Below are positions 1-64,000 of a DNA stretch of 64,000 nt, piece after piece. This stretch comes from Thermodesulfobacteriota bacterium. Lineage in GTDB: Bacteria > Desulfobacterota > Desulfobulbia > Desulfobulbales > SURF-16. The DNA lies in contig JBMONN010000007.1 in the NCBI GenBank assembly GCA_049323935.1, positions 340-64,339 on the forward strand. The letters are read 5' to 3'. The stretch's first letter is position 1, and the number at the start of each line of letters is the position of its first letter. The position numbers and the translations under genes were made by a program. The notes under the pieces were generated by a model. That model saw nothing but the letters and a program-made list of their open reading frames with translations, did no database searches and was not told where the DNA came from.

Positions 1-319
1 GCGGCGCAAGCGGGGCCAGCTCCTCCAGCAGCCAGACGATGACGTCCACTGCTCCGACCCGTTTCCGACGATCCGAGCTGCCTGGTCGGATATCGACCGG
101 CAGATGGACGGTGAATCCCACTCCCCATTGCGCCGCAATCTGCTGGAGAACAGCAGCATTGTAGTCATTGGCCGGAACGCTGGCGGACGGTGTTTCAAAA
201 AAGAGCAGCTGGACATCATCGACCAGCCTGGCAAGAAAGACAACATTTTCTTCGATGGTGGCCGGCAGAATAAAGGAGGTCGTGCCGATCTTCCAGGGGA
301 ATCGCTTTTTAGCGGTCAT
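1..319 (-). CDS. Partial CDS (about 106 N-terminal aa, runs off the left edge): TIM-barrel sugar-phosphate isomerase/epimerase-like hypothetical protein
   Basis: Absent from the ORF track because no stop lies in the window. My own minus-strand translation from ATG at 319 gives MTAKKRFPWKIGTTSFILPATIEENVVFLARLVDDVQLLFFETPSAS...FTVHLPVD, open to position 1. The ATG overlaps the end of the upstream MBL gene by 11 nt. Family assignment is by eye only. Confidence 0.4.
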   Translation of the reverse strand, partial: MTAKKRFPWKIGTTSFILPATIEENVVFLARLVDDVQLLFFETPSASVPANDYNAAVLQQIAAQWGVGFTVHLPVDIRPGSSDRRKRVGAVDVIVWLLEELAPLAP

Positions 320-1109
320 CGTCTTCACCAAAGTGGCCAAGATCGATCATTTCACCGGGCCGGTCCTGCCAGGAGAGAGAAACAACCTGTCGCTTGGCCC
401 CGGCGGTCGCCGCGGCCGCAGCGACCGTGTCAAGGGCAAGGGCCGGATCATTGTTGGTTTCGCTGATATGGGCCAGCACGACATGAAAGAGTTTCTCATG
501 GAGAATATCGCCGATCAGGGCAGCAGTTTGGTCATTGGCCAGATGGCCGTGGCGGGAACGAACCCGCTGCTTGAGCTGCAGAGGATAGGGGCCATTTTGC
601 AGCATGCGCGGATCGTGATTGCATTCCAGGACCAACCCGTTGCAGCCGGCCAAATGGTGGCGGATGACCCGGGAGACGGTACCGGTGTCCGTGCAGTAGC
701 CAAGGGAACAAAGGTCATGACGGATAACGAAACCGACCGGGTCGGCGGTATCGTGACAGACGGCAAAAGGATGCACAGAAAAACCGGCGAGGAAAAAGGA
801 TGTCCCGGTGGTGAAGGGATGAACGGCCTCGACCCCGGCCAGGGTTCTGGCTGCGGCGGCAATGGTGCCGGCACTGGCATGAAGCGGCAGACCGAACTTG
901 CGGGCCAGCACCCCGACCCCCTTGAGATGATCGTTGTGTTCATGGGTCAAAAGGATGGCAGACAGTGAAGCGGCCTCGATCCCGATGGCGGCCAGCCGAC
1001 GCTCGATCTCCACGGCGGAAAAACCGTTATCGATCAACAGTGCGCCGCTTTCCGACGCCACGTAGGTGGCGTTCCCCCGGCTGCCGCTGCCCAGCACACA
1101 GAAACGCAT
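309..1109 (-). CDS. MBL-fold metallo-hydrolase
   Basis: 266-aa ORF. N-terminus MRFCVLGSGSRGN and the HxHxDH metal motif (LLTHEHNDHLKG) are typical of the metallo-beta-lactamase fold. Confidence 0.85.
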   Translation of the reverse strand: MRFCVLGSGSRGNATYVASESGALLIDNGFSAVEIERRLAAIGIEAASLSAILLTHEHNDHLKGVGVLARKFGLPLHASAGTIAAAARTLAGVEAVHPFTTGTSFFLAGFSVHPFAVCHDTADPVGFVIRHDLCSLGYCTDTGTVSRVIRHHLAGCNGLVLECNHDPRMLQNGPYPLQLKQRVRSRHGHLANDQTAALIGDILHEKLFHVVLAHISETNNDPALALDTVAAAAATAGAKRQVVSLSWQDRPGEMIDLGHFGEDDDR

Positions 1110-1117
1110 GCCCCTCC

Positions 1118-1582
1118 TTACCGACCGGAGTGCCCGAATCCCCCATCGCCGCGGGTCGTGGCATCAAGGGTTCTGACCGGACGGATCAGGGCCCGGCAGA
1201 CCGGCGCCAGTATGAGCTGGGCAATCCGATCACCCCGCTGGACGGTGTAAGCGGCACTGCCGAGATTGATGAGCCCGATTTTGACTTCACCGCGGTAATC
1301 GGCATCGATCGTGCCTGGACTGTTGACCACCGTGATGCCATGCCTGATTGCCAGTCCGCTGCGGGGACGCACCTGCAATTCGTAGCCTGGCGGGAGCGCT
1401 ACGGCAAAACCGGTTGGCACCAGGGTGATCTGCCCGGGAGAGAGAAGGAGAGGAGCGGGGAGCGCTGCCGCCACATCCATGCCGGCAGCCAGATCGGAAT
1501 GATAGGCGGGAAATGGCAGATCCGCGCAGGTTTCCGGATCGAGCCAGCAGAAAAAAAGATCAACCGGAGCAAAGGACATCAT
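1118..1582 (-). CDS. dut: dUTP diphosphatase
   Basis: 154 aa with dUTPase motifs [30 protein letters not shown] and C-terminal [10 protein letters not shown]. Confidence 0.9.
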
Positions 1583-1632
1583 GCCCTCCCCTGATTAGTG
1601 CGGTTGCCATGGCGAACAAGACATCGACTTTA

Positions 1633-2913
1633 TTAGCGGCGCGTCCGGGGAAAACCGGCGGGAAAATGACGATCGACCTCATGGGCAGCGAGCGGACCGA
1701 CGACCACGGTGCTCATACCCTTGCCGAAAAGGTGACAGGCCAGGCGGCACACCGCGTCGCCGGTCACCTTTTCCAGGCCGCGCAGCACCTCGTCAAAGGA
1801 GACATCCCGACCGAAATAGAGTTCGTTCCTGCCCAGCCGGGTCATCCGCATCTCCATGCTTTCAGCTGCAAGCAGCAGGCCGGCGCGAGCATAGTCCCGG
1901 GCGTTGGCCAGCTCCTCTGCTGTCACCAGGGCGTGACAGAAACGGGAAATCTCAGTCTCCACCAGGTCGAGGGTGCAATTGATATTGGCGGGATGGACGC
2001 CGAGATAGATCCCGATATAGCCGCCGTCCTGATAGGAGTCGAGATAGGAGTGGACGGAATAGGCCAGTCCTCTTTTTTCACGGATTTCCTGAAAGAGACG
2101 TGAGCTCATGTTGCCGCCCAACATGATGTTAAGCAGCATCAGGGCATAGCGGTCCGGTGAGTGGACATCAAGACCGTAAGTGCCAAGCGCGACATGCGCC
2201 TGCTCCAACGGCTTGGCCAGCACCTTCTGTTCCAACGCCAGCTCAGTGGGAGCCTTGCGCTCAGAACGGAAAAGAGGGTGGACGACGCAGAGTGGCGAAA
2301 AGAGCATGTCGAGCAGGCCGACTAAGGCGTCGTGCTCCACATTGCCGGCCGCTGCGATAACGATGCGATCCGGTGTATAGAAGTTCCGCAAGTGATCGAG
2401 CAGCTTCTGGCGATCCATGCGGGACACCACCTCCACCGCACCGAGCACGGTGTTGCCCAACGGATGATGCCCCCACAGCAGCTTTTCAAAGAGGTCGTGA
2501 ATCTGCTCCTCCGGCGTATCCTCCACCATGCTGATCTCCTGGAGGATGACCTGCTGCTCACGCTCCACCTCTTCCGGATCGAAAAGAGAGTTGCGAAAGC
2601 AATCGGCAAAAAGCTCCAGCAGCCGGGGCAGCTGATCGTCGAGCACGGTGGCATGATAACAGGTGACATCCTTGCCGGTGAAGGCGTTCGCCGTCCCGCC
2701 CAGCACGTCAAATTCCATGGCAATACGGCCGGCGCTGCGCAGGGAAGTTCCCTTGAAGAGCATATGCTCGACAAAATGGGAACAGCCGCTGGTCAGATCA
2801 TGCTCGTCGCGGGCGCCGACATCAACCCAGATGCCGACGCTCACCGTTCTGACATGGGGCACCTGTTCGGAGACAACACGCACCCCGTTGTCCAGCACAG
2901 TCTTCCGCAGCAT
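1633..2913 (-). CDS. M16-family (pitrilysin-like) zinc peptidase
   Basis: 426 aa with the inverted zinc-binding motif HFVEHMLFKGT. Lies 19 nt downstream of pnp. Confidence 0.85.
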   Translation of the reverse strand: MLRKTVLDNGVRVVSEQVPHVRTVSVGIWVDVGARDEHDLTSGCSHFVEHMLFKGTSLRSAGRIAMEFDVLGGTANAFTGKDVTCYHATVLDDQLPRLLELFADCFRNSLFDPEEVEREQQVILQEISMVEDTPEEQIHDLFEKLLWGHHPLGNTVLGAVEVVSRMDRQKLLDHLRNFYTPDRIVIAAAGNVEHDALVGLLDMLFSPLCVVHPLFRSERKAPTELALEQKVLAKPLEQAHVALGTYGLDVHSPDRYALMLLNIMLGGNMSSRLFQEIREKRGLAYSVHSYLDSYQDGGYIGIYLGVHPANINCTLDLVETEISRFCHALVTAEELANARDYARAGLLLAAESMEMRMTRLGRNELYFGRDVSFDEVLRGLEKVTGDAVCRLACHLFGKGMSTVVVGPLAAHEVDRHFPAGFPRTRR

Positions 2914-2932
2914 GGTGCCAGCGCCTCCCTGT

Positions 2933-5026
2933 TTACCCCTGCATCTCGGCGAGGGCCGCCTTGCGGCTCAGCCGAATCTTGCCGCGCTGGTCAACATTGA
3001 GCACCTTGACCATGACCTCTTCTCCTTCCTGGAGGATGTCGGTGACCTTTTCAACCCGCCGGTTATCAAGCTCAGAGATGTGAATGAGACCGTCGGTGCC
3101 AGGAAGAATCTCGACAAAAGCACCGAAATCGACGATCTTCTGCACTGTGCCCTTATAAATCTTGCCGATCTCAACCTCGGCGGTGATCTCCCGAACCCGG
3201 TCGAAAACCTTCTGACCGACCACGCCGTCCGGTGCAAAAATCATCACTTTGCCGGAATCCTCGACATCGATCTTGACCCCGTACTCAGCGGTGATGGATT
3301 TGATCATCTTCCCGCCCGGCCCGATCAGATCACGGATCTTTTCCGGATTGATCTCCATGGAAAAGATCTTTGGAGCATGCTCGGGCAGGGTGGCGCGGGG
3401 GGCATCGATCGCCTCCCGCATCTTTTCCAGGATGTGGAGCCGGCCGTTTTTTGCCTGGGCCAGGGCGGTGGTCATGATCTCCCGGGAGATCCCTTCGATC
3501 TTGATATCCATCTGCAGGGCGGTGATGCCGGCCGCGGTGCCGCACACCTTGAAATCCATATCGCCAAGGTGATCCTCATCGCCGAGAATATCGGAGAGGA
3601 CAACAATCTGATCATCGTCCTTGATCAACCCCATGGCCACCCCGGATACCGGCTGCCTGATCGGCACCCCGGCATCCATCAGCGCCAGACAGCCGCCGCA
3701 GACGGTGGCCATCGAGGAGGAACCGTTGGATTCCATGACGTCCGATACCACCCTGATGGTGTAAGGGAAGTCGGCCATGTCCGGCAGGATGGCCTGAATG
3801 GCGCGGGTGGCCAGGGCGCCGTGCCCGATATCGCGGCGGCTCGGACCGCGCAGAAAACGGACCTCGCCGACACAGAATGGCGGAAAGTTGTAATGGAGCA
3901 TGAACGGCAAATTTTCCATCCCCCCCAAGGTTTCCACCCGCTGTTCATCCTCGCCGCTGCCCAGGGTGGCGGTAACGAGGGTCTGGGTCTCCCCCCTGGT
4001 GAACAGGGCCGAGCCGTGGGCCCGCGGCAGAATGGCGACTTCGGAGGTGATCGCCCTGATCTCCTCAAAGCCGCGGCCGTCAATGCGTTTGCGCTCATTG
4101 ACAATCATGGCGCGCATCATATTCTTTTTCAGGTCATGGAGCAGGGCTTTGGCCTCCGCCTGGCCGGTAAAGCCCTCCTCCTTAGCCAGTTCGACAAGAA
4201 CCTCCTCTTCCAGCCCATGGTAGAGGTCGCCACGTTGCATCTTGTCAGCAGTGGTGATGACCCTGGCCATGCCTGCCTGGGCGATGGCGGTTATCTTTTC
4301 CTGCAGCGCATGATCAATCTCCGGCACGGTAACGGCGATTTTGGGCCGGCCGACCTCCCGGCGCAGTTCCTCCTGGATATCGAGCAACGGCTGGATGCCG
4401 GCATGGCCGAAATAGATGCCGGACAGCACCTCCTCCTCAGAGAGATTGTCAGCACCGCCCTCAACCATTACCACGGCATTGCGGGAACCAGCGACGATGA
4501 GATCCATCCGTGATCTGCTCAACTGATCTTTGGTGGGATTGAGCACATACTCGCCATCAATATAACCGACCCTCACCCCGGCAATCGGTCCGAGAAATGG
4601 GATATCCGATACGGTCAGGGCCGCGGAGGCGCCGACCATGGCCATGATGTCCGGGTCATTCTCCTTATCGGCGGACAGGACAGTGGCGATGATCTGCGTC
4701 TCGTTTTTGTAGCCGTCGGCAAACAGAGGTCGCAAAGGTCTGTCAATAAAACGACTCGTCAGGGTCTCCTTTTCCGTCGGCCGCCCGATTTCCCGGCGGA
4801 AATAACTGCCGGGAATCCTGCCCACCGCATAAAAACGTTCCTGATACTCCACGGTCAAGGGGAAAAAATCGATGTCCGGTCGTCCTTCCCGGGCCGCAGT
4901 CGCTGTCACCAGAACCACGCTCTCGCCATAGGAAACAACCACCGAGCCATTTGCCTGTTTTGCCATCTTGCCGGTCTCGATGGCAAACATCCTGCCGCCA
5001 ACTTCCACTTCAACTTTCTTATACAT
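2933..5026 (-). CDS. pnp: Polyribonucleotide nucleotidyltransferase (PNPase)
   Basis: 697 aa. Two RNase PH-like halves followed by KH and S1 regions (GKIYKGTVQKIVDFGAFVEILPGTDGLIHISEL). Canonical position after rpsO. Confidence 0.97.
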   Translation of the reverse strand: MYKKVEVEVGGRMFAIETGKMAKQANGSVVVSYGESVVLVTATAAREGRPDIDFFPLTVEYQERFYAVGRIPGSYFRREIGRPTEKETLTSRFIDRPLRPLFADGYKNETQIIATVLSADKENDPDIMAMVGASAALTVSDIPFLGPIAGVRVGYIDGEYVLNPTKDQLSRSRMDLIVAGSRNAVVMVEGGADNLSEEEVLSGIYFGHAGIQPLLDIQEELRREVGRPKIAVTVPEIDHALQEKITAIAQAGMARVITTADKMQRGDLYHGLEEEVLVELAKEEGFTGQAEAKALLHDLKKNMMRAMIVNERKRIDGRGFEEIRAITSEVAILPRAHGSALFTRGETQTLVTATLGSGEDEQRVETLGGMENLPFMLHYNFPPFCVGEVRFLRGPSRRDIGHGALATRAIQAILPDMADFPYTIRVVSDVMESNGSSSMATVCGGCLALMDAGVPIRQPVSGVAMGLIKDDDQIVVLSDILGDEDHLGDMDFKVCGTAAGITALQMDIKIEGISREIMTTALAQAKNGRLHILEKMREAIDAPRATLPEHAPKIFSMEINPEKIRDLIGPGGKMIKSITAEYGVKIDVEDSGKVMIFAPDGVVGQKVFDRVREITAEVEIGKIYKGTVQKIVDFGAFVEILPGTDGLIHISELDNRRVEKVTDILQEGEEVMVKVLNVDQRGKIRLSRKAALAEMQG

Positions 5027-5066
5027 TTTTCACCTTTGTTCACGGCCGTGCGGCCGCCGGTCAACC

Positions 5067-5130
5067 GGATTACGAACTACGTCTGAGTGGTCATCCAGCC
5101 GGTTGACCACTCAGTCCTAATTCGTAACCC
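5067..5130 (-). promoter_or_regulatory. Long imperfect hairpin in the pnp 5' leader (candidate RNase III/autoregulation stem)
   Basis: Inner perfect 11-bp stem CTGAGTGGTCA (5083-5093) / TGACCACTCAG (5104-5114) with a 10-nt loop. Outer 10-bp stem 5067-5076 / 5121-5130 with one mismatch, separated from the inner stem by a 6x6 internal loop. Sits 41 nt upstream of the pnp start. Confidence 0.45.
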
Positions 5131-5242
5131 GTATGATAATGTGGATCCCGCGCAAAGATGAGCCGACACGTCCTTACCGGCAGGCAGCAGCCCACAGGAT
5201 CAGCATGGCCGGCGATCTTCTTTTCGGCGGGACGGTCAGAAC

Positions 5243-5276
5243 AGAAAAGTCCAGGGAACTCAGGAGAACCCTGGAC
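5243..5276 (-). terminator. Rho-independent terminator candidate downstream of rpsO
   Basis: 8-bp GC-rich stem GTCCAGGG (5249-5256) / CCCTGGAC (5269-5276) with a 12-nt loop, followed on the minus strand by TTTTCT. Confidence 0.55.
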
Positions 5277-5416
5277 TTATCACTTAGTCAGCGCACACTT
5301 TCGGACAACGTACAGCGCCCGTTCGCCGCCCCTCCAGCCCAGCAAACATCTGCAAACAGATGTCAACGCCCGCTGCAGTGAAAGGGGATGTGTGCATCAT
5401 CCGCCACCACAGATCG

Positions 5417-5686
5417 CTACTTTCTGATACCAAGCTCCTTGATGACGTTGCGATACCGGTCAATGCTCTTGCCCTTAAGATAATTGAGCAGCCGTCTGCG
5501 CTGACCAACAAGCTTGAGCAGCCCGCGCCGGGAATGATGATCCTTCTTGTGCGACTGAAAATGTTCGGTCAGGGAGCTGATCCGGGCGCTGAGCAGCGCC
5601 ACCTGAACCTCGGGTGAGCCGGTATCGCCTTGATGGGTGGCAAATTTTTCGATGATTTCTTTTTTCTGGGCTGATTGCATTGTCAC
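5417..5686 (-). CDS. rpsO: 30S ribosomal protein S15
   Basis: 89 aa, [43 protein letters not shown]...; unmistakable S15. Confidence 0.97.
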
Positions 5687-5742
5687 TGCGCGTTCCTCCT
5701 ATTCAAAAATAACTCGGTTTTTATTGCATTATGCCATGAGTT

Positions 5743-6477
5743 TCAGCATCCCGCGACAATTTCATCAACAGGACGCAACGAATCTGTCACCAACCGCAAC
5801 GCATCTTCGCTGTCTCCGTGAAGGCACTCACCGGGAAGAGCGTATTCAACTGAAAAAGGGCCGCTGCGGGTACGTCGCAACTCGGTGAGATGAGCGCCGC
5901 AGCCGAGTTTTGTACCTATATCCGCCGCCAGACTGCGGATATAGGTACCTTTTCCGCAGACAACCCTGACGCGCAACTCCTCTCGCTGCCGGGAGAGGAG
6001 CACGATCTGGTGGATCTGAATCAGACGGGGGGCCTTCGTCACCGCCATGCCCTTGCGTGCATAGTAATACAAGGGTTTCCCTTCGTGTTTGAGGGCGGAA
6101 AAGATCGGAGGCGTCTGCAGTTGCTCGCCGACAAAGGATTGCAGGCAGCGGGTAACCTCCTCGTCGCTCATCTCCCCCACCGCCCGACAGGCGGTCACCG
6201 TACCGGTAAGATCCTGGGTATCGGTTTCGACGCCAAGCCGGAGGGTGGCTTCATATTCCTTTTCACCCCCCATCAGCAACGAAATCCGCCGGGTCGCCTC
6301 GCGACCGGCACAGAGGATCAGCAGCCCGGAGGCAAAGGGATCCAAGGTCCCGGCGTGCCCCACTTTTTTTATCCGCAGAATCCGCTTCACCAGCTGCACC
6401 ATCCGGAAGGAGGTTGGACCAACCGGTTTATCAAGCAGGAGAAAGCCGCTCTGCGGGGGCGTCACCGTCACGTTCAC
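5743..6477 (-). CDS. truB: tRNA pseudouridine(55) synthase
   Basis: 244 aa with a GTG start overlapping the upstream stop (GTGA). Catalytic motif GHAGTLDPFASGLL. Confidence 0.93.
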   Translation of the reverse strand: MNVTVTPPQSGFLLLDKPVGPTSFRMVQLVKRILRIKKVGHAGTLDPFASGLLILCAGREATRRISLLMGGEKEYEATLRLGVETDTQDLTGTVTACRAVGEMSDEEVTRCLQSFVGEQLQTPPIFSALKHEGKPLYYYARKGMAVTKAPRLIQIHQIVLLSRQREELRVRVVCGKGTYIRSLAADIGTKLGCGAHLTELRRTRSGPFSVEYALPGECLHGDSEDALRLVTDSLRPVDEIVAGC

Positions 6478-7442
6478 CGGCGGAGCAGATCGTGCAGGGA
6501 GACCAGCAGCTCCTCACGGACCTGCGCCACATTTTTGCCGGCAACCTTGAAACCCGAGGCGTTGCGGTGCCCCCCCCCACCGAATTTCTGGGCCACCGCT
6601 GCCACGTCATAGTCACCCTTGGAGCGAAGGCTGACGCCGACGACATCCGCTGACTCTTTGATAAAGGCAGCGATTCTCACCGTTTCCAGAGAGCGGGGAT
6701 AATTAATGAACAACTCCGTATCAGCGGCAGTGGTGCCGGTGCGTTCGTAGAGTTCACGGGTTACCTGGATGACAGCCAGCTTCTCATCGTCATAGAGGGT
6801 CAGGGTCGCCAGTACCTCCTGGAGCAACTGGAGACGATTGCGGGTAAAATTGTCAAAAATTTTCCCTGCGATTTCGGCAGGCTTTACCCCCAAGGCCACC
6901 AGAGCACCGGCAATCCGCAGGGTATCGGCCGACGTCGAGGCATACTTAAAAGAGCCGGTGTCGGAAACAATGGCAGAATAGAGACAGTAGGCGGTCTCGT
7001 AGTCGATTTCTGCCCCCAGGCCTCTTATCAGTTCATAGACCATCTCGCCGGTGGATGATTTAGTCGGGTCAACCCAGCGAAAATGACCAAAATTTTTGTG
7101 CCCGGTATGGTGATCAATGACAACAAATGGGTCAACCTGCAACAGGCTATCCTTTGCCTTGCCGAGGCGGAGGTCATCGCCGCAGTCCAGTGCAATGCCG
7201 CAATCAAAACGCCCTAGCGGTGGAATCCCGATATCGAGACGGTCCGAGCCGGGTAAAAACTCGAGAATGTAATGAGCAGGTTCTTCGCTGTAGAGATACA
7301 CCTGCTTTCCCAAGACACGCAGGACATTGCCAAGGGCGAGTTGCGAACCGAGGGCATCGACATCCGGAAAAACGTGGGTGGCAATGAGAACGCTCTTCGC
7401 CGACCGCAGGACGGCTATAATCTCATTCAGTTCCTGCTTCAT
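6474..7442 (-). CDS. nrnA: DHH/DHHA1 phosphoesterase, NrnA-like oligoribonuclease/pAp phosphatase
   Basis: 322 aa. DHH motifs (HVFPDVDALGS, VIDHHTGH) and DHHA1 motif FGGGGHRNASG. Sits between rbfA and truB. Confidence 0.8.
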   Translation of the reverse strand: MKQELNEIIAVLRSAKSVLIATHVFPDVDALGSQLALGNVLRVLGKQVYLYSEEPAHYILEFLPGSDRLDIGIPPLGRFDCGIALDCGDDLRLGKAKDSLLQVDPFVVIDHHTGHKNFGHFRWVDPTKSSTGEMVYELIRGLGAEIDYETAYCLYSAIVSDTGSFKYASTSADTLRIAGALVALGVKPAEIAGKIFDNFTRNRLQLLQEVLATLTLYDDEKLAVIQVTRELYERTGTTAADTELFINYPRSLETVRIAAFIKESADVVGVSLRSKGDYDVAAVAQKFGGGGHRNASGFKVAGKNVAQVREELLVSLHDLLRR

Positions 7443-7833
7443 GCTCGGCGGCTATCTCCTGAAACAGTTTCTGCATCTTTTCATCATGCTCCACCGATCT
7501 GTCCCGGAAAAAAAACAACTCCGGGACATAACGCATCTGCAGCCGACCGGCCAGATGACTGCGGATGAAGCCCTTCGCCCTGGCCAGTCCGATTTTGGCC
7601 GATGCGGTCTGCTCCGCAGCACAGCAGTAGTAAATCTTTGCCTGTTTCAGATCCTTGCTGACAACGACATGGGTGATGCGGACATGACGCAAAGCAGGAT
7701 CCTGTATCGTGTAAAGCAGGAGGACGGCGACCTCATCCCTGATGGCGTCGGCGACCCGGATTGGCCTTCTTTTCGGCCCCGGAACCAGTCCATCTGGAAG
7801 AGTAAACCGTGACTTTTCCTTAAACGCAACCAT
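7423..7833 (-). CDS. rbfA: Ribosome-binding factor A
   Basis: 136 aa with an RbfA-like core (RVADAIRDEVAVLL...VRITHVVVSKDLKQAKIYY). Immediately downstream of infB. Confidence 0.9.
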   Translation of the reverse strand: MVAFKEKSRFTLPDGLVPGPKRRPIRVADAIRDEVAVLLLYTIQDPALRHVRITHVVVSKDLKQAKIYYCCAAEQTASAKIGLARAKGFIRSHLAGRLQMRYVPELFFFRDRSVEHDEKMQKLFQEIAAEHEAGTE

Positions 7834-7854
7834 AAAAAACGCTCCGGCAGCGGA

Positions 7855-10692
7855 TTACAACTGCGCCTCGGTTTTCTCCATAACAAAGGCTTCTAGCCGA
7901 TCACCGACCTTGATGTCATTATAATTTTCAATGCCGGCTCCGCACTCATAACCAGCCTGCACTTCCTTGGCGTCATCCTTAAAGCGCCGCAGAGAGGATA
8001 TCCTGCCGGTGTAGATCACTACACCATCCCGCACCAACCGGACATGGGCATTACGCTCCATTTTCCCAACCGTCACATAACAGCCGGCAATGGTGCCGAT
8101 CTTGGGCACGCTGAAAGTCTCCCGCACCTCGGCCGACCCAATCACCTTTTCTTCGAAGGTCGGTTCCAGCATGCCAACCATCGCCTTTTTAATGTCGTCA
8201 AGGGCGTGGTAAATAACGTCATAGAAGCGAAGATCGACATTTTCCGCCTTGGCCAGGTCCGTCACCTTGGCGCTGGGCCGGACATTGAACCCGATAATGA
8301 GGGCATCCGAAGCGGCGGCAAGCAGCACGTCGGATTCGATGATGGTACCGGTGCCGGAATGAAGAATCTTCACCTTGATTTCTTCGGTGCTCAATTCTTC
8401 CATGGCCTTGGCAAAGGCCTCCAGGGTACCCTGGACATCGGCACGCAACACCACCCGCAACTCTTTGGTTTCACCCTGCTGCATCCGTTCGAACAGGTTG
8501 TCCAGAGAAATCTTGGTGGAGCTGGCTAGTTCGCTTTCCCGACTCTTCAGCTGCCGGTCGTTACTGACGCTGCGGGCCATTTTTTCATCCGGCACCACGA
8601 CAAACTCGTCACCGGCCTTCGGCACGCCACTGAGCCCCTGTATCTCCACCGGCATGGACGGACCGGCTTCCTCGATTTTCCGTCCCTTGTCATCGGTCAG
8701 CGAACGGACTTTGCCGCTGTAGATACCGGCGACAAAATAATCCCCCACCCGCAGAGTTCCGTGCTGGACAAGCACAGTGGCCACCGGCCCGCGTCCCTTG
8801 TGGAGCTGAGCCTCGATCACCCACCCTTTCGCCCGGCGCTTCGGATCGGCCTTGAGCTCAAGAATTTCAGTCTGCAGGAGAATGTTTTCCACCAGCTCGT
8901 CGATGCCGAGCCCCTTTTTTGCCGACGTTTCACAGTAAATCGTCTCGCCACCCCATTCCTCGGCCACCAGACCGAGATCTGCCAGCTCCCGCTTGACCCT
9001 GGCCGGATCAGCGTCCGGCTTGTCGATCTTATTGACCGCGACCAGTATCGGCACCCCTGCCGCCTTGGCATGGTTGATTGCCTCTTTGGTCTGATCCATA
9101 ACGCCGTCATCAGCAGCTACCACAAGAACGACGACGTCCGTCACCTGCGCGCCACGTGAACGCATCTCGGTAAAGGCAGCATGACCTGGGGTGTCGAGAA
9201 AGACCAGATCACCTTTGGCGGAACGAACATAGTGAGCACCGATATGCTGGGTAATACCGCCCGCCTCACCGGCAGCGACATCGGTATTGCGTATTGCGTC
9301 GAGGATGGAGGTCTTGCCATGATCAACATGCCCCATCACGGTAACCACCGGCGGCCGCGGCAACTCCTCCCCGCCGCTCTCAGCCTGATCGAGGTTGATG
9401 ATGGACTGTTCCTCAGTAACCCCCTGCTCGACCTCAAAACCAAAATCACTTGCCACCAGCATGGCTGTATCGACATCCAGGGCCTGATTTACCGTGGCCA
9501 TAATACCGAGCCCGATCAGTTTGGCGATGATCTCGCTGGCCTTTACCCCCATGCGGTGGGCCAGATCACCAACCGAAATGGTTTCGAGCACCTTGATACG
9601 CTTTTTGATCGCCTTGGTCTCGCTGACCGGCTGCAGCTCCCGCTCCCGACGCTTTTTCTTGGAGCCACGTGGCCCGCGCATGACCCGCACCCCGCCGCCG
9701 ATTCTGCCTCCGAGCTGCTCCAGGTCGTCGACATCAACGTCAATGCCGTCCTGACGTTTCGTCCCCTTTTTAGCCCGTGCGACGCCAGGCTCTGGGGCAA
9801 ACTTAACAAACCGTTTTCCCTTTTTACCTTTTTTATTCTTGTCGCCATCGTCGGCCAACTGGCTGTCAATCCCCTCATCGATCAGCGGCATTTGCACTTT
9901 TTTCGGCTTCTCAATTACCTTTTTCGGTCGCTGCCTGTCCTCTTCAACCGGCAGGGGAATTTCTGTCCGTCCGATAATTTTCGCCAGCCCCTTTTTCCGT
10001 TTCTGCAGCGCCACGCCATCATCCTTCCTGGGCTCACGGTCAACGACTTCCGCCTCTCCTCCTGCAACAAGGGGTGGTGCTACTTCGGTTACTGCTGCTG
10101 GCTGTTCCTGGCCGCCGGCTTCGCCCTTTGCTGCCGGTGCTGCCATCTCAACAACCGCCTCACCGACGGCCTCAGTCGAAAACGTTTCAGGGATTTCCTC
10201 AGCAACCGGTGCGGATTTTCTTTCTTCCGCAACCGGCGGTGCGGCTGTTCCTGCCTCTTTTTCATGGGCAACAGCCGCAACAACCTCTTCCTCAGCAGAA
10301 GGCAGTACCGCAACCGGTTGTGTCGGCGGTTGCTCCAGAGCTGCGTTCGCTTCAGGATGCTCGACCTCCGGCTCCTCCTGGGGGGGAAGAAACGACGGTA
10401 CAGCAGATTCTTCCACCGCTTCAGGATGCTCTTCAGAAGTTTCGGGGCTGCTTTCGACAACCGCTTGAGTCCGCCGACGGATGATGGTGGTTCGCCCCTT
10501 CTGCTCGATCCGTTTCTCCTGCACCTCAACCTTTTTGATGCCCAGCCGGCTTCTGATCTCTTCAGCCATATCGTCGTCAATGGAAGAATTATAGGCTCGC
10601 ACGTTATATCCCATTTCGATGAGTTGAGCGGTCAGAATCTTGCTTTCAATACCGGCTTCTTTGGCCAGCTCATATACCCGAATTTTTCCCAT
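7855..10692 (-). CDS. infB: Translation initiation factor IF-2
   Basis: 945 aa. GTPase motifs [18 protein letters not shown]. Long Ala/Glu/Pro-rich N-terminal region. Confidence 0.97.
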
Positions 10693-10743
10693 TATTTACT
10701 CCTGATACTACCCTTCCGAACGTATGCCACCGCACAATGCCTC

Positions 10744-11028
10744 TCAACCCGACGCCACAGACAGCTCATCGGTTCGCAATGCACAACCCTCAACGCGGAG
10801 CGCCCTGTTCATTCTCTTGACTTTTTTTCGCAGCCCGGCCAGACATTGATCACTGGGGCAGCAATAACAGCCACGCCCGCCATTGATCTGCCCCTTGTCA
10901 ACGCTGATAACGCCATGATTGGCGGTAAAGCGAATCAACGACTTTTTGGAGCCTTTCAGACCGCAGACAACACAAGTCCGCTGCGGCTCCTGATGCGCCG
11001 GTCCAGGCGACTGAGAGAGATTTATCAT
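10744..11028 (-). CDS. ylxR: YlxR/DUF448 family RNA-binding protein
   Basis: 94 aa with RTCVVCG...LIRF...GRGCYCC pattern. Classical position between nusA and infB. Confidence 0.8.
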   Translation of the reverse strand: MINLSQSPGPAHQEPQRTCVVCGLKGSKKSLIRFTANHGVISVDKGQINGGRGCYCCPSDQCLAGLRKKVKRMNRALRVEGCALRTDELSVASG

Positions 11029-11031
11029 CCA

Positions 11032-12330
11032 TCACAGCCGATTGTCATCGTTAACGGATACCACCTGCTCCTCCCGCTCGGCGTCATTGATCTCGCCGGC
11101 CAACGCTGCCGCCGCCGCATCCTTCAGCACCAGAGCATCCTCAGCTCCACAGCCGATTAAGGAGGCAATCGCTTCCTCATTCGCGCGTGCCAACTCCTGA
11201 CACGAAACGATTCCACCGTCATAAAGCAATTCCGCCGCTTTCTCGCTCATCCCGCGGACACTGAGGAGAGACTGGAAGCCAGCTTCCTGCATCCGGGCAT
11301 AGCGCTGTTCGCTTTTCACATCAATGCGCCACCCCAGCAGCAACGAGGCAAGTCGGACATTCTGCCCCTGGCGACCGATGGCAAGCGACAGCTGATCGTC
11401 CGGAACGACGACAAGCAGTGTTTTTTTGTCCTCATCCACCACCACCATGGAGACCTGCGCCGGAGCCAAGGCATTGGAAACATATTTTGCCGGGTCCGGA
11501 CTCCAAGGGACGATATCGATCTTCTCCCCCTGCAATTCCTGAACGACATTCTGCACCCGCGACCCCTTCATGCCGACACAGGCGCCGACCGGATCCACAT
11601 CTGATTCCGAAGAGGCGACGGCGATCTTGGCCCGCGATCCCGGTTCACGGCAGGCACTGATAATCTTGACAATTCCCTCGGCGATTTCGGGCACTTCCAT
11701 TTCAAAGAGCTTAATCAGAAACTCCTTGCAGGTGCGACTCAAAACAAGCTGCTGATCGCGAACATCCTGGCGCACCTCCAGCAGATATGCGCGGATCCGA
11801 TCCCCCTGACGATAGGAACGGCGGGGCATCTGCTCCTTCTTGGGCAAAACCGCATCGGTACGGCCGAGGTTGACTATGATGTTGCCCCGTTCAAATCGCT
11901 GGACAATGCCATTGACGATCTCGCCCTTGCGATCCCGATACATCTCGAAGACGACATCCTTTTCCGCATCCTTCATCTTCTGGATGATAACCTGCTTGGC
12001 AGACTGGGCGGCAATCCGACCGAGGTCGGCGACGTTCTCCATCTTGGAACCAAGCTCATCGCCGAGCTCCACCTCCGGGTCGAGGCGCAACGCCTCTTCC
12101 AGCGACACCTCGGTCTGCTCATCCTCAACATGTTCCACCACCTTGCGGAACTGAAAGAGCTCAACCTCGCCCATGTCCTCATTGAACTTGACTTCGATAT
12201 CCCGCCGGGCGCCATATCGTTTTTTGGCAGCGGAAAGCACAGCCTCTTCGAGGGCCTCAACAAGCAACTGCCGATCGATGCCCTTATCGCGACTGATCTG
12301 ATCGATGATACGTTTTAAATCTGTCACCAT
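11032..12330 (-). CDS. nusA: Transcription termination/antitermination factor NusA
   Basis: 432 aa with an N-terminal domain, S1 and two KH regions (ACVGMKGSRVQNVVQEL, AIGRQGQNVRLAS). Confidence 0.97.
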   Translation of the reverse strand: MVTDLKRIIDQISRDKGIDRQLLVEALEEAVLSAAKKRYGARRDIEVKFNEDMGEVELFQFRKVVEHVEDEQTEVSLEEALRLDPEVELGDELGSKMENVADLGRIAAQSAKQVIIQKMKDAEKDVVFEMYRDRKGEIVNGIVQRFERGNIIVNLGRTDAVLPKKEQMPRRSYRQGDRIRAYLLEVRQDVRDQQLVLSRTCKEFLIKLFEMEVPEIAEGIVKIISACREPGSRAKIAVASSESDVDPVGACVGMKGSRVQNVVQELQGEKIDIVPWSPDPAKYVSNALAPAQVSMVVVDEDKKTLLVVVPDDQLSLAIGRQGQNVRLASLLLGWRIDVKSEQRYARMQEAGFQSLLSVRGMSEKAAELLYDGGIVSCQELARANEEAIASLIGCGAEDALVLKDAAAAALAGEINDAEREEQVVSVNDDNRL

Positions 12331-12405
12331 TCCCCTTCTCCACAGTTTCAGCCACAGTGGCCTGTAAAAGCGGGCCGAACCGGCTCACGGACCGGTTGCG
12401 TACAG

Positions 12406-12870
12406 TTAAAATTCAATTTCGCGCCGCGCCTTTTTAATATCAGCCAAGGCAAAAGACAGATAACCTGCCGGGGTCTGCAGCCTGACTACACCATCACGCA
12501 CATCAGCCACGACTCCGCTATGGGTTACTCCCTGACCTGCAGCATCAACTTTCAGGGTTATCTTTTCACCGAGGGCGCGGATAAAGTCCTTTTCCGTTTT
12601 CAACGGCCGGTCCAAACCGGGCGAGGAAACCTCCAGGTGGTATTTCTCGGCAATAAGATCTTCAACATCAAGAAGGTGGCCAACTTCACGACTGACCCGC
12701 GCACAATCATCGATACCGACCCCATCCTTCCGGTAAATGACGATGCGCAGCACCATTCCGACCTGTTCCTGACGGAACTGCACGTCAACCAGCTCCAAGC
12801 CGGACTCCATCAGCACCGGGTCGACGATTTGTGCCACTTCGTCGGCAATACGTTGTCTGTATGATTCCAT
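12406..12870 (-). CDS. rimP: Ribosome maturation factor RimP
   Basis: 154 aa. EVSSPGLDRPL motif. Upstream of nusA. Confidence 0.9.
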   Translation of the reverse strand: MESYRQRIADEVAQIVDPVLMESGLELVDVQFRQEQVGMVLRIVIYRKDGVGIDDCARVSREVGHLLDVEDLIAEKYHLEVSSPGLDRPLKTEKDFIRALGEKITLKVDAAGQGVTHSGVVADVRDGVVRLQTPAGYLSFALADIKKARREIEF

Positions 12871-13208
12871 TGTTTACGCTGCGCAGATTTCGCCATTCTT
12901 TTCCGAACCGGTTACTGCCGATGCGGACCGGTGCCAGAGCCAGCATTTGACCGCCGCCAAAATAAAAAAAGCGGGCAGCGCCCACTTTGCCGCGGACAGC
13001 AAACGAGTGCCATCCAGCCGGTGCCTGCGCAGGTGCGCATCATCCGGCATTGTCAGCGACACTGCCGGGATCAGCCTGCCGACACGCACTTGCTGCATGT
13101 CGGCCGCCAATCCACCCCTTAACACGTCCCTCAGCGGGAAATCTCTGTCATGGGAAAGCGGAATACGGCTTTTTCACCGCCTCCACTTCTCGTGCAGCGC
13201 ACACTATG

Positions 13209-13240
13209 CAAAAGGCCCGCTCCTAGGGGGAAAAGGGCCT
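13209..13240 (-). terminator. Weak terminator/processing hairpin just 3' of tRNA-Gly
   Basis: 6-bp stem GGGCCT/AGGCCC (13235-13240 / 13213-13218) with a 16-nt loop, followed on the minus strand by TTTG. The short U tract gives only weak support. Confidence 0.3.
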
Positions 13241-13248
13241 GGCCATTC

Positions 13249-13324
13249 TGGAGCGGACAACGGGATTCGAACCCGCGACACCAAGCTTGGGAAGCTTGTA
13301 CTCTACCAGCTGAGCTACGTCCGC
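13249..13324 (-). tRNA. tRNA-Gly (anticodon CCC)
   Basis: 76-nt cloverleaf folded by hand: GCGGACG/TA/GCTC-AGCTGGTA-GAGT/A/CAAGC-TTCCCAA-GCTTG/GTGTC/GCGGG-TTCGAAT-CCCGT/TGTCCGC/T/CCA. CCA is encoded. Confidence 0.92.
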
Positions 13325-13341
13325 ACTGAAGTAAATAGAAC

Positions 13342-13369
13342 ACTATACCTTTTTTTTTCTTCTTGTCAA
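13342..13369 (-). promoter_or_regulatory. Near-consensus sigma70-type promoter for tRNA-Gly
   Basis: On the minus strand, TTGACA (13369-13364), a 16-nt A-rich spacer, then TATAGT (13347-13342). The -10 element ends 17 nt before the mature tRNA 5' end. Confidence 0.55.
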
Positions 13370-13446
13370 GCAGTGTCTCTGCTCCACAAAATGGCGGAGG
13401 ATCGTATGATTGGGCGGGTGGAGGCGGGGCAATCAGCAGGGAGCAG

Positions 13447-13483
13447 CCGGGATGACTCTTTTAACAGAAAAGGATCATCCCGG
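13447..13483 (-). terminator. Hairpin downstream of nuoN (possible operon-end structure; no U tract)
   Basis: 9-bp stem CCGGGATGA (13447-13455) / TCATCCCGG (13475-13483), extendable by about 5 more pairs. Lies 36 nt past the nuoN stop. No T-run follows on the minus strand, so it is not a canonical intrinsic terminator. Confidence 0.3.
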
Positions 13484-13518
13484 GGTCGAGCCCTCATGCC
13501 TGCCGCTCGGAGGGGAAA

Positions 13519-14940
13519 TTAAAGGATTGTTCGGACGGCGCTGGTGGCGATCTCCAGAATCTGCTTTGGCGCTACCCCCATCACAATGATAACGACGATG
13601 AGGGCAATACTGACAAAACGGGTCATGAAGTCAATCCGCACATCCGGTCTCTCCTCGGGGGAGCTGCAGAAGGCGACCCGAACCACGGACAGATAATAGT
13701 AAATAGCAATGGCGGTATTCAGGGCGGCCAGGATGACCAAGGTAAGATGGCCAGCTTTCAGTGCCCCGGTCAGCAGCATAAACTTGCCCATGAAACCGAC
13801 AAACGGCGGGATACCGGCCAGCGCCATCATGCCGACCAGCAGGGTCAAGGCCAATAGTGGTGCACGTTTGTAGAGCCCGCTGAGATCCTCGACAAGGACA
13901 TTCTCGCCGTCTCGTGATACCTTGCAGATGACGACAAAGCAGGCAAGGTTCATAAAGAGATAACCGGCGATGTAATACATTGAGGTGGCAAAGCCGGCGG
14001 CATCAAGGGTGAGAAGGCCAAGCAGGACAAATCCCGCATGGGAAATACCGGAAAAACCGAGCATTCGCTTCACGTCCTTCTGAACAAGGGCGGAGAGATT
14101 TCCGTAAAACATGGAGCAAACGGCAAGGATCATCAGCATGGTTACCACCGTTTCGCCGGCATGAGGGGCAATCAGGGTGGTGATCCGGATCAGCAGGGCG
14201 ACCGCTCCCAATTTAGGAATAGAAGCGATAAAAGCTGTGGTGGCGTTTGATGCGCCTTGATAAACATCCGGAACCCAGAAGTGAAATGGAAAGACGGCGA
14301 GCTTATAGAAAAAGCCGCTCATGAAGAGGGCGATGGCCAGCATCGCTGTCGGCGAAGAGGCGATGCCATGCAGTTTCGGAACCAAGGCATTCAGATAGGT
14401 TGTGCCGGTCAGCCCGAAGATGAAGCTCATACCATACAGCATTATTGCAGTAGCGAGAGCGCCGAAAAGTATATACTTGATGCCGGCCTCCATTTGCATA
14501 CGCAACCCCTTATGGTCGCTGCGCATCGGGACCATAAGGTACAGAGAATAAGAGGAGAGTTCGAGGGCGATGAACAGGGTCAGCAGCTCGACACTGCTGA
14601 CCAGCATGACAAGCCCAACCATACTGAGGATCATAAAGAGATAATATTCAGGCTGGACGTCATCATCAACACCCTTCAGCTCACTGCCGAGAACCAGTAC
14701 CGCCACCAAGCCGACAGACATGGCAAATTTAAAAACCTGCGAAAAAAGATCGATGCGATAGGCATCAAAGAAAAGATTCCCCTCCAGTCGCAGCGTTGCG
14801 AAGCTCAGTATGCTCGACGCGATTGCAAGCACGAGGGCGACGTTTTTCGCAACCTTTCCCTTTCCCTTTCCCTCTCCCAGGGTGAGACAGAAGAGTACCA
14901 GACTTCCCGTCAGCAGTAATAATTCTGGTGCAAACAACAT
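13519..14940 (-). CDS. nuoN: Complex I antiporter-like subunit N
   Basis: 473 aa polytopic membrane protein. NuoN-type motif LTLFIALELSSYSLYLMV. Last gene of the operon. Confidence 0.9.
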   Translation of the reverse strand: MLFAPELLLLTGSLVLFCLTLGEGKGKGKVAKNVALVLAIASSILSFATLRLEGNLFFDAYRIDLFSQVFKFAMSVGLVAVLVLGSELKGVDDDVQPEYYLFMILSMVGLVMLVSSVELLTLFIALELSSYSLYLMVPMRSDHKGLRMQMEAGIKYILFGALATAIMLYGMSFIFGLTGTTYLNALVPKLHGIASSPTAMLAIALFMSGFFYKLAVFPFHFWVPDVYQGASNATTAFIASIPKLGAVALLIRITTLIAPHAGETVVTMLMILAVCSMFYGNLSALVQKDVKRMLGFSGISHAGFVLLGLLTLDAAGFATSMYYIAGYLFMNLACFVVICKVSRDGENVLVEDLSGLYKRAPLLALTLLVGMMALAGIPPFVGFMGKFMLLTGALKAGHLTLVILAALNTAIAIYYYLSVVRVAFCSSPEERPDVRIDFMTRFVSIALIVVIIVMGVAPKQILEIATSAVRTIL

Positions 14941-15013
14941 GTGTTTTCCTTATAGAGCTATGCCTGTATTCTTCAGCAAGCGGCCGCTGGCCGCTTGCCG
15001 CCAGATAATCACG

Positions 15014-16525
15014 TTACGGAACCATGTTCAGAGCCAGATGAGCCGCCTTTGCCATATTCACCTGTTCCAGCAGCGAATCAACACTGGTGTGCATCACGCT
15101 GAGAAAGGGTTCGGGAGCCAACCCGATCCAGAATACAAAGAAGAGCAGCGGCGTCAGGGTGACGATCTCCCGCAGATTCAGATCAGCGATGTCGGGCCTC
15201 CCCGGACCTTTGAACAGAACATACTGGAGCAGACGCATCATATAGGCCGCAGCCAGTATGGCACCGGGGATCGCTGCCCCGGCAATAATTTTGTTGACGC
15301 TGAAGGCCCCGGCCAGCACCATGAACTCGCCGACAAAACTGTTGGTGGCCGGAAAGGCCAGCGAGGACAGAGAAAAAATGGTCAGAAAGGAGACGAAGAT
15401 CGGCAGATTCTGGGCAATGCCGGAATGGTCCTTGAGTTCGCGGCTGTGAGTGCGCTCATACATCATGCCGACGCAGAGGAAGAGGGCGCCGGTGGTGACA
15501 CCATGATTGATCATCTGCAAAATAGCTCCCTCAACCCCGTTCCGGTTCAGAAAAAAGATACCAAGGGTGACAAAGCCCATGTGACCGACACTGGAGTAGG
15601 CAATGAGCTTCTTCATGTCGGACTGGGCCAGGGCGGTGAAACCGCCGTAGAGAATGGCGGCTACCGACATCCAGAGGATATAGGGGCCGAGGTTAAGGGT
15701 GGCGAGTGGAGTAATCGGCAGACAAAAGCGCAGAAAACCGTAGGTGCCCATTTTCAGCAGGATACTGGCCAGGATAACACTGCCGGCGGTGGGCGCTTCG
15801 ACATGAGCCGCCGGTAACCAGGTATGAAAAGGAAACATCGGCACCTTGATGGCAAAGGCCAGGAAAAAGGCGAGAAAGACCCAGATCTGGAAGGTAGTTG
15901 AATAGCCCTGGCCCATCATCAGCGGAATTGAGAAGGTGCCGGTGTGCAGGTAAAGGGCGATGATCGCCACAAGCAGCATAACGGAGCCGGCCAGAGTGTA
16001 GAGAAAAAACTTGATGGAGGCGTAAATCTTCCGGGGTCCGCCCCAGACCCCGATGAGCAGGTACATGGGAATGAGCATCGCTTCCCAGAGAATATAGAAG
16101 AGGACAAAATCCAGTGCCATGAAAACGCCGAGCATAGCGGTTTCCATGATGAGGAGACAGACCATGAACTCCTTGACCCGCTTCTGGATGTATGTCCAGG
16201 AGCCGAGCACGCAAAGCGGCATAATAAAGGTGGTGAGCAGCACAAGCAGCAGGCTGATCCCGTCTATCCCCAGGGTATAGTTGATGTTGAGCGCCGGAAT
16301 CCAGCTCATATGTTCGCCGAACTGGTATTTGGCGGTGGTCGCATCAAACCCGCTGTAGAGTGGAAAGGAGATGACCGCGGTGATGGTGGTGACCATCATG
16401 GTCCAGATCCGCTGGACATTTTCCCCTGGCAGGAAGAGCAGGATAAACGCACCGGCCAGGGGGAGAAATATCAGGGTGCTCAACAGGGGAAACCCTTCGT
16501 TCATGATTAGAAAATCCATTCCCAC
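15014..16525 (-). CDS. nuoM: Complex I antiporter-like subunit M
   Basis: 503 aa. NuoM-type motif FVLFYILWEAMLIPMYLLIGVWGG, then PMFPFHTWLPAAHVEAPTAGSVILA. Confidence 0.9.
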   Translation of the reverse strand: MGMDFLIMNEGFPLLSTLIFLPLAGAFILLFLPGENVQRIWTMMVTTITAVISFPLYSGFDATTAKYQFGEHMSWIPALNINYTLGIDGISLLLVLLTTFIMPLCVLGSWTYIQKRVKEFMVCLLIMETAMLGVFMALDFVLFYILWEAMLIPMYLLIGVWGGPRKIYASIKFFLYTLAGSVMLLVAIIALYLHTGTFSIPLMMGQGYSTTFQIWVFLAFFLAFAIKVPMFPFHTWLPAAHVEAPTAGSVILASILLKMGTYGFLRFCLPITPLATLNLGPYILWMSVAAILYGGFTALAQSDMKKLIAYSSVGHMGFVTLGIFFLNRNGVEGAILQMINHGVTTGALFLCVGMMYERTHSRELKDHSGIAQNLPIFVSFLTIFSLSSLAFPATNSFVGEFMVLAGAFSVNKIIAGAAIPGAILAAAYMMRLLQYVLFKGPGRPDIADLNLREIVTLTPLLFFVFWIGLAPEPFLSVMHTSVDSLLEQVNMAKAAHLALNMVP

Positions 16526-16583
16526 TATCCTCTGTTCACTCTATTATTCTTGTAATACCCATGAAAAATTCTTTTCGTCATCA

Positions 16584-18377
16584 TCAGGCAAAGACAAAGA
16601 CCAGAACCGCGGCAGCTGCCATGGATGCCGCAAAAAAAATGCTGTACTGAATGTTGCCTGCCTGCAGGCGGCGCATGGCCCCGCCGATGTTCCGGACCGT
16701 CCGGGCCGTGCCGTCGACGACACCGTCAATAGCATGCCAGTCAAACCATGACCAGAATTTGGAAATGGTCATCAACGGCAACAGACCGATGACGCGGTAA
16801 ATCTCGCCGACAGCGGTGTCAATGAACTGAAAGACCCTGGTGTCGACCCAGAGAAAGGCACGACCGCCCATCCGGTAAAACCAGTCAAGATCGAGGCTGA
16901 TGGTGGGAGTGGGCTCCAGGTACCGTTTCAGCAGAAAAAAGATGAGTCCGGTGCCGCCGATGATCTGCAAGGTCTCTGACAGATGGTAGGCAGTGTAGGG
17001 TTGATAGTCCACCGGAAAGGGCAGCATATTGTAAAGATAGGCGGTATAACAGCCGATAAAGGCACAGAGCACCGAGGCGATAGCCATGGCTGCCTGCATG
17101 TTCCAGGGCGGATCAGCCGCCTTTTCCCAGCGCTCGCTCGTGCAGTTGTTCTTGCCGAACCAGATGTAGTAAGGCACCTTGAGACCGGCGAGCAGGAACG
17201 TTCCGGCTGAAGCGAGAAGCAGGGCGAAGGCGGCCCACAGATTGTGGGAGGAAAAACCGGCGGCAATGATCATCGATTTGCTGACAAAGCCGCTGAAGAG
17301 CGGAAAGCCGGCAATGGACAAACCGCCAATCAAGGTAAAGAAAAAGGTGCGTGGCATCTTCTTGTAGAGGCCGCCCAGTTCGGTCAGTTTACCGGTGCCG
17401 GTCATATACAGCACGGAACCGGTGCCCATGAAGAGCAGGCCATTGTAAAGAATATGGGCAAAAGCATGAGCGGTGGCGCCATTAATGGCAAGTTCAGAGC
17501 CGATGCCGACGCCGACCACCATATAACCGACCTGACTCACCGTATCCCAGGCGAAGATGCGGCGACTGTCGTTTTCAATGACACCGTAAATAACCCCGTA
17601 AAGGGCCATGATCGCCCCCAGGGGAATCAGGATATCCATACCGGCAAACCCCCGGGCCAGGACATAAACCGCAGTTTTGGTAGTGAATGCGCACATGAAG
17701 ACGGCTCCGGCGACGCTTGCCTCAGCATAGGCATCGGGCAGCCAAGAGTGAAATGGAGGGACCGCTGCGTTGACGATAAAACCGATGAGGATGAGGTAGG
17801 TGGCGAGGCTCGGCATGTCAACCCCGATGGGCCCGAAGCTCAGATCACCGCCGGTGGTATAGTAACGCAAGACAAAGCCGGCGAGCAAAAAGAGGCCACC
17901 GATGGTATGAATGAGCAAATAGCGATAGCCGGTGGCAATCGACTGCGGCCCTTTCCGGTACCAGACCAGGAAAACCGAGGCAAAGGCCATCAACTCCCAG
18001 AAAAGAAAGAGGACAACATAATCGCCGCAGAGAATGACGCCGAGGGAGCCGGCAACATAGTACCAGGCGGCGACGATCTGGCCGTCTTCTTCGACGTTGA
18101 GGGCAAAAAGGCTCCCGATGATGCACATCAGCGACATGATGTAGGCAAACACCTGGCTGAGGGCGTCAACCCTGGCAAAAGTCAGATGCCAATCGAGAAA
18201 CTGCACCACACCGTAAACCCCCTTGTCCATGAAAAGCACGGTAAGGAAGGTGACTGTGGGGACAATCAGCAGATAGGCCTTGCGAGCCGCGCCACGCAGG
18301 CAGGGCACCAGCAGCCCGCCAAGAATCAGGATCAGGGACGGATGCATCCAGAAATTATTCATCGTAATAATCCTCAC
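16584..18377 (-). CDS. nuoL: NuoL-position antiporter-like subunit with a C-terminal lateral-helix-like region
   Basis: 597 aa. Antiporter core (LFLFWELMAFASVFLVWY, PPFHSWLPDAYAEASVAGAVFM). The C-terminal roughly 110 aa (DWFYRMGGRAF...IDGVVDGTARTVRNIGGAMRRLQAGNIQYSIFFAASMAAAAVLVFVFA) resembles the NuoL/MrpA amphipathic helix plus final TM anchor. It lacks the canonical NuoL WEGVGL signature, so L-like is the safer label. Confidence 0.75.
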   Translation of the reverse strand: MRIITMNNFWMHPSLILILGGLLVPCLRGAARKAYLLIVPTVTFLTVLFMDKGVYGVVQFLDWHLTFARVDALSQVFAYIMSLMCIIGSLFALNVEEDGQIVAAWYYVAGSLGVILCGDYVVLFLFWELMAFASVFLVWYRKGPQSIATGYRYLLIHTIGGLFLLAGFVLRYYTTGGDLSFGPIGVDMPSLATYLILIGFIVNAAVPPFHSWLPDAYAEASVAGAVFMCAFTTKTAVYVLARGFAGMDILIPLGAIMALYGVIYGVIENDSRRIFAWDTVSQVGYMVVGVGIGSELAINGATAHAFAHILYNGLLFMGTGSVLYMTGTGKLTELGGLYKKMPRTFFFTLIGGLSIAGFPLFSGFVSKSMIIAAGFSSHNLWAAFALLLASAGTFLLAGLKVPYYIWFGKNNCTSERWEKAADPPWNMQAAMAIASVLCAFIGCYTAYLYNMLPFPVDYQPYTAYHLSETLQIIGGTGLIFFLLKRYLEPTPTISLDLDWFYRMGGRAFLWVDTRVFQFIDTAVGEIYRVIGLLPLMTISKFWSWFDWHAIDGVVDGTARTVRNIGGAMRRLQAGNIQYSIFFAASMAAAAVLVFVFA

Positions 18378-18606
18378 GGGTCATGATTCCCAAACTACCG
18401 AGAAAACGGGCGAGAAGGATGAGCGCCGCGCCACCGAACAGGCCGAAAAAGGTCCAGAAAAAGGGCAGTTTCTCCATATCGGTGTGGGCATGGCTGGTAT
18501 CAACCATGAATGATCCCCAGAAGGCGATCACAACGATCATGACAAGACAGGCGATGATGGTCGCCTTCAAGCGATCGCGGAAAAATTGAATAAACGAGGT
18601 TATCAT
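18355..18606 (-). CDS. Small two-TM membrane protein of unknown function inside the nuo operon
   Basis: 83-aa ORF MITSFIQFFRDRLKATIIACLVMIVVIAFWGSF...LPFFWTFFGLFGGAALILLARFLGSLGIMTREDYYDE. Two hydrophobic spans. Its start overlaps the upstream stop by 4 nt, and the downstream gene starts 23 nt before its stop. Coding status is inferred from coupling and hydrophobicity only. Confidence 0.5.
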   Translation of the reverse strand: MITSFIQFFRDRLKATIIACLVMIVVIAFWGSFMVDTSHAHTDMEKLPFFWTFFGLFGGAALILLARFLGSLGIMTREDYYDE

Positions 18607-20102
18607 CCTATCACCGCCTTAACGAAGTTCATGAAAAAATCCGGATAGATACCGATTATAACCGAGATAATCGACGCTGTGAACAGCGGCACCACCATGG
18701 AGAGCGGCGCCTCCTTTACCCCCTCGTAGGGCTCGCCGGCCGGCCGCGGCCCGAAAAAGGCCTTGTAGGCGACCGGAGCAAAATAGCCGACGTTGAGCAA
18801 TGTACTGGCAAGCAGCACCAGCAGGATGCCAAGGGAGCCCGACTCGATGGTGCCGACCAGCAGCTCCCATTTGGTGACAAAGCCCGCCACCGGCGGAGCG
18901 CCGATCATGCTCAACGAGGCAATGGCAAAGGCAGCAAAGGTAAAGGGCATGGTCCGCCCCAGTCCGCTCATCTCCGAGATGTTCTTTTTGTGAGTGGCGA
19001 CATAGATGGCGCCGGCGCAGAAGAAGAGAGTGATCTTGGAGAAGGCGTGGTTGGCGATGTGGATGAGACCGCCGGCGATGCCGTGCGGAGTCAGCAGGCA
19101 GACGCCGAGAATGATGTAGGAGAGCTGACTCACGGTTGAATAGGCGAGCCTCGCCTTCAGATTATCCTTGGTCAGCGCGATGACCGAGGCCATGACAATG
19201 GTGAAGCCGACAAAATAGGCGGTGGGGATACCGAGATTCAACGCTCCCATCAGGTCGGTGCCGAAGACGTAGAGCATGACCCGGGCGGTGGAGAAGACAC
19301 CGACCTTGACGACCGCCACCGCATGAAGCAGGGCGCTGACCGGGGTTGGAGCGACCATGGCGCCTGGGAGCCAGTGGTGGAAAGGCATGACGCCGTTCTT
19401 GGCAAAGCCGAAAAGACAGAAGATAAAGAGCATGGTGACGAGCGCCCCGTTGGCCCCGTCCGGGATGATGCCGGTATTGATGTTATGGGGAAAATCCAGT
19501 GAGCCGGTCAGCACGTAAATAATGGCCAGGGCGGGCAGCAGAAAGGCCTTGGCCGTGGTAGTCAGATAGACGATGTACTTCTTGGCGCCCTCGTAAGCCT
19601 CTTCGTCCTGGTGATGGGCGACCAGCGGGTAGGTGCAGACGCTGACGATCTCGTAGAAGAGATACAAGGTGAAGAGATTGTCGGAGAAGGCGACACCGAT
19701 GGCGCCGAAGATGGCGATGGCAAAACAGGTGTTAAAACGGGTCTGGGCGTGTTCATGGAGGCCGCGCATATAGCCCATGGAGTAGAAGGCGGCGGCAATC
19801 CACAGCGACGAGGCAACCAGGGCAAAAATCATCGAGAGGGCGTCGGCCCGCAGGGTGACGGTGATACCCGGCAGGATCTTGAACATCTGGTAATAAAGGG
19901 TTTTGCCGGCGAGCACCGGAGAAATGAGACTGGCGACCAGGGAAAAGAGAATAACGGCGGAAACCACGGACCAGGTCTCGCGCAGATTGGGTTTCTTCCC
20001 GGAGAGGGACACCAGAAACGAGCCCAGCAGGGGAACGATCAGGGTCCAGACCAATTTACTCGTGGTGACAATCTCGCCTGTTGCGGCGCTGACGGTTTCC
20101 AT
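18603..20102 (-). CDS. Additional MrpD/NuoM-like antiporter subunit
   Basis: 499 aa. Motifs DNLFTLYLFYEIVSVCTYPLV and MPFHHWLPGAMVAPTPVSALLHAVAVVKVG. No C-terminal lateral-helix extension. Starts 15 nt after the nuoK stop. Confidence 0.8.
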   Translation of the reverse strand: METVSAATGEIVTTSKLVWTLIVPLLGSFLVSLSGKKPNLRETWSVVSAVILFSLVASLISPVLAGKTLYYQMFKILPGITVTLRADALSMIFALVASSLWIAAAFYSMGYMRGLHEHAQTRFNTCFAIAIFGAIGVAFSDNLFTLYLFYEIVSVCTYPLVAHHQDEEAYEGAKKYIVYLTTTAKAFLLPALAIIYVLTGSLDFPHNINTGIIPDGANGALVTMLFIFCLFGFAKNGVMPFHHWLPGAMVAPTPVSALLHAVAVVKVGVFSTARVMLYVFGTDLMGALNLGIPTAYFVGFTIVMASVIALTKDNLKARLAYSTVSQLSYIILGVCLLTPHGIAGGLIHIANHAFSKITLFFCAGAIYVATHKKNISEMSGLGRTMPFTFAAFAIASLSMIGAPPVAGFVTKWELLVGTIESGSLGILLVLLASTLLNVGYFAPVAYKAFFGPRPAGEPYEGVKEAPLSMVVPLFTASIISVIIGIYPDFFMNFVKAVIG

Positions 20103-20116
20103 GATTTTCCTCGATG

Positions 20117-20440
20117 CTATCCGTTAAGTTCAACCAGATCTTCGGTTTCAATGGACTTGTAATTTCTATAAACAGCCAGCACGATGCTCAGCGCAATGGC
20201 GGCCTCGGCCGCAGCAATGGCCATGATGAACAGGGTGATAATCTGACCGACAGTAGGATCCGGTGCAAGAAAACGGTTGAACGCCATGAAGTTGATCGAG
20301 GCGCCGCTTAATACGAGCTCCACGGCGATCAGCATGCCGATCAGGCTGGGACGACGCAGGAGACCAAAGATGCCAAAACCGAAGAGCACGGCACCGATAA
20401 TGAGATATGTATTGAGGTGGCTGCTGAGTGTCAACATCAC
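20117..20440 (-). CDS. nuoK: Complex I subunit K
   Basis: 107 aa with three TM segments, ND4L/NuoK-like (EAAIALSIVLAVYR). ATGA overlap with nuoJ. Confidence 0.9.
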   Translation of the reverse strand: MMLTLSSHLNTYLIIGAVLFGFGIFGLLRRPSLIGMLIAVELVLSGASINFMAFNRFLAPDPTVGQIITLFIMAIAAAEAAIALSIVLAVYRNYKSIETEDLVELNG

Positions 20441-20967
20441 GCGTTCCCCCTCCCGCTTCTGGCCAGCACCAGGGAACCGATAATGGCGACAAGCAGGACG
20501 ATTGAGATGAGTTCAAAGACCATGCTGTAGGAAGTCAGCAGGCTCATGCCCACCTCCTTCAACGAACCGTCATTTATTTTAGCAGCAGGCGACATCCACT
20601 GACCCTTTACCGCCGCATAACCCAGTGCATAGGCAAAGGCGCCGCCGCACACCGCGGCAAGCCCACCGCTCAAACCGGTGATTTTACGGGATTGGCGTGC
20701 CTCGTTTGGTTCGGCGAGCATGATGGCAAAGGCAATGGTGACGCAGACGGCGCCGACATAAATGAGCAGCTCCATCAGGGCCACGAAGGGGCTGTTCAGA
20801 TAGTAGTAAAGACCAGCGACGCCGAGAAAACAGACGGCCAAGCCGGTGACACTTCTGATCAGGCGCCTGGAACAGGTGGCGATGATCGCCCCCACCAAGG
20901 TGACGCCGATCACGGCCAGAAAAATGAGTCCGCCCAAGCCTTCCGGCGAAAACAGTGAAGGATTCAT
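20437..20967 (-). CDS. nuoJ: Complex I subunit J
   Basis: 176 aa membrane protein in the J position, with NuoJ-like LELLIYVGAVCVTIAFAIML. Confidence 0.85.
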   Translation of the reverse strand: MNPSLFSPEGLGGLIFLAVIGVTLVGAIIATCSRRLIRSVTGLAVCFLGVAGLYYYLNSPFVALMELLIYVGAVCVTIAFAIMLAEPNEARQSRKITGLSGGLAAVCGGAFAYALGYAAVKGQWMSPAAKINDGSLKEVGMSLLTSYSMVFELISIVLLVAIIGSLVLARSGRGNA

Positions 20968-21530
20968 CAGCTTTGTTCCTCCGCAGATTCTTTCTTGGCC
21001 GCCTGCTTCTTTTCCGCAGCGGCTTTCTTGGCTGCCTCCTTCTTTTCCTCCTCCTGCCTCAGGAGCTCCGGATCAACCTTGGGCTCAGGCACCCCTTCTG
21101 GATGGAGCCGTTGCAGGAGATCGAAGGTAAAATCCTCCCGACGGGTGCTGGCCAGGTTATAGTCCTTGGAAAAGGTGATAGCCTCGGGCTTGCAGTTATC
21201 GACACACTGGCCGCAGAGACTGCAGGTGGTGAAATTGAGTATATAGGCGGTCACCACCTTGCCCTTGACCCCGGGGCGTTTTTCCGACTTCACCGTGATG
21301 CAGCCGGACGGGCAGCCCTTTTCACACATACCGCAGGCAATGCAACGATGGGTGCCGGTCTTTTCATCCTTGACCATCTCGATGTGCCCCCGGTAGCGGG
21401 GAGTCATCTTCAGCGCTTCGTGGGGATACTGCAGGGTGATCGGTTTTTTAACAAATTCTTTAATGGTGATGTTCAGGCCGATCACCAGACTCTTGGTCCC
21501 GTTCAGCAAATCTCTAAAGTACCCGGACAT
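20967..21530 (-). CDS. nuoI: Complex I subunit I (2x[4Fe-4S] ferredoxin-like) with a Lys/Ala/Glu-rich C-terminal tail
   Basis: The track ORF extends to 21734. I place the start at the ATG at 21530 (MSGYFRDLLNGTKS...), 2 nt after the nuoH stop. Cluster motifs CIACGMCEKGCP and CSLCGQCVDNCP. Tail is ...EEEKKEAAKKAAAEKKQAAKKESAEEQS. Confidence 0.88.
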   Translation of the reverse strand: MSGYFRDLLNGTKSLVIGLNITIKEFVKKPITLQYPHEALKMTPRYRGHIEMVKDEKTGTHRCIACGMCEKGCPSGCITVKSEKRPGVKGKVVTAYILNFTTCSLCGQCVDNCKPEAITFSKDYNLASTRREDFTFDLLQRLHPEGVPEPKVDPELLRQEEEKKEAAKKAAAEKKQAAKKESAEEQS

Positions 21531-21532
21531 AA

Positions 21533-22516
21533 TCAGAAGACCTTTATGAATGCGGCGGTAAGCAGCAGGTTGACAAGCGAAAAGGGAATCAGGTATTTCC
21601 AGGAAAGATTGAGCAGACCCCAGAGGGTCACCCGCGGGTAGGTCCAGCGAATCCAGACAAAGCACCAGACCAGGAAATACATCTTGATGAGGAACCAGTG
21701 CACTCCGGGAAAGAGACCGAACGGACACTGCCACCCACCGAGAAAAAGAATGGTGGTAAGACAGCAGCCGACGACCAGGTTGGCGTACTCGGCCATCATG
21801 AAGAGACCGAAACCCATGCCGCCGTATTCGGTCATGTGTCCGGCGATCAGTTCGCTCTCCGCCTCGCCGAGATCGAAGGGCGCTCGGTTGGCCTCTGCCA
21901 GGGTGCAGACGAAGAAGACGAGAAAGGAAATCGGCATGAGGATCGACTTATCGAGCCGAAAGATGTTCCAGTTCCAGAACATGCCGCTCTGCTGACGGAT
22001 GATCTCGTTGAGATTCATGGTGCCTGCCACCATCACGATGGTCATGGCGGTGATCAGCATGGGGATCTCATAGGCGATGTTCTGGGAAACCGCCCTGGTG
22101 CCGGCGATCAGCGAATACTTATTGCGTGACCCCCAACCGGCGATGAGAATGGACAGAGCCGCCAGGGAGGCAAAGGCGAAGATCATCAGCAGCCCAAGAT
22201 CGAACTCCCTGGGCACAAGGGTCTCGGACCAGGGAATGGCGACATAGACGAGCACCGCCGGGGTCATGATAAGAATCGGTGCTGCCATGTAGAGGGCGCG
22301 ATCGGCGCCGTCCGGAATGATCAGCTGCTTGGACATCAGCTTGAGTCCGTCGGCCAGCGGCTGCAGCAGACCGTAGGGCCCGACCTCCTTCGGCCCGTTG
22401 CGGCGCTGGATATGACCCGCGCCCTTCCGCTCCACCCAGCCCAAATAGGCGAGATTGAGGCCGAGGAAGGCAGAAATACCGATCAGGTAACTGAGCACCC
22501 GTACCAATTCGTCCAT
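21533..22516 (-). CDS. nuoH: Complex I subunit H
   Basis: 327 aa. NuoH signature RAPFDLGEAESELIAGHMTEYGG. Confidence 0.93.
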   Translation of the reverse strand: MDELVRVLSYLIGISAFLGLNLAYLGWVERKGAGHIQRRNGPKEVGPYGLLQPLADGLKLMSKQLIIPDGADRALYMAAPILIMTPAVLVYVAIPWSETLVPREFDLGLLMIFAFASLAALSILIAGWGSRNKYSLIAGTRAVSQNIAYEIPMLITAMTIVMVAGTMNLNEIIRQQSGMFWNWNIFRLDKSILMPISFLVFFVCTLAEANRAPFDLGEAESELIAGHMTEYGGMGFGLFMMAEYANLVVGCCLTTILFLGGWQCPFGLFPGVHWFLIKMYFLVWCFVWIRWTYPRVTLWGLLNLSWKYLIPFSLVNLLLTAAFIKVF

Positions 22517-22527
22517 AATGTTTCTCC

Positions 22528-23649
22528 TTACCGGTCCATCTCCGGGATAACGAGATCAAGGCTTCCCATGAAGGCCAGCGCATCGGCAAGCAGCATGCCC
22601 CTGCTCGCCTCCTCGAACAGGCTGAGATTGGAGAAGGTGGGCGACCTGATCTTCATCCGGTATGCCTGATTGGTGCCGTCGCTGACCGCACGCATGGCGT
22701 AGGTGCCGCGAGCCGCCTCAACGGCGAAGTAGAAGTCGCCCTTCGGCGGTTTCAATGCCTTAGGCACCTTTTCCGCCATCACCGGTCCCTGTGGCAACTT
22801 GTTCAGGGCCTGCTCGATAATGCGCATGGACTGCATGATCTCATCCATCCGCACCATATACCGGGCCATGGAGTCGCATTCGGTATAGACCGGCACATCA
22901 AAGTCAAATTCCGGATACACACTGTAGGGTTCGTTCTTGCGGACATCAAAATTGACGCCGGAACCGCGCAGGACCGGGCCGCTGGCACCGTATTTCCGAC
23001 ACATCTCGGCGGAGACCGGGCCAATGCCGATAAGTCGCTCCATCAGAATGACGTTGCCGGTGACCAGATCGTGATACATGGGCATGCGGGCGCGAAGCCG
23101 CTTGATAAAGGCATGGGTGCCGGTAACGAAATCATCGTCGATATCGTTATAAACACCGCCGAAACGAAAATAACAGTAAGTGAGCCGCGATCCGGTGACC
23201 GATTCCAGCAGGTCGAGGATGATCTCCCGATCGTCAAAGGCGTAGAGAAGCGGGGTGAAGCCGCCGAGGTCGAGAACAAAGGCGCCGAACCAGAGAAGAT
23301 GGCTCTGGATGCGGTTGAGTTCCACGGTGATGACCCGGATGTATTCGGCCCGCTCCGGCACCTCGATACCCATGGCCCGCTCGACCAGACCGGCATAGCC
23401 GTGGTTGTAAGCCATGGCGGAAAGATAATCCATCCTGCCGAGATTGGGCCAGAACTGGTTCCAGGTGCGATTCTCACCCATTTTTTCATGCATGCGGTGG
23501 ATATAACCGAGCACCGGTTCCGCATTGACCACATACTCGCCATCCATGGTCAGCTTGACGCGGAGAACACCGTGGGTGGCAGGATGCTGCGGCCCCAGGT
23601 TCAGCTCGAAGGTCTCATACAGCTGGCTTTGGGCAAATGAACGGCTCAT
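22528..23649 (-). CDS. nuoD: Complex I subunit D (49-kDa/NiFe large-subunit-like)
   Basis: 373 aa. LNLGPQHPATHGVLR near the N-terminus. ATGA overlap with nuoC. Only 11 nt separate it from nuoH. Confidence 0.93.
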   Translation of the reverse strand: MSRSFAQSQLYETFELNLGPQHPATHGVLRVKLTMDGEYVVNAEPVLGYIHRMHEKMGENRTWNQFWPNLGRMDYLSAMAYNHGYAGLVERAMGIEVPERAEYIRVITVELNRIQSHLLWFGAFVLDLGGFTPLLYAFDDREIILDLLESVTGSRLTYCYFRFGGVYNDIDDDFVTGTHAFIKRLRARMPMYHDLVTGNVILMERLIGIGPVSAEMCRKYGASGPVLRGSGVNFDVRKNEPYSVYPEFDFDVPVYTECDSMARYMVRMDEIMQSMRIIEQALNKLPQGPVMAEKVPKALKPPKGDFYFAVEAARGTYAMRAVSDGTNQAYRMKIRSPTFSNLSLFEEASRGMLLADALAFMGSLDLVIPEMDR

Positions 23650-24239
23650 GGCTTATAATCCTTGCGTAATGGATAAAAATCCGCGTCATCGGGCAGGAGA
23701 AAACGTTCCAGTTGCGGGTGGCCGACAAAATTGATACCGAGCAGATCCCAGGTTTCCCGCTCATGCCAGTTGGCGCCAGGGAAAATGGCGGAAACGGTGG
23801 GAACATCCGGTTTATCGCGGTCGATGCGGGTTCGGACAACAACGCGGAACTGGGCCGCGCCGGTATAACTGTAATCGTAGATCACCTCGAACTGCTTGTC
23901 ATTGATCCAGTCGACTCCGGTTACCGCTTCTATGGTCATCCCCTCGTCATCGAGAATGGATGCCGCTTCAACCACCTGGTCAGGGGCAACCTGAACATCA
24001 AGATGGGTTCCCCGCTTGGCGTATTCGGTAACCAGGAGACCGTTTTCCCGAGGCTTTTCCACTTCCTTCTTCTTGCCCTTGGCATCTGTTTCTTCCCCGC
24101 CAGCCGGCGTCTCGGCTTCCTGCGGCGGGGATGACTGACCGGCAAGCCCTTGAGCAGCCAGCTTCTCCAGTTCACGTTGTATCTTCGCTCGATCCATATT
24201 CAGTACCATGTGTTCGGCTGCGGCCCGGGGGGCGGGCAC
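23646..24239 (-). CDS. nuoC: Complex I subunit C (30-kDa) with a charged N-terminal extension
   Basis: 197-aa ORF with a GTG start; the true start is uncertain (ATGs at 24209 and 24197, none with a clear SD). Core motif FPGANWHERETWDLLGINFVGHP. The first roughly 60 aa are a Lys/Glu/Pro-rich extension. Confidence 0.85.
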   Translation of the reverse strand: MPAPRAAAEHMVLNMDRAKIQRELEKLAAQGLAGQSSPPQEAETPAGGEETDAKGKKKEVEKPRENGLLVTEYAKRGTHLDVQVAPDQVVEAASILDDEGMTIEAVTGVDWINDKQFEVIYDYSYTGAAQFRVVVRTRIDRDKPDVPTVSAIFPGANWHERETWDLLGINFVGHPQLERFLLPDDADFYPLRKDYKP

Positions 24240-24263
24240 ACGAAAAAAGGCTGCGGGTGGGTT

Positions 24264-24782
24264 TTATTCCGGCGTGACCCGCGGCCAGCGGCGTTTACCG
24301 GTCAGCTTTTCCTCCAGGGCAAGAATCCCCTCGATCAGGGCCTCGGGGCGAGGAGGACATCCGGGAATGTAAACATCCACCGGCAGAAAGCTGTCCGCCC
24401 CCTCGACGACATTGTACTGCCCCTCGAAGACAAAGGGGCCGCCGGATATCGCACAGTTGCCCATGGCAATGACCCATTTGGGTTCCGGCATCTGATCATA
24501 GAGGGTCTTGACCGCAGGCAGCATTTTCTTGTTTACCGTACCGGCAACAATCATGACATCGGCCTGGCGCGGGGACGGACGAAAAACCTCGGCTCCGAAA
24601 CGGGCAAGATCAAAGCGGGAGGCGCCGGCCGCCATCATTTCAATGGCACAGCAGGCAAGACCGAAGGTCATGGGCCACAGCGAGTTGGCCCGGCACAGAT
24701 TGCGCAGTTTATCAAACTGGGCAAACTGGACTAACGCAGATGGTATGTTTTCCGTTCCCACTTGAACACTCCCTTTTTCCAT
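24264..24782 (-). CDS. nuoB: Complex I subunit B (N2 cluster subunit)
   Basis: 172 aa with cluster cysteines in [19 protein letters not shown] and [11 protein letters not shown]. The annotated start overlaps the nuoA 3' end by 52 nt, so the exact start is uncertain. Confidence 0.9.
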
Positions 24783-25135
24783 GCGTAAACGATCGCCAGG
24801 GACAGGATCCCGACAAAAATAACGATCTCAACAAAATCTCGGATGCCCAATGTGGCATCGTTGTAGGCCATGACGACCGGAAACAGAAAGAGGACATCCA
24901 CGTCAAAGGCCAGAAAGATCAAGGCATAAAGGTAATAGACGATGCCATAGCGAATCCAGGCGTCGCCAATGGGTTCCATGCCGCATTCAATCGGTTTGCC
25001 GGTTCTGTTGGCGACATTGCGGGTGGTACGTGGGGCGAAGAGGTAGGCGATAATGATGGGGCCGAAGCCGAAGGCGAGTCCGCAGAGGAGAAAGGCGGCG
25101 ACATAGAGGAGATCCAAGAGAGATTGCTGTTCCAC
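24731..25135 (-). CDS. nuoA: Complex I subunit A
   Basis: The track ORF runs to 25255. I place the start at the GTG at 25135 ([15 protein letters not shown]...), preceded by AAGGAG at 7-nt spacing, giving 134 aa. NuoA signature KPIECGMEP...[19 protein letters not shown]. Confidence 0.8.
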
Positions 25136-25282
25136 GAAGTTGCTCCTTTGCCCGTCCGCGCACAACAGCGGACGACACGCAAATGCCGGGCGCACGTCCC
25201 TGCATCGTAAATTTAGTGGATCTGGCCAGCACGGCCGACTCTTTTGGTCGTACACAACAGAAATGTTGCATACTTCCAGCCG

Positions 25283-25311
25283 TTTTTATCCCATCGCCCG
25301 GCCCCTGTCAA
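25283..25311 (-). promoter_or_regulatory. Candidate sigma70-type promoter of the nuo operon
   Basis: On the minus strand, TTGACA (25311-25306), a 17-nt spacer, then TAAAAA (25288-25283). About 140 nt upstream of the nuoA GTG. Pattern match only. Confidence 0.3.
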
Positions 25312-25500
25312 GCGAAAAATGAATGACTATTCACACATTTCCCACCACTACCGCATTGTAACAGAGCAGCTTGCTTGCGCTGACAATGGGTAATAATTGC
25401 AGGGCATTAACGTCAGAGCGACAGATCTGGTTCTGTGTCATCGCACAAAACAACAAGGTCATGAAACAGCAGTGAACAGCGGAGACAGGCGAGGAGGGGT

Positions 25501-26964
25501 TCAGCCGTTTGCCGCGGCAAGCAGGGTCAGCAGGCGTTCGTGGATATTGTCAAAACCGCCGTTGGAGAGAATGGCCACCACATCGCCCTCCCTGAGCAGA
25601 GGAGCAAGAAAGTCGAGGATGACATCGGTATTCGGAAAATAATGACTCTGCCGGCCGCGGCCACGCAGATCGTCAACCAGCTCACGGGCGGAAAAGCGCT
25701 GCTCTTCAGGCAGTGCGGCCAGCAGATCGGGCTCCTTGACCAAGACGACATCGGCCGCATCAAAGGCGGCGACATAGTCCTGCTGAAAGACCCGACGCCG
25801 GCTCGAATTGGTGCGCGGCTCAAAGACGGCGAGCAACCGCTGCCCGTCATAAACCTGGCGCAGGGCAGCCAGGGTCTCACGGACTGCGGTGGGATGATGG
25901 GCAAAATCATCGATAACGGTAATACCGCCCACCACGCCACGCACCTCCTGCCGCCTTCTGACTCCGGCAAAGGCGGCCAACTCGCGGGAGATCACCTCGC
26001 GGGAGAGACCAAGACGATGGAGCACCGCGATCACCGCCAGGGCATTGAGGGCATTGTGGCGACCCGGCATGGCGGTGCGAAAACGCCCATACTCCCGATC
26101 ATCATGGATAACCACAAAATCGGTGCCCTGACGGGAACAGACAACCTCGGTCAGCCGCCACGCCCCCTCTGCCCCATGCCCGTAACCGATCACCGCACAA
26201 GGCGCCGGGGCAACGATCTCCCGCACCACCGGATCATCGAAACAGGCAACCAGACAGCCGTCGGCGGGCATGATATCCACCAGCCGGCGAAACGCCTTTT
26301 TCACCGCCTCCAGATCGGCGTAGATGTCGGCATGGTCGAACTCGATACTGGTGACAATGGCGATATGGGGTTGATAATGAAGAAACTTCGGCCCTTTGTC
26401 AAAGAAGGCGGTATCATACTCGTCGCCCTCAACGACAAAATACTCCCCCTTGCCTACGGTAAAATTGCGACCAAAGGCTTGAACGATACCGCCGATGAGA
26501 AAGCCGGGATCCAGGCCGGCACCATGCAGCATGGTGGCGAGCAGGGAGGAGGTGGTCGTCTTGCCGTGGGTGCCGGCCACCACCAGGGATTTTCTGCCGA
26601 CGAGAAAACGGCTGGCCAACAGCTGAGGAAAGGAAAGATAGGGGATGGCGAGTCGGGCCAGCGCATGGGCCTCGGGATTGACGCGGGTGATGACGTTGCC
26701 GACTATGACCAGATCGGGCCGGACGGCAAGATTGTCCGCCCGGTAGCCCTCCATGATCGGGATGCCGGAGCGGGCGAGAAAATCACTCATCGGCGGATAA
26801 ACATGGGCGTCGGAGCCGGTGATGACATACCCCATGCTTTTCAGCATCCCGGCTACCGCCGCCATGCCGGTGCCGCAGATCCCCATGAGATGGATACTGC
26901 GCACCTCGGCAGGAAAGCAATTAAGAGACGGCGAGAGCAGGGCCGTTTCCTGATGCTGGATCAT
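25501..26964 (-). CDS. mpl: UDP-N-acetylmuramate:L-alanyl-gamma-D-glutamyl-meso-DAP ligase (murein peptide ligase)
   Basis: 487 aa. Mur ligase N-terminus IHLMGICGTGMAAVAGML...VITGSDAHVYPPMSDFL, which resembles Mpl more than MurC, and P-loop GTHGKTTTSS. Confidence 0.82.
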   Translation of the reverse strand: MIQHQETALLSPSLNCFPAEVRSIHLMGICGTGMAAVAGMLKSMGYVITGSDAHVYPPMSDFLARSGIPIMEGYRADNLAVRPDLVIVGNVITRVNPEAHALARLAIPYLSFPQLLASRFLVGRKSLVVAGTHGKTTTSSLLATMLHGAGLDPGFLIGGIVQAFGRNFTVGKGEYFVVEGDEYDTAFFDKGPKFLHYQPHIAIVTSIEFDHADIYADLEAVKKAFRRLVDIMPADGCLVACFDDPVVREIVAPAPCAVIGYGHGAEGAWRLTEVVCSRQGTDFVVIHDDREYGRFRTAMPGRHNALNALAVIAVLHRLGLSREVISRELAAFAGVRRRQEVRGVVGGITVIDDFAHHPTAVRETLAALRQVYDGQRLLAVFEPRTNSSRRRVFQQDYVAAFDAADVVLVKEPDLLAALPEEQRFSARELVDDLRGRGRQSHYFPNTDVILDFLAPLLREGDVVAILSNGGFDNIHERLLTLLAAANG

Positions 26965-27152
26965 GAACGAACGGACCGCAGCACCGTCCTGTAGACCTGC
27001 TCAAAGGTTTCATCGAAATTGGCAGGCGACAGACGGCCGACCTCGATGAATTTGACGACGATCTCTTTGGTCACCTTGAGAATCGCCTCATCGGTAACTG
27101 ACTTGGTGCAATTTTTCTGAAGAGGTTCAGCGGGATTCTGAGTCAAGGACAT
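26961..27152 (-). CDS. Small hypothetical protein (63 aa) translationally coupled to mpl
   Basis: The track ORF starts at 27206. The internal ATG at 27152 gives MSLTQNPAEPLQKNCTKSVTDEAILKVTKEIVVKFIEVGRLSPANFDETFEQVYRTVLRSVRS. Its stop overlaps the mpl start (ATGA). No family recognised. Confidence 0.4.
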   Translation of the reverse strand: MSLTQNPAEPLQKNCTKSVTDEAILKVTKEIVVKFIEVGRLSPANFDETFEQVYRTVLRSVRS

Positions 27153-27359
27153 GAGGATGATCACCCAAGAAAAACAAAAAAGCCCCTGCGGCGGAAAGAA
27201 GGCCAATTCTTGATGCCGGCAGAGGCTTTTTCTTCACTATGAGGAAAAACTTGCGAAAAGCCCTCCCTGAATGAAGAAGATATCCAGGTTTATGAAAATT
27301 TTCAGGACGCGTTGCGACCGTTGCGGATTCCTGAGCCGGATAAGAATTAATTGATGGAG

Positions 27360-27435
<76 letters not shown>

Positions 27436-27456
27436 GTCATTCTGCGAATGCGCCCC

Positions 27457-27485
27457 ATATAATCGAAAGACCGGCACCATGTCAA
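27457..27485 (-). promoter_or_regulatory. Sigma70-type promoter candidate for tRNA-Ala
   Basis: On the minus strand, TTGACA (27485-27480), a 17-nt spacer, then TTATAT (27462-27457). The -10 ends 21 nt upstream of the tRNA 5' end. Confidence 0.5.
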
Positions 27486-27665
27486 GTTTTTTTTCCTTGA
27501 CATCATCGCGCCACAGCAGGCTCCTCTTTTCTTTCAACCGGCGGTTGCCCGTTCCGTTGTCGAAAAAAAATCAAGACCACGCCGCTATCACGATTCGCTT
27601 TGCCCTGAGCTACGAAGTGACACAGAAGTTTTTTTTGAGAAAGCTGGCAACACCCGGCAATTCTC

Positions 27666-27694
27666 TTGCGCACCCTCTTGTTTTTTGCTAAGTT
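27666..27694 (+). promoter_or_regulatory. Candidate promoter upstream of mreB
   Basis: TTGCGC (27666-27671), a 17-nt spacer, then TAAGTT (27689-27694). Would give a leader of roughly 180 nt. Pattern match only. Confidence 0.25.
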
Positions 27695-27811
27695 TTCATG
27701 TTTTCAGGATAGGAGCAGGTGCACCTGGACAATGCTGCATCACATTCCGCCCCTTTTGCGCCTGCCCACTGCCCGGCGCGCCGGGTCGCTCCACGTAGAT
27801 ACCGATCCTGA

Positions 27812-28915
<1,104 letters not shown>

Positions 28916-28922
28916 TACCTGC

Positions 28923-29783
28923 ATGCGAAAAAAAAAGAAACCAACGAAGCACGTTAAGATTTATCTCCTCTTCGGCTCCATCCTGACCTTCATCCTTATC
29001 CTCATCGCCTCTACCATGGGCCGCCAGGAATTGAACGGTCCGCAGCGGCTGGCGCTCGATCTCATCGGTAAGGGACAGTATGTAGTCGCCACCATCGCCG
29101 GCGGCATCACCGGCTTCTGGTCCGACTACCTCGCCATCCTCGATGTTCGCGATGAAAATGCCCGACTCAAGGCGGAACTGGACACTTACAAAACGATGAA
29201 CATCAAGCACCGGGAGGCAGTGGCAACCAATGTCCGCCTCAGCAAGCTGCTGCAGATGAAGGAAACCCTGCCGCCCCCTACCTTGACAGCCCAGGTTATC
29301 GGTCGTGACCCCTCTCTCTGGTTTCGCACCATCATCATCGATCGGGGCAGCAGCGAGGGCGTCAGAAAGGGCATGCCGGTGGTGGCGGTGGAAGGGGTCG
29401 TCGGCCAGATCCTTGAGACCTCGCCAAACTACGCCAAAGTCCTGCTCGCCAATGACCCGAACAGCGCCATCGACGTGCTGGTTCAGAAGAACCGGGTGCA
29501 GGGCATCCTTAAGGGAAACGGCAGCAGTGGATTCAGCCTGCTCTATGTCCTCAAAAACGCCGACGTGGAAAAAGGAGATATCATCGTCACCTCCGGTCTT
29601 GGCGATGTCTTCCCCAAAGGATTACCGGTGGGCACGGTTTCCGAGGTTGTGAAAAGCAAACGCGGCATGTTTCAGACCATTGATGTGACGCCGGCTGTCG
29701 ATTTTTCCCAGCTCGAATTTCTGCTGATCATCATGCAGGAAACCTCCCTCACCGGCCAGGAATTCCGTAACAGATACCAGTGA
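28923..29783 (+). CDS. mreC: Rod shape-determining protein MreC
   Basis: 286 aa with an N-terminal TM segment, a coiled-coil and MreC beta-domains (GMPVVAVEGVVGQI..., GDIIVTSGLGDVFPKGLPVGTV). Confidence 0.88.
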   Translation: MRKKKKPTKHVKIYLLFGSILTFILILIASTMGRQELNGPQRLALDLIGKGQYVVATIAGGITGFWSDYLAILDVRDENARLKAELDTYKTMNIKHREAVATNVRLSKLLQMKETLPPPTLTAQVIGRDPSLWFRTIIIDRGSSEGVRKGMPVVAVEGVVGQILETSPNYAKVLLANDPNSAIDVLVQKNRVQGILKGNGSSGFSLLYVLKNADVEKGDIIVTSGLGDVFPKGLPVGTVSEVVKSKRGMFQTIDVTPAVDFSQLEFLLIIMQETSLTGQEFRNRYQ

Positions 29784-29786
29784 GCC

Positions 29787-30323
29787 ATGGCCGTCCTCAG
29801 CTACTTCATCATCGCCCTGCTGCTGCTCGTCCTGCAAACGTCCCTGCTTCCCGGACTGCCGGATTGGCTTGGAAGGCCTGACCCGCTTTTCATCCTGCTC
29901 GTCTTCGCTTGCCTGCGTCTTGACGTATACAGCGCTGCCCTCCTCCTGCTGCTCCTCGGGTTGATCATGGACATCTTTTCCGGCATTTTTCTCGGCATCT
30001 ATCCGGTCACCTATCTGTTGCTGCTCGTCCTGCTCAAATTTTTGTCAAAAAAACTCGCCCTCAACGAGGCCCCCCACCGGTTGCCTCTGGTGCTGGCCTG
30101 TTTCCTGTTCGTCAACACCATCCTCTTCACGTTCGCCACCTTTCTCGCCCCGGGAAACGCCCCTTTTTGGGACTGGATCAAGATCTTGCTGCAGATGCTC
30201 ATGCTCTCCCTCTTTGTGCCTCCCTTGTTCGCCCTGCTCGGCGCCGTTGATTCCTGGCTGACGCCGCGGCGGGCAGTGCTCTTCTTCCAGCGGCCGAAAG
30301 GCAAAAACACCTTCCGTGAATAA
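29787..30323 (+). CDS. mreD: Rod shape-determining protein MreD
   Basis: 178-aa polytopic membrane protein in the canonical position after mreC. Confidence 0.75.
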   Translation: MAVLSYFIIALLLLVLQTSLLPGLPDWLGRPDPLFILLVFACLRLDVYSAALLLLLLGLIMDIFSGIFLGIYPVTYLLLLVLLKFLSKKLALNEAPHRLPLVLACFLFVNTILFTFATFLAPGNAPFWDWIKILLQMLMLSLFVPPLFALLGAVDSWLTPRRAVLFFQRPKGKNTFRE

Positions 30324-30347
30324 ACGGATCAGCGCGCAGATTTCACC

Positions 30348-32234
30348 ATGCCTCGCATACGCCGACCTCTCGAGCATATAAACAAAATTGACGAAGAAGA
30401 GCTTGTTGTGCTCAAAAAACGGGTGGATATTGCCACGGCAATCGTCATCTGCTTTATCGCTCTGCTCATCTCGCGCCTCTGGTATCTGCAGATAAAAAAA
30501 GGGGAAGAATACGCGGAACTGGCCGAGAATAACCGGATCAGAACCCAACAGATCCAGGCGCCGCGCGGCAATGTCCTTGACCGCCATGGCCGGGTTATCA
30601 TCACCAACCGGCCTTACTTCAATCTGGTCTGGACCAAGGAGGACGCCCCTGACCCTGATGAGGTCCTGAAACGACTGGCCCATATCCTCAACGAGGATAT
30701 CTCCGTTCTCCTGGAGCGGGTCAGGGAAGCGGCGGATCAGCCGCGTTATATGCCTATTCTGCTGAAAGAGGATCTCGACTGGTCCACCTTGGTCTACATT
30801 GAAAATCACCATTTCGATCTGCCCGGGGTCAACATCGACCCGATGCCGAGCCGCGACTATCTATACGGCAACATGGCGTCGCACATGATCGGCTACATCG
30901 GTCAGATCAGCAGAAAAGAGCTGGAGGATCCGGTGTATGCCGGCTATCGGGGCGGTGACCCGGTCGGCAAGATGGGGATCGAAAAACTCTACGAAAAAGA
31001 GCTGCGCGGCGAGAAGGGCTATCGCTACCTGGAGGTTGATGTGCATGGTTTCGAGCAACGGCAGCTGCAGCACCAGGAACCGCTGCCGGGTAACGACATG
31101 AAACTGACCATTGATATCGACCTGCAGCAAACGGCGGAAAAGGCAATGGAGGGACTGGGCGGGGCAGTGGTGCTGATGGAGGTCCACACCGGCAAGCTGC
31201 TGGCCCTCGCCAGTTCGCCGCCCTTGCAGCTGGCCGAATTCATCGGCGGCATCTCGTCGAAAAACTGGCAGAAGCACCTCAACGATCCTCTGCATCCGCT
31301 GATCGACAAAACCATCCAGGGTCAGTACCCGCCCGGCTCGACCTACAAAATGATCACCGCCCTGGCCGGCCTGACAGAGGGAATCGTTACGCCGGAAACC
31401 ACCTTTTACTGCAACGGCGGGCTGTATATCTACGGCCGCCGCTACGGTTGCTGGAAAAATACCGGCCACGGCGCGGTCAGTCTGAATCGGGCCATCGCCG
31501 AGTCCTGCGATGTCTATTTTTATCAGGTCGGTATCAAGCTCGGCGTTGACCGGCTCGCCACCTATGCCCGGAGTCTCGGCCTCGGCCAGCTTACCGGCAT
31601 CGTTCTGGAACACGAAAAACCGGGATTGGTGCCGACCTCCGTCTGGAAAAAACAGAAAAAAAAGGAAACATGGCAGGATGGCGAGACCCTGTCGGTTGCC
31701 ATCGGCCAGGGTTTCAACCTGGCCACCCCCTTGCAGATCTGTCGGATGACCGCGGCCCTCGTCAATGGCGGCAGGCTCTACCGGCCGCAACTCATTGAAA
31801 CGGTTAAAAACCCGGATGGCACCACCGTCAGGGAGGTGGAACCGGAACTGCAGGGTGAAATTCTAGGGACGGAACAATCCCGCGACCTGCTCATCAGGGG
31901 CATGATCTCGGCGGTCAATGACCGCCATGGCACCGCCGGCAGTGCCCGCCTTGCCGAAATTGTCGTCGGCGGCAAGACCGGCACCGCCCAGGTGGTCCGC
32001 ATGGCGAAATTCAAAAGCATGTCGGAGGATTCCATGCCGCGCCAGTACCGGGATCACGCCTGGTTTACCTGCTTCGCCCCGGCCGACAAGCCGGAGGTCG
32101 CCATGACCGTGCTCATTGAGCACGGCGGCCATGGCGGTTCAGCGGCGGCGCCGGTTGCCAGAAAAGTACTGGCCGAGTATTTCAAGGACAGAATAACAGA
32201 AGTGCCGGAGGACCCGCCTCCTCCGGCCCACTGA
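30348..32234 (+). CDS. mrdA: Penicillin-binding protein 2 (elongasome transpeptidase)
   Basis: 628 aa. Active-site motifs STYK (PGSTYKM), SCD (ESCDVYF) and KTGT (GKTGTAQ). Confidence 0.92.
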   Translation: MPRIRRPLEHINKIDEEELVVLKKRVDIATAIVICFIALLISRLWYLQIKKGEEYAELAENNRIRTQQIQAPRGNVLDRHGRVIITNRPYFNLVWTKEDAPDPDEVLKRLAHILNEDISVLLERVREAADQPRYMPILLKEDLDWSTLVYIENHHFDLPGVNIDPMPSRDYLYGNMASHMIGYIGQISRKELEDPVYAGYRGGDPVGKMGIEKLYEKELRGEKGYRYLEVDVHGFEQRQLQHQEPLPGNDMKLTIDIDLQQTAEKAMEGLGGAVVLMEVHTGKLLALASSPPLQLAEFIGGISSKNWQKHLNDPLHPLIDKTIQGQYPPGSTYKMITALAGLTEGIVTPETTFYCNGGLYIYGRRYGCWKNTGHGAVSLNRAIAESCDVYFYQVGIKLGVDRLATYARSLGLGQLTGIVLEHEKPGLVPTSVWKKQKKKETWQDGETLSVAIGQGFNLATPLQICRMTAALVNGGRLYRPQLIETVKNPDGTTVREVEPELQGEILGTEQSRDLLIRGMISAVNDRHGTAGSARLAEIVVGGKTGTAQVVRMAKFKSMSEDSMPRQYRDHAWFTCFAPADKPEVAMTVLIEHGGHGGSAAAPVARKVLAEYFKDRITEVPEDPPPPAH

Positions 32235-32263
32235 GCCCGCCACCGCGCAACGAGGCACACATC

Positions 32264-33376
32264 ATGATACGTTTCGACCGCCGTCTCCTCCAGCATTTCG
32301 ACTGGGTCATCGTCCTCTGGCTCGCCCTGATCGCCGCCATGTGCCTGATGAATCTTTACAGCGCCGTGTATCCGGAAAAACCTGCCGGTACGCCCGTCTA
32401 TGTCAAGCAGCTCTCCTATTTCATCATGGGAATGGGCATGATACTGACCATCATCAGTTTCGATTACCGTCACTTCATGCGCTGGAACTCCCTGCTCTAC
32501 TGCGGTATCTGCCTGCTGCTGCTCTATGCGGACATTCTCGGCAAGACCCAGATGGGGGCCCAGCGCTGGATCAACCTCGGCTTTTTCAACCTGCAACCCT
32601 CCGAGCCGGCCAAGCTCATGCTGGTCATTACTCTGGCCACCTATTACTCCCGCCAGGACACCGGCAAGGGCTTTACCCTGCGCGAACTCACCGCCCCCAT
32701 TCTTCTCACCGGCGTCCCCTTTCTGCTGATACTCAAGCAACCGGATCTCGGCACCGCGCTCATGCTCGGCTTCATCTTTGTCTCGTTGACCCTCTTTGTC
32801 AAACTCAAGTGGCAGACGCTGAGTATTCTGCTCGGGGTTTGCGCCTCTCTCATTCCCATTGCCTGGAAATTCATCCTTAAACCCTATCAGAAACAGCGCA
32901 TCGAGACCTTTCTCAATCCGGAGGCTGATCCCCTGAGCAGCGGCTATCACATACTCCAGTCAAAGATCGCCGTCGGCAGCGGGCAGGCATTTGGCAAAGG
33001 GTATCTGGCCGGCACCCAGGGTCATCTCGATTTTCTCCCGGAGCGTCATACTGACTTCGCCTTTTCCATCTGGGCCGAGGAGTTCGGCTTCGTCGGCTCC
33101 GCACTCTTTCTCGCCGCCTACTTTTTTCTCATCCTCTGGGGCCTCAACAGCGCCGTCTCCTCCCGCGACAAGTTCGGCACCCTGCTCTGTATCGGCGTTG
33201 TGTCGCTTATCTTCTGGCAGGCGTTCATCAATCTTGCCATGGTGATGGGCATGCTGCCGGTGGTGGGGATGCCGCTTCCGCTGTTCAGCTACGGCGGCTC
33301 GTCGCTCTTGACCACCATGGCCGGCATCGGCATTCTGATCAGCGTCCGGATGCGCCGCTACCAGGTGCCGGGCTGA
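32264..33376 (+). CDS. rodA: Peptidoglycan glycosyltransferase RodA (SEDS family)
   Basis: 370-aa SEDS protein (QPSEPAKL, LPERHTDFAFS, PLPLFSYGGSS). Confidence 0.92.
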   Translation: MIRFDRRLLQHFDWVIVLWLALIAAMCLMNLYSAVYPEKPAGTPVYVKQLSYFIMGMGMILTIISFDYRHFMRWNSLLYCGICLLLLYADILGKTQMGAQRWINLGFFNLQPSEPAKLMLVITLATYYSRQDTGKGFTLRELTAPILLTGVPFLLILKQPDLGTALMLGFIFVSLTLFVKLKWQTLSILLGVCASLIPIAWKFILKPYQKQRIETFLNPEADPLSSGYHILQSKIAVGSGQAFGKGYLAGTQGHLDFLPERHTDFAFSIWAEEFGFVGSALFLAAYFFLILWGLNSAVSSRDKFGTLLCIGVVSLIFWQAFINLAMVMGMLPVVGMPLPLFSYGGSSLLTTMAGIGILISVRMRRYQVPG

Positions 33377-33382
33377 TCCCGA

Positions 33383-34528
33383 TTACGGCTGTGCAATGAT
33401 GCCGGCGGCACTGATGCCGCGGATGACATAATCATCACTGCGCATAAAACCAGCAAAGACGATGAGAAAGGAAAGGGCGACCAGAGCCATCAGCCGTTTG
33501 TCACCGTAAAGGGCTGACAGCCGTTGCTGTTTTTCCTCCGGGCCGGTATGGACAAAATACCGACGGAACAGGCCGTCCAGGACATGGGGACCCTCCTCCC
33601 TGATACATTCGTAGCCGCCGTCATGGGAGTAGTCCATGACCTCGAAGAGAATGGCACGCTGCTCATCGGGATTTTTTATGTGATAGGAAAAGATATGGAG
33701 GAGGATGGTCTGGGCCTCGCGAATGCTGGCCACCGCCAGTGAGTAGAAGAGTTTGCGGGCCGCCACGGTCAGCGGAATCGCCTCGGCCCGCAGCATGGAA
33801 AGGAGCACCGCGTTCTTGTAAAGCTGATAGAGTCGCATGGCGCCATTAATCCGGCCGGCGACCGGATGCGGCTCGCTCAACCCCTGGCCTCGGTAGGAGT
33901 TGACAAAGAGGATGTCGAAAATGAGCTGAAAGCAGCGGGACCGGTCCGTGGAATCCTGCAGATCGACCCGCAGATCAAAGGTATTGTCGAGCCGATCAGC
34001 CAGTTTCACCGCCACCAGCTCCGGCGCTTCCCGGGCCTTGCCCAGCAGGCGGCCAAGGTAACCGGTGTACTGCTCACCTTTCGGCTTGGCGAGAAAGGCG
34101 ATCCGTTCATTGAGAAACCAGTTCGCCCGGGCGTCGATCTTTTCCAGCAGCCGCCGATATCTGGCATCGAGGCGGTTCCAGGTTTCAGGACTGTACTTCT
34201 CAGGAGTCAGGTCTTCACCCTTGTCATGCAGGAGGGCGCAGAGCAGATCAAGGGTGCTCGGCCTGCCAGCGGCCTTGACCAGCAGGGCGGAGGCGCGGAT
34301 CGGGTGGAGGATGGCCAGAGGACCGAGACGGCGTTTCTGCCGACCATAGGCCTCGCCGAGGTAATCGAGTGCCTCGACAAGAAAATCCTCGGAGAGCGGG
34401 TCGAGTTCGTAGTTCTGCCCCAGCATCAGATTAAGGATGCCCCGCCAGCTGACCGGGTCGCCTTCGAGCTGATAGTTAAGAAAGGAGGAGAGGGCGAGAA
34501 ACTCCTGGGTATCGATGAGCGGCTTCAT
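33383..34528 (-). CDS. HD-domain protein with a RelA/SpoT-hydrolase-like N-terminal half
   Basis: The track ORF starts at a TTG at 34546; the ATG at 34528 is preceded by GGGGGG. Motifs HPIRASALLV...LLCALLHDKGEDL and VAVKLADRLDN resemble the (p)ppGpp hydrolase HD fold. The C-terminal roughly 180 aa is unassigned. Confidence 0.6.
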   Translation of the reverse strand: MKPLIDTQEFLALSSFLNYQLEGDPVSWRGILNLMLGQNYELDPLSEDFLVEALDYLGEAYGRQKRRLGPLAILHPIRASALLVKAAGRPSTLDLLCALLHDKGEDLTPEKYSPETWNRLDARYRRLLEKIDARANWFLNERIAFLAKPKGEQYTGYLGRLLGKAREAPELVAVKLADRLDNTFDLRVDLQDSTDRSRCFQLIFDILFVNSYRGQGLSEPHPVAGRINGAMRLYQLYKNAVLLSMLRAEAIPLTVAARKLFYSLAVASIREAQTILLHIFSYHIKNPDEQRAILFEVMDYSHDGGYECIREEGPHVLDGLFRRYFVHTGPEEKQQRLSALYGDKRLMALVALSFLIVFAGFMRSDDYVIRGISAAGIIAQP

Positions 34529-34667
34529 GCCGGCCCCCCCGAACAAAGATCATTTTTACCACTCTGACACAAACTCTTTCGCGGCTTTTCAGCAAGCAAA
34601 TACCCCCTCCATGACCGCTTTGCCTGTCCCGAACCGCCTGTCCCGTTCAATGGACGGGCGCCCCCTG

Positions 34668-35648
34668 TCATTCCAGCCATTGCCGGGCACGGGCGGCCTC
34701 CAATACCAGGTTCTTCAATCCGGTAATGAAGGTGGGCATGACATTGAGTGACTCGGTGCGGGCAAGCTCCATCCCGAGTCCGGCCGCCAGCTCGCGGTAC
34801 TCGATGTCGATTTCATAGAGCGTTTCCACATGATCGGAGACAAAGCTGAGCGGGACCAACAGCACCTGCCTGCACCCGAGACCGGCCACCTCCCGCAGGG
34901 TATCCGGGGTCGACGGCGCCAACCACTCTACCGGGCCACTACGGCTCTGAAAGCAGAGGGTACCCGCCACACCGGTCAGCTTTTCCACTGCCCCGATGGT
35001 CTCTTGCAGATGTTCGAGATAGGGATCCCCTTCCCGGATAAAGGAGACCGGCAGGCTATGGGCGCTGTAGAGGAGACGGACCTCCTTGCCGGCGAATTGC
35101 TCCATACCGCGGACAATGGTGTCGGCCAGACAGCGGACATAGTCGGGCTGCTCCGGCCAGGCTGCGATCTCGGCGATATCGAAACCGGGCGAAAAGGAGG
35201 CGGCGACCCGCCGGAGGTCGTCTAGTGACGAACCGGTGGTGGCCTTGGAGTAGTGCGGGTAGAGGGTAAGCGCCACCAGCCGGCTGATCCCGGCGGCCGC
35301 CATGCTCCTGAGGGTCTCGTCGGCAAAGGGATGCCAGTAACGCATGGCCATGTCCACCGTGAAGGCGCCATAAGGGACAAGATCATGGGCCAGCGCCGCT
35401 CCCTGCTCGCGGGTCAGCCTGTTCAGTGGGGAGCCGCCGCCGATCAGTTTATAGGCCCTGCTGCTCTTGGGGGCGCGGCGTTTGGCGATCATCCAGGCAA
35501 TGGGCTTTTGCAGGAAGGGGGGACCAAGGCGGATGATCTTGCGGTCCGAAAAGAGGTTGTAGAGAAAGGGCCGGACATCGGCAAGACGCTCCGGTCCGCC
35601 GAGATTCAGGAGAATGACGCCGATGGGCGTCCCGGCGCCTTTTTTCAT
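34668..35648 (-). CDS. hemH: Ferrochelatase (protoporphyrin or coproporphyrin type not resolvable by eye)
   Basis: 326 aa. N-terminus GVILLNLGGPERLADVRPFLYNLFSD and SAHSLP, ferrochelatase signatures. Confidence 0.88.
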   Translation of the reverse strand: MKKGAGTPIGVILLNLGGPERLADVRPFLYNLFSDRKIIRLGPPFLQKPIAWMIAKRRAPKSSRAYKLIGGGSPLNRLTREQGAALAHDLVPYGAFTVDMAMRYWHPFADETLRSMAAAGISRLVALTLYPHYSKATTGSSLDDLRRVAASFSPGFDIAEIAAWPEQPDYVRCLADTIVRGMEQFAGKEVRLLYSAHSLPVSFIREGDPYLEHLQETIGAVEKLTGVAGTLCFQSRSGPVEWLAPSTPDTLREVAGLGCRQVLLVPLSFVSDHVETLYEIDIEYRELAAGLGMELARTESLNVMPTFITGLKNLVLEAARARQWLE

Positions 35649-36205
35649 ACCTTCCCCTCCGCGCCCGACCGGAGCAGGTCGGCCACCTCGCCAGGCGCAA
35701 AATCGAGATAGCTAAATATCCGCTTTTCCATGGCCATGCACTTGTGAAAATTTTTCATGATCGAGGCATGGCGGGTCGCATCATTACGACCATACCGCTC
35801 CAGGATATAAGCCAGCCGGTCGTGCAGGCTGACCACCCGGTCGTGGTTGACCCGCTTGTCGGCGTAATAGACGATCTCCTTTTCGCTGATCGGGTCGTGC
35901 CCGTTGGAGCTGATCAGCACATGCTCGGCAACAATGGCGGCAATCTCACTGTAGCCGTGGCGCCGACAGATCTCCTCTCCCATCCTGGCGTGATCGCAGC
36001 GGCTTTCCAGGCAGGGGGTCTTGGCAATGTCGTGGAGCAGGGAGGCGGCTACCACCAGCTCGATGTTGATTGCCTCACCCCGGCGGACAAATCCGCTGGC
36101 AATGAGCTCCGCCACCCGGGCAACCACCCTGGAATGCTCGCGGATGTTGTCGAGCATTGCGTACTCGTCCATCAACCGCAGACAGGTTTCAACCGTGGGA
36201 ATCAT
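35645..36205 (-). CDS. HD superfamily phosphohydrolase (YqeK-like size)
   Basis: 186 aa. HD motif SLLHDIAKTP with an upstream EHSRVVARVA. Its stop overlaps the hemH start (ATGA). Confidence 0.72.
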   Translation of the reverse strand: MIPTVETCLRLMDEYAMLDNIREHSRVVARVAELIASGFVRRGEAINIELVVAASLLHDIAKTPCLESRCDHARMGEEICRRHGYSEIAAIVAEHVLISSNGHDPISEKEIVYYADKRVNHDRVVSLHDRLAYILERYGRNDATRHASIMKNFHKCMAMEKRIFSYLDFAPGEVADLLRSGAEGKV

Positions 36206-36231
36206 GATGGTCTCGTAAAAACCCGCAAATT

Positions 36232-36312
36232 ATGGCAGGCGGGAAAATGAAAACAACGAGTCACAAAACACGACCAGTCGGAATCGTGGTTTTTTTTACG
36301 ATTCCGACAATC
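36232..36312 (+). repeat. Copy 1 of a roughly 78-nt intergenic repeat (A-rich leader plus hairpin)
   Basis: ATGGCAGGCGGGAAAATGAAAACAACGAGTCACAAAACACGACCAGTCGGAATCGTGGTTTTTTTTACGATTCCGACAATC, with a perfect 11-bp stem GTCGGAATCGT/ACGATTCCGAC. Fills most of the hemE-HD spacer, in the orientation opposite to both genes. Confidence 0.8.
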
Positions 36313-36328
36313 ATGACAGACCATTTAT

Positions 36329-37357
36329 TTAACGGGCCGACAGCCGGTGGACGGCCTCCACGACAAATTTCGCCTTCTCCGGCGGCGTCTCGGGCAGAAT
36401 CCCATGCCCCAGGTTGAAGATGTGGCCCTTGGCCCCTTTCCCCCCTGCCAGAATACGGGCAATGCGCTGTTCCAGTTTGTCTTCGGGCAGCAGCAGGGCG
36501 CAGGGATCGAGATTGCCCTGCACCGCGATATCCGGGCCGAAAACCTTCACCGCATCGGCGATATCCACCCGCCAGTCGAGCCCCTGGACATCGGCGCCGC
36601 AGGTTTTGCTCAGCTCCATCAGGGTGGCGCCGTTGTTGGCGAAATAGATGAGCGGCACCCCGGCCGGTTTGAGGGCGGTGATGATCTGTTTGACATAGGG
36701 CAGGGCGAACTCCTCGAAATCACAGGGAGCCAGTGCCCCGGCCCAGGAGTCAAAGATCTGCAGGGCCTGGGCCCCGGCGGCAACCTGGGCCTGCAGATAG
36801 CTGATCACCGATTCCGTCACCTTTTCCACCATCGCCTTATAGAGTTCCGGGGCGGCGTACATCATTTTCTTGGTCTGGAAAAAACTCTTCGAGGAGCCGC
36901 CCTCGACCATGTAAGTCGCCAGGGTAAAGGGCGCGCCGCAGAAGCCGATAAGCGGCACCTTCTGGGCCAACTCCCGCCGGAGAATACGGATGGTTTCCAT
37001 CACATAGCCAAGGGCATCTTCCGGGTCGGGGACAATGAGCCGATCCACATCCTGTTTGCTGCGGATCGGCTGCGGCAGCACCGGCCCCTGTTTTTCCCTG
37101 AATTCGAGGGGCATGCCCATGGCGTCCAGGGTAACGAGAATATCGGAAAAGAGAATCGCCGCATCAACCCCGAGGATATCCACCGGCTGCAGGGTAACCT
37201 CGGCGGCCAGTTCCGGGGTCTTGCACAGTTCCAGAAAGGTCACCTTGCCGCGCACCTTGTGATAATCGGGCAGATAACGGCCGGCCTGACGCATGATCCA
37301 GATGGGGGTGTGGCTGACCGCTTCGCCTCTGCATGCCTTGAGAAAATTGGTGTTCAT
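36329..37357 (-). CDS. hemE: Uroporphyrinogen decarboxylase
   Basis: 342 aa. N-terminus PIWIMRQAGRYLPDY and the downstream GAPFTLATYMVEGG are HemE signatures. Confidence 0.93.
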   Translation of the reverse strand: MNTNFLKACRGEAVSHTPIWIMRQAGRYLPDYHKVRGKVTFLELCKTPELAAEVTLQPVDILGVDAAILFSDILVTLDAMGMPLEFREKQGPVLPQPIRSKQDVDRLIVPDPEDALGYVMETIRILRRELAQKVPLIGFCGAPFTLATYMVEGGSSKSFFQTKKMMYAAPELYKAMVEKVTESVISYLQAQVAAGAQALQIFDSWAGALAPCDFEEFALPYVKQIITALKPAGVPLIYFANNGATLMELSKTCGADVQGLDWRVDIADAVKVFGPDIAVQGNLDPCALLLPEDKLEQRIARILAGGKGAKGHIFNLGHGILPETPPEKAKFVVEAVHRLSAR

Positions 37358-37388
37358 TCGTTTTTCCTTGGGTAATTGTGATAAGCCG

Positions 37389-38453
37389 TTACATCTTTTT
37401 CAGTTTCACCGGCATATGGGAGCAGAAGGGCTCCTCCGCCATGTAATCGCCGGTCATGGCATAGGCCCGGGCTCGGCAGCCGCCGCAGACCGAAACATAT
37501 TCGCAGGAGCCGCAGCGGCCCTTGTATGCCTTGAAATCACGCATATCCTGAAACAGCTTCGAGTTTTCCCAGATATCCTTGAATGACTGCTGACGGATAT
37601 TGCCGGCACTCATGGGAAAATAGCTGCACGGCAGGACGTTACCGTCCACATCGATCAGGCAGATGAGCTGGCCGGCCAGACAGCCCTTGGAGCCGCCGGT
37701 GGAGAATTTGAGACTGCGCCGCTGGAAATCATCACCGCTCTCCTTTTTCTTCTGGAGGACGATCCGGTAGTAACTGGGGGCGCAGGTGGGCCGCACCAGA
37801 ATGTCGTCTTCCTGCCGTTCCATGTCATAGTGCCATTCCAGCACCCTTTCATAATCCTCCATGGAAACCAGCTCCTCCATGATCTCCTCGCCGCGGCCGG
37901 TGGGCACGATCATGAACATGTACCAGGCAGTGGCTCCCAGTTCCTTGGCCAGTTTGTATATCTTCGGGATCTCCTCCTGATTCCGTTTGGTGAAGGAGGA
38001 GTTGATAAGAAAGGAGATGTCATGTTTTTTAAACAGGGCCGCTGCATTGAGGGTGCCGGCAAAAGCGCCGGGCTGATTACGAAAATTGTCATGGACCGCG
38101 GCAGAGGCGCCGTCAAGGCTTAAAGAGACCATCTTGATGCCCGCTTCCTTGATTTTGCCGCAGGTCGCCTCCGTTACCAGAGTACCGTTGGTTGCCAGAC
38201 ACATACGCAATCCCTTGCCGGTGCCGTAGGCGGCGATGTCAAAGACATCATGGCGCAGCAGCGGCTCGCCACCGGACAGCACCACAACGGGGTTAGCATA
38301 GGAAACGATGTCGTCGAGCACCCGGGTGGCCTCGGCAAAGGAAAAATCCGGATGCCCAGCCACCTCAAGCTCGGAGGAGGAACGGCAGTGAACGCATTTG
38401 AGATTGCACCGCCGGGTGATCTCCCAGGCGATCCATTTTGGTTCGAATTTCAT
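37389..38453 (-). CDS. Radical SAM/SPASM enzyme, AhbC/AhbD/NirJ-like
   Basis: 354 aa. [14 protein letters not shown] radical SAM cluster, GGEPLL, and a C-terminal Cys-rich SPASM region (CLAG...LPCSYF...[20 protein letters not shown]). Confidence 0.8.
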
Positions 38454-38506
38454 CTGATCTGTCCTTTTTCGGGCCGGTTGGTAAAGTGCAGAGGGGCAGC
38501 CCCTTT

Positions 38507-39829
38507 CTACAGATAATCAGCCGCCACCGCCGCCAGAGGACTGCGCTCGCTCTTGCGCAGGGTGATGTGACCGTGGATCGGCAATTCCTTGAGACGCTCC
38601 ACCGTGTATGTCAACCCGTTACTGCTGGAATCGAGATAGGGGTTGTCGATCTGGTAGGGATCGCCGGTCAACACCATCTTCGTTCCCTCACCGGCCCGGC
38701 TGATGATGGTTTTGATCTCATGGGGGGTCAAGTTCTGTGCCTCATCGACAATGACGTACTGACCGGAGATGGAGCGGCCGCGTATGTAGGTCAGGGCTTC
38801 CATCTCCACCACATGATCCCGCAGCAGCTTGTCCGTCTTGTGGCGGAGGGAATCGTCATTCTCCTTGTTTTTCGGTCCCTGTCCGACACCCATGAGAAAG
38901 GTAAGGTTGTCGAAAATCGGCTGCATCCAGTGGGCCAGTTTCTCATCCTTGTCACCCGGCATGTAGCCGAGATCCTTACCCAGGGGAATGATGGGCCGGG
39001 AGACGAGAATCTTGCTGTAGCGCTTGTTGATCAACACCTCCTCGAGGCCGGCGGCCAGGGCGAGCAGGGTCTTACCGGTGCCCGCCTGGCCGACCAGGGT
39101 AACTATTTGGACATTCGGGTCGAGCAAAAGTTCCAGACACATCCGCTGTTCCTTGCTGCGGGAACGGATCTGCCAGGCGCTGTCATACTGAGGGTTAAGT
39201 CGCACCAGCCGCATTTCGTTTACCGCCCTGGCCAGGGCGGTATGCTTGGGGTCGGCCTCATCCTGTAACAAAATGAATTCATTGGGCACCAGACCGAGGC
39301 CCTCGCTTTCCACCTCGCGTCGGTCATAAAAGGTATTGATCAGCTCGCCCGGCACCGTCAATTCACGGTAACCGGAAAAAAGCTCATCGAAGTTGATCTT
39401 CTGCTTTTCAAAGTCCATGACCTCTATGCCCAGGGCGTCAGCCTTGAGGCGGGCGTTGATGTCCTTGGAAACGAAGATGACCCTTTCTCCTTTCTTGAAG
39501 ATGGTATAGGCCACCGCCAGGATGCGGTTGTCCGGAACCTTCATGTTGAGTCCGGGACAGCAGGCTATCTCATCGCCCTCGGGATAGATGAGCAGGATGC
39601 CGCCGTTTTCCATTTCCACGCCTTTGGCCAGCTTGCCCCGACAACGGAGATGGTCGAGCTCCCTGATCACCCGGCGGGCGTTACGGCCCAGCTCGTCACT
39701 CCGGGACTTGAATTTGTCGAGTTCCTCGATGACCGACATGGGCAGCACGACATAGTTATCGGAAAAGGAGAAAATGGAATCAGCGTTATGGAGGAGAACG
39801 TTGGTGTCGAGGACAAAATATTTTCGCAT
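38507..39829 (-). CDS. PIN-domain/PhoH-like ATPase (YlaK type)
   Basis: The track ORF starts at 40000. The ATG at 39829 ([15 protein letters not shown]...) gives a PIN N-terminus. Walker A is [11 protein letters not shown], followed by a PhoH C-terminal core. Confidence 0.85.
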
Positions 39830-40066
39830 GCAGCGGCTCGTAACGAAATTCGGAGTTAAGGGGCGAAAACGGTCAGGAGTAACGGCCGTGCCATGCCGCA
39901 GCGCCGGACTGTCATGTGTTGCGGTGGCCGACCTCAAGGTCGGCATTGTTCCAAGAGTAGTATGAAACCCCCTGTTCCCGCAAGCAAAACTTACCGACAC
40001 CAGCGCATTCGGCCTGCCGCTGTCCGCCCTTCCCGGAAAATTGATGCGGCAGGAGAACGCGTATTG

Positions 40067-40075
40067 TGCTATAGA
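40067..40075 (+). promoter_or_regulatory. Extended -10 element (TGcTATAGA) 8 nt before the nadE ATG; possible leaderless or very short-leader transcript
   Basis: TG at 40067-40068 and TATAGA at 40070-40075. The nadE ATG is at 40084 and has no recognisable SD. Pattern match only. Confidence 0.3.
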
Positions 40076-40083
40076 TACGGGCC

Positions 40084-41721
40084 ATGAAGATCGCCCTGAT
40101 CCAGATCAACCCTGTTATCGGAGACTTTCCGGCCAACAGTGCCCGCATCCGCCACTTTCTTGACCAGGCCAGACAGGCAGAGTGTGCCTTGGCCGTTCTG
40201 CCGGAACTTGCCCTGAGCGGCTACCCTCCCCAGGATTATCTTGAACACTCGGCATTTCTCGCGGCCCATGACCAGGCCCTGTCCGAACTGATCCGGGATA
40301 CCGTCGGCATTGCCGTCATCTGTGGCGCCATCACCCGGCACAGCGGCACCACCGGCAAAGCACTGCACAACAGCGCCCTGCTGTTCGCCGACGGGCGCCT
40401 CCTTTTTGCCGCCCACAAGAGGCTGCTGCCGACCTACGATGTTTTTGACGAGTCCCGTCACTTCGAGCCGGGTGCGAGCTCCGCCCCCTTTACCTATCAC
40501 GGACTACGCCTCGGGCTCACCATCTGCGAGGATATCTTCAACGAAGACGACAGCGTTCCCCGCCCTCTGTATGCGGCAAACCCCCTGGCCGATCTCGCCG
40601 CCGGCGGCATTGATCTGCTTATCAATATCGCCGCCTCGCCCTTTACCATTGGCAAACAGTCCCGCCGCTTCGCTCTTTTTTCCCAGCTCTGCCGTAAATA
40701 TTGCACCCCTCTTTGCTATGTCAATCAGGTGGGCGGCCAGGACGGCGTCCTTTTTGACGGCGCAAGCATGGTAATTGACAACAGGGGCCGCCTTTGCCGC
40801 CATGCCCGCTCCTGTGGAGAAGACCTGCTGGTCGTTGACACCACCACTCTCCAGCCGATGCCGCCCCCGCCGACCGACGAAGAGACTGATCTGGTGCTCG
40901 CGGCGCTGGCCATGGGCTGTCGTGATTATGTCAGAAAATGCGGTTTCTCCCGGGTACTCCTTGGCCTGAGCGGCGGCATCGATTCCGCCCTGACCGCTGC
41001 CGTTGCCGTGCACGCCCTTGGCCGGGAAAATGTCATGGGGGTCGCCCTGCCTTCGCCTTATACCGCGCCGGAAAGCATCGAGGATGGCCGCCGGCTCGCC
41101 GACAATCTCGGTATCCGCTTTGCCGTCGTCCCCATCACCGATGCCTTTGCCTCCCTGCGCAGCGCCCTTGCCCCGCTCTTTGCCGATCGTCCGGAGGATC
41201 TCACCGAACAGAATCTCCAGGCCCGCATCCGCGGTACCCTGCTGATGGCCATGGCCAACAAGTTCGGCGCCCTGCTGCTCTCCACCGGCAACAAATCAGA
41301 GATGGCGGTGGGCTACTGCACCCTGTATGGCGACATGGCCGGGGCCCTCGCCCCGCTCGCCGATGTACCGAAGCAGCTTGTCTACGAACTGGCCCGCCAT
41401 GTCAACCGGCAAGGCGAAATCATCCCGGCTCGCACCCTCTGGCGCCCTCCCACCGCCGAACTGGCCCCGAACCAGACGGACCAGGACGACCTGCCTCCCT
41501 ACGAGGTGCTCGACCCGATTCTCCAGGCCTATCTGGAAGATCACCTCTCCCTGGAGGAGATCGTTGCCCGTGGCTTTGCTCGAACCATGGTCGAGGACAT
41601 TATCCGCCGGATCAAAAAAAATGAATACAAGCGCCATCAGGCCGCCATGGGACTGAAAATCACCTCCAAGGCCTTCGGTTCCGGTCGTCGCTATCCGGTG
41701 GCGCAGAACTTCCGGGAATGA
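40084..41721 (+). CDS. nadE: Glutamine-dependent NAD+ synthetase
   Basis: 545 aa. N-terminal CN-hydrolase domain (LPELALSGYPPQD, ICEDIF) and C-terminal NAD synthase domain with the SGGIDS PP-loop. Confidence 0.92.
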   Translation: MKIALIQINPVIGDFPANSARIRHFLDQARQAECALAVLPELALSGYPPQDYLEHSAFLAAHDQALSELIRDTVGIAVICGAITRHSGTTGKALHNSALLFADGRLLFAAHKRLLPTYDVFDESRHFEPGASSAPFTYHGLRLGLTICEDIFNEDDSVPRPLYAANPLADLAAGGIDLLINIAASPFTIGKQSRRFALFSQLCRKYCTPLCYVNQVGGQDGVLFDGASMVIDNRGRLCRHARSCGEDLLVVDTTTLQPMPPPPTDEETDLVLAALAMGCRDYVRKCGFSRVLLGLSGGIDSALTAAVAVHALGRENVMGVALPSPYTAPESIEDGRRLADNLGIRFAVVPITDAFASLRSALAPLFADRPEDLTEQNLQARIRGTLLMAMANKFGALLLSTGNKSEMAVGYCTLYGDMAGALAPLADVPKQLVYELARHVNRQGEIIPARTLWRPPTAELAPNQTDQDDLPPYEVLDPILQAYLEDHLSLEEIVARGFARTMVEDIIRRIKKNEYKRHQAAMGLKITSKAFGSGRRYPVAQNFRE

Positions 41722-41722
41722 C

Positions 41723-43519
41723 ATGAAGCCCCGCCTTGCTCTCCTCTTTATGCTGCTCTGCGTCCTTTTTCTCGTGATCCGGGAAAATCTGACCAAACGG
41801 CCCGAGCGTCTCCACCAGACCAGCGCCGGCCAGGTGGAGATGTGCCTGGAGTGCCACAAAACCGAACAACTCGATCCCGCCCATGACCGGTTGGTGATGG
41901 GCTGCTCTCCCTGCCATCTCGGTGACGCCCTGGCCATTGACAAGGACAGGGCGCACACAGCCATGGTCAAAAACCCAGGCGACCTGCGGGTGGTGGAAAA
42001 AACCTGCGGGGTGGAGGGCTGCCATGCGCCGGACGTGAAAAAGGTCAAAAATTCGCTGATGGCCACCAACCGTGGCATCCTTGCCACCCTCCTCTACTAC
42101 TGGGGCGAGGCGCCGGACCAGAACGGCGATTTTTCGGTGGAACAGCTGCTGGCCAGCAACCAGACCTCCCTGGCCATCGACTACTACCGAAAACTTTGCG
42201 CCACCTGCCACCTCTGGAAACAGAAAGGCGACCTGCCCGGTTTCTTCGGGGAAAAGGGCGGCGGCTGCACGGCCTGCCACTTTGTCAAGGACGGCAACCT
42301 CACTGCCGAGCAGGCGAAAAAGGTACATCCGCGCATCGTCAAACAGGTGCCGGTGAGCAACTGTGTCCGCTGCCACAACCGCAGTGGTCGCATCGGCATC
42401 TCCTATACCGGCGTCTATGAGTCGGAAAACTACGGCACCCCCTACACCAAGGGCGGCATGTCGGAAAAACGGCTGCCCGGCGACCGCTATTATCTCAGCC
42501 TGCCCGCTGATATCCACCACCAGAAAGGCATGGCCTGTATCGACTGCCACACGAGAAACGAGATCATGGGCGACGGCACCCGTTACGCCCATTACGAAAA
42601 CCAGCTTGAAATCACCTGCAAAACCTGTCATGTTCCGGCTGGCGAGACGACGAACGAACCTGGCTTGACCCGCAAAGGCGATAAACTAACAAACATCGTT
42701 GGCGACGAGGCGGGCTGGCAGCTGACCAACAAGCTCACAGCCGACAAAAAGCACCCCATCCGACCGCCCAAGGCCGGGATCTGCGACTTTGCCGGCCACA
42801 AGCGGGTCGGCTGCGAGGCCTGCCATTCCGGCTGGGTGCCGCAGTGTTACGGCTGCCACGTCAAGCAGGACAAAAGGGAAACCGATCTCGACAAACTGAC
42901 CTTGACCGAAACGCCGGGCTGGTGGATTGAGGGTCGCTCCTCTCTCCGGTACGAACGGCCGATGCTGGCCGTCTGGGCTGACGAGGTGGTGATCGTCACC
43001 CCCGGCTGCCAGGACATCGTCTCGGTGGTCAACGCCCAAGGCAAAGCGGAGCAACACTTCAACAGCCTGACCATGGCCGCCATCAACCCACACACCACCC
43101 AGACCAGGGGACGAAGCTGCGCTGACTGCCACCAGTCGCCGAAAACCATTGGTCTCGGCGAGGGCACCATCTGGCGGGAAGCGGGCGAGTGGCGTTTCAA
43201 TGCCGCGGCCCAAGGGCTTGTCACCGCGGCAGGCGTCACCCCGCCGCTTGACGCCTATGTCGCCATTGACGGGACCCCCTTACAGAAATCGGCCCGGCCC
43301 GATCTGCGGCCCTTCAACAAAGAGGAACTGGCCCGCATCCTCCGTGTCGGCCTCTGCATCGACTGCCACAAGGAGTACTCGGACCCGGCTTACCGCACCT
43401 ATACGCCGGCAACAACATGCCCGGTCTATCGGGAAGAGAAAGATGGTGGGCCGGCACCCCAGAAGAATCCCGCCATTACCGCCACGGAAAAAAAACCGGC
43501 GCTGGAGAAAAAACCATGA
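41723..43519 (+). CDS. Multiheme c-type cytochrome (11 CxxCH plus 1 CxxxxCH) with an N-terminal signal/anchor
   Basis: 598 aa. Hydrophobic N-terminus MKPRLALLFMLLCVLFLVI. Heme motifs in order: CLECH, CSPCH, CGVEGCH, CATCH, CTACH, CVRCH, CIDCH, CKTCH, CEACH, CYGCH, CADCH, CIDCH. Starts 1 nt after the nadE stop, and its stop overlaps the hisD ATG. Confidence 0.85.
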   Translation: MKPRLALLFMLLCVLFLVIRENLTKRPERLHQTSAGQVEMCLECHKTEQLDPAHDRLVMGCSPCHLGDALAIDKDRAHTAMVKNPGDLRVVEKTCGVEGCHAPDVKKVKNSLMATNRGILATLLYYWGEAPDQNGDFSVEQLLASNQTSLAIDYYRKLCATCHLWKQKGDLPGFFGEKGGGCTACHFVKDGNLTAEQAKKVHPRIVKQVPVSNCVRCHNRSGRIGISYTGVYESENYGTPYTKGGMSEKRLPGDRYYLSLPADIHHQKGMACIDCHTRNEIMGDGTRYAHYENQLEITCKTCHVPAGETTNEPGLTRKGDKLTNIVGDEAGWQLTNKLTADKKHPIRPPKAGICDFAGHKRVGCEACHSGWVPQCYGCHVKQDKRETDLDKLTLTETPGWWIEGRSSLRYERPMLAVWADEVVIVTPGCQDIVSVVNAQGKAEQHFNSLTMAAINPHTTQTRGRSCADCHQSPKTIGLGEGTIWREAGEWRFNAAAQGLVTAAGVTPPLDAYVAIDGTPLQKSARPDLRPFNKEELARILRVGLCIDCHKEYSDPAYRTYTPATTCPVYREEKDGGPAPQKNPAITATEKKPALEKKP

Positions 43520-44829
43520 TTATCACCCCCTATTCCACTGCATCGAAACAGGGCAAGGAACTGCTGGCCCGACTGGCCAACCGTTTTCAACTGGCCGACA
43601 CTTCCTGCCGCCAGGCGGTGGCGGATATTCTCACCGCGATCCGCCAGGGCGGCGATCAGGCCCTGCTCGATTACACCCGCCGCTTTGACGCACCGGACAT
43701 GACCAGTGACCAGCTTCGGGTCTCCGAGGCCGAACTGGTCGAGGCCTATTCACAGGTCGATGCAGACTTGCTGGCCAGCATCCGCCTGGCCAAAAAGAGA
43801 ATCGACGATTTTCATCAACGGGAGATGGAACATTCCTGGTTCATGACCCGGGAGGACGGCACCATCACCGGCCGCCTGGTCCGCCCGGTGGAGGCGGCCG
43901 GTCTCTATGTGCCCGGCGGCCGCGGCGGCACCACCCCCCTCGTCTCCTCGGTGCTGATGAACGGGATCCCGGCCGCCATCGCCGGGGTCGAGCAAAGGGT
44001 GATGGTCACCCCACCCAATGCACAAGGCAAGGTCAATCCGGCGCTCCTGGTGGCGGCCCAGGAAACCGGTATCCGCGAGATCTACAAGGTTGGCTCCGCC
44101 TGGGCCATCGCCGCCCTGGCCTTTGGCACCGATACCATTCCGGCGGTTGATGTCATTGTCGGACCTGGCAACCAGTATGTGGCCGAGGCAAAGCGCCAGG
44201 TGGCGGGCAGGGTGCGGATCGATATGCTTGCCGGCCCGAGCGAGGTGCTGATCATCGCCGATCAGACCGCCACACCGGCCTTCATCGCCGCCGACATGCT
44301 GGCCCAGGCCGAACACGACCCACAGGCCCTCGCCCTGCTCATCACCACCAGCGCCGATATTGCCGACCGGACAGTGGCGGAACTGGAGCGTCAACTGCCT
44401 CTCCTTGACCGACAAGATATCGCCCGCACCTCCCTTAATGACCGCGGCGCCATTCTGATCTGCGATTCGCTTGCCGAGGCGCTGACCATGGCCAACAGGA
44501 TCGCCATCGAACATCTGGAGCTGATGGTGGCCGATCCCTTTGCCTGCCTGCCGACCATCCGGCACGCCGGCGCCATCTTCCTCGGCGATTACTCGCCGGA
44601 GGCATGCGGCGACTATGTCGCCGGTCCCAACCATGTCCTGCCCACCATGGGCACGGCGCGCATCTCCTCGGCGCTCGGAGTGGAGACCTTCCTGAAGAAG
44701 AGCAGCATCATCTCCTGTTCGAGGCGCGCCTTTGCCGCCGACGCTCCCCACATCGTCAACCTGGCCCGGCTGGAAGGATTGACCGCCCATGCCCGCTCGG
44801 TGAGCGTGCGTCTCGAACAAAAAAAATGA
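43516..44829 (+). CDS. hisD: Histidinol dehydrogenase
   Basis: The track ORF starts at 43417. The ATG at 43516 (MIITPYSTASKQ...) is the ATGA-coupled start. HisD signatures are present (GPGNQYVAEAKR, AQAEHD). Confidence 0.93.
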   Translation: MIITPYSTASKQGKELLARLANRFQLADTSCRQAVADILTAIRQGGDQALLDYTRRFDAPDMTSDQLRVSEAELVEAYSQVDADLLASIRLAKKRIDDFHQREMEHSWFMTREDGTITGRLVRPVEAAGLYVPGGRGGTTPLVSSVLMNGIPAAIAGVEQRVMVTPPNAQGKVNPALLVAAQETGIREIYKVGSAWAIAALAFGTDTIPAVDVIVGPGNQYVAEAKRQVAGRVRIDMLAGPSEVLIIADQTATPAFIAADMLAQAEHDPQALALLITTSADIADRTVAELERQLPLLDRQDIARTSLNDRGAILICDSLAEALTMANRIAIEHLELMVADPFACLPTIRHAGAIFLGDYSPEACGDYVAGPNHVLPTMGTARISSALGVETFLKKSSIISCSRRAFAADAPHIVNLARLEGLTAHARSVSVRLEQKK

Positions 44830-45485
44830 CGGGCCCTCAGAGCAGTGACCTGTTCCGGCAGGGGTGCGCCGCCCTCGGCCTCTCCCTGGAAACGCCGGCC
44901 ATCGCACGACTCGACCGTTACCTCAGCGAATTGCGGCGCTGGAACACCAAAATGAATCTGGTTGCCGATGCCCCGCTGCAGGAGATGATTGACTGCCACT
45001 TTCTCGATTCTCTCACCCTGCTGCCTCATCTCGACCCGGGCAGTCACCCCGTTTTACTCGATGTCGGCACCGGCGCCGGCTTTCCAGGTCTGGCGCTGAA
45101 ATGCGCCGCACCCTCCCTCGCCCTGACCCTGGTCGAACCGCGGGAGAAACGGGTGATTTTTCTCCGCCACATCGTCCGCCAGCTCGACCTTGCCGGGGTA
45201 GAGATCGTTCCCCGCCGCCTGGAGAAAAAAAACACGGAAAATATCCTCTATCCGCTCATCACCAGCCGGGCGGTTGCCAATGTCGCCGAATTTCTTGATC
45301 TGGTCGCCGCCTGGTGTCCCAGCAGCGGCACCGTCATCTGCATGAAAGGTCCCCGGGCTGACGAGGAGATTGCCCAATGGCAGACCACTGCCTCATCGAG
45401 TCCTTTTTTCCTGCGAAACAGCATTTCTCTGGGCCTGCCATTCAGCGGCTCCAGACGCACCCTGCTGTTTTTTACAAAAATTTAA
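44826..45485 (+). CDS. rsmG: 16S rRNA (guanine527-N7)-methyltransferase
   Basis: The track ORF starts at 44604. The ATG at 44826 overlaps the hisD stop (ATGA). WNTKMNLV and the SAM-binding DVGTGAGFPGL motif. Confidence 0.85.
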   Translation: MTGPQSSDLFRQGCAALGLSLETPAIARLDRYLSELRRWNTKMNLVADAPLQEMIDCHFLDSLTLLPHLDPGSHPVLLDVGTGAGFPGLALKCAAPSLALTLVEPREKRVIFLRHIVRQLDLAGVEIVPRRLEKKNTENILYPLITSRAVANVAEFLDLVAAWCPSSGTVICMKGPRADEEIAQWQTTASSSPFFLRNSISLGLPFSGSRRTLLFFTKI

Positions 45486-45526
45486 CCAGCCGGTAACAAT
45501 TATTTCATCGCACCCGGAAAGAAATC

Positions 45527-45555
45527 TTGCATGGTTGGTCATGTTTTTATAGCAT
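45527..45555 (+). promoter_or_regulatory. Candidate promoter for the yeeE operon
   Basis: TTGCAT (45527-45532), a 17-nt spacer, then TAGCAT (45550-45555). Followed by GC hairpin GCCGGGG-TAAG-CCCCGGC at 45567-45584 in the leader. Confidence 0.3.
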
Positions 45556-45633
45556 ACGGCTTACATGCCGGGGTAAGCCCCGGCAACCGTCGTTCTTCTT
45601 GCGGCACCCTTTCACGGATCACGCAAAGCAACC

Positions 45634-46776
45634 ATGATTACCGGCAACCTCTTTTTTCTTTATGCGGCAAATTTCATTCTCGGCCTGATGGCGGGATTCT
45701 TCATGCACCGCTCGGATTACTGCGTTGCCGGCATGTTCCGTGATATCTTTCTGTTCCGCCGCGCCACCATGCTCCGTTTTCTTTTTCTTCAGATCATCGT
45801 CACCATGGTGTTTTTCGAACTGGCCAGGAGAGCCGGATTGCTGTCTCTCTACCCTTTCCCGTTGCTCGGACCGCCAACCCTGACCGCCTTGGCCGGCGGA
45901 TTTCTCTTTGGTATCGGCATGGTGCTGGCTGGGGGCTGTGTCGTCGGCACCCTCTACCGAATCGGCGCCGGCAACGTCCTGAGCATAGTGGCATTGGTCG
46001 GCATCCTGGCCGGCAGCGCCCTCTACGCCGAAATGCACCCCTGGTGGTCCCGCCTGGCCAAAAACGCGATCCTTACCCGTGATGCCATTACCCTGCCGCA
46101 ACTGCTTGGTCTCTCGCCCACCATTCTCATCGGCTTGATCACGGTGCCGGCCATTCTGCTCTTTCTCCACTGGCGCCGCCGCAACCTGTGGCGCCGGTCT
46201 TCAGTCGCAGACGGCTATATCCAGCCAGGGCAGACCGCTCTGGTCCTGGCTGGCATTAGTCTCCTCTCCTATCTACTGAACGGCATGCCCATCGGAGTGA
46301 CCACGACCTACGCCAAAATGGCCGCCATGATCGAGCATATCATCGCGCCGGATCATGTCGATCACTCCGCCTATTTTTCCGCCCGCTCCCTCGATATCAT
46401 TCATCCGGACAGCGGGGCACACCTTGCCGGTAGCGGCGGTCCGTACCTCGACACCATCTGGGCCATCCAGTTTCCGGTCATTGCCGGCATCGTCCTCGGC
46501 AGCCTGCTGTCGGCACTGCATCTTCGCGAACTCACCCTGCGCACCCGCCTGCCGAGTCGCCAATACGCCATGGTTCTGGCTGGCGGCCTGCTGCTCGGGC
46601 TGGCCTCCCGCATGGCCTCCGGCTGCAACATCTGGCATCTGATGGGCGGATTGCCCATTCTTGCCCTGCAGAGCCTCCTTTTCCTGGCCGGACTCCTGCC
46701 CGGCTGCTGGCTCGGCAGCTCGATTCTCGCCCGTGCCCTTTCCCAGCGACCCCTTTCCTCCATGAGTGCGCCATGA
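45634..46776 (+). CDS. yeeE: YeeE/YedE family sulfur-compound (thiosulfate-type) transporter
   Basis: 380-aa polytopic protein with family-typical conserved cysteines in re-entrant segments (DYCVAGMFRD, GGCVVGTLYR, SGCNIWHLMGG). Confidence 0.8.
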   Translation: MITGNLFFLYAANFILGLMAGFFMHRSDYCVAGMFRDIFLFRRATMLRFLFLQIIVTMVFFELARRAGLLSLYPFPLLGPPTLTALAGGFLFGIGMVLAGGCVVGTLYRIGAGNVLSIVALVGILAGSALYAEMHPWWSRLAKNAILTRDAITLPQLLGLSPTILIGLITVPAILLFLHWRRRNLWRRSSVADGYIQPGQTALVLAGISLLSYLLNGMPIGVTTTYAKMAAMIEHIIAPDHVDHSAYFSARSLDIIHPDSGAHLAGSGGPYLDTIWAIQFPVIAGIVLGSLLSALHLRELTLRTRLPSRQYAMVLAGGLLLGLASRMASGCNIWHLMGGLPILALQSLLFLAGLLPGCWLGSSILARALSQRPLSSMSAP

Positions 46777-47045
46777 GCGAAAAACAGCAGCACATCATTG
46801 CCATCGACATGCGGGGCCAGGTGTGTCCGGCCTGCCTGCTGGTGGCCATGGACAGTATGAACAAAAACCGCAATGCCCTGCAAAACGGTTCAGCCAGACT
46901 CTGCATCACAACCGACAATCGGGAGGCAATCACCACCATCCCCTCCACGGCCCGCAACATGGGCTATTCGACCAGAGTGATGAAAAAAGCGAGCTTCTAC
47001 GAAATCTGCATCGGCATCATTTCGCCCGAAGGCGTGGAGCCATGA
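46773..47045 (+). CDS. TusA/YeeD-like sulfurtransferase
   Basis: 90 aa. IAIDMRGQVCPACLL corresponds to the TusA D-x-x-G-x-x-CP active-site region. ATGA overlaps on both sides. Confidence 0.7.
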   Translation: MSEKQQHIIAIDMRGQVCPACLLVAMDSMNKNRNALQNGSARLCITTDNREAITTIPSTARNMGYSTRVMKKASFYEICIGIISPEGVEP

Positions 47046-49261
47046 TCATGGATGACCTGCTCCATACAGCCCGCACCTTTCTTGCGAACCCTGATTCCCC
47101 GCCTCCTTCGTTTTCCGGGGCGCCCGAGCTTGTTCCGCTCGCCGAACTCCTTTTCACCCTCATTACCGAAAACCACGCCCTGAAAAAGGATCACAGCCAA
47201 GCCATCGACTATCTGCGCCGCAAGATCGACCAGCTGCTGGTGGTCATCGGCACCATTCCCCTGCGGCCTGAGGAGCTGGACAACGCATCGCTCATCAGCA
47301 TCGATCCCATCGGCATCATTGCTGAATCCTTTACCCAGATTCTTGCTCATCTGCGCCAGACCAACGAAAAACTCGAGGTTGCCATGGAGGAGATCCAGGC
47401 GATTTTCGAAGCGGTCGGCGGCGGCATTTTGGTCCTTGACACCAACAAACAGATCCTCTCTTACAATCACAAACTGCAGGAAATGTTCGGCCGCGAGGGC
47501 GAAACCCTGCTGGGCAAGACCTGCAAAGATCTGATCTGCAGGGGAACCGCCCCAAGGGGCTGCGTTTTCGACGCCATGATGAAATCGGGTCGTCCCACCG
47601 CCATCAGTCACTGTGCCGGCACAGCCCACCATTACAACATCACCGCCACCCCGGTGAAGGATCGCAACGGCTTAATCATCCGGGCGGTGTTGCTCTATAC
47701 CGATATCTCCGAACTGATGGCGGCCAAAGATGATCTGGCCGATGAGAAGGAACGACTTTCTCTCACCCTTGAAAGCATTGCCGAAGGGGTCGTGGCCACC
47801 GACACCAACGGCTCTGTCGTGCTGATGAACCGGGTGGCGGAGACACTCTCCGGTTGGTCCAGCATAGACGCTTTGGGCCGGCAGATCTGCGAGATTTTCC
47901 CGCTGCGTCCGGATCAGGACAATCCTTCCTGCTTCGATCTCTTTGCCGACGTCCTGCGGGAGGGCAGTCAGGCGGCTCGAATCGCCAATGCCCGCCTCTG
48001 TGACCGGACCGGCACCAGCCGCCTTATCACGGTCAGCGTCGCCCCGATCCGTCGCGGCAATCAGCTGGATCACACCGGCGCCATCTTCGTTTTCCGCGAT
48101 ATCACCCATGAAAAGGCACTGGAAGAGGAACTGTTCAAGGCCTCAAAAATCGAATCCCTTGGCGTTCTTGCCGGCGGCATTGCCCATGATTTCAACAATC
48201 TGCTGACCTCGATCCTCGGCAATATCGCCCTGGCCAAAAGACATCTCCAACCGGACAACATGATCTACCAGTTTCTCAACGATTCCGAACGGGCCTCCTC
48301 CCGGGCCAGGAGTCTGACCCACCAATTACTGACCTTTGCCAAAGGCGGGGCGCCGATCCAGACCCTCACTTCAAGCAGCAGACTGATCAGCGAGGCCGCC
48401 CGCTTTGCCGCCACCGGCTCGCGGATCAAATGCACCTTCGCCCTGGCCGAGGATCTCTGGAATGTCACGGTTGATGAAGGGCAGATCGGCCAGGTCATCC
48501 AGAATCTGGTCATCAATGCCGACCAGGCCATGCCGGCTGGCGGCATTATCTCCATCACGGGCGAAAATATCATCGTCGATGCCGCGGACAATGTTCCGCT
48601 GCAACCGGGGCGGCACATCAAAATCGGTATCCATGACCGGGGCGCCGGCATCAACAGCAACTATCTCGACAAGATCTTCGACCCATACTTCACCACCAAG
48701 GAGGCCGGCCACGGTCTCGGCCTGGCCATCAGCTATTCAATCGTCAAAAAACATCAGGGCCACATCCATGCCGAACCGCGCCCGGGCGGCGGCACAAGCT
48801 TTTTTGTCTACCTGCCTGCCGCAGCCGACACCGTGGCGGACAATCGCGAGCAACCGCGCCGGACTTCCGCCGGTCAGGGAAGAATTCTGGTCATGGATGA
48901 TGAGGAGATGGTCCGGGATGTGGCCGTCCAGATGCTGCAGATGCTGGGCTACCAGGCCGACGGCTGCGCGGACGGCAAAGAGGCCATTGCCTGCTATCAG
49001 ACAGCGGAACACACCGGCCGCCCCTACGACGCGGTGATCATGGACCTGACCATTCCGGGCGGAATGGGCGGCAAAGATGCCCTGGCTGCATTGCAAAAGA
49101 TCACACCGACAGTCAGGGCTATTGTCTCAAGCGGCTATGCCAATGACCCGATCATGGCCGACTTCCGGCGTTACGGATTTTCCGCCGTGGTGCCCAAACC
49201 ATACGACGTTGATCAGCTCGGCACCGTTATCAGCCGGGTTCTTGAACAAGAAGGGGGATAA
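47042..49261 (+). CDS. Cytoplasmic hybrid sensor histidine kinase (two PAS, HisKA, HATPase, receiver)
   Basis: The track ORF starts at 46766. The ATG at 47042 overlaps the tusA-like stop. H-box GIAHDFNNLLTSILG, ATPase G-boxes DRGAGI/GHGLGLA, and a C-terminal receiver ILVMDDE...VIMDLTIPGGMGG. No TM segment seen. Confidence 0.88.
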   Translation: MIMDDLLHTARTFLANPDSPPPSFSGAPELVPLAELLFTLITENHALKKDHSQAIDYLRRKIDQLLVVIGTIPLRPEELDNASLISIDPIGIIAESFTQILAHLRQTNEKLEVAMEEIQAIFEAVGGGILVLDTNKQILSYNHKLQEMFGREGETLLGKTCKDLICRGTAPRGCVFDAMMKSGRPTAISHCAGTAHHYNITATPVKDRNGLIIRAVLLYTDISELMAAKDDLADEKERLSLTLESIAEGVVATDTNGSVVLMNRVAETLSGWSSIDALGRQICEIFPLRPDQDNPSCFDLFADVLREGSQAARIANARLCDRTGTSRLITVSVAPIRRGNQLDHTGAIFVFRDITHEKALEEELFKASKIESLGVLAGGIAHDFNNLLTSILGNIALAKRHLQPDNMIYQFLNDSERASSRARSLTHQLLTFAKGGAPIQTLTSSSRLISEAARFAATGSRIKCTFALAEDLWNVTVDEGQIGQVIQNLVINADQAMPAGGIISITGENIIVDAADNVPLQPGRHIKIGIHDRGAGINSNYLDKIFDPYFTTKEAGHGLGLAISYSIVKKHQGHIHAEPRPGGGTSFFVYLPAAADTVADNREQPRRTSAGQGRILVMDDEEMVRDVAVQMLQMLGYQADGCADGKEAIACYQTAEHTGRPYDAVIMDLTIPGGMGGKDALAALQKITPTVRAIVSSGYANDPIMADFRRYGFSAVVPKPYDVDQLGTVISRVLEQEGG

Positions 49262-49275
49262 CAGGCGAACCGGAC

Positions 49276-49671
49276 TCAGGAGGCATTTTCCCGCATCTCC
49301 TCGAAATATTTCCGGTCCGTGCCAAGGATATGGTTTTTCAGCCAGCTGACGAGAAATTGTAAGACATCAAGGGTGATGTCGGCCTTTCCCTGCAGATAGT
49401 CCTTTTGCAGTTGCAGGGTTTTCCTGACAAAAGAAAAATGCTCGCGGCGGTGCTCCTCAAAGTGCGGATGGGCTTGTAAATACCCTTCCTCACACTTGAA
49501 GTGAAAATCGATGTAGTTAACCATCTCTTCGAGCACCTCGGGCAACCCGGCCTTATCCGGACCGCCGAAATTCTCGATAAAACGGTTAAGCAGGGCAAAG
49601 AGTTGCTGATGCTGCCGATCGACCTCCTCCACCCCGACATTGTATTTTTCTTCCCATTTGACCAGATCCAT
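49276..49671 (-). CDS. Bacteriohemerythrin
   Basis: The track ORF starts at 49707. The ATG at 49671 (MDLVKWEEKYNVGVEEVDRQHQQLFALLN), with GGGAG upstream, matches the canonical hemerythrin N-terminus. His/Glu/Asp iron ligands are in H-x-x-x-E and HFxxEE contexts. Confidence 0.8.
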   Translation of the reverse strand: MDLVKWEEKYNVGVEEVDRQHQQLFALLNRFIENFGGPDKAGLPEVLEEMVNYIDFHFKCEEGYLQAHPHFEEHRREHFSFVRKTLQLQKDYLQGKADITLDVLQFLVSWLKNHILGTDRKYFEEMRENAS

Positions 49672-49734
49672 CCCATGCTCCCACTTGCCCGATCCCGCCA
49701 TCGACACATGTCGGTGGCAACCGGTTGTTCATGA

Positions 49735-50457
49735 TTATTTTTTCCCCTCTGCCTCCAGGGCGGCAAGATAGGGGCCAAACAGCTCGTCATAGTCCCGCAG
49801 GCCCTTTTTGAGGATCAGGGGAAAGGCGGAAAGATCGTTGTCGTTGATAACCAGATTGGCGCTGTTGGCGAGGGCCTCGAGGTTGTACAGGGTGTGAAAC
49901 TGCGGCCCGACCAGCACATAAAAGATGGAGCGGCGGCTGGTCATGGGCATTGTCTGCATATGGGCATGCACGGTGGAAGATACCAGCTCTCCCTCGAAAG
50001 CTGCATGCAGCACCACCGCGGCGACGGTGGTGAAGCGCATCCGCTCCAGGGCGTCCTCCTCGCTTTTCGGCAGGATCGGCTTGTACCCCATATCATCGAA
50101 AAACTGGGCCATATCGATGCGGATCTGCTCATCCTCCATCAGAATGATGACCTGCGGCACATCCTCGATGACCTCGCCGGTGCCGAGATCCCCGCGCTCG
50201 AGCCAACCGAGATCGGGCGGCCCTGGAGGCGGAGGCGTCCTGCCGGGCGCCGTGCTCCGGCGAAGAGGTGGAGTGACGAGTTGCCCCGTCGTCTCGGTCT
50301 CTTCCTGTCTCCGCACCTCGATCGGTTTCTGACAGTGAGGGCAGTTGAACTTCAACGCCCGGCCCGGCGGCAGGGCGGCAAGGGCATGTTCAATCTTCTG
50401 CCGCTGCGCCTCGTTGAGCCCCAGCTCCCGGCCACAGTTGCTGCATACGGATATCAT
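49735..50457 (-). CDS. Zinc-ribbon protein with a C-terminal receiver-like (apparently non-phosphorylatable) domain
   Basis: 240 aa. N-terminal CSNCG...CPHC ribbon, a Pro-rich linker, then QVIILMEDEQ...YKPILPKSEEDALERMR...VAAVVLHAAF, which reads like CheY beta1-beta3 with His where the acceptor Asp is expected. By eye only. Confidence 0.6.
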   Translation of the reverse strand: MISVCSNCGRELGLNEAQRQKIEHALAALPPGRALKFNCPHCQKPIEVRRQEETETTGQLVTPPLRRSTAPGRTPPPPGPPDLGWLERGDLGTGEVIEDVPQVIILMEDEQIRIDMAQFFDDMGYKPILPKSEEDALERMRFTTVAAVVLHAAFEGELVSSTVHAHMQTMPMTSRRSIFYVLVGPQFHTLYNLEALANSANLVINDNDLSAFPLILKKGLRDYDELFGPYLAALEAEGKK

Positions 50458-50499
50458 TGTCTCCCCTCGTAGTTATCGGTTATATAGCCGGGTTTTTGG

Positions 50500-51678
50500 T
50501 CAGGAAAATGCATCATACTTGCTTTTCTTCTCCTCCTCCATGGACAGGCCGGTAATGCCCGAGGTTGTCTCACCCTTGGCCGCCTTGATGCGGTCGAGGC
50601 CACGGCCCATGGCGCTGCGGCGCGAACAGTAGCCCATGGCGGTTTCCTCGCTGACCAGTCCCTTTTCGTAAAGCTGCAGGATGTACTGATCAAACGTTGT
50701 CATGCCCATGGCGGTGCCGTCACTGATGATCTCGTAAAAGGTCTTGCCCTCCGACTCGCCGTTGAGGATGACCTCCCGGACCCGCAGATTCATGCCCATC
50801 ACCTCGAAAGCGGCCACCCTGCCGCCGCCGACCTTGGGCAGCAGCCGCTGACAGACGATCCAGCGGATAGTGTCCACCAGCCGGTTGCGGATCTGCGGCT
50901 GCTCGTCATGCTCGAACATGCCGAGGCAGCGGTTGATGGTGGAGCCGGCGTCCACCGTGTGCAGGGTGCTGAGCACGAGGTGACCGGTTTCGGAGGCGGT
51001 CAGGCCGATCTCCATCGTCTCCCGGTCACGCATCTCGCCGACGAGAATAACCTTGGGCGCCTGACGGAGGGCGGCGCGCAGACCGTTGGCAAAGGTGTCG
51101 AAATCGTTGCCCTGCTCCCGCTGGTTAAAGGTCGCCTTCAGATGGGGATGGACAAACTCGATGGGATCTTCCAGGGTGACGACGTGCACCGCCCGCTCAT
51201 GGTTGATCTTGTTGAGCAGGGCCGCCAGGGTGGTCGATTTACCGGAGCCGGTGGCGCCGGTGACGAGGATGAGGCCATTCAACTCATCCGACATCCGGTT
51301 CATCACCGTCGGCAGATTGAGGCCACTGATGGTGGGAATCTCGGTGGGCAGCTTACGCAGCACGGTGGAGATATTGTTTTTCTGGGAAAAGACGTTGACC
51401 CTGAAACGGGCCTTCTTCTCCAGCCAGTAGGAAAGGTCACAGGAGCCGGTGTGGGCGAGATCCTTGAGCAGCCGTTTGTTGCCGCCGATCAGGTTGAGGG
51501 CGAAGACCTCGGCCTGAAAGGGGGTGATTTCCGGCACCTCCGGCTCAACCTGCACCGGACTCAGGACCCCGGAGGTCTCCACCTGCAGCGACTTGCCCAC
51601 CGTGATGTTGAGATCGGAAACATTGCTATAGGCCTCCAGCATGGAGGCGATCCAATAATCGATTTCCGGCTGTTTCAT
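50500..51678 (-). CDS. pilT: Type IV pilus retraction ATPase, PilT/PilU family
   Basis: 392 aa. Walker A GATGSGKSTT, Asp box, Walker B VILVGEMRD and His box TGHLVLSTLHT. Confidence 0.9.
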   Translation of the reverse strand: MKQPEIDYWIASMLEAYSNVSDLNITVGKSLQVETSGVLSPVQVEPEVPEITPFQAEVFALNLIGGNKRLLKDLAHTGSCDLSYWLEKKARFRVNVFSQKNNISTVLRKLPTEIPTISGLNLPTVMNRMSDELNGLILVTGATGSGKSTTLAALLNKINHERAVHVVTLEDPIEFVHPHLKATFNQREQGNDFDTFANGLRAALRQAPKVILVGEMRDRETMEIGLTASETGHLVLSTLHTVDAGSTINRCLGMFEHDEQPQIRNRLVDTIRWIVCQRLLPKVGGGRVAAFEVMGMNLRVREVILNGESEGKTFYEIISDGTAMGMTTFDQYILQLYEKGLVSEETAMGYCSRRSAMGRGLDRIKAAKGETTSGITGLSMEEEKKSKYDAFS

Positions 51679-51687
51679 TGTCTATCC

Positions 51688-52929
51688 TCACTTGTCGGTC
51701 GGTCGGGCACGGTCGCCCTCCTGCCGTAAAAGAAAAAAAGAGAGGGTGCCGGGTTGCTTCATCACCCCCGCCGCCAGCTCCGCATCGCGTCCGTGGCCGA
51801 AAAAAAAATCGGCCCGGCCCGGCCCGCGGATGGCGGCGCCGCTGTCCTGATTGACGACAAAACGATGCACCCCGCGCCAGCCGATCAACCTGCCCTGGTC
51901 GTCGAAACGGGGCAGCTCGGTTTCCAGAAAGCCGATCATGGGGCCGGGAAAACACTTCGGATCAAGCGCCACCGAGCGGCCGGCGGTCAGGGGCTGCCCC
52001 ATACTGCCGACCGGTCCGGCCCCGAAGTCGCCCGTTGCCGCCTCCCCCAACGTGAAAAAAATGTAACGCGCATTGGCCTGCAACACCGCCTCCCGCTCCT
52101 CCGGATGATCCCGCAGATAGTTGATGATCCGCGGCAGAGTCACCTCGTCAAGACTCATGGCCCCTCGCTCGACCAGCTCGCGGCCGATACTCCGATAGGG
52201 CCGGCCGTTGTTTGCCGCGTAGCGAACCGGGCGGATGTTCCCATCCGGCAGTCGCACCCGGCCGGAGCCCTGGACATGCAGGATGAACGCATCGAGCGGA
52301 TCGGCAAGATAGAGAATTTCATGGCCGGACGGCAAACGCCCCCCCTCGATTTCCGCCCGGCTCCAGTAGGGCAGCAGTTTCCCGCCAACCATGCGGCCCA
52401 CTGCCACCTCTCCGTTCGCCGTCCGCCCTGTCACCAGATCCGCTGGCGGCCGATAGAGCGGATAGAGATAGGGCGGTCTTTTCTCCAGGCTGCCGGCCAG
52501 CAACGGCTCATAGTAGCCGGTGATCAGCATGGTGCCGGCGCCGTCCGTCCCGGTCGCCCGGCAGACAATGAAATTTTCCAGGAGAAACCGCTGAGCCTTT
52601 ACGGGATCGGCCTCCGCGACCACCTTCCGGGAAAACAGTTCGAGCCCGGCGCGCAGCAGGGCGGCAGAATACGTGCGGCCACAGAGGTGGAACTGACGGT
52701 CCTGATCGATTTTACCCAGAAAAACAATGCTTCTGTCAATACTTTGTTGCAGATCTGCAGGGCTGCAATCGTCCTGAAAAAAAACCACACGCCCACTGTC
52801 GTCACCTTCTTGTTTCGCAGCAGGAAAGGCGAAGGCTGGCGCCAGTACAAAAAAAAGCAGCAGCGCCCCGCCCAGATGAACCACTGTTGTCAAAATCCGT
52901 CTCATACTCGCGGTAGCCGGTATCCGCAT
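51688..52929 (-). CDS. mltA: Membrane-bound lytic murein transglycosylase A
   Basis: The track ORF starts at 53079. The ATG at 52929 (MRIPATASMRRILTTVVHLGGALLLFFVLAPAFA), with GGAGG 5 nt upstream, gives a signal peptide. MltA and 3D-domain features are present (GYYEPLL, SVALDP, FVVNQDSGAAIRGPGRADFFFG). Confidence 0.85.
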   Translation of the reverse strand: MRIPATASMRRILTTVVHLGGALLLFFVLAPAFAFPAAKQEGDDSGRVVFFQDDCSPADLQQSIDRSIVFLGKIDQDRQFHLCGRTYSAALLRAGLELFSRKVVAEADPVKAQRFLLENFIVCRATGTDGAGTMLITGYYEPLLAGSLEKRPPYLYPLYRPPADLVTGRTANGEVAVGRMVGGKLLPYWSRAEIEGGRLPSGHEILYLADPLDAFILHVQGSGRVRLPDGNIRPVRYAANNGRPYRSIGRELVERGAMSLDEVTLPRIINYLRDHPEEREAVLQANARYIFFTLGEAATGDFGAGPVGSMGQPLTAGRSVALDPKCFPGPMIGFLETELPRFDDQGRLIGWRGVHRFVVNQDSGAAIRGPGRADFFFGHGRDAELAAGVMKQPGTLSFFLLRQEGDRARPTDK

Positions 52930-53342
52930 GGGCGCCTCCTCACCCGGGCAGCAGCTATGCGCTGCCCTCCAAATCTCCTGCCGAACAAGTCTACCACAGC
53001 ACCACGGTCGTGACCATGCCGGATGGCGCCGTAATGAGAAAAAATTCTCCTTGACATGAACCGGACTGTCCGTCAACATGAAGAATCATTCGCAACATTA
53101 AAAAAAAGCATCGCGTCTTTTTTTTCTTGACCTTGCCCGAGGCCATTGGGTATCTAGTGAAGGTTTTTTTAGGTAGGTCTACCTTCAGTAAGAGTACTGA
53201 CGATTTTTCCTCACCCACGCTGTCAAACACAACCCGTTCCCCGCTGTCGCCATGCCCAGGGCGTCAGAACACCCTCCAGTGGGGGAGATATCTCTGTCAG
53301 TCACGAGTCCAGTGTTTTTCAAACATATCGTACGGAGGCACC

Positions 53343-55328
53343 ATGAGCACAGAAGAAAGCAAAATTGAAAGCCTGATGACCGAAGATCGCATCTTCCCGC
53401 CCCCCGCCGAAGGCCAGGCGACCGCCCATGTCAAGAGCATGGATGAGTACCGGGCCCACTACCAGCGCTCCATGGAAGACCCAGAGGGCTTCTGGGCCGA
53501 CCGGGCCGCGGAACTAATCACCTGGGACAACAAATGGGACAAAGTACTGGATGCGGATCTGCACAAACCGGAAATCAAATGGTTTCAGGGCGGTCGGCTG
53601 AATATCTCGGCCAACTGTCTTGATCGTCATCTGACCAATGGTCGCCGCAACAAAGCCGCTATCATCTTTCAGGGGGAGCCGGAAGATGACGTCAGAGTCT
53701 ACACCTATCAGATGCTGCACCGAGAGGTCTGCCGATTCGCCAATGTCCTGAAAAAATACGGGGTGAAAAAGGGAGACCGGGTCTCCGTCTATCTGCCGAT
53801 GATTCCCGAACTGGCCATTTCCTTGCTTGCCTGCGCTCGCATCGGGGCCATTCACTCCGTAGTCTTTGCCGGCTTTTCCGCCCACAGCCTGCGCAGCCGG
53901 GTCCAGGACTGCGAGGCCAAGGTGCTGATCACCGCCGACGCCGTGCTGCGGGCCGGCAAAACCATTCCCTTAAAACCCAATGCCGACGAGGCCCTGGATG
54001 AATGCGACAGCGTCAAAAACTGCATCGTCGTCAAACGGGCCGGCAACGCGATTGCCATGAAAGAGGGACGCGATGTCTGGTGGCACGAGGAGATGAGCGA
54101 TCCTGGCCTCACCGATAACTGTCCGCCGGAGAGCATGGAGGCGGAAGATACCCTCTTCATCCTTTACACCAGCGGCAGCACCGGCAAACCGAAAGGGGTA
54201 GTGCACACCACTGGCGGTTATATCACTTACGCGGCCCACACCTGCCAGTGGGTCTTCGACCTCAAGGACAACGATGTCTTCTGGTGCACCGCCGACATCG
54301 GCTGGATCACCGGACATTCGTATATTCTTTATGGGCCGCTCGCCCTCGGCGCCACCACCGTCATGTTCGAAGGCGTGCCATCATGGCCGGCGCCGGACCG
54401 TTTCTGGAAGGTGGTGGAGAAATTCAAGGTCAATATCTTTTACACCGCCCCAACCGTCATCCGCGCCCTGATGCGCGACGGCGTCGAATGGACGCAGAAG
54501 CATGACATCTCCTCCCTGCGCCTTTTGGGCAGCGTCGGCGAACCGATCAATCCCGAGGCGTGGATGTGGTATCACACCCATATCGGCGGTTCACAGCTAC
54601 CCATTGTCGATACCTGGTGGCAGACGGAGACCGGCGGCATCATGATCTCGGCCCTGCCCTACGCCACCCCGCTCAAACCAGGCTCCGCCACCTTCCCCCT
54701 GCCCGGCATCGACGTCGACATCTACGACGAGCACGGCAAGTCGACCGGGATCAACGAGGGCGGCCATCTGGTGGTGAAAAAACCATGGCCCGGCATGCTG
54801 CGCGGCGTCTTCGGCGACCCGGAGCGGTTCAAGAAAACCTATTTCGACCGCTACCCCGGCATCTATGATCCGGAAGACGGGGTGCGGCGCGATGCCGACG
54901 GCTACTACTGGATCATGGGCCGGCTCGATGACGTTATCAACGTCTCCGGTCATCGGCTCGGCACCGCCGAAATCGAATCCGCCCTGGTAGCTCACGAAGC
55001 AGTGGCGGAAGCGGCGGTGGTCGGCGCTCCCCATCCAATCAAAGGCCAGACCATTTACTCCTATGTATCCCTGAAAGCAGGTGTCGAGCCTACCGATGAA
55101 CTACGCCAGGCCCTGCGTACCCATGTCCGCAAGGAAATCGGCCCCATAGCCACCCCGGAGATCATCCAGTTCTCACCCGGACTACCCAAGACAAGAAGCG
55201 GCAAAATCATGCGACGTATTCTGCGTAAGATCGCGGCCGGTCAGGATGACTTCGGCGACACCTCAACCTTGGCCGACCCGACCGTGGTAGACGATCTGGT
55301 CAGCGGCAGTAAGACCGCCGGCAAGTAG
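53343..55328 (+). CDS. acs: Acetyl-CoA synthetase (AMP-forming)
   Basis: The track ORF starts at 53127. The ATG at 53343 has GGAGG upstream. Acs N-terminus [18 protein letters not shown]-binding motif [11 protein letters not shown], and C-terminal SGKIMRR. Confidence 0.95.
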
Positions 55329-55512
55329 CCTCCGGTCCTTCCCATGCCAACGGGCGCCTTGCGGGGCGCCCGTTCTTTTTTACGATAAAGTGGGCAACGA
55401 TTTTCCCTTGACAGAAGAAAGCCGGCGCGACTAGGCTACAAAGAGCAACCATCGGATTCGGCCCACCATACCGGCCGACAAAACGTGATGGTCTCGCAAA
55501 AAGCCGCAAAAC

Positions 55513-55592
55513 ATGGCAGGCTGGAAAGCGAAAACAACGAGTTACAAAACACGGCCCATCGGAATCGTCGCTTCTTACGATTTCGACAAAAC
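55513..55592 (+). repeat. Copy 2 of the roughly 78-nt intergenic repeat
   Basis: ATGGCAGGCTGGAAAGCGAAAACAACGAGTTACAAAACACGGCCCATCGGAATCGTCGCTTCTTACGATTTCGACAAAAC. 10-bp stem with one G-U pair. Same orientation as the PilZ gene, whose ATG lies 36 nt downstream. Confidence 0.8.
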
Positions 55593-55627
55593 CTATTCCC
55601 GTCCCCAGTTCGAGGGGAGCAGCCATT

Positions 55628-55981
55628 ATGTCGGAAGAACGGAGAAAACAGCCACGCCACGATTCCCTCCATCTCACCTATCTCTGCGTGGATGAGGAGG
55701 GTTCCATCGTGCAGGAGGGCATGGGCAGAACCCTCAATGTCTCGGAAGGAGGAATTTTGCTCGAAACCCACTTTGCCATGACAGCCGGTGGCTCGGTGAT
55801 CGTGCAGATCGCCCTCGAAGAGGAACTGATCAGCCTGAAGGGCCGGGTGATCCATTGTCGGCAGCAGGAGGGCGGCCAGGTCTGCCAGTCCGGGGTACAA
55901 TTTGCGGAAATCCCGGCTGAAGCCCGGGACGCTCTGCGCCGCATCATCGCGCTCTTTGCCGACCGCCAGCATCGCGCATGA
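55628..55981 (+). CDS. PilZ-domain (c-di-GMP-binding type) protein
   Basis: 117 aa. N-terminal RRKQPR (RxxxR) and NVSEGG (D/NxSxxG) motifs. GGGGAG SD 8 nt upstream. Confidence 0.8.
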   Translation: MSEERRKQPRHDSLHLTYLCVDEEGSIVQEGMGRTLNVSEGGILLETHFAMTAGGSVIVQIALEEELISLKGRVIHCRQQEGGQVCQSGVQFAEIPAEARDALRRIIALFADRQHRA

Positions 55982-56217
55982 CTCCGCGTTGCCCGGAATT
56001 GCTTGCCGCCATGACTACCGACCCTTCTTCCAGCCACGGCCTTCTGTGGCGCAAGATCGTTGCGGCGGACCGGCGCAGGGTGAAAGCCGGGATCGGCTGT
56101 TTTGTCATGCTGGCCATCGGTACCCTGCCAACCCTCTTCTCCGACCCCCTCCAATACCTGACAGGACTTTTTTACTGCCTGCTCTTTTCCCTGATAATTG
56201 CCTGGCTCATCTTCTGA
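55978..56217 (+). CDS. Small membrane protein (79 aa) coupled to the PilZ gene
   Basis: ATGA overlap with the PilZ stop. Two hydrophobic segments (GIGCFVMLAIGTLPTLF, LTGLFYCLLFSLIIAWLIF). No family recognised. Confidence 0.4.
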   Translation: MTPRCPELLAAMTTDPSSSHGLLWRKIVAADRRRVKAGIGCFVMLAIGTLPTLFSDPLQYLTGLFYCLLFSLIIAWLIF

Positions 56218-56301
56218 GCAGCCGCTGGCAAACAGCACCGGCATAGGTATGAAGAAGAGTTGCTCTTCCAAATGACTTCCGGAATTCCCCGAAGACGCCG
56301 A

Positions 56302-57327
56302 TCAGCGCAATTTTTCGGAAAGCTCAACCACCGCCATGGCGTAGCGATTTGAATTGTTCCAGGCGGTGATCGCCTGAAAATTCGGATAGCCGGCCACATA
56401 CCGCATACCGCCGTCTTCGCGCTCCAGACCGACAATGGTGACATCTTTGTTACCGGGCGCGGGCGGCAGATCAACCCCCTGGATGCGGACAACATCAGCG
56501 ATCGGCACCAACCCCTTGCGTCCTTTCTCGTATGCCTGCTGGAGCAGATCACCCTTGAGCTGCGGTCCGATTTCCCGACAGATCGGGGCGCGGTACACCC
56601 AGCCATAACGACGCAGATAGTTGGCGATACTGGCCAGCACGTCCGGAATCGAGTTCCAGACATCCCGGTTGCCATCCTTGTCGAAGTCCACCGCATACTC
56701 CCGGAAACTGGAAGGAATAAACTGGGTCTGACCAAAGGCGCCGCCGTAGGACCCTATGACCGAAAGCGGATCGACACCGTTCTCTCTGCACAGCAGCAGA
56801 AAATTGACAAGCTGGGTCCGATAGAACTGGCTACGTCGCGGATAGGCGTCAAACATCGTATTGAGGGTCTGGAAAAGATTGAACGACCCCCTGTTCTGTC
56901 CGTAGCGGGTTTCGATCCCCCAGATGGCGACGACAATCTCCCGGGCCACCCCGATTTCCGCCTCGACCCGGTCGAGCACCGCCTTGTTTTCCGCAAGTTT
57001 CGCCCGCCCCTCGGCGATCACCGCCGGGGTGATGAAGCGGGGATAGTAGAGGTAATAAGGCTTTGCCTCCCACTGGGTATCCATCAACTCCAGTACTCGC
57101 TGCTTGATGGTGACTCCGGCGAAAATTCGATCAAGCTCATCCTGAGTGAACCCGTGCTTTTCCTGCAGCTCGGCAAACAGCTCCAGATAGCGGGGCGAGG
57201 CAAGGTCGATGACCTGCCCGTCACTGACCAGATCGGCAGCCTTGGGTCCTGCTTCTGCTGCACAGAGAGAGGCGGGTGGCAGGACAAGCAGAACGCCGAC
57301 GGCAAGGATCAACAGAAATTTCCTCAT
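56302..57327 (-). CDS. Lytic murein transglycosylase (MltB/SLT_2-like)
   Basis: 341 aa with a signal peptide MRKFLLILAVGVLLVLPPASLCA. Catalytic region AIWGIETRYG and GAFGQTQFIPSSF. Confidence 0.85.
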   Translation of the reverse strand: MRKFLLILAVGVLLVLPPASLCAAEAGPKAADLVSDGQVIDLASPRYLELFAELQEKHGFTQDELDRIFAGVTIKQRVLELMDTQWEAKPYYLYYPRFITPAVIAEGRAKLAENKAVLDRVEAEIGVAREIVVAIWGIETRYGQNRGSFNLFQTLNTMFDAYPRRSQFYRTQLVNFLLLCRENGVDPLSVIGSYGGAFGQTQFIPSSFREYAVDFDKDGNRDVWNSIPDVLASIANYLRRYGWVYRAPICREIGPQLKGDLLQQAYEKGRKGLVPIADVVRIQGVDLPPAPGNKDVTIVGLEREDGGMRYVAGYPNFQAITAWNNSNRYAMAVVELSEKLR

Positions 57328-57393
57328 GAGAAGGTCTCCTTTTGTTCACACCATCCACACGGGAAGGCATGCGGCGCATCCTACAGACGCCGA

Positions 57394-58365
57394 TTATCCA
57401 TTCCAGCACGCCTGAAAGGCATTGACAAAGTCAACAAGCTGTTCAGCAGGCAGGGCATTGATACCGGCAGCCGCTTCCCGCCCGCCTCCGGTAGGGAATT
57501 TCCGGCAAAGCGCCGCTGCGCCCTGCCGATCAGCCAGGGGCGCCCGCACACTGACCATGAGGGTGCCGTCGCCGTTATCCACCAGCAGGGCATGGGCCTT
57601 GTTCTCCATCTCCCGGGCCTTTTCATTGCTGAAGACACCGGCTACCCGGCGGGCCCATGCCGCCGCCGGAAAGCGGAAAATACGACCGGCGTCATGTTCC
57701 GCATACGGCGGCATGGAACGGGCCGCGGCCATGTCGTCGGCGTATCCTCGCCGCAACCGATCGAGCATGGAGGATTGGCGGCAGAAGGCCACCGGATCGT
57801 CATACGGCCGCACCGCGTCATACAACACCTCCGGGGTACAGTGCAGATCCGCAGTATCCCGACCATAGCCATTGTAATTCATCAATTCCCCCAGCTCCCG
57901 GAGCATCCGCAGCTCTTCCGGAGAGCAGCCAAGCGCCTCGGCGGCCTGTTCCGCGGCCCGGTGCAGATTGTCGCCAAAAGCCGCCACCACCGCCCAGGCC
58001 CGGAAGCGACCGTGGAGCTGGCGGTCAACCAGCAGCCCGGAACAGATCTCCGGAGCCGGATCGATGATAGCCTGCAACAGGGGTGACGAGGGAATCTCGC
58101 CGGCAAAATGATGGTCGATATAGGTAATGTGGTTGCCCCGAGCAAGCAGGGTGGTCAAGGCCTCCCGGTTGCTGTCAAAGGAGATGTCGAGGACCGTGAG
58201 CATAGCCCCTGCCACCGCCGGATCGGCGGCCAGCCGGGCCAGCAGCCGAATGTCCCGCTTGACGCCGGAGACAAGGACTGCGTCCCGCGGTTCGGCCAGC
58301 CGCAGCTGATGCAGGGCGCAGATGCCGTCGGCGTCGCCGTTGAAAACATCGTAACAGATCACCAT
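57394..58365 (-). CDS. DHH-family phosphoesterase paralog
   Basis: 323 aa. FNGDADGICA (DxD), YIDHHF (DHH). The C-terminal glycine motif reads GGGR rather than GGGH. Confidence 0.72.
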   Translation of the reverse strand: MVICYDVFNGDADGICALHQLRLAEPRDAVLVSGVKRDIRLLARLAADPAVAGAMLTVLDISFDSNREALTTLLARGNHITYIDHHFAGEIPSSPLLQAIIDPAPEICSGLLVDRQLHGRFRAWAVVAAFGDNLHRAAEQAAEALGCSPEELRMLRELGELMNYNGYGRDTADLHCTPEVLYDAVRPYDDPVAFCRQSSMLDRLRRGYADDMAAARSMPPYAEHDAGRIFRFPAAAWARRVAGVFSNEKAREMENKAHALLVDNGDGTLMVSVRAPLADRQGAAALCRKFPTGGGREAAAGINALPAEQLVDFVNAFQACWNG

Positions 58366-58395
58366 CCGAACATCCCCCTTCTTCGCCCGCTCGAC

Positions 58396-60666
58396 TCACT
58401 CATTGAGATCGAGTCCGCCGGTGCCGGTATCGAATTCGATACCCTTTTCCACCAGATCGCCGGAAACCCCGATACCCAGGGTCTGGCCCAGGCCCACCAG
58501 GGAAAACATCAGCGCCACCCGCTCGTCATCAGCACTCTTCTCCGCCAGAAATTTGACCGCCCAGCACTGGGGATGATAGACCAGACCGACAGAGGCGCTG
58601 ACAATTTCGTTGGTGCGCAAGGATTGCTTGAAATCACCCTGCAGATAGACAAAATCGCTGAGCCGGGTCTGCAGGGCCGCGTTGATCTGATTGATCTCCG
58701 TGCCCTTGGCATAGCGGTAATCAAGCGCCAGGGCATTCCCCCGTTCGGTGGCATATTCGGTGTAAAGATCATAGCCGGTCACCCCCTCTCCATAGACGCT
58801 CATGGTCGTGGTGTAACGGGTCTGCCAACGCGGCAGGGGGTAGACATTGAGCAAAAGTCGCACATCGGAAAAAGGGCGATGTCGGTCATCATGACCGGCG
58901 GGATCACGCCGCGCCTCACGGATATCGTAGGATTGGAGGATCTTCACATATCCCGCGTACCGATTATAAAAATCTCCATCTCGCTCGCCGCTGAGCCGAA
59001 AATAATTGTTGATACCATAGGTGATGCCGTTGCCCCGCTCCAGCAGGTCGATTTCATCGATAGCGGGCAGCTCGTCCTCGCGGTCAAGGGCGAGATAGCT
59101 GTAACCGATCTCGGGCCGCACGGAATGGCTGATTGCGGAAAGCGAGCCGATCTTGACGGCAAAATCGCGCTCCAGGGTGGTGCCCAGGGTGGCGTTGAAA
59201 TCCCAGGCGGTCCGCATCTGCTCGCTGTCAGCGGTCCAGGCATCAGCGGCGCGCCCGTGACCGTCGATGGAATAAAGCGTCCCCCGCACGCCGCTGCGAA
59301 CCGTACCTTCGACAAAAGGCCCCAGGGGGAGAGAAGCGAGGAGGGACGGATAGAGGTCAACCCGCTGCTCACCAATGCCATCTTCCCGCCAGTAATGGTC
59401 ATAACCTGTTTGCCAGCCCAGACTGAGTGGCATCCTCTCCAATTCGGTGATACCGGAATAGAGAAGCCGGGGCAGGGTGTTGACCTGGCCGGGCAGATCA
59501 TCGCGCCCCACCAGGTCGTCGATGGCAACGGCCTGCCCGCCGACAAAGGTGGAAGACCAGGATTTGGTAAGCTGGAACTGCGAGGTCCGGTAGCCTTTGG
59601 TTTCTTCCTCCAGTCCGCGATGGTAATTGCGGAGGAAATCGCTGTTCGTGTCGTCAAAACCGTTGGCAAAGCCGCCCAGCTCCTGGAGATAATCGCGATC
59701 CGAGGCAAAATCGATATCCGCCCGCGCCCACAGGTTATCGCCGAAATCATGATCCAGCTTACCACGAATCCAATACCGGTTATGCGCACTGCGCAGGTAG
59801 TCATCGGACTTGTAATCATCGCCAGGTGTATCGACAGTCCTGTCATACACATAGGTGCCGGCAAGCGTTCCCCGGGAGGTGGCAGAGGCCGCGTAACGGA
59901 ATTCAATGCCGCCCACCATGCCGCGTTCCGACAGATAACCGGGATGGACGGTGATATCGCTGCTCGGGGAGAGATCGACGAAAAAGGGGGTGATAAGCCC
60001 GGTGCCGCTCAGGGTGGACTGGGATATTTCCGGAAGAAGAAAGCCGCTTTTCCTTTTTGTATTAGCCGGGAAGACGAAATAGGGGACATAAAGGACCGGA
60101 ATGTCCCGTACCCGCAGCACCGTGTGCTTCAGGGTCACCACCTTTTCCAGGGTGACCGTCGCCTCGGCGGAATGCATCCGCCACGGCAGGGTTTTGCCTT
60201 CCCGGACCTTGCAGGTGGTGAAATCGCCATCCTTGAAACGGTAGGTAACGGCGTCGGTCTTGAGAACTTCGCTGCCGGAAAAATGCAGATTGTTTTCCGG
60301 GACAAAAAGGGTGCTGTCAACGAGCGTCGCCGTTTCCCGTTTGAGATCAATCACCGCCTCCTGCCCGGTGACATCCTGCCTGGCGGTGTGCATGGAGAGC
60401 GAGCCGCGAGCCACCACCTCGTTGTCGGCGAGGTTGTAGCGCATCCAGTCCGCCTTGATCACCACCGGGTCCGGACTTTTGTCATCGACCCGGCGCAACA
60501 CGACATTGCCCTCAGCCACCACCACCTCGGGCTGGGTGTAGCGGCTGATCCGGTCCGCGCTGATCTCCCATGGTTCGTCGGTATAGTCCCTGGCGAGGCA
60601 GGGGGTGGCTGGGAGACTGAGGCAGAGTAGGGCAAGAGAGATCCACCATGTCCTTGCGATCCGCAT
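58396..60666 (-). CDS. lptD: LPS-assembly outer-membrane protein LptD
   Basis: The track ORF starts at 60798 inside the ilvD-lptD spacer. The ATG at 60666 (MRIARTWWISLALLCLSLPATPCLA) gives a signal peptide; an alternative ATG lies at 60720. OstA-like N-terminal domain plus a large beta-barrel. Confidence 0.85.
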   Translation of the reverse strand: MRIARTWWISLALLCLSLPATPCLARDYTDEPWEISADRISRYTQPEVVVAEGNVVLRRVDDKSPDPVVIKADWMRYNLADNEVVARGSLSMHTARQDVTGQEAVIDLKRETATLVDSTLFVPENNLHFSGSEVLKTDAVTYRFKDGDFTTCKVREGKTLPWRMHSAEATVTLEKVVTLKHTVLRVRDIPVLYVPYFVFPANTKRKSGFLLPEISQSTLSGTGLITPFFVDLSPSSDITVHPGYLSERGMVGGIEFRYAASATSRGTLAGTYVYDRTVDTPGDDYKSDDYLRSAHNRYWIRGKLDHDFGDNLWARADIDFASDRDYLQELGGFANGFDDTNSDFLRNYHRGLEEETKGYRTSQFQLTKSWSSTFVGGQAVAIDDLVGRDDLPGQVNTLPRLLYSGITELERMPLSLGWQTGYDHYWREDGIGEQRVDLYPSLLASLPLGPFVEGTVRSGVRGTLYSIDGHGRAADAWTADSEQMRTAWDFNATLGTTLERDFAVKIGSLSAISHSVRPEIGYSYLALDREDELPAIDEIDLLERGNGITYGINNYFRLSGERDGDFYNRYAGYVKILQSYDIREARRDPAGHDDRHRPFSDVRLLLNVYPLPRWQTRYTTTMSVYGEGVTGYDLYTEYATERGNALALDYRYAKGTEINQINAALQTRLSDFVYLQGDFKQSLRTNEIVSASVGLVYHPQCWAVKFLAEKSADDERVALMFSLVGLGQTLGIGVSGDLVEKGIEFDTGTGGLDLNE

Positions 60667-60744
60667 TTTGCCGGAATCGCAGGAAGCCATTATTCCGACG
60701 GGCCGAGTTTTGTAACTCATGGTTTCATTTTCCCGCCCGCCCTG
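60667..60744 (-). repeat. Copy 3 of the roughly 78-nt intergenic repeat
   Basis: Minus strand: CAGGGCGGGCGGGAAAATGAAACCATGAGTTACAAAACTCGGCCCGTCGGAATAATGGCTTCCTGCGATTCCGGCAAAAT. The stem is degenerate (CGGAAT/ATTCCG). Same orientation as lptD and ends at its ATG. Confidence 0.75.
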
Positions 60745-60798
60745 GATTCCGGGTTGTTGCGAAATCATCTTTTTGCATGGGCACCTATTTTTGTCCAT

Positions 60799-62460
60799 TC
60801 AGGCAAGAATGGCGCCGGAACTTCCGGAACCGACCATTCTGGCATAGCGACCGACATAGCCGGTGGTGATCTTCGGCGATGGTGGTTGCCACGCCGCACG
60901 CCGTCGCTGCAGCTCCTCGTCATCAACCTCGCAGGCGAGCCGTTTGCCGGTGATATCAACGACAACAATGTCCCCTTCCTGCAACAGGGCGATGGGACCG
61001 CCCTCCGCCGCCTCGGGTGAGACATGACCGACGCAGGCACCCTGGGTGCCGCCGCTGAAGCGGCCGTCGGTAATGAGGGCCACGCTCTTGCCCAGGCCCA
61101 TGCCGATGATCGCCGAGGTCGGCGAGAGCATCTCCGGCATCCCGGGGCCGCCTTTAGGACCGCAATAGCGGATGACCACCACGTCGCCGGACCGGATGGC
61201 GCCGGAGAGAATGGCGGTCTGCGCCGCTTCCTCGGAATCGAAGACCCGAGCCGGACCGCGGTGACACATCATCTCATCCGCGACCGCCGACTGTTTCACC
61301 ACCGCCCCCTCGGGTGCCAAATTGCCATAGAGGACAGCGATACCGCCCTGCTTGTGATACGGATTATCGACGCCGCGGATGATCACCCCGTCCCGCTCCC
61401 TGGCCCGGTTGAGATTCTCGCCCAGGGTATAGCCGGTGACGGTTTTGACAGTGACGTGCAGACCATTTTCCGTATTAAGGAGTTCACGCATAACCGCCTG
61501 CACCCCGCCCGCCTCGTTGAGTTGCTGGAGACTGTGCGGTCCGCCGGGGATGAGCGAGCAGATGTGCGGCACCCGCTGGCTGACCTCATTGAAAAGGGCC
61601 AGCGGCAGATCAACGCCGGCCTCGCGGGCGATGGCCGGCACATGAAGCACGGTGTTGGTGGAGCAGCCCAGCGCCATGTCCACCGCCATTGCATTCTCAA
61701 AGGCCTCACGGGTCGCGATGTCCCGCGGCCTGATGTCCTCGTGAAAGAGATTCATTACCGCCATGCCGGCCTGCTTGGCCAGCCGGATCCGGGCCGCGGC
61801 CACTGCCGGGATGGTGCCGTTGCCCGGCAATCCCAACCCAAGGGCCTCGGTCAGACAGTTCATGGAGTTGGCGGTGAACATACCGGAACAGGAGCCGCAG
61901 CTCGGGCAGGCGGCATCCTCCAGCTCTTCCAGCTCCTCCAGAGTCATGGTCTTGGCCTTGACCCTGCCGACGCCTTCAAAGACACTGACCAGATGGACGT
62001 CCCGTCCCTGAAAACGGCCAGTCAGCATCGGCCCGCCACTGACCATGATGGCCGGAATATTGAGACGCAGCATGGCCATCAGCATGCCCGGCACTACCTT
62101 ATCGCAGTTGGGGACCAGCACCATGGCATCAAAGGGATGGGCCTGGCCCATTATTTCCACCGAATCGGCGATTATCTCCCGGCTGGCCAGTGAATATTTC
62201 ATCCCCTGATGGTTCATGGCGATGCCGTCGCAGACGCCGATAGTGGCAAATGCGATTGGGGTGCCGCCCGCCATCCGCACCCCGGCCTTGACTGCATCAA
62301 CAATTTTATCAAGATGGATGTGGCCGGGGATGATTTCGTTATGGGCGTGGCCGATACCGATCAGGGGCCGCCGTATCTCCTCGTTGGTGTAGCCCATCGC
62401 CTTGAACAGAGACCGATGGGGTGCTCGTTCCAAACCTTTTTTCGCCGCATCACTTCGCAT
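60799..62460 (-). CDS. ilvD: Dihydroxy-acid dehydratase
   Basis: The track ORF starts at 62496. The ATG at 62460 ([25 protein letters not shown]), with GAGGA upstream, matches the IlvD N-terminus. CDKVVPGM and SGGTQG motifs. Confidence 0.95.
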
Positions 62461-62710
62461 AGCTTTTTTCCTCGGCCGGCGTTGCCGGTGCCGCACCGCC
62501 GCCCATAATAAATTTCAGGGATAACAAACAATTACCCGGGAAGAGTCTGCCGGCAGCGCCGAAATCAGCGGCAGAGGCTGTTCAAACCTTAGAACCTACC
62601 GTCTCCCAATAAAGCGTGTCAAGGCAAAACTTTCTCTTGCCAAGTCGGGCCGATTGTTTTTAAGTGTGAGTGTTTCTTTTTTTGATTCCGATACATTATG
62701 ATAAAATCGC

Positions 62711-63649
62711 ATGAAATACCTCTTCGGACCCGTCAACTCCCGCCGTCTCGGCCTGTCACTCGGCATTGATCTCGTCCCCCCGAAAGTATGCAATTTCAAC
62801 TGTATCTACTGTGAAGTCGGTCCAACCACTCTTTTCACCTGTGAACGGCATGAGTACTCGCCGACTGCGGCCATCATCGCCGAGATTGACGCCTTTCTCG
62901 CCAGCGCCGACCCGCGGCGGCCAGTGGATGTCTTCACTCTGACCGGCAGCGGCGAACCGACTCTGCACAGTGGCCTGGCTGACATTATTGGCCACATCAA
63001 GGAAAAAACGGACAAACCGGTAGCGGTGCTCACCAACGGTTCCCTGCTCCACCTCGCAGAGGTGCGTTCCGCCCTTTACCAGGCGGACATCGTTATCCCC
63101 TCGCTGGATGCGGCCCGGGAGGAGAGTTTCCGCAAGGTCAACCGGCCGGCCCCCTGCAGTCGGCTGGAGGAAATCATTGCCGGACTCGCCCTTTTCTGCG
63201 CCGAGTTTACCGGTGAACTCTGGCTGGAGGTGCTGCTGGTCAAGGGGATCAACGACACCGATGCAGACATCGCCGCCCTGCGAAGTGCCCTGGCGCGCAT
63301 CAAACCGGCCCGAATCCAGCTCAACACCGTGGCGCGACCGCCGCTCGAATCATTCGCCCGGCCGCTCTCGAAAGAAGAACTCAACGAAATCGGACGCTGG
63401 CTGCCCGGCACCGTGGAAATCATTGCCGATTTCCGCGGCCGGACACGATCAGACGTCCAGACAGCCCGGGAAACCGAGCTGCTCGAAATGCTCAAAAGAA
63501 GACCCTGCACCGAAACGGATATCTGCGAGGCCCTTAATCTCGACCACGAGTCAACCGCGCAACTCATCCAACGGATGAGCGAGTGCGGACAGCTTGTCCA
63601 GACGGTGCACCGGGGGAGAATCTACTACCAGACATCGCAGGCAGCGTGA
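62711..63649 (+). CDS. Radical SAM protein with a C-terminal winged-helix-like region
   Basis: 312 aa. N-terminus GPVNSRRLGLSLGIDLVPPKVCNFNCIYCE (CxxxCxxC), followed by GSGEPTL. Confidence 0.8.
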   Translation: MKYLFGPVNSRRLGLSLGIDLVPPKVCNFNCIYCEVGPTTLFTCERHEYSPTAAIIAEIDAFLASADPRRPVDVFTLTGSGEPTLHSGLADIIGHIKEKTDKPVAVLTNGSLLHLAEVRSALYQADIVIPSLDAAREESFRKVNRPAPCSRLEEIIAGLALFCAEFTGELWLEVLLVKGINDTDADIAALRSALARIKPARIQLNTVARPPLESFARPLSKEELNEIGRWLPGTVEIIADFRGRTRSDVQTARETELLEMLKRRPCTETDICEALNLDHESTAQLIQRMSECGQLVQTVHRGRIYYQTSQAA

Positions 63650-63724
63650 CCACGGCAAGATTCGCCAAGTCCTCGCAGAACCGGAATAACGCTCTTCTGC
63701 CATACCACATTCCCAAGGAACACA

Positions 63725-64000
63725 ATGAACGACGACAAGAACACCGAAACACCCACTGAAGAGTCGACGGAAAAACCTGTCGAAAAAAAGACCGCAGCCA
63801 AAAAGAGCCGCTCGCGCCGAAAAAAACCGGCGGCAAAGAGCCAGCCCGCGGCAGCGGCCAAGGAAAAGGAAACGGCCAGCGAGCCTGAGCAGGATGACCT
63901 CGATGAGGAGGTTATCGGCGGGAAAACCGACTCTGCGCTTTCCCTGAAACTGCTGATCAACTCCGAGGAACCTGAAGAGGCGCGCATCGCCCTGCTGGAA
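63725..64000 (+). CDS. rne: Partial CDS (first 92 codons): RNase E/G family ribonuclease with a charged N-terminal extension
   Basis: Absent from the ORF track because no stop lies in the window. The ATG at 63725 has AAGGAA upstream. My translation is MNDDKNTETPTEESTEKPVEKKTAAKKSRSRRKKPAAKSQ...SALSLKLLINSEEPEEARIALLE. The last segment matches the start of the RNase E/G S1 domain (LINxxxxEExRxAL). Confidence 0.6.
   Translation, partial: MNDDKNTETPTEESTEKPVEKKTAAKKSRSRRKKPAAKSQPAAAAKEKETASEPEQDDLDEEVIGGKTDSALSLKLLINSEEPEEARIALLE

Follow-up and report, generated by a model that had tools for sequence, protein, structure and literature searches.

A probable menaquinone-reducing complex I-like enzyme with a 'green complex I' membrane arm in a sulfur-cycling Desulfobulbales-type bacterium

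Which enzyme is encoded by a complex I-type operon that has no nuoEFG genes and in which three open reading frames (ORFs), here termed D1, x, and D2, take the place of nuoL? This question is raised by positions 13519 to 25135 (minus strand) of a 64-kb stretch of DNA, which we refer to as the window. The operon has the gene order nuoA-B-C-D-H-I-J-K-D1-x-D2-M-N, with all 13 ORFs located at the coordinates listed below, and each of the 12 large ORFs matched the expected Pfam or NCBIfam family in HMM searches. The core of NUO11, the EFG-less 11-subunit complex I-like enzymes of anaerobes such as Desulfitobacterium hafniense (PMC11238625), is complete, since homologues of NuoA, B, C, D, H, I, J, K, M, and N are encoded in one operon on one strand. 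Our analysis indicates that the product of the locus is probably a menaquinone-reducing complex I-like enzyme of 13 subunits with a 'green complex I' membrane arm in a sulfur-cycling bacterium of the Desulfobulbales type. The distal NuoL-plus-NuoM pump module is replaced by a co-inherited cassette of NuoM, D1, x, and D2. The genes are as follows.

nuoA, 24731..25135, minus strand: 134 aa; PF00507 (Oxidored_q4), E=6e-28
nuoB, 24264..24761, minus strand: 165 aa; PF01058 (Oxidored_q6), TIGR01957 229 bits; N2 cluster ligands
nuoC, 23646..24197, minus strand: 183 aa; PF00329 (Complex1_30kDa), E=3e-34; low-complexity N-terminal extension
nuoD, 22528..23649, minus strand: 373 aa; PF00346 (49kDa), E=2e-91; quinone-site subunit
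nuoH, 21533..22516, minus strand: 327 aa; PF00146 (NADHdh), E=5e-111
nuoI, 20967..21485, minus strand: 172 aa; 2x[4Fe-4S]; TIGR01971 111 bits
nuoJ, 20437..20967, minus strand: 176 aa; PF00499 (Oxidored_q3), E=8e-32
nuoK, 20117..20437, minus strand: 106 aa; PF00420 (Oxidored_q2), E=7e-22
D1, 18603..20102, minus strand: 499 aa; NF006236, PF00662, PF00361; antiporter-like, without lateral helix
x, 18355..18606, minus strand: 83 aa; two-helix membrane protein specific to the D1-x-D2 module
D2, 16584..18362, minus strand: 592 aa; NF009310; antiporter-like, with TM15, lateral helix, and TM16
nuoM, 15014..16519, minus strand: 501 aa; TIGR01972 598 bits
nuoN, 13519..14940, minus strand: 473 aa; TIGR01770 358 bits (cutoff 333)

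The start codons of nuoB, C, I, K, and M were taken from an annotated MAG that is 99% identical (L086) and give proteins slightly shorter than the maximal ORFs; the nuoA start likewise follows the NCBI call in this MAG. Reading the junctions directly, we found an 11-nt gap between the nuoD stop (22528) and the nuoH ATG (22516). The stop codon of D1 and the ATG of x overlap in the sequence ATGA, and x overlaps the ATG of D2 by 8 nt. The genes of the operon are translationally coupled. The operon is flanked by murC-like, mreBCD, and PBP2 genes at one end and by rimP-nusA-infB at the other.

A canonical make-up is seen in the Q-module (NuoB, C, D, I) as well as in the proximal membrane module (NuoA, H, J, K, N). 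NuoB contains the N2-cluster cysteines including the tandem CC, with PGCPPRPE as the second motif, and NuoI contains two CxxCxxCxxxC motifs as well as a Lys/Glu/Ala-rich C-terminal tail that is common to its closest relatives only. The nuoD product, which scored 443 bits on NF004739 (cutoff 360), keeps the quinone-site His (of the beta1-beta2 loop) and Tyr in the motifs GPQHPATHGV and GRMDYL, which we take to correspond to H38 and Y87 of T. thermophilus; it has no CxxC at either terminus and thus lacks the NiFe cysteine ligands. In a neighbor-joining (NJ) tree, NuoM and NuoN each grouped with their E. coli counterparts with 100% bootstrap support, and NuoM has the TM12 Glu of canonical NuoM.

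Neither in the operon nor among the ORFs scanned in the window were homologues of nuoE, nuoF, or nuoG found, in agreement with an earlier note on this DNA that had described the complex I-type operon as lacking nuoEFG at this locus. Of the 80 loci that we examined from Desulfobulbales, Desulfovibrio, Geobacteraceae, and Verrucomicrobia, nearly all complete ones showed the same EFG-less 13-gene order, and no nuoEFG lay within ±10 kb of the other loci, with the exception of E/F homologues that follow nuoN at a distance of 5 kb in a verrucomicrobial locus (L062). This co-occurrence, for which the earlier note had proposed a search, speaks against the novelty that the note had implied, as do the publication of 'green complex I' and the dedicated NCBIfam models described below.

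One alternative is a conventional NADH:quinone oxidoreductase with its NuoEFG genes at another place in the genome, which we regard as unlikely. Such a reading might appeal to the orthologous rhizobial operon, which includes nuoE-F-G, to the E/F homologues of L062, and to Desulfurivibrio dismutans, which has NuoEFG homologues distant from nuo (PMC12142623). In this species, however, the homologues are neighbors of hydrogenase genes and were assigned to Hox/Mvh by the authors (PMC12142623). Besides the absence of nuoEFG from the window and from the neighborhood of all other loci save L062, the energetics are unfavorable, as electron transfer from NADH to menaquinone yields ~47 kJ per 2 e- (calculated from standard potentials), not enough to translocate four protons, let alone five, against a pmf of normal size.

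For the ORFs between nuoK and nuoM, D1 and D2 have dedicated NCBIfam equivalog models, both annotated 'antiporter subunit D'. D1 scored 821 bits on NF006236 (cutoff 663), covering profile positions 4-492 of 493; it comprises Proton_antipo_N and Proton_antipo_M (residues 140-434) and ends directly after TM14. In a residue comparison with E. coli NuoL/M/N, HyfB/D/F, and rhizobial and archaeal homologues, D1 showed the TM8 His plus Lys and the TM11 His-His-Lys of the MrpA/NuoL type, to which its Proton_antipo_N domain also belongs. E151, K235, H260, K266, H348, H352, K356, and K411 are kept in 73-75 of 75 orthologues, and the closest PDB sequence match is MbhH (6cfw_H, 1e-44). D1 is therefore an MrpA/NuoL-type pump core with all canonical charged residues and without a lateral helix; the note's label 'MrpD/NuoM-like' is refined accordingly, the MrpD-type TM8 being found in D2.

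D2 scored 714 bits on NF009310 (cutoff 564; profile positions 4-581 of 584) and consists of Proton_antipo_M (residues 119-389) and a C-terminal extension. An AlphaFold2 model (pLDDT 82, with a moderate 44-77 in the lateral-helix region) contains 14 core helices, TM15 (458-477), a single long helix (493-563) of 71 residues or about 106 A, and TM16 (571-591). Foldseek returned MrpA as the best match (7qru_A, TMq 0.76) besides NuoL and NdhF, and the closest solved sequence relative is MbsH' (1e-38). D2 keeps the TM5 Glu, the TM8 Lys, the TM11 His-His, and the TM12 Lys; the TM7 Lys is replaced by Asn (N203 in the 597-aa numbering) in 81 of 82 sequences. We conclude that D2 has a core of the MrpD type and contributes TM15, the lateral helix, and TM16 to the complex. 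The lateral helix and terminal TM previously predicted for this ORF are thus present, whereas its length of 597 aa was reduced to 592 aa by the start at 18362 used in database homologues and NCBI gene calls. With D1 and D2 both being full 14-helix proteins, the operon encodes, together with NuoM and NuoN, four full-size antiporter-like subunits, as had been claimed.

The 83-aa ORF x, predicted earlier to have two TMs, indeed shows two hydrophobic helices and is a two-helix accessory subunit. It matched no Pfam or NCBIfam family. In S. meliloti and in 79 of the other loci it likewise separates D1 from D2; it contains the conserved motifs HAHT..E..PGFW..FGF and GIMTREDYYD, and its relatives form 77 clusters of 61-142 aa with zero fusions.

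A relative of D2 is encoded in at least 548 species genomes. In loci ordered K-M-D1-x-D2-N, the M, D1, and D2 proteins are 65-76% identical to those of the window, whereas identity falls to 24-57% for A-K and N. These identities show cassette behavior, M-D1-x-D2 moving from one complex I backbone to another. Paired D1-like and D2-like genes also occupy the last positions of Mrp operons on plasmids of Natronorubrum and Rhizobium rosettiformans. One might hence regard D1-x-D2 as an Mrp-derived Na+/H+ antiporter module within the nuo operon that either is independent of complex I or adds Na+ translocation to it. The pairing in bona fide Mrp operons, the MrpA fold match of D2, the Lys-to-Asn exchange in TM7, which alters the canonical proton-input site, and the occurrence in the haloalkaliphilic Desulfurivibrio would fit, yet we consider this explanation improbable. 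No further NuoL is encoded in the operon, and without D2 the membrane arm would therefore miss the lateral helix and TM16. Pfam and NCBIfam searches detected no MrpB, MrpE, MrpF, MrpG, or MrpA C-terminal domain in the operon, the genes are translationally coupled to nuoK with nuoM following, and the position flanked by K and M is nearly constant in complete loci across phyla. Moreover, in current Mrp models Na+ bypasses the MrpA/D-type subunits (PMC7419157).

A high-stoichiometry complex I of the '2M type', with a duplicated NuoM and a NuoL helix lengthened to span four subunits, would also have four antiporter-like subunits and would suit a host that may need reverse electron transport, but it is very unlikely here. 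Only one ORF reached the cutoff of TIGR01972 (264 bits; D1 180 bits, D2 143 bits). In the NJ tree, the phylogeny asked for in the note, D1 and D2 formed clades of their own apart from NuoM, and neither grouped with E. coli NuoL with support. The TM15-to-TM16 interval of D2 is 93 residues versus 81 in E. coli NuoL, i.e., ~12 and not ~26 residues longer, and green and 2M types are held distinct in PMC9040806. Both defining features, the second NuoM and the ~26-residue longer helix, are thus missing. The ordinary length previously proposed for the lateral helix of the L-like protein is confirmed by this interval and by the modelled helix, and as D2 lacks the ~26-residue extension, the fourth pump module must, as suspected, be held differently from that of 2M variants.

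Domains and residues refute, with near certainty, that D1 and D2 are a single ordinary NuoL split by frameshift or gene fission, leaving three normal pumps: although PF00662, the NuoL-type N-terminal domain, in D1 and the NuoL-type C-terminal helix in D2 are superficially complementary, each protein has a complete Proton_antipo_M with TM5 Glu, TM8 Lys, and TM12 Lys and matches a separate full-length equivalog, the model of D2 by itself shows all 14 core helices in addition to TM15, lateral helix, and TM16, and the two remain separate genes in >70 genomes, in line with the earlier view that they are not halves of NuoL. The canonical NuoL model (TIGR01974, cutoff 407.5 bits) gave 210 bits for D1 and 153 bits for D2, both below its cutoff.

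The favored reading, a 13-subunit menaquinone-reducing enzyme, also draws on D. dismutans, whose locus (L052) has the same 13-gene order as the window and whose Nuo cluster is strongly up-regulated in sulfur disproportionation (PMC12142623). For this enzyme, we propose that a low-potential donor in the cytoplasm, most likely reduced ferredoxin and not NADH, delivers electrons to NuoI, from where they would pass to menaquinone, with up to five ions moved per two electrons through the four antiporter-like subunits and the NuoH/A/J/K channel. Alternatively, the enzyme may run in reverse, a larger H+/e- ratio lifting quinol electrons to ferredoxin. Given the missing TM7 Lys, D2 could be non-pumping, which would lower the yield to 4 instead of 5 ions per 2 e-. 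Lateral helix length scales with the number of pump subunits spanned (PMC8165549), and the D2 helix has the canonical three-subunit length, so that at most three of the four pump subunits would be braced by it. We slightly favor the subunit order N-M-D1-D2 over N-M-D2-D1, because it keeps the canonical interface between M (Glu in TM12) and an L-type subunit and places the subunit with the helix at the distal end, where it is found in every solved relative. In the former order the helix would brace D2-D1-M; in the latter, D1 would sit outside the brace. In the accessible literature we found no mention of the near-universal TM7 Asn of D2, of M-D1-x-D2 moving as a cassette, of the D1-like/D2-like pairing in Mrp operons, or of a D2 lateral helix too short for four pump subunits.

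The closest known system is the 'green complex I' of Rhizobium/Sinorhizobium, which has two MrpD-like subunits in place of NuoL (Degli Esposti & Martinez-Romero 2016, FEMS Microbiol Ecol 92:fiw084; as described in PMC9040806 and PMC7415380). On S. meliloti pSymA, D1-x-D2 is likewise located between nuoK and nuoM, followed by the orthologous NuoM; identities to the window are 57% for D1, 36% for x, 51% for D2, and 52% for M, and the D1 and D2 proteins of both form clades with 98-100% bootstrap support. Rhizobial D2 is collinear with the window D2 over its full length including the lateral helix, and both have the TM7 Asn. The membrane-arm design of the window is thus the published one and is not new. 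Unlike the operon of the window, the rhizobial one contains NuoEFG and has a rearranged order (J-K-D1-x-D2-M-N-A-B-C-D-E-F-G, with H/I apart), and the backbone subunits A, J, K, N, and D are only 30-41% identical. The window order A-B-C-D-H-I-J-K...M-N is the ancestral one. That this exact gene order is already a catalogued class of complex I, which the note had named as a refutation, is largely the case.

With NUO11 the window shares the absence of the N-module, an intact Q-module and proximal arm, menaquinone as acceptor, and a probable ferredoxin donor; NUO11 has a single canonical NuoL, the window D1+x+D2 instead. A Desulfovibrio africanus operon labelled 'NUO11+M' (Degli Esposti 2015, PMC4758237) may have this architecture, going by its label. 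More than three antiporter-like subunits are common to the window, the 2M complex I of Nitrospira and others, with a second NuoM and a NuoL helix ~26 aa longer (Chadwick et al. 2018, ISME J 12:2668), and Complex_I_3 of 'Ca. Manganitrophaceae', with D1+D2+2M+N and a 26-aa insert in the D2 helix (PMC9040806). For the latter two, the raised H+/e- was proposed to serve reverse electron transport to ferredoxin. Complex_I_3 has the same two MrpD-like subunits as the window, which has one NuoM and an uninserted helix; rhizobial MrpD2 likewise lacks the 26-aa insert that accompanies a further NuoM (PMC9040806).

More distant are the Mrp operons of 'group 3' type, E-F-G-A'(C-term)-B-C-D-D1like-D2like, on the Natronorubrum and R. 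rosettiformans plasmids. Their D1-like proteins are 46% and 38% and their D2-like proteins 32% identical to the window, and D2-like also has, besides the TM7 Asn, a helix plus TM at its C-terminus; the operons have MrpB, C, E, F, and G but no redox module and no x gene, and function in cation/proton antiport. The best solved sequence relatives, MBS and MBH of Pyrococcus (PDB 6U8Y, 6CFW), are only 20-25% identical to D2 and D1, have different redox modules on the opposite side of the arm, and have shorter lateral helices spanning one or two subunits. In MBH, an L-type pump core without a lateral helix of its own obtains one in trans.

The operon consists of 13 consecutive ORFs on the minus strand (13519-25135). 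NuoA, B, C, D, H, I, J, and K were assigned with Pfam and NCBIfam models and are followed by an antiporter-like protein of 499 aa (D1), an 83-aa protein (x), a second antiporter-like protein (D2), NuoM (TIGR01972, 598 bits), and NuoN (TIGR01770, 358 bits). The nuoD stop lies 11 nt before the nuoH ATG, the stop of D1 and the start of x overlap as ATGA, and the D2 ATG at 18362 overlaps x by 8 nt. From this ATG, which is common to all database homologues and to the NCBI call in a 99%-identical annotated MAG, D2 comprises 592 aa within a maximal ORF of 597 aa. The ORFs, HMM assignments, and directly read junctions confirm the operon anatomy described in the earlier note on this DNA, including the 11-nt spacing. 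The large ORFs scanned throughout the 64-kb window included no NuoE/F/G homologue. Housekeeping genes lie on both sides of the operon. By its best protein matches, the organism belongs to Thermodesulfobacteriota, near Desulfobulbaceae.

Flanks of the 13-gene operon
Upstream flank: murC-like gene, tRNA-Ala, mreBCD, and PBP2 (housekeeping)
27360-27435: tRNA-Ala(GGC), upstream of the murC-like gene
Downstream flank: tRNA-Gly, rimP, nusA, and infB (housekeeping)
13249-13324 and 13342-13369, minus strand: tRNA-Gly(CCC), directly downstream of nuoN, and a sigma-70-like promoter

The promoter ahead of tRNA-Gly(CCC) is near consensus (TTGACA-16-TATAGT). In the promoter and terminator scan, promoter-like sites were about twice as frequent as in shuffled sequences (14 found versus a mean of 7.2, SD 2.7), terminator-like sites were no commoner than in shuffles, and no listed site was positioned to mark either end of the operon. 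A 598-aa ORF at 41723-43519 (plus strand) was weakly similar to families of multihaem cytochromes c (MtrC/MtrF-like, c7, c3) and adjoins the genes for NAD synthase and histidinol dehydrogenase.

D1 and D2 each contain one complete Proton_antipo_M domain and match their own NCBIfam equivalogs from end to end, D1 with 821 bits to NF006236 (cutoff 663) and D2 with 714 bits to NF009310 (cutoff 564), and both score far under the cutoffs of the NuoL, NuoM, and NuoN models. An alignment with E. coli NuoL/M/N, HyfB/D/F, and rhizobial and archaeal homologues showed that D1 has a MrpA/NuoL-type core with a Proton_antipo_N domain and every canonical charged residue (TM5 Glu, TM7 Lys, TM12 Lys), with His and Lys on TM8, which is a MrpA signature (PMC7419157), and His-His-Lys on TM11; these key residues are kept in 73 to 75 of 75 orthologues. 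As its C-terminus follows straight after TM14, D1 has no lateral helix. D2 possesses the TM5 Glu, a MrpD-type TM8 (Lys only), His-His on TM11, and the TM12 Lys. At the position of the TM7 Lys it carries an Asn, as do 81 of 82 orthologues; the orthologue of Sinorhizobium meliloti and a D2-like protein from a haloarchaeon share this Asn. At residue 312 (597-aa numbering), the third charged position of TM11 and the equivalent of NuoL K342, D2 of the window and of eight close relatives has Asn, whereas 73 other orthologues have Lys; a second conserved lysine of D2 has thus been lost in this lineage.

An AlphaFold2 model of D2 from a 69-sequence alignment (pLDDT 82) has a 14-helix core, TM15 at 458-477, and TM16 at 571-591, connected by a continuous lateral helix of 71 residues (493-563, ~106 Å) that was predicted with a pLDDT of only 44-77. 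The best Foldseek matches of the model were MrpA (7qru_A, TMq 0.76), NdhF, and NuoL. No solved structure of a close homologue of either protein was found, the best sequence matches being MbsH' for D2 (1e-38) and MbhH for D1 (1e-44), and the C-terminal 154 aa of D2 alone gave only chance matches to PDB sequences. Domain content, residues, and the model rule out that D1 and D2 are halves of a split NuoL; they are separate subunits, as the earlier note had proposed. The order of the deep branches that connect D1 and D2 with L, M, N, and Hyf was not resolved in an NJ tree of 20 sequences.

The x protein is encoded by a genuine conserved gene. It separates the D1 and D2 genes in 79 other loci, and its family, with 77 clusters (61-142 aa) among 1.84 billion representatives, shares the motifs HAHT..E..PGFW..FGF and a C-terminal GIMTREDYYD and matched no Pfam or NCBIfam family. 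We rejected the idea that x is a remnant of NuoL TM15 and TM16 with the helix deleted: in hhalign comparisons, the x family reached probabilities below 1% against D2, D1, M, N, and E. coli NuoL, and none of the 77 clusters contained a fusion to a neighbour (D1-x or x-D2). The extra length of a 640-aa haloarchaeal D1-like protein is an internal insertion and not x.

The subunits outside D1-x-D2 are canonical. The tandem-Cys N2 ligands are intact in NuoB, NuoD retains His and Tyr at the quinone site but no longer has the NiFe ligands, NuoI contains two 4Fe-4S motifs, and M and N are NuoM and NuoN orthologues (clades with 100% bootstrap in the NJ tree), with the characteristic TM12 Glu present in NuoM. 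The C-terminal ~45 aa of NuoI (20967-21110) form a low-complexity tail rich in Lys, Glu, and Ala, …EEEKKEAAKKAAAEKKQAAKKESAEEQS. This tail is shared only by the closest relatives (L002-L006, L051) and is shorter in L007 and L026, and most NuoI orthologues end ~33 aa past the second Fe-S motif; it is therefore not a family property, and we rejected it as a conserved ferredoxin-docking feature. NuoC, the least conserved of the larger subunits across loci (31-74% identity), begins with a charged, Pro/Gly/Lys-rich extension of ~65 aa (24030-24197) before the Complex1_30kDa domain.

The more antiporter-like subunits the lateral helix HL spans, the longer it is; it covers one in MBH, two each in MBS and Mrp, and three in complex I (PMC8165549). 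The interval from TM15 to TM16 comprises 93 residues in D2 versus 81 in E. coli NuoL. D2 is collinear with rhizobial D2, which lacks the 26-aa insert found where a further NuoM is present (PMC9040806). As its interval is close to that of NuoL and the insert is absent, the D2 helix would brace only three of the four pump subunits, and the question of how a fourth pump is clamped, raised in the earlier note because the L-like protein was no longer than a normal NuoL, is legitimate.

Two subunit orders are conceivable, of which N-M-D1-D2 is only slightly favoured. It would retain the canonical interface between NuoM, with its TM12 Glu, and an L-type core, and would leave the subunit that bears the helix at the distal end, the position that it occupies in all solved relatives and that the gene order of Mrp operons suggests. 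The TM12 Lys of D1 could pair with the TM5 Glu of D2, compensating for the missing TM7 Lys, and the cassette would be self-contained; TM16 would dock close to where M meets N, and NuoN would not be spanned by the helix. The almost equally probable order N-M-D2-D1 would place TM16 at its canonical N/J/K site, D1 outside the brace, and the NuoM Glu beside the Glu/Asn pair of D2.

A scan with one genome per species found D2 relatives encoded in at least 548 genomes, and the best 80 loci, from Desulfobulbales, Desulfurivibrionaceae, Desulfovibrio/Fundidesulfovibrio, Geobacteraceae, Verrucomicrobia, and Opitutaceae, were annotated by BLAST with the window proteins as reference. Among these 80, almost every complete locus has the gene order of the window, A-B-C-D-H-I-J-K-D1-x-D2-M-N, without E/F/G. 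In a Verrucomicrobia subdivision 3 MAG (L062, 19936-21778), genes resembling nuoE and nuoF follow nuoN ~5 kb downstream, with three unrelated ORFs in between, and nuoA-D were not detected upstream of nuoH. In L077 (3-2243), an additional NuoM/NuoN-like gene pair immediately upstream of nuoA possibly marks where a second nuo cluster ends.

A handful of the 80 loci, which are of the Desulfocapsa type, have the order K-M-D1-x-D2-N (L030, L032, L037, and L042; also L027 and L049). Their M, D1, and D2 are 65-76% identical to those of the window, but A-K and N only 24-57%, whereas in loci with the ordinary order NuoB and NuoD are conserved as much as D1 and D2. These contrasts in sequence identity indicate that M, D1, x, and D2 behave as a transferable distal module that has probably been exchanged between different complex I backbones, which extends a hybridisation idea put forward previously (PMC9040806).

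D1-like and D2-like genes also stand side by side at the end of Mrp-type operons on plasmids, with the order mrpE-F-G-A'(C-terminal domain)-B-C-D-D1-like-D2-like.

Mrp-type operons with a terminal D1-like gene followed by a gene for a C-terminally extended subunit
Natronorubrum aibiense plasmid (L084), 7346-12692: Mrp-type operon (E-F-G-DUF4040/MnhB-C), three terminal antiporter-like genes
Rhizobium rosettiformans plasmid (L085), 6400-11032: Mrp-type operon (E-F-G-DUF4040/MnhB-C), three terminal antiporter-like genes

The Natronorubrum proteins are 46% (D1-like) and 32% (D2-like) identical to those of the window, the latter again with the TM7 Asn; the extended subunit of R. rosettiformans keeps the TM7 Lys and has Ala in place of the TM5 Glu. 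This arrangement points to a Mrp origin of the D1/D2 pair, and similar extra genes occur in a 'group 3' Mrp locus (PMC7784846). We found no statement in the accessible literature of the family-wide TM7 Lys-to-Asn change in D2, of the cassette behaviour, or of the D1-like/D2-like pairing in Mrp-type operons.

As there is no N-module in cis, the NuoI-NuoB-NuoD chain is intact, and the organism is of the menaquinone type, the likeliest reaction would be electron transfer from reduced ferredoxin, or another low-potential donor, to menaquinone. Calculated from standard potentials, ferredoxin to menaquinone provides ~68-83 kJ per 2 e-, which suffices for 4-5 H+ at normal pmf, and NADH to menaquinone ~47 kJ per 2 e-, which does not. 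Four antiporter-like subunits could translocate 5 H+/2e-, provided that D2 pumps despite the loss of its TM7 Lys, and in reverse mode the complex would have extra leverage to reduce ferredoxin from quinol, as proposed for the 2M type, which has a second NuoM and a longer NuoL helix, and for the Manganitrophus enzymes (PMC9040806, PMC7784846). For ordinary 11-subunit enzymes, too, any electron donor is so far only putative (PMC11238625).

A joint reading, which we consider possible rather than probable, would make D2 a specialised 'brace' in which loss of the TM7 Lys rewires the coupling to its neighbour, and NuoM, D1, x, and D2 a portable distal module with three pumps that stems from Mrp and has been transferred into unrelated complex I backbones, the whole acting as a ferredoxin:menaquinone oxidoreductase raised from 4 to 5 H+/2e- or as a quinol-to-ferredoxin reverse pump. 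As the lateral helix is only of three-subunit length, one pump subunit would be unspanned. To our knowledge, none of the solved structures of complex I, Mrp, MBH, or MBS contains such a pump. The architecture offers a natural experiment on whether the lateral helix is needed to couple every pump subunit and whether the TM5-Glu/TM7-Lys pair is indispensable. In combination with a donor at ferredoxin level, an extra pump would also change estimates of energy yield, both for sulfur disproportionation and for reverse electron transport in anaerobes and symbiotic nitrogen fixation.

The architecture is widespread: among the species genomes counted are those of sulfur disproportionators, relatives of cable bacteria, Desulfovibrio, Geobacteraceae, Verrucomicrobia, and nitrogen-fixing rhizobia. 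The one physiological observation comes from Desulfurivibrio dismutans (L052), which has the same 13-gene order as the window and in which expression of the Nuo cluster (RS03515-03575, 13 genes) rises strongly in sulfur disproportionation; the arm was described as NuoAHJKLMN without remark on the replacement of NuoL, and NuoEFG-like genes were placed with hydrogenase genes elsewhere in the genome (PMC12142623). An operon of Desulfovibrio africanus, labelled 'NUO11+M' by Degli Esposti 2015 (PMC4758237), may have the same layout. A tblastn search of plasmids with D2 identified more than 100 megaplasmids of Sinorhizobium, Rhizobium, and Ensifer (51% identity), and the S. meliloti annotation reads nuoJ-K-[MrpD family, 487 aa]-[hypothetical, 84 aa]-[Na+/H+ antiporter subunit D, 586 aa]-nuoM-N-A-B-C-D-E-F-G. 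This D1-x-D2 layout was described by Degli Esposti & Martinez-Romero 2016 as 'green complex I', in which two MrpD-like subunits replace NuoL and which has a peculiar gene order and is up-regulated in symbiosis (PMC7415380). The membrane-arm design is thus already catalogued, and the novelty implied in the earlier note does not hold: the class is named, annotated by HMMs, and very common. The window locus is one more case of this design and not a discovery. In contrast to the rhizobial green complex I, the operon of the window lacks E/F/G and has the ancestral gene order.

Follow-up and report, generated by a model that had tools for sequence, protein, structure and literature searches.

Four neighbouring genes raise the question of how heme b is completed in a Desulfobulbales-type anaerobe, and in which order iron insertion and propionate decarboxylation take place. 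The genes lie in the window analysed here, a stretch of 64,000 nucleotides, and the initial annotation suggested for them a hybrid pathway in which uroporphyrinogen decarboxylase (HemE) and a coproporphyrin ferrochelatase feed an AhbD-type decarboxylase. The list of open reading frames and scans against Pfam and NCBIfam bore out its gene identities and coordinates exactly, with four consecutive genes on the minus strand: an AhbD-family radical SAM/SPASM enzyme (37389–38453, 354 residues; best match TIGR04545), hemE (UroD, uroporphyrinogen III decarboxylase; 36329–37357, 342 residues; TIGR01464 and Pfam URO-D), an HD/HDIG-domain metal-dependent phosphohydrolase-like protein (35645–36205, 186 residues; Pfam HD and TIGR00277) and hemH, a ferrochelatase of PpfC sequence type (34668–35648, 326 residues; TIGR00109 and Pfam Ferrochelatase). 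The radical SAM gene and hemE are separated by 31 nt, and hemE and the HD gene by 123 nt. The TGA stop codon of the HD gene overlaps the ATG start codon of hemH (ATGA, 35645–35648, minus strand), as had been claimed and as was read directly from the minus strand ('...aag gta tga'/'atg aaa aaa'); a purine-rich, ribosome-binding-like stretch lies within ggaggggaaggtATGAaaaaaggc at this junction. The overlap indicates translational coupling of the two genes.

No other late heme genes were found beside the cluster in the 64 kb window. Pfam or NCBIfam scans of approximately 50 further open reading frames detected no hemN/F, hemY/G/J, hemQ/chdC, cgoN or ahbA/B/C, five frames being without any family match (965–1594, 49338–49790, 49735–50457, 55436–55972 and 57394–58365). 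Neither CgoX nor CgoN was found in the window, and tblastn searches of it with a cluster-linked HemY (see below), Escherichia coli HemN and E. coli HemG gave no match. The absence of hemN/F, hemY/G/J and hemQ/chdC from the window, noted at the outset, was thus confirmed.

AhbD (EC 1.3.98.6) acts in the siroheme-dependent pathway as heme b synthase, and the enzymes of Desulfovibrio vulgaris/desulfuricans and Methanosarcina barkeri have been characterized; to our knowledge, no AhbD structure has been solved to date. The radical SAM protein matches Pfam Radical_SAM (72 bits) and SPASM. Its top NCBIfam match is TIGR04545 (AhbD), with 441.9 bits over the full length, and this family outscores every other by more than 115 bits (TIGR04053, 324 bits; NirJ2, 308 bits; NirJ, 218 bits; AhbC, 211 bits), the scores for AhbC, NirJ and NirJ1 spanning 203–218 bits. 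The match lies below the curated trusted cutoff of 500 bits set by NCBI for this equivalog, as do those of the nearest 50%-cluster representatives (358–497 bits); the JGI label for members of the cluster is 'heme b synthase'. The N-terminal radical SAM motif CX3CX2C is present (C16-X3-C20-X2-C23), and the SPASM cysteines (C224X33C258X17C276X37C314X2C317X5C323X2C326X17C344) match exactly all eight cysteines of the full motif of methanogen and sulfate-reducer AhbDs, CX20-33CX17CX36-37CX2CX5CX2CX17-35C (PMC10452713). The nearest relatives outside the clade share 41–46% identity and include fusions of AhbD to AhbA/B (siroheme decarboxylase), which account for 22 of the 150 closest representatives; in a neighbour-joining tree calculated without bootstrapping, the clade nests among these fused AhbDs. 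The broad AhbC/AhbD/NirJ assignment made initially can therefore be narrowed to AhbD by the scores, closest relatives, tree and motif, the protein grouping with AhbDs and not with AhbC, NirJ or peptide maturases. Judged from sequence, the enzyme is part of the AhbD radiation and its hemE-linked relatives are a distinct AhbD subclade that scores under the NCBI cutoff. All polar positions conserved in at least 90% of the related AhbD representatives are kept (H22, R67, D69, S112, D114, H121, R125, N158, R305, R327 and R329), and Q149L is the sole non-conservative clade-specific change found relative to those representatives, which argues for an unchanged substrate pocket. [quoted passage not shown]

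The hemE product was identified with TIGR01464 (452.6 bits; cutoff 303 bits) and Pfam URO-D (465 bits, full length). Among the related loci, 78, from Desulfobulbales and from Nitrospirota, extend far enough downstream to be assessed; in every one of them, hemE is the next gene downstream of the radical SAM gene and shares its strand, the median distance between the two being 63 nt. The pair thus spans two phyla, with aerobic Nitrospira among them, and also occurs in an outlier that is 57% identical (P0241). The linkage is not due to chance, because hemE follows in 78 of 78 loci, and this universal synteny supports a functional tie between the radical SAM enzyme and HemE-dependent heme synthesis. 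The next positions are more variable: of 68 loci, hemH comes afterwards in 35 and the HD gene follows hemE in 45, the latter arrangement being conserved in Desulfobulbales only. Four Nitrospirota loci carry an intact radical SAM gene–hemE–hemH–hemY cluster, with hemW upstream in some; the HemN-like gene of these clusters is HemW and not HemN. The related loci, 1.4 Mb in all, yielded no true HemN, and ahbA/B/C-like genes were not recurrent neighbours across 83 loci.

We consider it somewhat more probable than otherwise that the cluster serves late heme b synthesis in the order HemE, ferrochelatase, AhbD-type enzyme. HemE, as its family membership shows, yields coproporphyrinogen III, which an oxidase encoded outside the cluster would convert to coproporphyrin III; HemH would then insert iron to give coproheme. 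By homology to characterized AhbDs, the AhbD-like enzyme would convert coproheme to heme b with neither oxygen nor peroxide, probably through SAM-derived 5'-deoxyadenosyl radicals and two auxiliary [4Fe-4S] clusters. This order is supported by AhbD as the top family match, by the synteny with hemE and by the lack of hemN, hemF and chdC in the window. It also draws support from the retained polar residues and from the AhbA/B-fused nearest relatives, which are true coproheme-using enzymes of the siroheme-dependent (SHD) pathway. The M. barkeri AhbD requires substrate iron for efficient turnover (PMC6013774), which favours coproheme as the substrate of a close homologue. Against this order stand the AhbD score below the cutoff, the lack of a coproporphyrinogen oxidase (CgoX or CgoN) in the window and the types of the partner ferrochelatase and linked HemY described below; we know of no coproporphyrinogen oxidase for such anaerobes. 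[quoted passage not shown] AhbD as a predicted alternative for this step is credited to Dailey et al. (2015) in the citing passages of PMC10548856, PMC7242693 and PMC13564367.

The ferrochelatase did not prove to be of the coproporphyrin type proposed initially. HemH scores 294.6 bits with TIGR00109 (cutoff 125 bits) and 348.8 bits with Pfam Ferrochelatase, and has no C-terminal [2Fe-2S] extension. Among PDB entries it is closer to protoporphyrin ferrochelatases (PpfC; human, 218.6 bits over the full length; yeast, 171 bits) than to coproporphyrin ferrochelatases (CpfC; Bacillus subtilis, 102 bits; Listeria monocytogenes, 93.5 bits; actinobacterial 28WN, 73.6 bits). The N-terminal lip between the GGP and GGxSP motifs comprises 50 residues, compared with 47 in human PpfC and 34 in both solved CpfC clades, where the short lip goes with a soluble enzyme. 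In an alignment with human PpfC, the human-type R164/Y165 pair, the catalytic His and Glu, the propionate-binding residues R115, K118, Y123 and S130 and the hydrophobic lip insertion are retained, and the position of human M76 is Leu, as in E. coli PpfC. The proximal position is Leu rather than the Tyr of Firmicutes CpfC or the Phe of actinobacterial CpfC. In L. monocytogenes CpfC, T14 and Y124 hydrogen-bond propionates 2 and 4 (PMC9794026); HemH has Gly and Ser, respectively, at these positions, like human PpfC. Y46 and S53 are conserved, but are universal. All 33 cluster HemHs share the PpfC-like score, lip insertion (50–51 residues between the motifs) and residues. HemH thus looks, from its sequence, to be of the protoporphyrin type. 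The tie to HemE and the AhbD-type enzyme of the hybrid first proposed are supported, whereas its coproporphyrin-type ferrochelatase is not.

These features lend some weight to a protoporphyrin order, which we regard as possible but doubtful. Here, an AhbD-derived substitute for HemN would turn coproporphyrinogen III into protoporphyrinogen IX, a PgoX-type or other oxidase would follow and the PpfC-type HemH would act last; in a variant, the radical SAM enzyme would convert coproporphyrin III to protoporphyrin IX. The HemYs linked to the cluster in Nitrospirota point the same way: they are nearer to Myxococcus xanthus PgoX (291 bits) than to B. subtilis CgoX (212 bits) and keep the M. xanthus PgoX residues N63, R95, F329, G330, F331 and L332, of which R95, F329 and L332 have been reported as PgoX-specific (PMC10740692). 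With such a HemY, the Nitrospirota hemW–radical SAM gene–hemE–hemH–hemY arrangement would form a complete protoporphyrin-dependent (PPD) set. An enzyme acting directly on the HemE product would also fit, because the radical SAM gene pairs tightly with hemE, its invariant partner and mostly within tens of bases, and not with hemH. Moreover, the sub-cutoff AhbD score is in keeping with a changed role, M. barkeri AhbD has trace activity on metal-free coproporphyrin III and a Kd for it that is only twofold weaker (PMC6013774), and this order needs one change of specificity where the coproheme order needs two. Several points weigh against it. The predicted pocket is nearly the same as in siroheme-pathway AhbDs, Q149L apart, and a protein that is 41–46% identical to true AhbDs and has the same cluster motifs can usually be expected to share their substrate; in addition, the substrate iron is an electron relay on which characterized AhbD depends. 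The PgoX and PpfC signatures come from small alignments made up mainly of CPD enzymes from Gram-positive bacteria, and may mark a diderm lineage instead of specificity. We propose only tentatively that the hemE-linked AhbD subclade has switched to the metal-free HemE product and is a previously unrecognized coproporphyrinogen dehydrogenase unrelated to HemN. If so, Desulfobulbales (cable bacteria included) and many Nitrospirota would have a protoporphyrin-order pathway made up of UroD, the AhbD-like enzyme, a PgoX-type oxidase and PpfC, and genome surveys would mis-assign them to the coproporphyrin pathway.

It is improbable that the enzyme is instead the ordinary terminal AhbD of the siroheme-dependent pathway, with ahbA/B/C elsewhere and the proximity of hemE and hemH reflecting a second or vestigial route or operon history. 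Its nearest relatives, AhbA/B fusions included, are siroheme-pathway AhbDs, and siroheme is made anyway by sulfate and sulfur reducers. However, HemE would have no role in that pathway, yet it adjoins the radical SAM gene in all 78 loci from the two phyla, including in aerobic Nitrospira; hemH, hemY and hemW often join the pair, and ahbA/B/C-like genes are neither in the window nor recurrent in the 83 loci.

The HD protein has approximately 1900 homologues with generic source names and is similar to the HD portion at the C terminus of the DVU_1551 NTP-transferase family. H24, H58-D59, H95 and D116 are invariant, and in addition to these HD metal ligands there are four invariant or nearly invariant cysteines. 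An AlphaFold2 model (pLDDT 93) shows an all-helical HD fold, for which the best Foldseek matches are Streptococcus pneumoniae SP1746, YqeK and other small HD hydrolases (TM score approximately 0.5, probability 1.0); the H...HD...D metal-binding motif and the fold place the protein in the HD phosphohydrolase superfamily. It shares with SP1746 and the Ap4A hydrolase YqeK the all-helical fold, the H...HD...H...D ligands and a length of about 190 residues, and differs from them in its low sequence identity (15–19%), the modest TM score and the four conserved cysteines. A fixed place within a heme operon, as it has here, is not known for these small stand-alone HD families. Most likely, the protein is of the nucleotide phosphohydrolase type and is co-transcribed as a passenger or regulator, not as a pathway enzyme. 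A true pathway role, for example as the missing oxygen-independent porphyrinogen oxidase or as an iron- or substrate-handling factor, is very unlikely. The cysteines, the position between hemE and hemH with coupling to the latter, and the recurrence after hemE would suit such a role, as would the finding that the HD gene and HemY never share a locus. This complementarity coincides with the phylum split and so amounts to a single phylogenetic event; furthermore, the gene is confined to one order, the fold and motifs match small nucleotide phosphohydrolases, and the protein lacks any signature of flavin, heme or quinone binding.

A non-heme SPASM enzyme (a peptide or cofactor maturase) beside heme genes by chance, to which the diversity of SPASM enzymes, the sub-cutoff AhbD score and a best PDB match to PqqE at only 76 bits might point, is effectively refuted by the scores (peptide-maturase families, 90–160 bits; AhbD, 442 bits), by the nesting among AhbA/B-fused AhbDs, by the universal linkage to hemE and by the absence of a precursor-peptide gene nearby.

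Compared with the AhbDs of D. vulgaris/desulfuricans and M. barkeri, the enzyme has the same radical SAM and full SPASM architecture, with CX3CX2C and the eight-cysteine auxiliary-cluster motif, AhbD as its best HMM match and all family-invariant polar residues. The hemE-linked clade differs in forming a separate subclade below the cutoff, in Q149L, in being encoded beside hemE (and hemH/hemY) rather than ahbA/B/C, and in its occurrence in Desulfobulbales and Nitrospirota, aerobic Nitrospira included. The cluster shares with the CPD pathway (HemE–CgoX–CpfC–ChdC) the joint encoding of HemE, a ferrochelatase and an enzyme of the coproheme-decarboxylase type; in Nitrospirota, the arrangement is like the hemEHY operon of B. 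subtilis plus ahbD, and an oxygen-independent final step suits an anaerobe. The differences are the PPD-type signatures of the ferrochelatase and linked HemY, the lack of CgoX, CgoN and ChdC in the window, the additional HD gene and the host, which is an anaerobe with a diderm envelope and not a Gram-positive bacterium. The PPD pathway (HemN/CgdH, PgoX/PgdH, PpfC) has in common with the cluster HemE, a PpfC-like ferrochelatase (long lip, R164/Y165 and the human propionate-binding residues) and, in Nitrospirota, a PgoX-like HemY. The cluster differs from it in having neither HemN nor HemF; its radical SAM enzyme is of the SPASM type with one SAM site, is unrelated to HemN and descends from coproheme-using AhbDs. 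The chemistry that it would share with HemN is that of a radical SAM enzyme turning propionate into vinyl groups.

The ORF list places four consecutive minus-strand genes where the initial annotation had put them: a radical SAM/SPASM enzyme of 354 residues (37389–38453), whose best match is the AhbD model TIGR04545 (441.9 bits over the full length; cut-off 500); HemE, of 342 residues (36329–37357; TIGR01464, 452.6 bits, above cut-off); an HD/HDIG protein of 186 residues (35645–36205; Pfam HD and TIGR00277 HDIG); and HemH, of 326 residues (34668–35648; TIGR00109, 294.6 bits, above cut-off). The radical SAM gene and hemE are separated by 31 nt and hemE and the HD gene by 123 nt, and the stop codon of the HD gene overlaps the hemH start in an ATGA, also as annotated. 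The 123 nt gap holds a weak terminator-like hairpin with a T-run (36269–36288, minus strand). Terminator-like sites around the cluster were not significantly enriched, and a promoter and terminator scan gave no site above shuffled expectation marking the operon limits. An Rfam scan of the window returned two tRNAs only and no riboswitch near the cluster. Megablast of the cluster against plasmids gave no match, and a lookup for identical copies of the radical SAM protein gave no record. Lookups of identical proteins at the window ends retrieved Logan contigs of 1.4–3.9 kb only and gave no extension of the sequence. Pfam or NCBIfam scans of about 50 further ORFs agreed with the annotated lack of hemN/F, hemY/G/J and chdC in the window, and tblastn of the window using cluster-linked HemY, Escherichia coli HemN and E. 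coli HemG as queries gave no match.

The closest radical SAM proteins, from Desulfurivibrionaceae, Thiovibrio and Desulfobulbia, are 79–92% identical, and several are already named 'heme b synthase' by JGI. With one genome scanned per species, 80 loci with homologues of 72–99% identity were identified, from Desulfobulbales (Desulfobulbus, the cable bacteria Ca. Electrothrix and Electronema, Desulfurivibrio and Thiovibrio) and Nitrospirota (Nitrospira, Thermodesulfovibrionia and Magnetominusculus); this subclade is also present in isolates, among them Thiovibrio, Desulfobulbus elongatus and Desulfurivibrio. Complete genomes with the cluster include those of Thiovibrio sp. JS02 (CM130715.1), T. 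frasassiensis, Ca. Electrothrix YB6 (CP178758.1), Desulfobulbus elongatus DSM 2908 and Nitrospira spp. In all 78 loci with room for it, hemE is the next gene 3' of the radical SAM gene and has the same orientation (median gap 63 nt). Among the 68 loci with sufficient downstream sequence, the order radical SAM–hemE–HD–hemH was found in 26, radical SAM–hemE–HD in 19, radical SAM–hemE in 14 and radical SAM–hemE–hemH in nine, with the HD gene limited to Desulfobulbales. Four Nitrospirota loci have an intact HemY gene 3' of hemH, and in a fifth (L048) the HemY copy is fragmented. A HemN-like gene upstream of the Nitrospirota cluster was rejected as a true HemN and is the heme chaperone HemW (336 bits to TIGR00539, above cut-off; below cut-off for TIGR00538), which is found 5' of the cluster in two of the HemY-bearing loci. 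The sole more distant member of the 50%-identity cluster of the radical SAM enzyme (P0241, 57% identical) has a hemE gene overlapping its stop codon. For the representatives of other 50%-identity clusters, P0246, P0258 and P0261, contigs were too short or neighbours unrelated; P0261 adjoins hemB. The four genes make up a genuine heme operon, and a strongly conserved one.

The radical SAM enzyme had been labelled AhbC/AhbD/NirJ-like. The AhbD part of this label stands; AhbC (211 bits) and NirJ (218 bits) score far below AhbD, as do TIGR04053 (324 bits), NirJ2 (308 bits) and peptide maturases (at most 160 bits). The protein contains CX3CX2C and a C224X33C258X17C276X37C314X2C317X5C323X2C326X17C344 pattern, an exact match to the full SPASM motif defined by Fix et al. 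for the AhbDs of methanogens and sulfate reducers (PMC10452713). When 1.84 billion representatives were searched exhaustively, the next relatives beyond the window clade stood at 41–46% identity. Among the best 150 representatives, 22 are AhbDs fused to siroheme decarboxylase (NirDL-like HTH and AsnC-type) domains and are unambiguous siroheme-pathway AhbDs. These fusions (P0247, P0252, P0255, P0259, P0262, P0264, P0268 and 15 more; radical SAM, SPASM, NirDL-like HTH and AsnC-type domains in 470–995 residues) combine the enzymes that open and close the siroheme-to-heme branch; relatives of about 690 residues were considered as AhbD–HemE fusions, and this was rejected as their domains show AhbD–AhbA/B fusions. 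A neighbour-joining tree, calculated without bootstrap, nests the window clade within the radiation of AhbA/B-fused AhbDs. Neighbouring relatives also fall below the strict TIGR04545 cut-off (358–497 bits), so the low score of the window protein reflects a narrow model and not a different family. Compared with 132 relatives, the clade keeps every polar position of at least 90% conservation (H22, R67, D69, S112, D114, H121, R125, N158, R305, R327 and R329); the sole non-conservative clade-specific change is Q149L, at a position occupied by Gln in 100% of the fused AhbDs. No AhbD structure was found by sequence search in the PDB, the top match being PqqE (76 bits). By motif, phylogeny and pocket conservation, the enzyme is predicted to be an AhbD. 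A further radical SAM protein of 312 residues (62711–63649, plus strand) gives only weak, MoaA/viperin-like matches and could be assigned to no family.

The expectation of a coproporphyrin ferrochelatase (CpfC) found no support in the sequence. Against solved structures, HemH scored 218 bits with human protoporphyrin ferrochelatase (PpfC; full length) and 171 with the yeast enzyme, compared with 102, 93 and 74 bits for the Bacillus subtilis, Listeria monocytogenes and actinobacterial CpfCs; a Nitrospirota cluster HemH follows the same pattern. Sequences were aligned with B. subtilis CpfC (verified as 1AK1), human PpfC and E. coli PpfC. The human-type R164/Y165, equivalent to K87/H88 in B. subtilis, occurs in every cluster HemH, and the residue at the proximal M76 position is Leu or Met, compared with Tyr (Firmicutes) or Phe (Actinobacteria) in CpfCs (PMC10427985). 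The cluster HemHs have Gly and Ser or Thr at the positions of L. monocytogenes T14 and Y124, which in CpfC hydrogen-bond the two extra propionates (PMC9794026). The segment from GGP to GGxSP spans 50–51 residues in 33 of 33 cluster HemHs, against 47 for human PpfC and 34 for either of the solved CpfC clades; the long segment is the hydrophobic 'lip' characteristic of PpfCs that associate with membranes. HemH is thus PpfC-like by scores, residues and lip, and the four intact linked HemYs are closer to Myxococcus xanthus protoporphyrinogen oxidase (PgoX) than to B. subtilis coproporphyrinogen oxidase (CgoX; 291 versus 212 bits for the L078 copy), with substrate signatures for both enzymes that derive from few characterized members. 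The four HemYs keep N63, R95, F329, G330, F331 and L332; of these, R95, F329 and L332 are reported by Zamocky et al. to show strict conservation in PgoX, with small residues at these positions in every CgoX (PMC10740692). Directly 3' of hemH in a Nitrospira locus (L034, 13209–14411) is a divergent FAD protein of 400 residues that matches HemY at the N-terminal FAD motif only (TIGR00562, 73 bits, below cut-off) and is without the residues of the PgoX pocket; it may be a porphyrinogen oxidase of another kind.

[quoted passage not shown] Since reviews already state AhbD as the last CPD step, the hybrid of HemE, a coproporphyrin ferrochelatase and an AhbD-type decarboxylase proposed in the initial annotation is a known prediction. 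Among the papers searched, none dealt with heme synthesis in Desulfobulbales. To our knowledge, the AhbD-terminated hybrid route so far rests on gene co-occurrence only. On balance, an AhbD-terminated CPD-type pathway would be the best explanation of the cluster, because the radical SAM enzyme is AhbD-like in motif, phylogeny and pocket and characterized AhbD relies on the iron of its substrate (PMC6013774). Protoporphyrin-type signatures in the two partner enzymes, together with the unvarying pairing with hemE, leave room for another order, which we consider possible but rather unlikely, in which the AhbD-like enzyme would substitute for HemN on the metal-free HemE product, followed by PgoX and PpfC. 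It is improbable that the enzyme, despite that pairing, is an ordinary siroheme-pathway AhbD, as its fused relatives are, with ahbA/B/C elsewhere in the genome; neither these genes nor cgoN were found among the further window ORFs in the Pfam or NCBIfam scans. A non-heme SPASM enzyme is scarcely credible.

The HD protein belongs to a small family of about 1900 members with generic names only, which appears to be confined to Desulfobulbales and whose invariant residues are the HD ligands and four cysteines. Its AlphaFold2 model (pLDDT 93) resembles small nucleotide phosphohydrolases, among them SP1746 and YqeK (TM about 0.5), and the fold gives no support for a recognizable oxidoreductase. The HD gene and HemY never share a locus; this exclusion coincides with the phylum split and is thus weak evidence for a role in the heme pathway, which we regard as very doubtful. 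The default reading would be a co-transcribed phosphohydrolase or regulator. Two Nitrospirae loci have PAS and HD-GYP signalling proteins between hemE and hemH (L037, 12661–14800; L038, 7405–8667), a different kind of HD family in the same operon slot.

A PIN-PhoH2 (RNA helicase/nuclease-type) gene (38507–40000, minus strand) precedes the radical SAM gene by 53 nt in the same orientation. Thiovibrio and many Desulfurivibrionaceae-like loci share the order PhoH2–radical SAM–hemE–HD–hemH, which is absent from Desulfobulbaceae and Nitrospirota. PhoH2 and a radical SAM protein 79% identical to that of the window also occur on a 3.5 kb contig labelled 'Promethearchaeota archaeon' (L035, JAIWHJ010000301.1), in all likelihood a Desulfobulbales contig that was mis-binned. 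At 121 nt 3' of hemH is the gene for a second HD-domain protein, of 387 residues (33383–34546, minus strand), which gives a weak match to the RelA/SpoT type of HD domain and is conserved in the closest relatives (L004 and L006) only. Directly 3' of nadE and 3 kb from the cluster is a multiheme cytochrome c of 598 residues with 11 CxxCH motifs (41723–43519, plus strand), and the NadE–cytochrome pair is found again in 19 related loci. A Nuo-type complex I operon (13519–25255, minus strand) encodes NuoA, B, C, D, H, I and J and four antiporter-like (Proton_antipo_M) subunits; NuoE/F/G genes are absent among its genes.

These organisms cannot do without heme, and cable bacteria and Nitrospira share the cluster. 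With 72–99% identity over two phyla, hemE always paired and occurrence in isolates, the subclade is a clean test case; if the order of steps is protoporphyrin-type, pathway assignments in which AhbD serves as a CPD marker would have to be revised. Judged by its genes, the operon is predicted to be a new lineage-level instance of the previously predicted AhbD-dependent hybrid.

Follow-up and report, generated by a model that had tools for sequence, protein, structure and literature searches.

A nadE-coupled, ExtM-like twelve-haem cytochrome of the Desulfobulbia as a candidate partner of Rieske/cytochrome b modules

We analysed a 64-kb stretch of Desulfobulbia DNA (the window) and confirmed that the product of positions 41723 to 43519 is a genuine multihaem c-type cytochrome. 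By its profile matches, the protein is homologous over its full length to ExtM of Geobacter (GSU2935), a member of the little-studied ExtM/Cbc6 family, and it falls into a tight clade of its own that appears as a separate Desulfobulbia lineage. Based on the gene neighbourhoods and domain fusions of its relatives, we propose with a probability of about 0.5 that it is a periplasm-facing haem chain carried on one helix which partners a Rieske/cytochrome b module encoded elsewhere and is produced constitutively via nadE.

The cytochrome gene and its surroundings were mapped as follows.
40001..40083, no strand assigned: divergent intergenic region of 83 nt between phoH2 (minus strand) and nadE (plus strand), from the ORF map
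40084..41721, plus strand: nadE, glutamine-dependent NAD+ synthetase, 545 aa (Pfam NAD_synthase, 2.6e-76, and CN_hydrolase)
41723..43519, plus strand: ExtM-like dodecahaem c-type cytochrome (12 haem motifs, NCBIfam ExtM, AF2 model)
41723..41803, plus strand: N-terminal signal-anchor helix (residues 1-23) and juxtamembrane motif L17-x2-(R/K)20-E21-x4-R26-P27
41843..43369, plus strand: span of the 12 haem-attachment motifs, from motif positions
41843, 41903, 42005 (CxxxxCH), 42197, 42266 and 42362, plus strand: first bases of motifs 1 to 6
42536, 42617, 42812, 42845, 43118 and 43355, plus strand: first bases of motifs 7 to 12
42680..43222, plus strand: predicted beta-rich region, about residues 320-500 (DSSP of the AF2 model, pLDDT mostly 85-95)
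43436..43516, plus strand: Lys/Pro/Glu-rich tail, residues 572-598, the translated former spacer between the cytochrome gene and hisD, including the hisD Shine-Dalgarno GGAG
43516..44829, plus strand: hisD, histidinol dehydrogenase, 437 aa from the ATG at 43516 (Pfam Histidinol_dh, 1.5e-166)
44826..45485, plus strand: rsmG (gidB), 16S rRNA m7G methyltransferase, 219 aa (Pfam GidB, 1.4e-42)

The reading frame encodes 598 aa, with 41723 as the earliest possible in-frame start. Eleven CxxCH motifs and one CxxxxCH motif are present, in the order CLECH41, CSPCH61, CGVEGCH95, CATCH159, CTACH182, CVRCH214, CIDCH272, CKTCH299, CEACH364, CYGCH375, CADCH466 and CIDCH545, and 6 residues separate CEACH from CYGCH. 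All six frames of the window together contain 17 CxxCH motifs, 11 of them within this reading frame; with an expectation of only about 0.08 for a protein of 598 aa, chance is no explanation for their accumulation. No other haem-rich ORF was found in the window. Upstream, the nadE stop codon (TGA, 41719-41721) is followed by a single C and then by the cytochrome ATG. Downstream, the cytochrome stop overlaps the hisD ATG (ATGA, 43516-43519) and the hisD stop overlaps the rsmG ATG (ATGA, 44826-44829), giving gaps of +1, -4 and -4 nt along four genes on the same strand. The original prediction had described the protein length, the motif set with its closely spaced pair and all three junctions in the same way, and the neighbour identities it gave were borne out by Pfam and, in case of NadE, additionally by the NCBIfam model NF010588 (659 bits, cut-off 479). 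Homology is confined to the plus strand, and long antisense ORFs (e.g. 41660..42631, minus strand) were accordingly discarded as artefacts of the high GC content. Horizontal transfer of the cytochrome gene is unlikely since its GC and GC3 agree with those of the neighbouring genes.

The region 40001..40083 is the sole non-coding stretch upstream of the four-gene block and the operon promoter is therefore presumably located there, as judged from the ORF map, while a sigma-70 consensus scan returned no plus-strand site within it. Between nadE, the cytochrome gene, hisD and rsmG, neither a plus-strand promoter-like site nor a terminator above chance level was detected, and an Rfam search of 39.5-46 kb yielded no element separating the four genes. 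An internal promoter or terminator had been named earlier as the feature that would uncouple the cytochrome from nadE and hisD, and the scans revealed nothing of this kind. The block thus has the characteristics of an operon: one strand, no intergenic space, scans at chance level and a conserved junction between nadE and the cytochrome gene.

Using the NCBIfam ExtM model (NF040943), the cytochrome was matched in two stretches with an E-value of 8.2e-89 and 298.5 bits, below the equivalog cut-off of 800, and 10 further family representatives scored 211-338 bits. The earlier statement that no named family could be assigned is superseded by this match to the ExtM/GSU2935 (Cbc6) family. A total of 1526 homologues of the cytochrome were found, and homologues of the 12-haem module formed 256 clusters (50% identity) at E <=1e-30, with the nearest outgroup cluster sharing at most 46% identity with the Desulfobulbia clade. 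Among 105 family representatives, each of the 12 haem motifs is 93-100% conserved, and their order is shared with the fused and cytochrome b-adjacent members. Residues 358-475 additionally match the ExtN model. The c3/c7-type Pfam models PF14537, PF14522 and PF02085 scored 28.6, 28.6 and 26.3 bits, all above their cut-offs of 25, 24.8 and 22.9, but these matches appear to indicate generic haem-binding segments only. Both ExtM and the query have 12 haems and about 600 aa, and both are among the few well-conserved cytochromes of their lineages. In addition to its modest score, the query differs from ExtM in belonging to a separate clade with a clade-specific invariant Cys354 and in being coupled to nadE instead of lying next to ExtN, ExtO, ExtP and ExtKL/MccSep. 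To our knowledge, no function has been demonstrated for ExtM itself. In Geobacter sulfurreducens, GSU2935 (12 haems, 68.3 kDa) is part of extHIJKLMNOPQS (Cbc6, cbcMNOPQR), where ExtM is encoded beside the Rieske protein ExtO and the cytochrome b ExtP in a cluster called 'bc complex' or Cbc6.

The clade was matched in 419 species genomes, and the 80 examined all belong to the Desulfobulbia; cultured strains with the gene are Desulfogranum marinum DSM 2058, D. mediterraneum DSM 13871 and Hydrosulfovibrio ferrireducens CB1MN. In 61 of 73 related loci nadE lies directly upstream of the cytochrome gene, with a gap of <=8 nt in 47/64, whereas hisD lies directly downstream in only 26 of 69. Junction retention shows the same gradation, with nadE and the cytochrome gene remaining adjacent in 59/71 cases compared with 28/50 for PhoH and nadE and 24/67 for the cytochrome gene and hisD. 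The original prediction had regarded the housekeeping context as unusual, but the nadE arrangement is the norm for the whole Desulfobulbia clade. Of the tight operon packing it described, the coupling to nadE proved to be conserved and the overlap with hisD is confined to a minority. The conserved nadE coupling backs, at the level of gene order, co-expression of the cytochrome with a housekeeping gene. A literature search found nothing relevant on a link between Desulfobulbaceae, nadE and a cytochrome or on a 12-haem Desulfobulbia protein. The strength of the nadE linkage might also be read as a direct tie between NAD synthesis and the cytochrome, through a shared pathway or complex, instead of mere use of a constitutive promoter, and the retention and close spacing of this junction would fit such a tie. 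We consider it highly improbable, given that NadE is cytoplasmic and the cytochrome periplasmic, that in one subclade a class II DAHP synthase gene replaces nadE upstream while the cytochrome gene is kept and hisD-rsmG follow, and that sister-clade genes have no nadE linkage.

As a rule, multihaem cytochromes are fast-evolving proteins under the control of the electron acceptor. In the Desulfobulbia loci, mean identity of the cytochrome was 68% compared with 60% for NadE, with the cytochrome more conserved in 61/61 loci, and was similar to that of HisD (70 vs 72%). The omega value of 0.13 calculated for the cytochrome core shows strong purifying selection on this part of the protein. The Lys/Pro/Glu-rich tail noted in the original prediction is present, but it is a lineage-specific, neutral read-through of the spacer. 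Apart from the query, it was found solely in relatives of 95-99% identity, and its pLDDT in the AF2 model is <50. The tail and the hisD overlap are, by sequence comparison, recent: a stop codon was lost and translation now reads through the old spacer, which evolves neutrally. A functional extension was rejected based on the tail's omega of 1.26 and on one related locus (L003) in which a stop codon follows ...KEEE and about 80 nt of spacer precede hisD.

Kyte-Doolittle analysis identified a single hydrophobic segment (residues 1-25), modelled by AF2 as a helix from 3 to 23, in line with the hydrophobic N-terminal anchor proposed earlier. No AxA site and no lipobox were found at the N-terminus, and C13 is not conserved. 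The cytochrome is apparently held by one uncleaved N-terminal helix serving as an inner-membrane anchor. Conservation of the juxtamembrane motif (R/K)E-x4-RP extends to the Desulfobulbia and the sister clade alike, irrespective of whether a cytochrome b gene is adjacent. A first AF2 model based on 36 close homologues reached a pLDDT of 58 and gave an empty Foldseek-PDB result. The final model, computed from a 93-sequence, two-clade alignment (pLDDT 84, pTM 0.81), was used for the structure search suggested earlier, and Foldseek-PDB returned nothing at E <=0.001 (best E 0.39), so that no solved fold relative emerged; PDB phmmer likewise gave chance-level matches only (best E 0.077). Within the beta-rich region, a long predicted hairpin (strands 371-390 and 395-411) begins at the CEACH/CYGCH pair.

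Self-sufficient quinol dehydrogenases such as NapC, CymA and NrfH are likewise built from one helix with haems behind it. The cytochrome could accordingly be a membrane-anchored quinol dehydrogenase of the CymA/NapC/NrfH/ImcH kind that needs no cytochrome b partner, its membrane-proximal haem oxidising menaquinol directly and the other eleven relaying electrons to periplasmic acceptors. The first haem motif about 20 residues after the helix, the lack of cytochrome b or Rieske genes near the gene in 80 loci and the precedent of Geobacter ImcH, a cytochrome-c-only inner-membrane oxidoreductase, are consistent with this reading, as is a weak match to Pfam NapC/NirT (PF03264, E 0.0012). However, this match does not reach its cut-off (19.1 vs 24.1 bits) and lies at residues 272-369 instead of at the membrane-proximal haem, and the corresponding NCBIfam NapC/NirT model gave an E-value of 0.022. 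Since relatives are repeatedly fused or adjacent to cytochrome b, which suggests that the 12-haem module itself does not handle quinol, we judge a self-sufficient quinol dehydrogenase rather unlikely. The Geobacter inner-membrane cytochromes CbcL, CbcBA and ImcH show no detectable sequence relationship to the query, and their b-type domains are HydC/FdnI-like and not bc1/b6-like.

The relatives themselves point towards Rieske/cytochrome b modules. Among the 150 best 50%-identity cluster representatives, 36 are fusions in which a cytochrome b domain (PF00033, NCBIfam ExtP-like) precedes the 12-haem module at the N-terminus. These metagenomic, uncharacterised proteins of about 900 aa (e.g. P0150, P0156) are homologous to the query over the whole length of the module; the query lacks their ExtP-like cytochrome b domain (about 300 aa, seven to eight helices), and in the alignment its anchor helix coincides with the final membrane helix of the fusions. 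The sister clade (P0122 group), comprising MAGs of other Desulfobacterota and Nitrospinota, shares about 40-46% identity with the query as well as the motif set, including Cys429, and the juxtamembrane motif. Of seven sister-clade loci sampled, two (L083, L084) encode Rieske protein, cytochrome b and ExtM-like cytochrome in this order, with stop codons overlapping the starts; the others have dprA-topA as neighbours and none is linked to nadE. An ExtN-like paralogue of about 590 aa follows the sister-clade genes and is missing next to the Desulfobulbia cytochrome. Physical separation of the two parts is also seen within the sister clade, where one MAG (GCA_021737785.1) has an orphan Rieske/cytochrome b pair and, on a separate contig, an orphan pair of ExtM-like and ExtN-like genes. 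By tblastn, neither a cytochrome b nor a Rieske gene was detected in the window and 80 related Desulfobulbia loci (about 1.2 Mb), and a cytochrome b homologue and cluster search returned no entry labelled Desulfobulbia, its matches being without useful taxonomy. Taken together, the family association is, on gene-order and fusion evidence, with inner-membrane Rieske/cytochrome b modules rather than outer-membrane conduits. The original prediction of electron transfer in the periplasm or outside the cell was too broad.

It is very unlikely that the cytochrome forms part of a conduit for extracellular electron transfer, or stores electrons in the periplasm, along the lines of MtrA, MtrC or OmcA. 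The high haem count, the occurrence of ExtM in several Geobacter cell fractions and a match to Pfam MtrC/MtrF domain II/IV (PF22113, residues 271-474) just above its cut-off (31.2 vs 30 bits) speak for it. The match is marginal and of a kind typical of cross-hits between multihaem proteins. Against it, the query has neither a lipoprotein signal nor a porin partner nor the 10-haem four-domain layout of MtrC/OmcA, and the apparently uncleaved inner-membrane anchor is conserved. Further, no porin, outer-membrane or additional cytochrome gene adjoins the gene in any locus examined, and it occurs across the Desulfobulbia loci in a housekeeping context.

Conserved residues outside the haem motifs bear on whether the protein could be a catalytic multihaem enzyme in which an open or Cys-coordinated haem turns over polysulfide, sulfite, thiosulfate or nitrite while the remaining haems feed it electrons. 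Stretches such as SLMATNRGI, RCHNRSGRIG and TPGCQD are conserved at a level known from enzymes, and Cys354 is invariant in the Desulfobulbia clade only while Cys429 is nearly invariant in both clades. The 105-member alignment contains only eight family-wide conserved His/Met (H54, H78, M113, H202, H265, M282, H359, H457) as candidate distal ligands for 12 haems, which would allow for a catalytic haem. Sister-clade genes adjoin Psr-like molybdoenzymes and a rhodanese, and the Geobacter neighbour ExtKL/MccSep reduces polysulfide and has a Cys-ligated haem. On the other hand, the ligand count is alignment-dependent, no CxxCK motif is present in the cytochrome and NCBIfam models for NrfA, Otr, HAO and MccA gave no significant match (best E 7e-4 to 0.03, <20 bits vs cut-offs of 166-690). 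We regard a catalytic role as unlikely.

Returning to the proposed Rieske/cytochrome b partnership, the twelve-haem cytochrome would sit on the periplasmic face of the cytoplasmic membrane and act as the haem-chain (cytochrome c) subunit of a menaquinol oxidoreductase of the Rieske/cytochrome b type whose membrane subunits would be encoded elsewhere in the genome. Electrons would pass between the quinol-oxidising module and periplasmic redox partners in a direction set by metabolism. In the Desulfobulbia, the gene may have left an ancestral Rieske-cytochrome b-ExtM-ExtN cluster and become translationally coupled to nadE, by which its expression would be constitutive, as part of a housekeeping transcript. 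Here, we infer the presence of the partner in this genome, mutual binding, co-transcription and the direction of electron flow. The role proposed is that of cytochrome c1 or of the multihaem c subunits of Rieske/cytochrome b complexes, namely to accept electrons from the Rieske centre as a membrane-anchored c-type protein; the query differs from these subunits in having 12 haems rather than one, two or four and shows no sequence similarity to them.

Among the Desulfobulbia are cable bacteria as well as sulfur disproportionators and sulfide oxidisers. The electron route into or out of their quinone pool is a puzzle because complex III occurs without cytochrome c1. [quoted passage not shown] The cable-bacteria paper has no ExtM entry in its supplements. 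Its housekeeping-level conservation and its position behind nadE make the Desulfobulbia cytochrome a candidate for the cytochrome c partner that the incomplete complex III of these bacteria lacks. That it is in fact the missing c subunit in cable bacteria and their relatives, and a constitutive electron gateway between menaquinone and the periplasm, is a tentative extension which we rate as possible and less probable than the partnership as such.

In conclusion, the fusion and adjacency evidence provides a concrete, genetically testable candidate. If it proves true, the ExtM/Cbc6 family, so far a name only, would gain a defined role in a structure; should the partnership not hold up, there would still be a clearly delimited orphan 12-haem protein under high constraint and without a solved structural relative. 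HisD-level conservation across the class and a housekeeping operon suggest that the protein has a central, permanently active part in the respiratory chain. A gateway of the kind outlined above would connect menaquinone with sulfur enzymes of the MccSep/PHC type and, in the case of cable bacteria, with the conductive fibres, its expression being hard-wired by translational coupling to nadE and not set by a respiratory regulator.

The protein encoded at 41723-43519 (+) (598 aa; 41723 is the earliest possible in-frame start) is a dodecahaem cytochrome of the ExtM/Cbc6 type whose gene has become separated from the Rieske/cytochrome b/ExtN cluster and is hard-wired to nadE. The ORF and the number of haem motifs given in the original prediction (11 CxxCH and one CxxxxCH) were confirmed from the ORF map and a motif count. 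The motifs are CLECH41, CSPCH61, CGVEGCH95, CATCH159, CTACH182, CVRCH214, CIDCH272, CKTCH299, CEACH364, CYGCH375, CADCH466 and CIDCH545. Both motif types are covalent haem c attachment sites, and CX4CH sites are found in Desulfovibrio cytochrome c3. The ORF holds 11 of the 17 CxxCH motifs present in all six frames of the 64-kb window, against a chance expectation of ca. 0.08 per protein of this length. Residues 1-25 are the sole hydrophobic segment, and GC and GC3 are similar to those of the adjoining genes. The predicted gene junctions were likewise borne out by the sequence:

41719-41721 (+), nadE stop codon, followed by the cytochrome ATG at 41723
43516-43519 (+), ATGA overlap of the cytochrome gene and hisD
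44826-44829 (+), ATGA overlap of hisD and rsmG

The identities of NadE, HisD and RsmG are backed by Pfam. A window scan for signals that might uncouple the cytochrome gene from nadE or hisD found no plus-strand promoter-like site between the four genes and no separating terminators above chance (7 terminator-like sites vs 5.7 expected), and no Rfam family matched around the block. The four genes are probably co-transcribed.

Pfam matches of the cytochrome were all of a generic multihaem kind (c3, c7, a marginal one to MtrC domain II/IV and a sub-threshold one to NapC/NirT). In NCBIfam, the top model was ExtM (NF040943, E 8.2e-89), allowing assignment to ExtM/Cbc6 where no named family had originally been recognized; the ExtN model also matches residues 358-475. 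ExtM (GSU2935), a cytochrome of 68 kDa with 12 haems, comes from the Geobacter sulfurreducens extHIJKLMNOPQS cluster, which also encodes the 10-haem ExtN, the Rieske protein ExtO and the cytochrome b ExtP (PMC5877670). Both proteins carry 12 haems, but the score of 298.5 bits lies far below the ExtM equivalog cut-off of 800 bits. The kind is already known though uncharacterised, and the detached, nadE-linked form is a new variant of it. A PDB search found no solved structure related by sequence, and Foldseek, run with a model of pLDDT 84 and pTM 0.81, returned no related solved structure. Two annotation problems were encountered. NF040967 (ExtN) and NF040968 ('FeS_ExtO'), of 415 and 416 positions, match the same residues with near-identical scores in every family member; therefore NF040968, labelled iron-sulfur/b-type subunit ExtO, seems to describe an ExtN-like multihaem protein and not the 14-kDa Rieske protein. 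Further, the name 'amino acid ABC transporter substrate-binding protein', given by NCBI to many clade members (homologues P0008, P0013, P0014, P0055, P0060, P0078, P0084 and P0101), is a propagated misannotation.

The 12-haem module is tied to a bc-type membrane module by three independent observations: fusion, adjacency and split loci. An N-terminal cytochrome b (Pfam PF00033/PF13631, ExtP-like in NCBIfam) is joined to an ExtM-like module in 36 of the best 150 representative clusters (ca. 730-970 aa); the final membrane helix of the fusion proteins aligns with the single helix of our cytochrome. In a sister clade (ca. 40-46% identical; other Desulfobacterota and one Nitrospinota MAG), genes for a Rieske protein, cytochrome b and an ExtM-like protein follow one another in that order at loci L083 and L084, with overlaps between stop and start codons, while five further loci encode an 'orphan' ExtM-like protein followed by an ExtN-like paralogue. 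One of these five comes from the MAG GCA_021737785.1, in which an orphan Rieske and cytochrome b pair, the latter of the same cytochrome b family, and an orphan ExtM-like and ExtN-like pair lie on different contigs (loci L085, JAIPDI010000024, and L088, JAIPDI010000023); the halves of the module can therefore be encoded apart. A juxtamembrane motif after the helix, L-x2-(R/K)-E-x4-R-P, is kept in both clades in any gene context, which argues that the helix stays in the mature cytochrome and makes a conserved contact. The helix-plus-haems layout would also fit a CymA/NapC-like quinol dehydrogenase that is self-sufficient, but the Pfam NapC/NirT match scores below threshold and covers the wrong part of the protein; this reading is unlikely. 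An outer-membrane or extracellular role, in line with a marginal Pfam match to MtrC domain II/IV, is contradicted by anchor and gene context and appears very improbable.

Directly 5' of the Rieske, cytochrome b and ExtM-like genes, L083 (174-8001) and L084 (1-6676) carry genes for a Psr-like molybdopterin oxidoreductase, a 4Fe-4S protein and NrfD, the last fused to a multihaem domain in L083; a rhodanese is also present in L084. These neighbours hint that the family is linked to sulfur or polysulfide. A recent study (bioRxiv 10.1101/2025.11.18.688581) reports that ExtKL, a neighbour of ExtM in Geobacter, is a polysulfide reductase, MccSep, and indispensable for sulfur respiration. Such sulfur-enzyme neighbours in both groups would suit a catalytic multihaem enzyme, as would a set of no more than eight His/Met residues, conserved across the family, as candidate distal ligands for twelve haems, a Cys429 nearly invariant in both clades and a Cys354 invariant in the Desulfobulbia clade only. 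Known catalytic families, however, show no similarity to the cytochrome in NCBIfam and PDB searches, and we regard an enzymatic function as quite improbable.

Of the 73 related loci whose upstream sequence is long enough, 61 have nadE directly 5' of the cytochrome gene and on its strand; the nadE stop is within 8 nt of the cytochrome start, often overlapping, in 47 of 64 cases. Junctions were retained as follows: nadE-cytochrome 59/71, PhoH-nadE 28/50, cytochrome-hisD 24/67 and hisD-rsmG 18/29. A class II DAHP synthase gene takes the place of nadE in nine loci (labelled Desulfurivibrionaceae, Desulfobulbaceae or more broadly), with hisD next in all 8 that have downstream sequence; elsewhere, the 3' gene is an aminotransferase or murA. 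The cytochrome gene is therefore always set among biosynthetic housekeeping genes, with nadE coupling as the conserved feature. The housekeeping embedding originally noted is real and conserved, but what was called an unusual context is the norm for this clade. A functional tie directly linking the cytochrome to NAD synthesis is extremely improbable because nadE is replaceable and the two proteins act in different compartments.

A word-indexed search yielded 1526 homologues, the best 120 being 61-95% identical and 522-626 aa long. Among 50%-identity representatives, an exhaustive search matched 1144 clusters at E ≤0.001 and 256 at ≤1e-30, with a single cluster near the cytochrome (64% identity) and the next at 46%. 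With one genome scanned for each species, 419 genomes matched, and the best 80 of these all belong to Desulfobulbia (Desulfurivibrionaceae, Desulfobulbaceae, Desulfocapsaceae, Desulfogranum, Hydrosulfovibrio). All twelve haem motifs are invariant in a 36-sequence alignment, as are many non-haem residues (e.g. SLMATNRGI, RCHNRSGRIG, TPGCQD). Mean identities at the same loci were 68% for the cytochrome vs 60% for NadE (cytochrome higher in 61/61), 70% vs 72% for HisD and 71% vs 51% for RsmG. Omega between the window and a 95%-identical locus (L002) was 0.13 for the cytochrome core, 0.17 for nadE, 0.09 for hisD and 0.16 for rsmG. Multihaem cytochromes are not usually so strongly constrained.

The Lys/Pro/Glu-rich C-terminus (residues 572-598, window 43436-43516) occurs only here and in 95-99% identical relatives. 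At the related locus L003, the protein ends ...KEEE, followed by a ca. 80-nt spacer with a Shine-Dalgarno sequence before hisD. The window lineage has lost this stop codon and translates the spacer as far as the hisD ATG, so that the hisD Shine-Dalgarno GGAG now codes part of ...ALEKKP. Tail omega is 1.26 (27 codons) and pLDDT <50. The tail is best read as recent read-through and the hisD overlap as a derived, lineage-specific feature; both are present as originally described and are probably recent accidents.

Further features of the window are:

34668-38453 (-), haem-biosynthesis cluster, divergent and upstream of nadE
38507-40000, PhoH2, sole gene between that cluster and nadE
13519-25255 (-), nuo operon: nuoA, B, C, D, H, I, J, K and four PF00361 antiporter-like subunits
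13249-13324 (-), tRNA-Gly(CCC)
27360-27435 (-), tRNA-Ala(GGC)

Besides an HD-domain protein, the haem cluster encodes ferrochelatase (hemH), HemE and a radical-SAM 'haem b synthase' resembling AhbD (TIGR04545, 442 bits, under the cut-off of 500). The combination of HemE, HemH and AhbD is suggestive of a hybrid haem route, and the hemE-rSAM-PhoH block accompanies nadE and the cytochrome gene in 24-28 related loci. Just 3' of rsmG lie two overlapping genes (45634-47045 (+)), one for a YeeE/TsuA-like sulfur (thiosulfate) transporter and one for a TusA/YedF-like sulfurtransferase, with a promoter-like site at 45471-45500; the following ORF, extending to 49261, resembles a sensor histidine kinase by eye. 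The nuo operon is without nuoEFG, nuoH directly follows nuoD, and NuoI has a Lys/Glu/Ala-rich C-terminal tail; in two Desulfogranum loci (L062, L069), a nuoA-D-H operon begins ca. 2.7 kb 3' of the cytochrome gene. Antisense long ORFs of ≤342 aa (41660-42631 (-), 41296-42087 (-), 36347-37375 (+) and others) were dismissed as high-GC artefacts with no homology support, and a 136-aa ORF at 27127-27537 as spurious, reading through the tRNA-Ala gene.

We propose, with a probability of about 0.5, that a Rieske/cytochrome b quinol oxidoreductase, encoded elsewhere, would have this cytochrome as its c-type subunit. The cytochrome would form a twelve-haem chain facing the periplasm, tethered via one helix, and would be produced constitutively through nadE. 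An ExtO/ExtP-type pair was found neither in the 64-kb window nor in ca. 1.2 Mb of related loci, and the cytochrome b matches carry no taxonomy; the confidence given reflects this. According to the literature, cable bacteria (Desulfobulbaceae) possess just a 'partial complex III', made up of Rieske protein and cytochrome b, and carry ExtM and ExtN homologues elsewhere in the genome. The searchable corpus contained no literature linking the two or noting the nadE linkage. Above all, the finding supplies a concrete candidate, open to testing, for the cytochrome c link that is missing from the respiratory chain of Desulfobulbia and cable bacteria.
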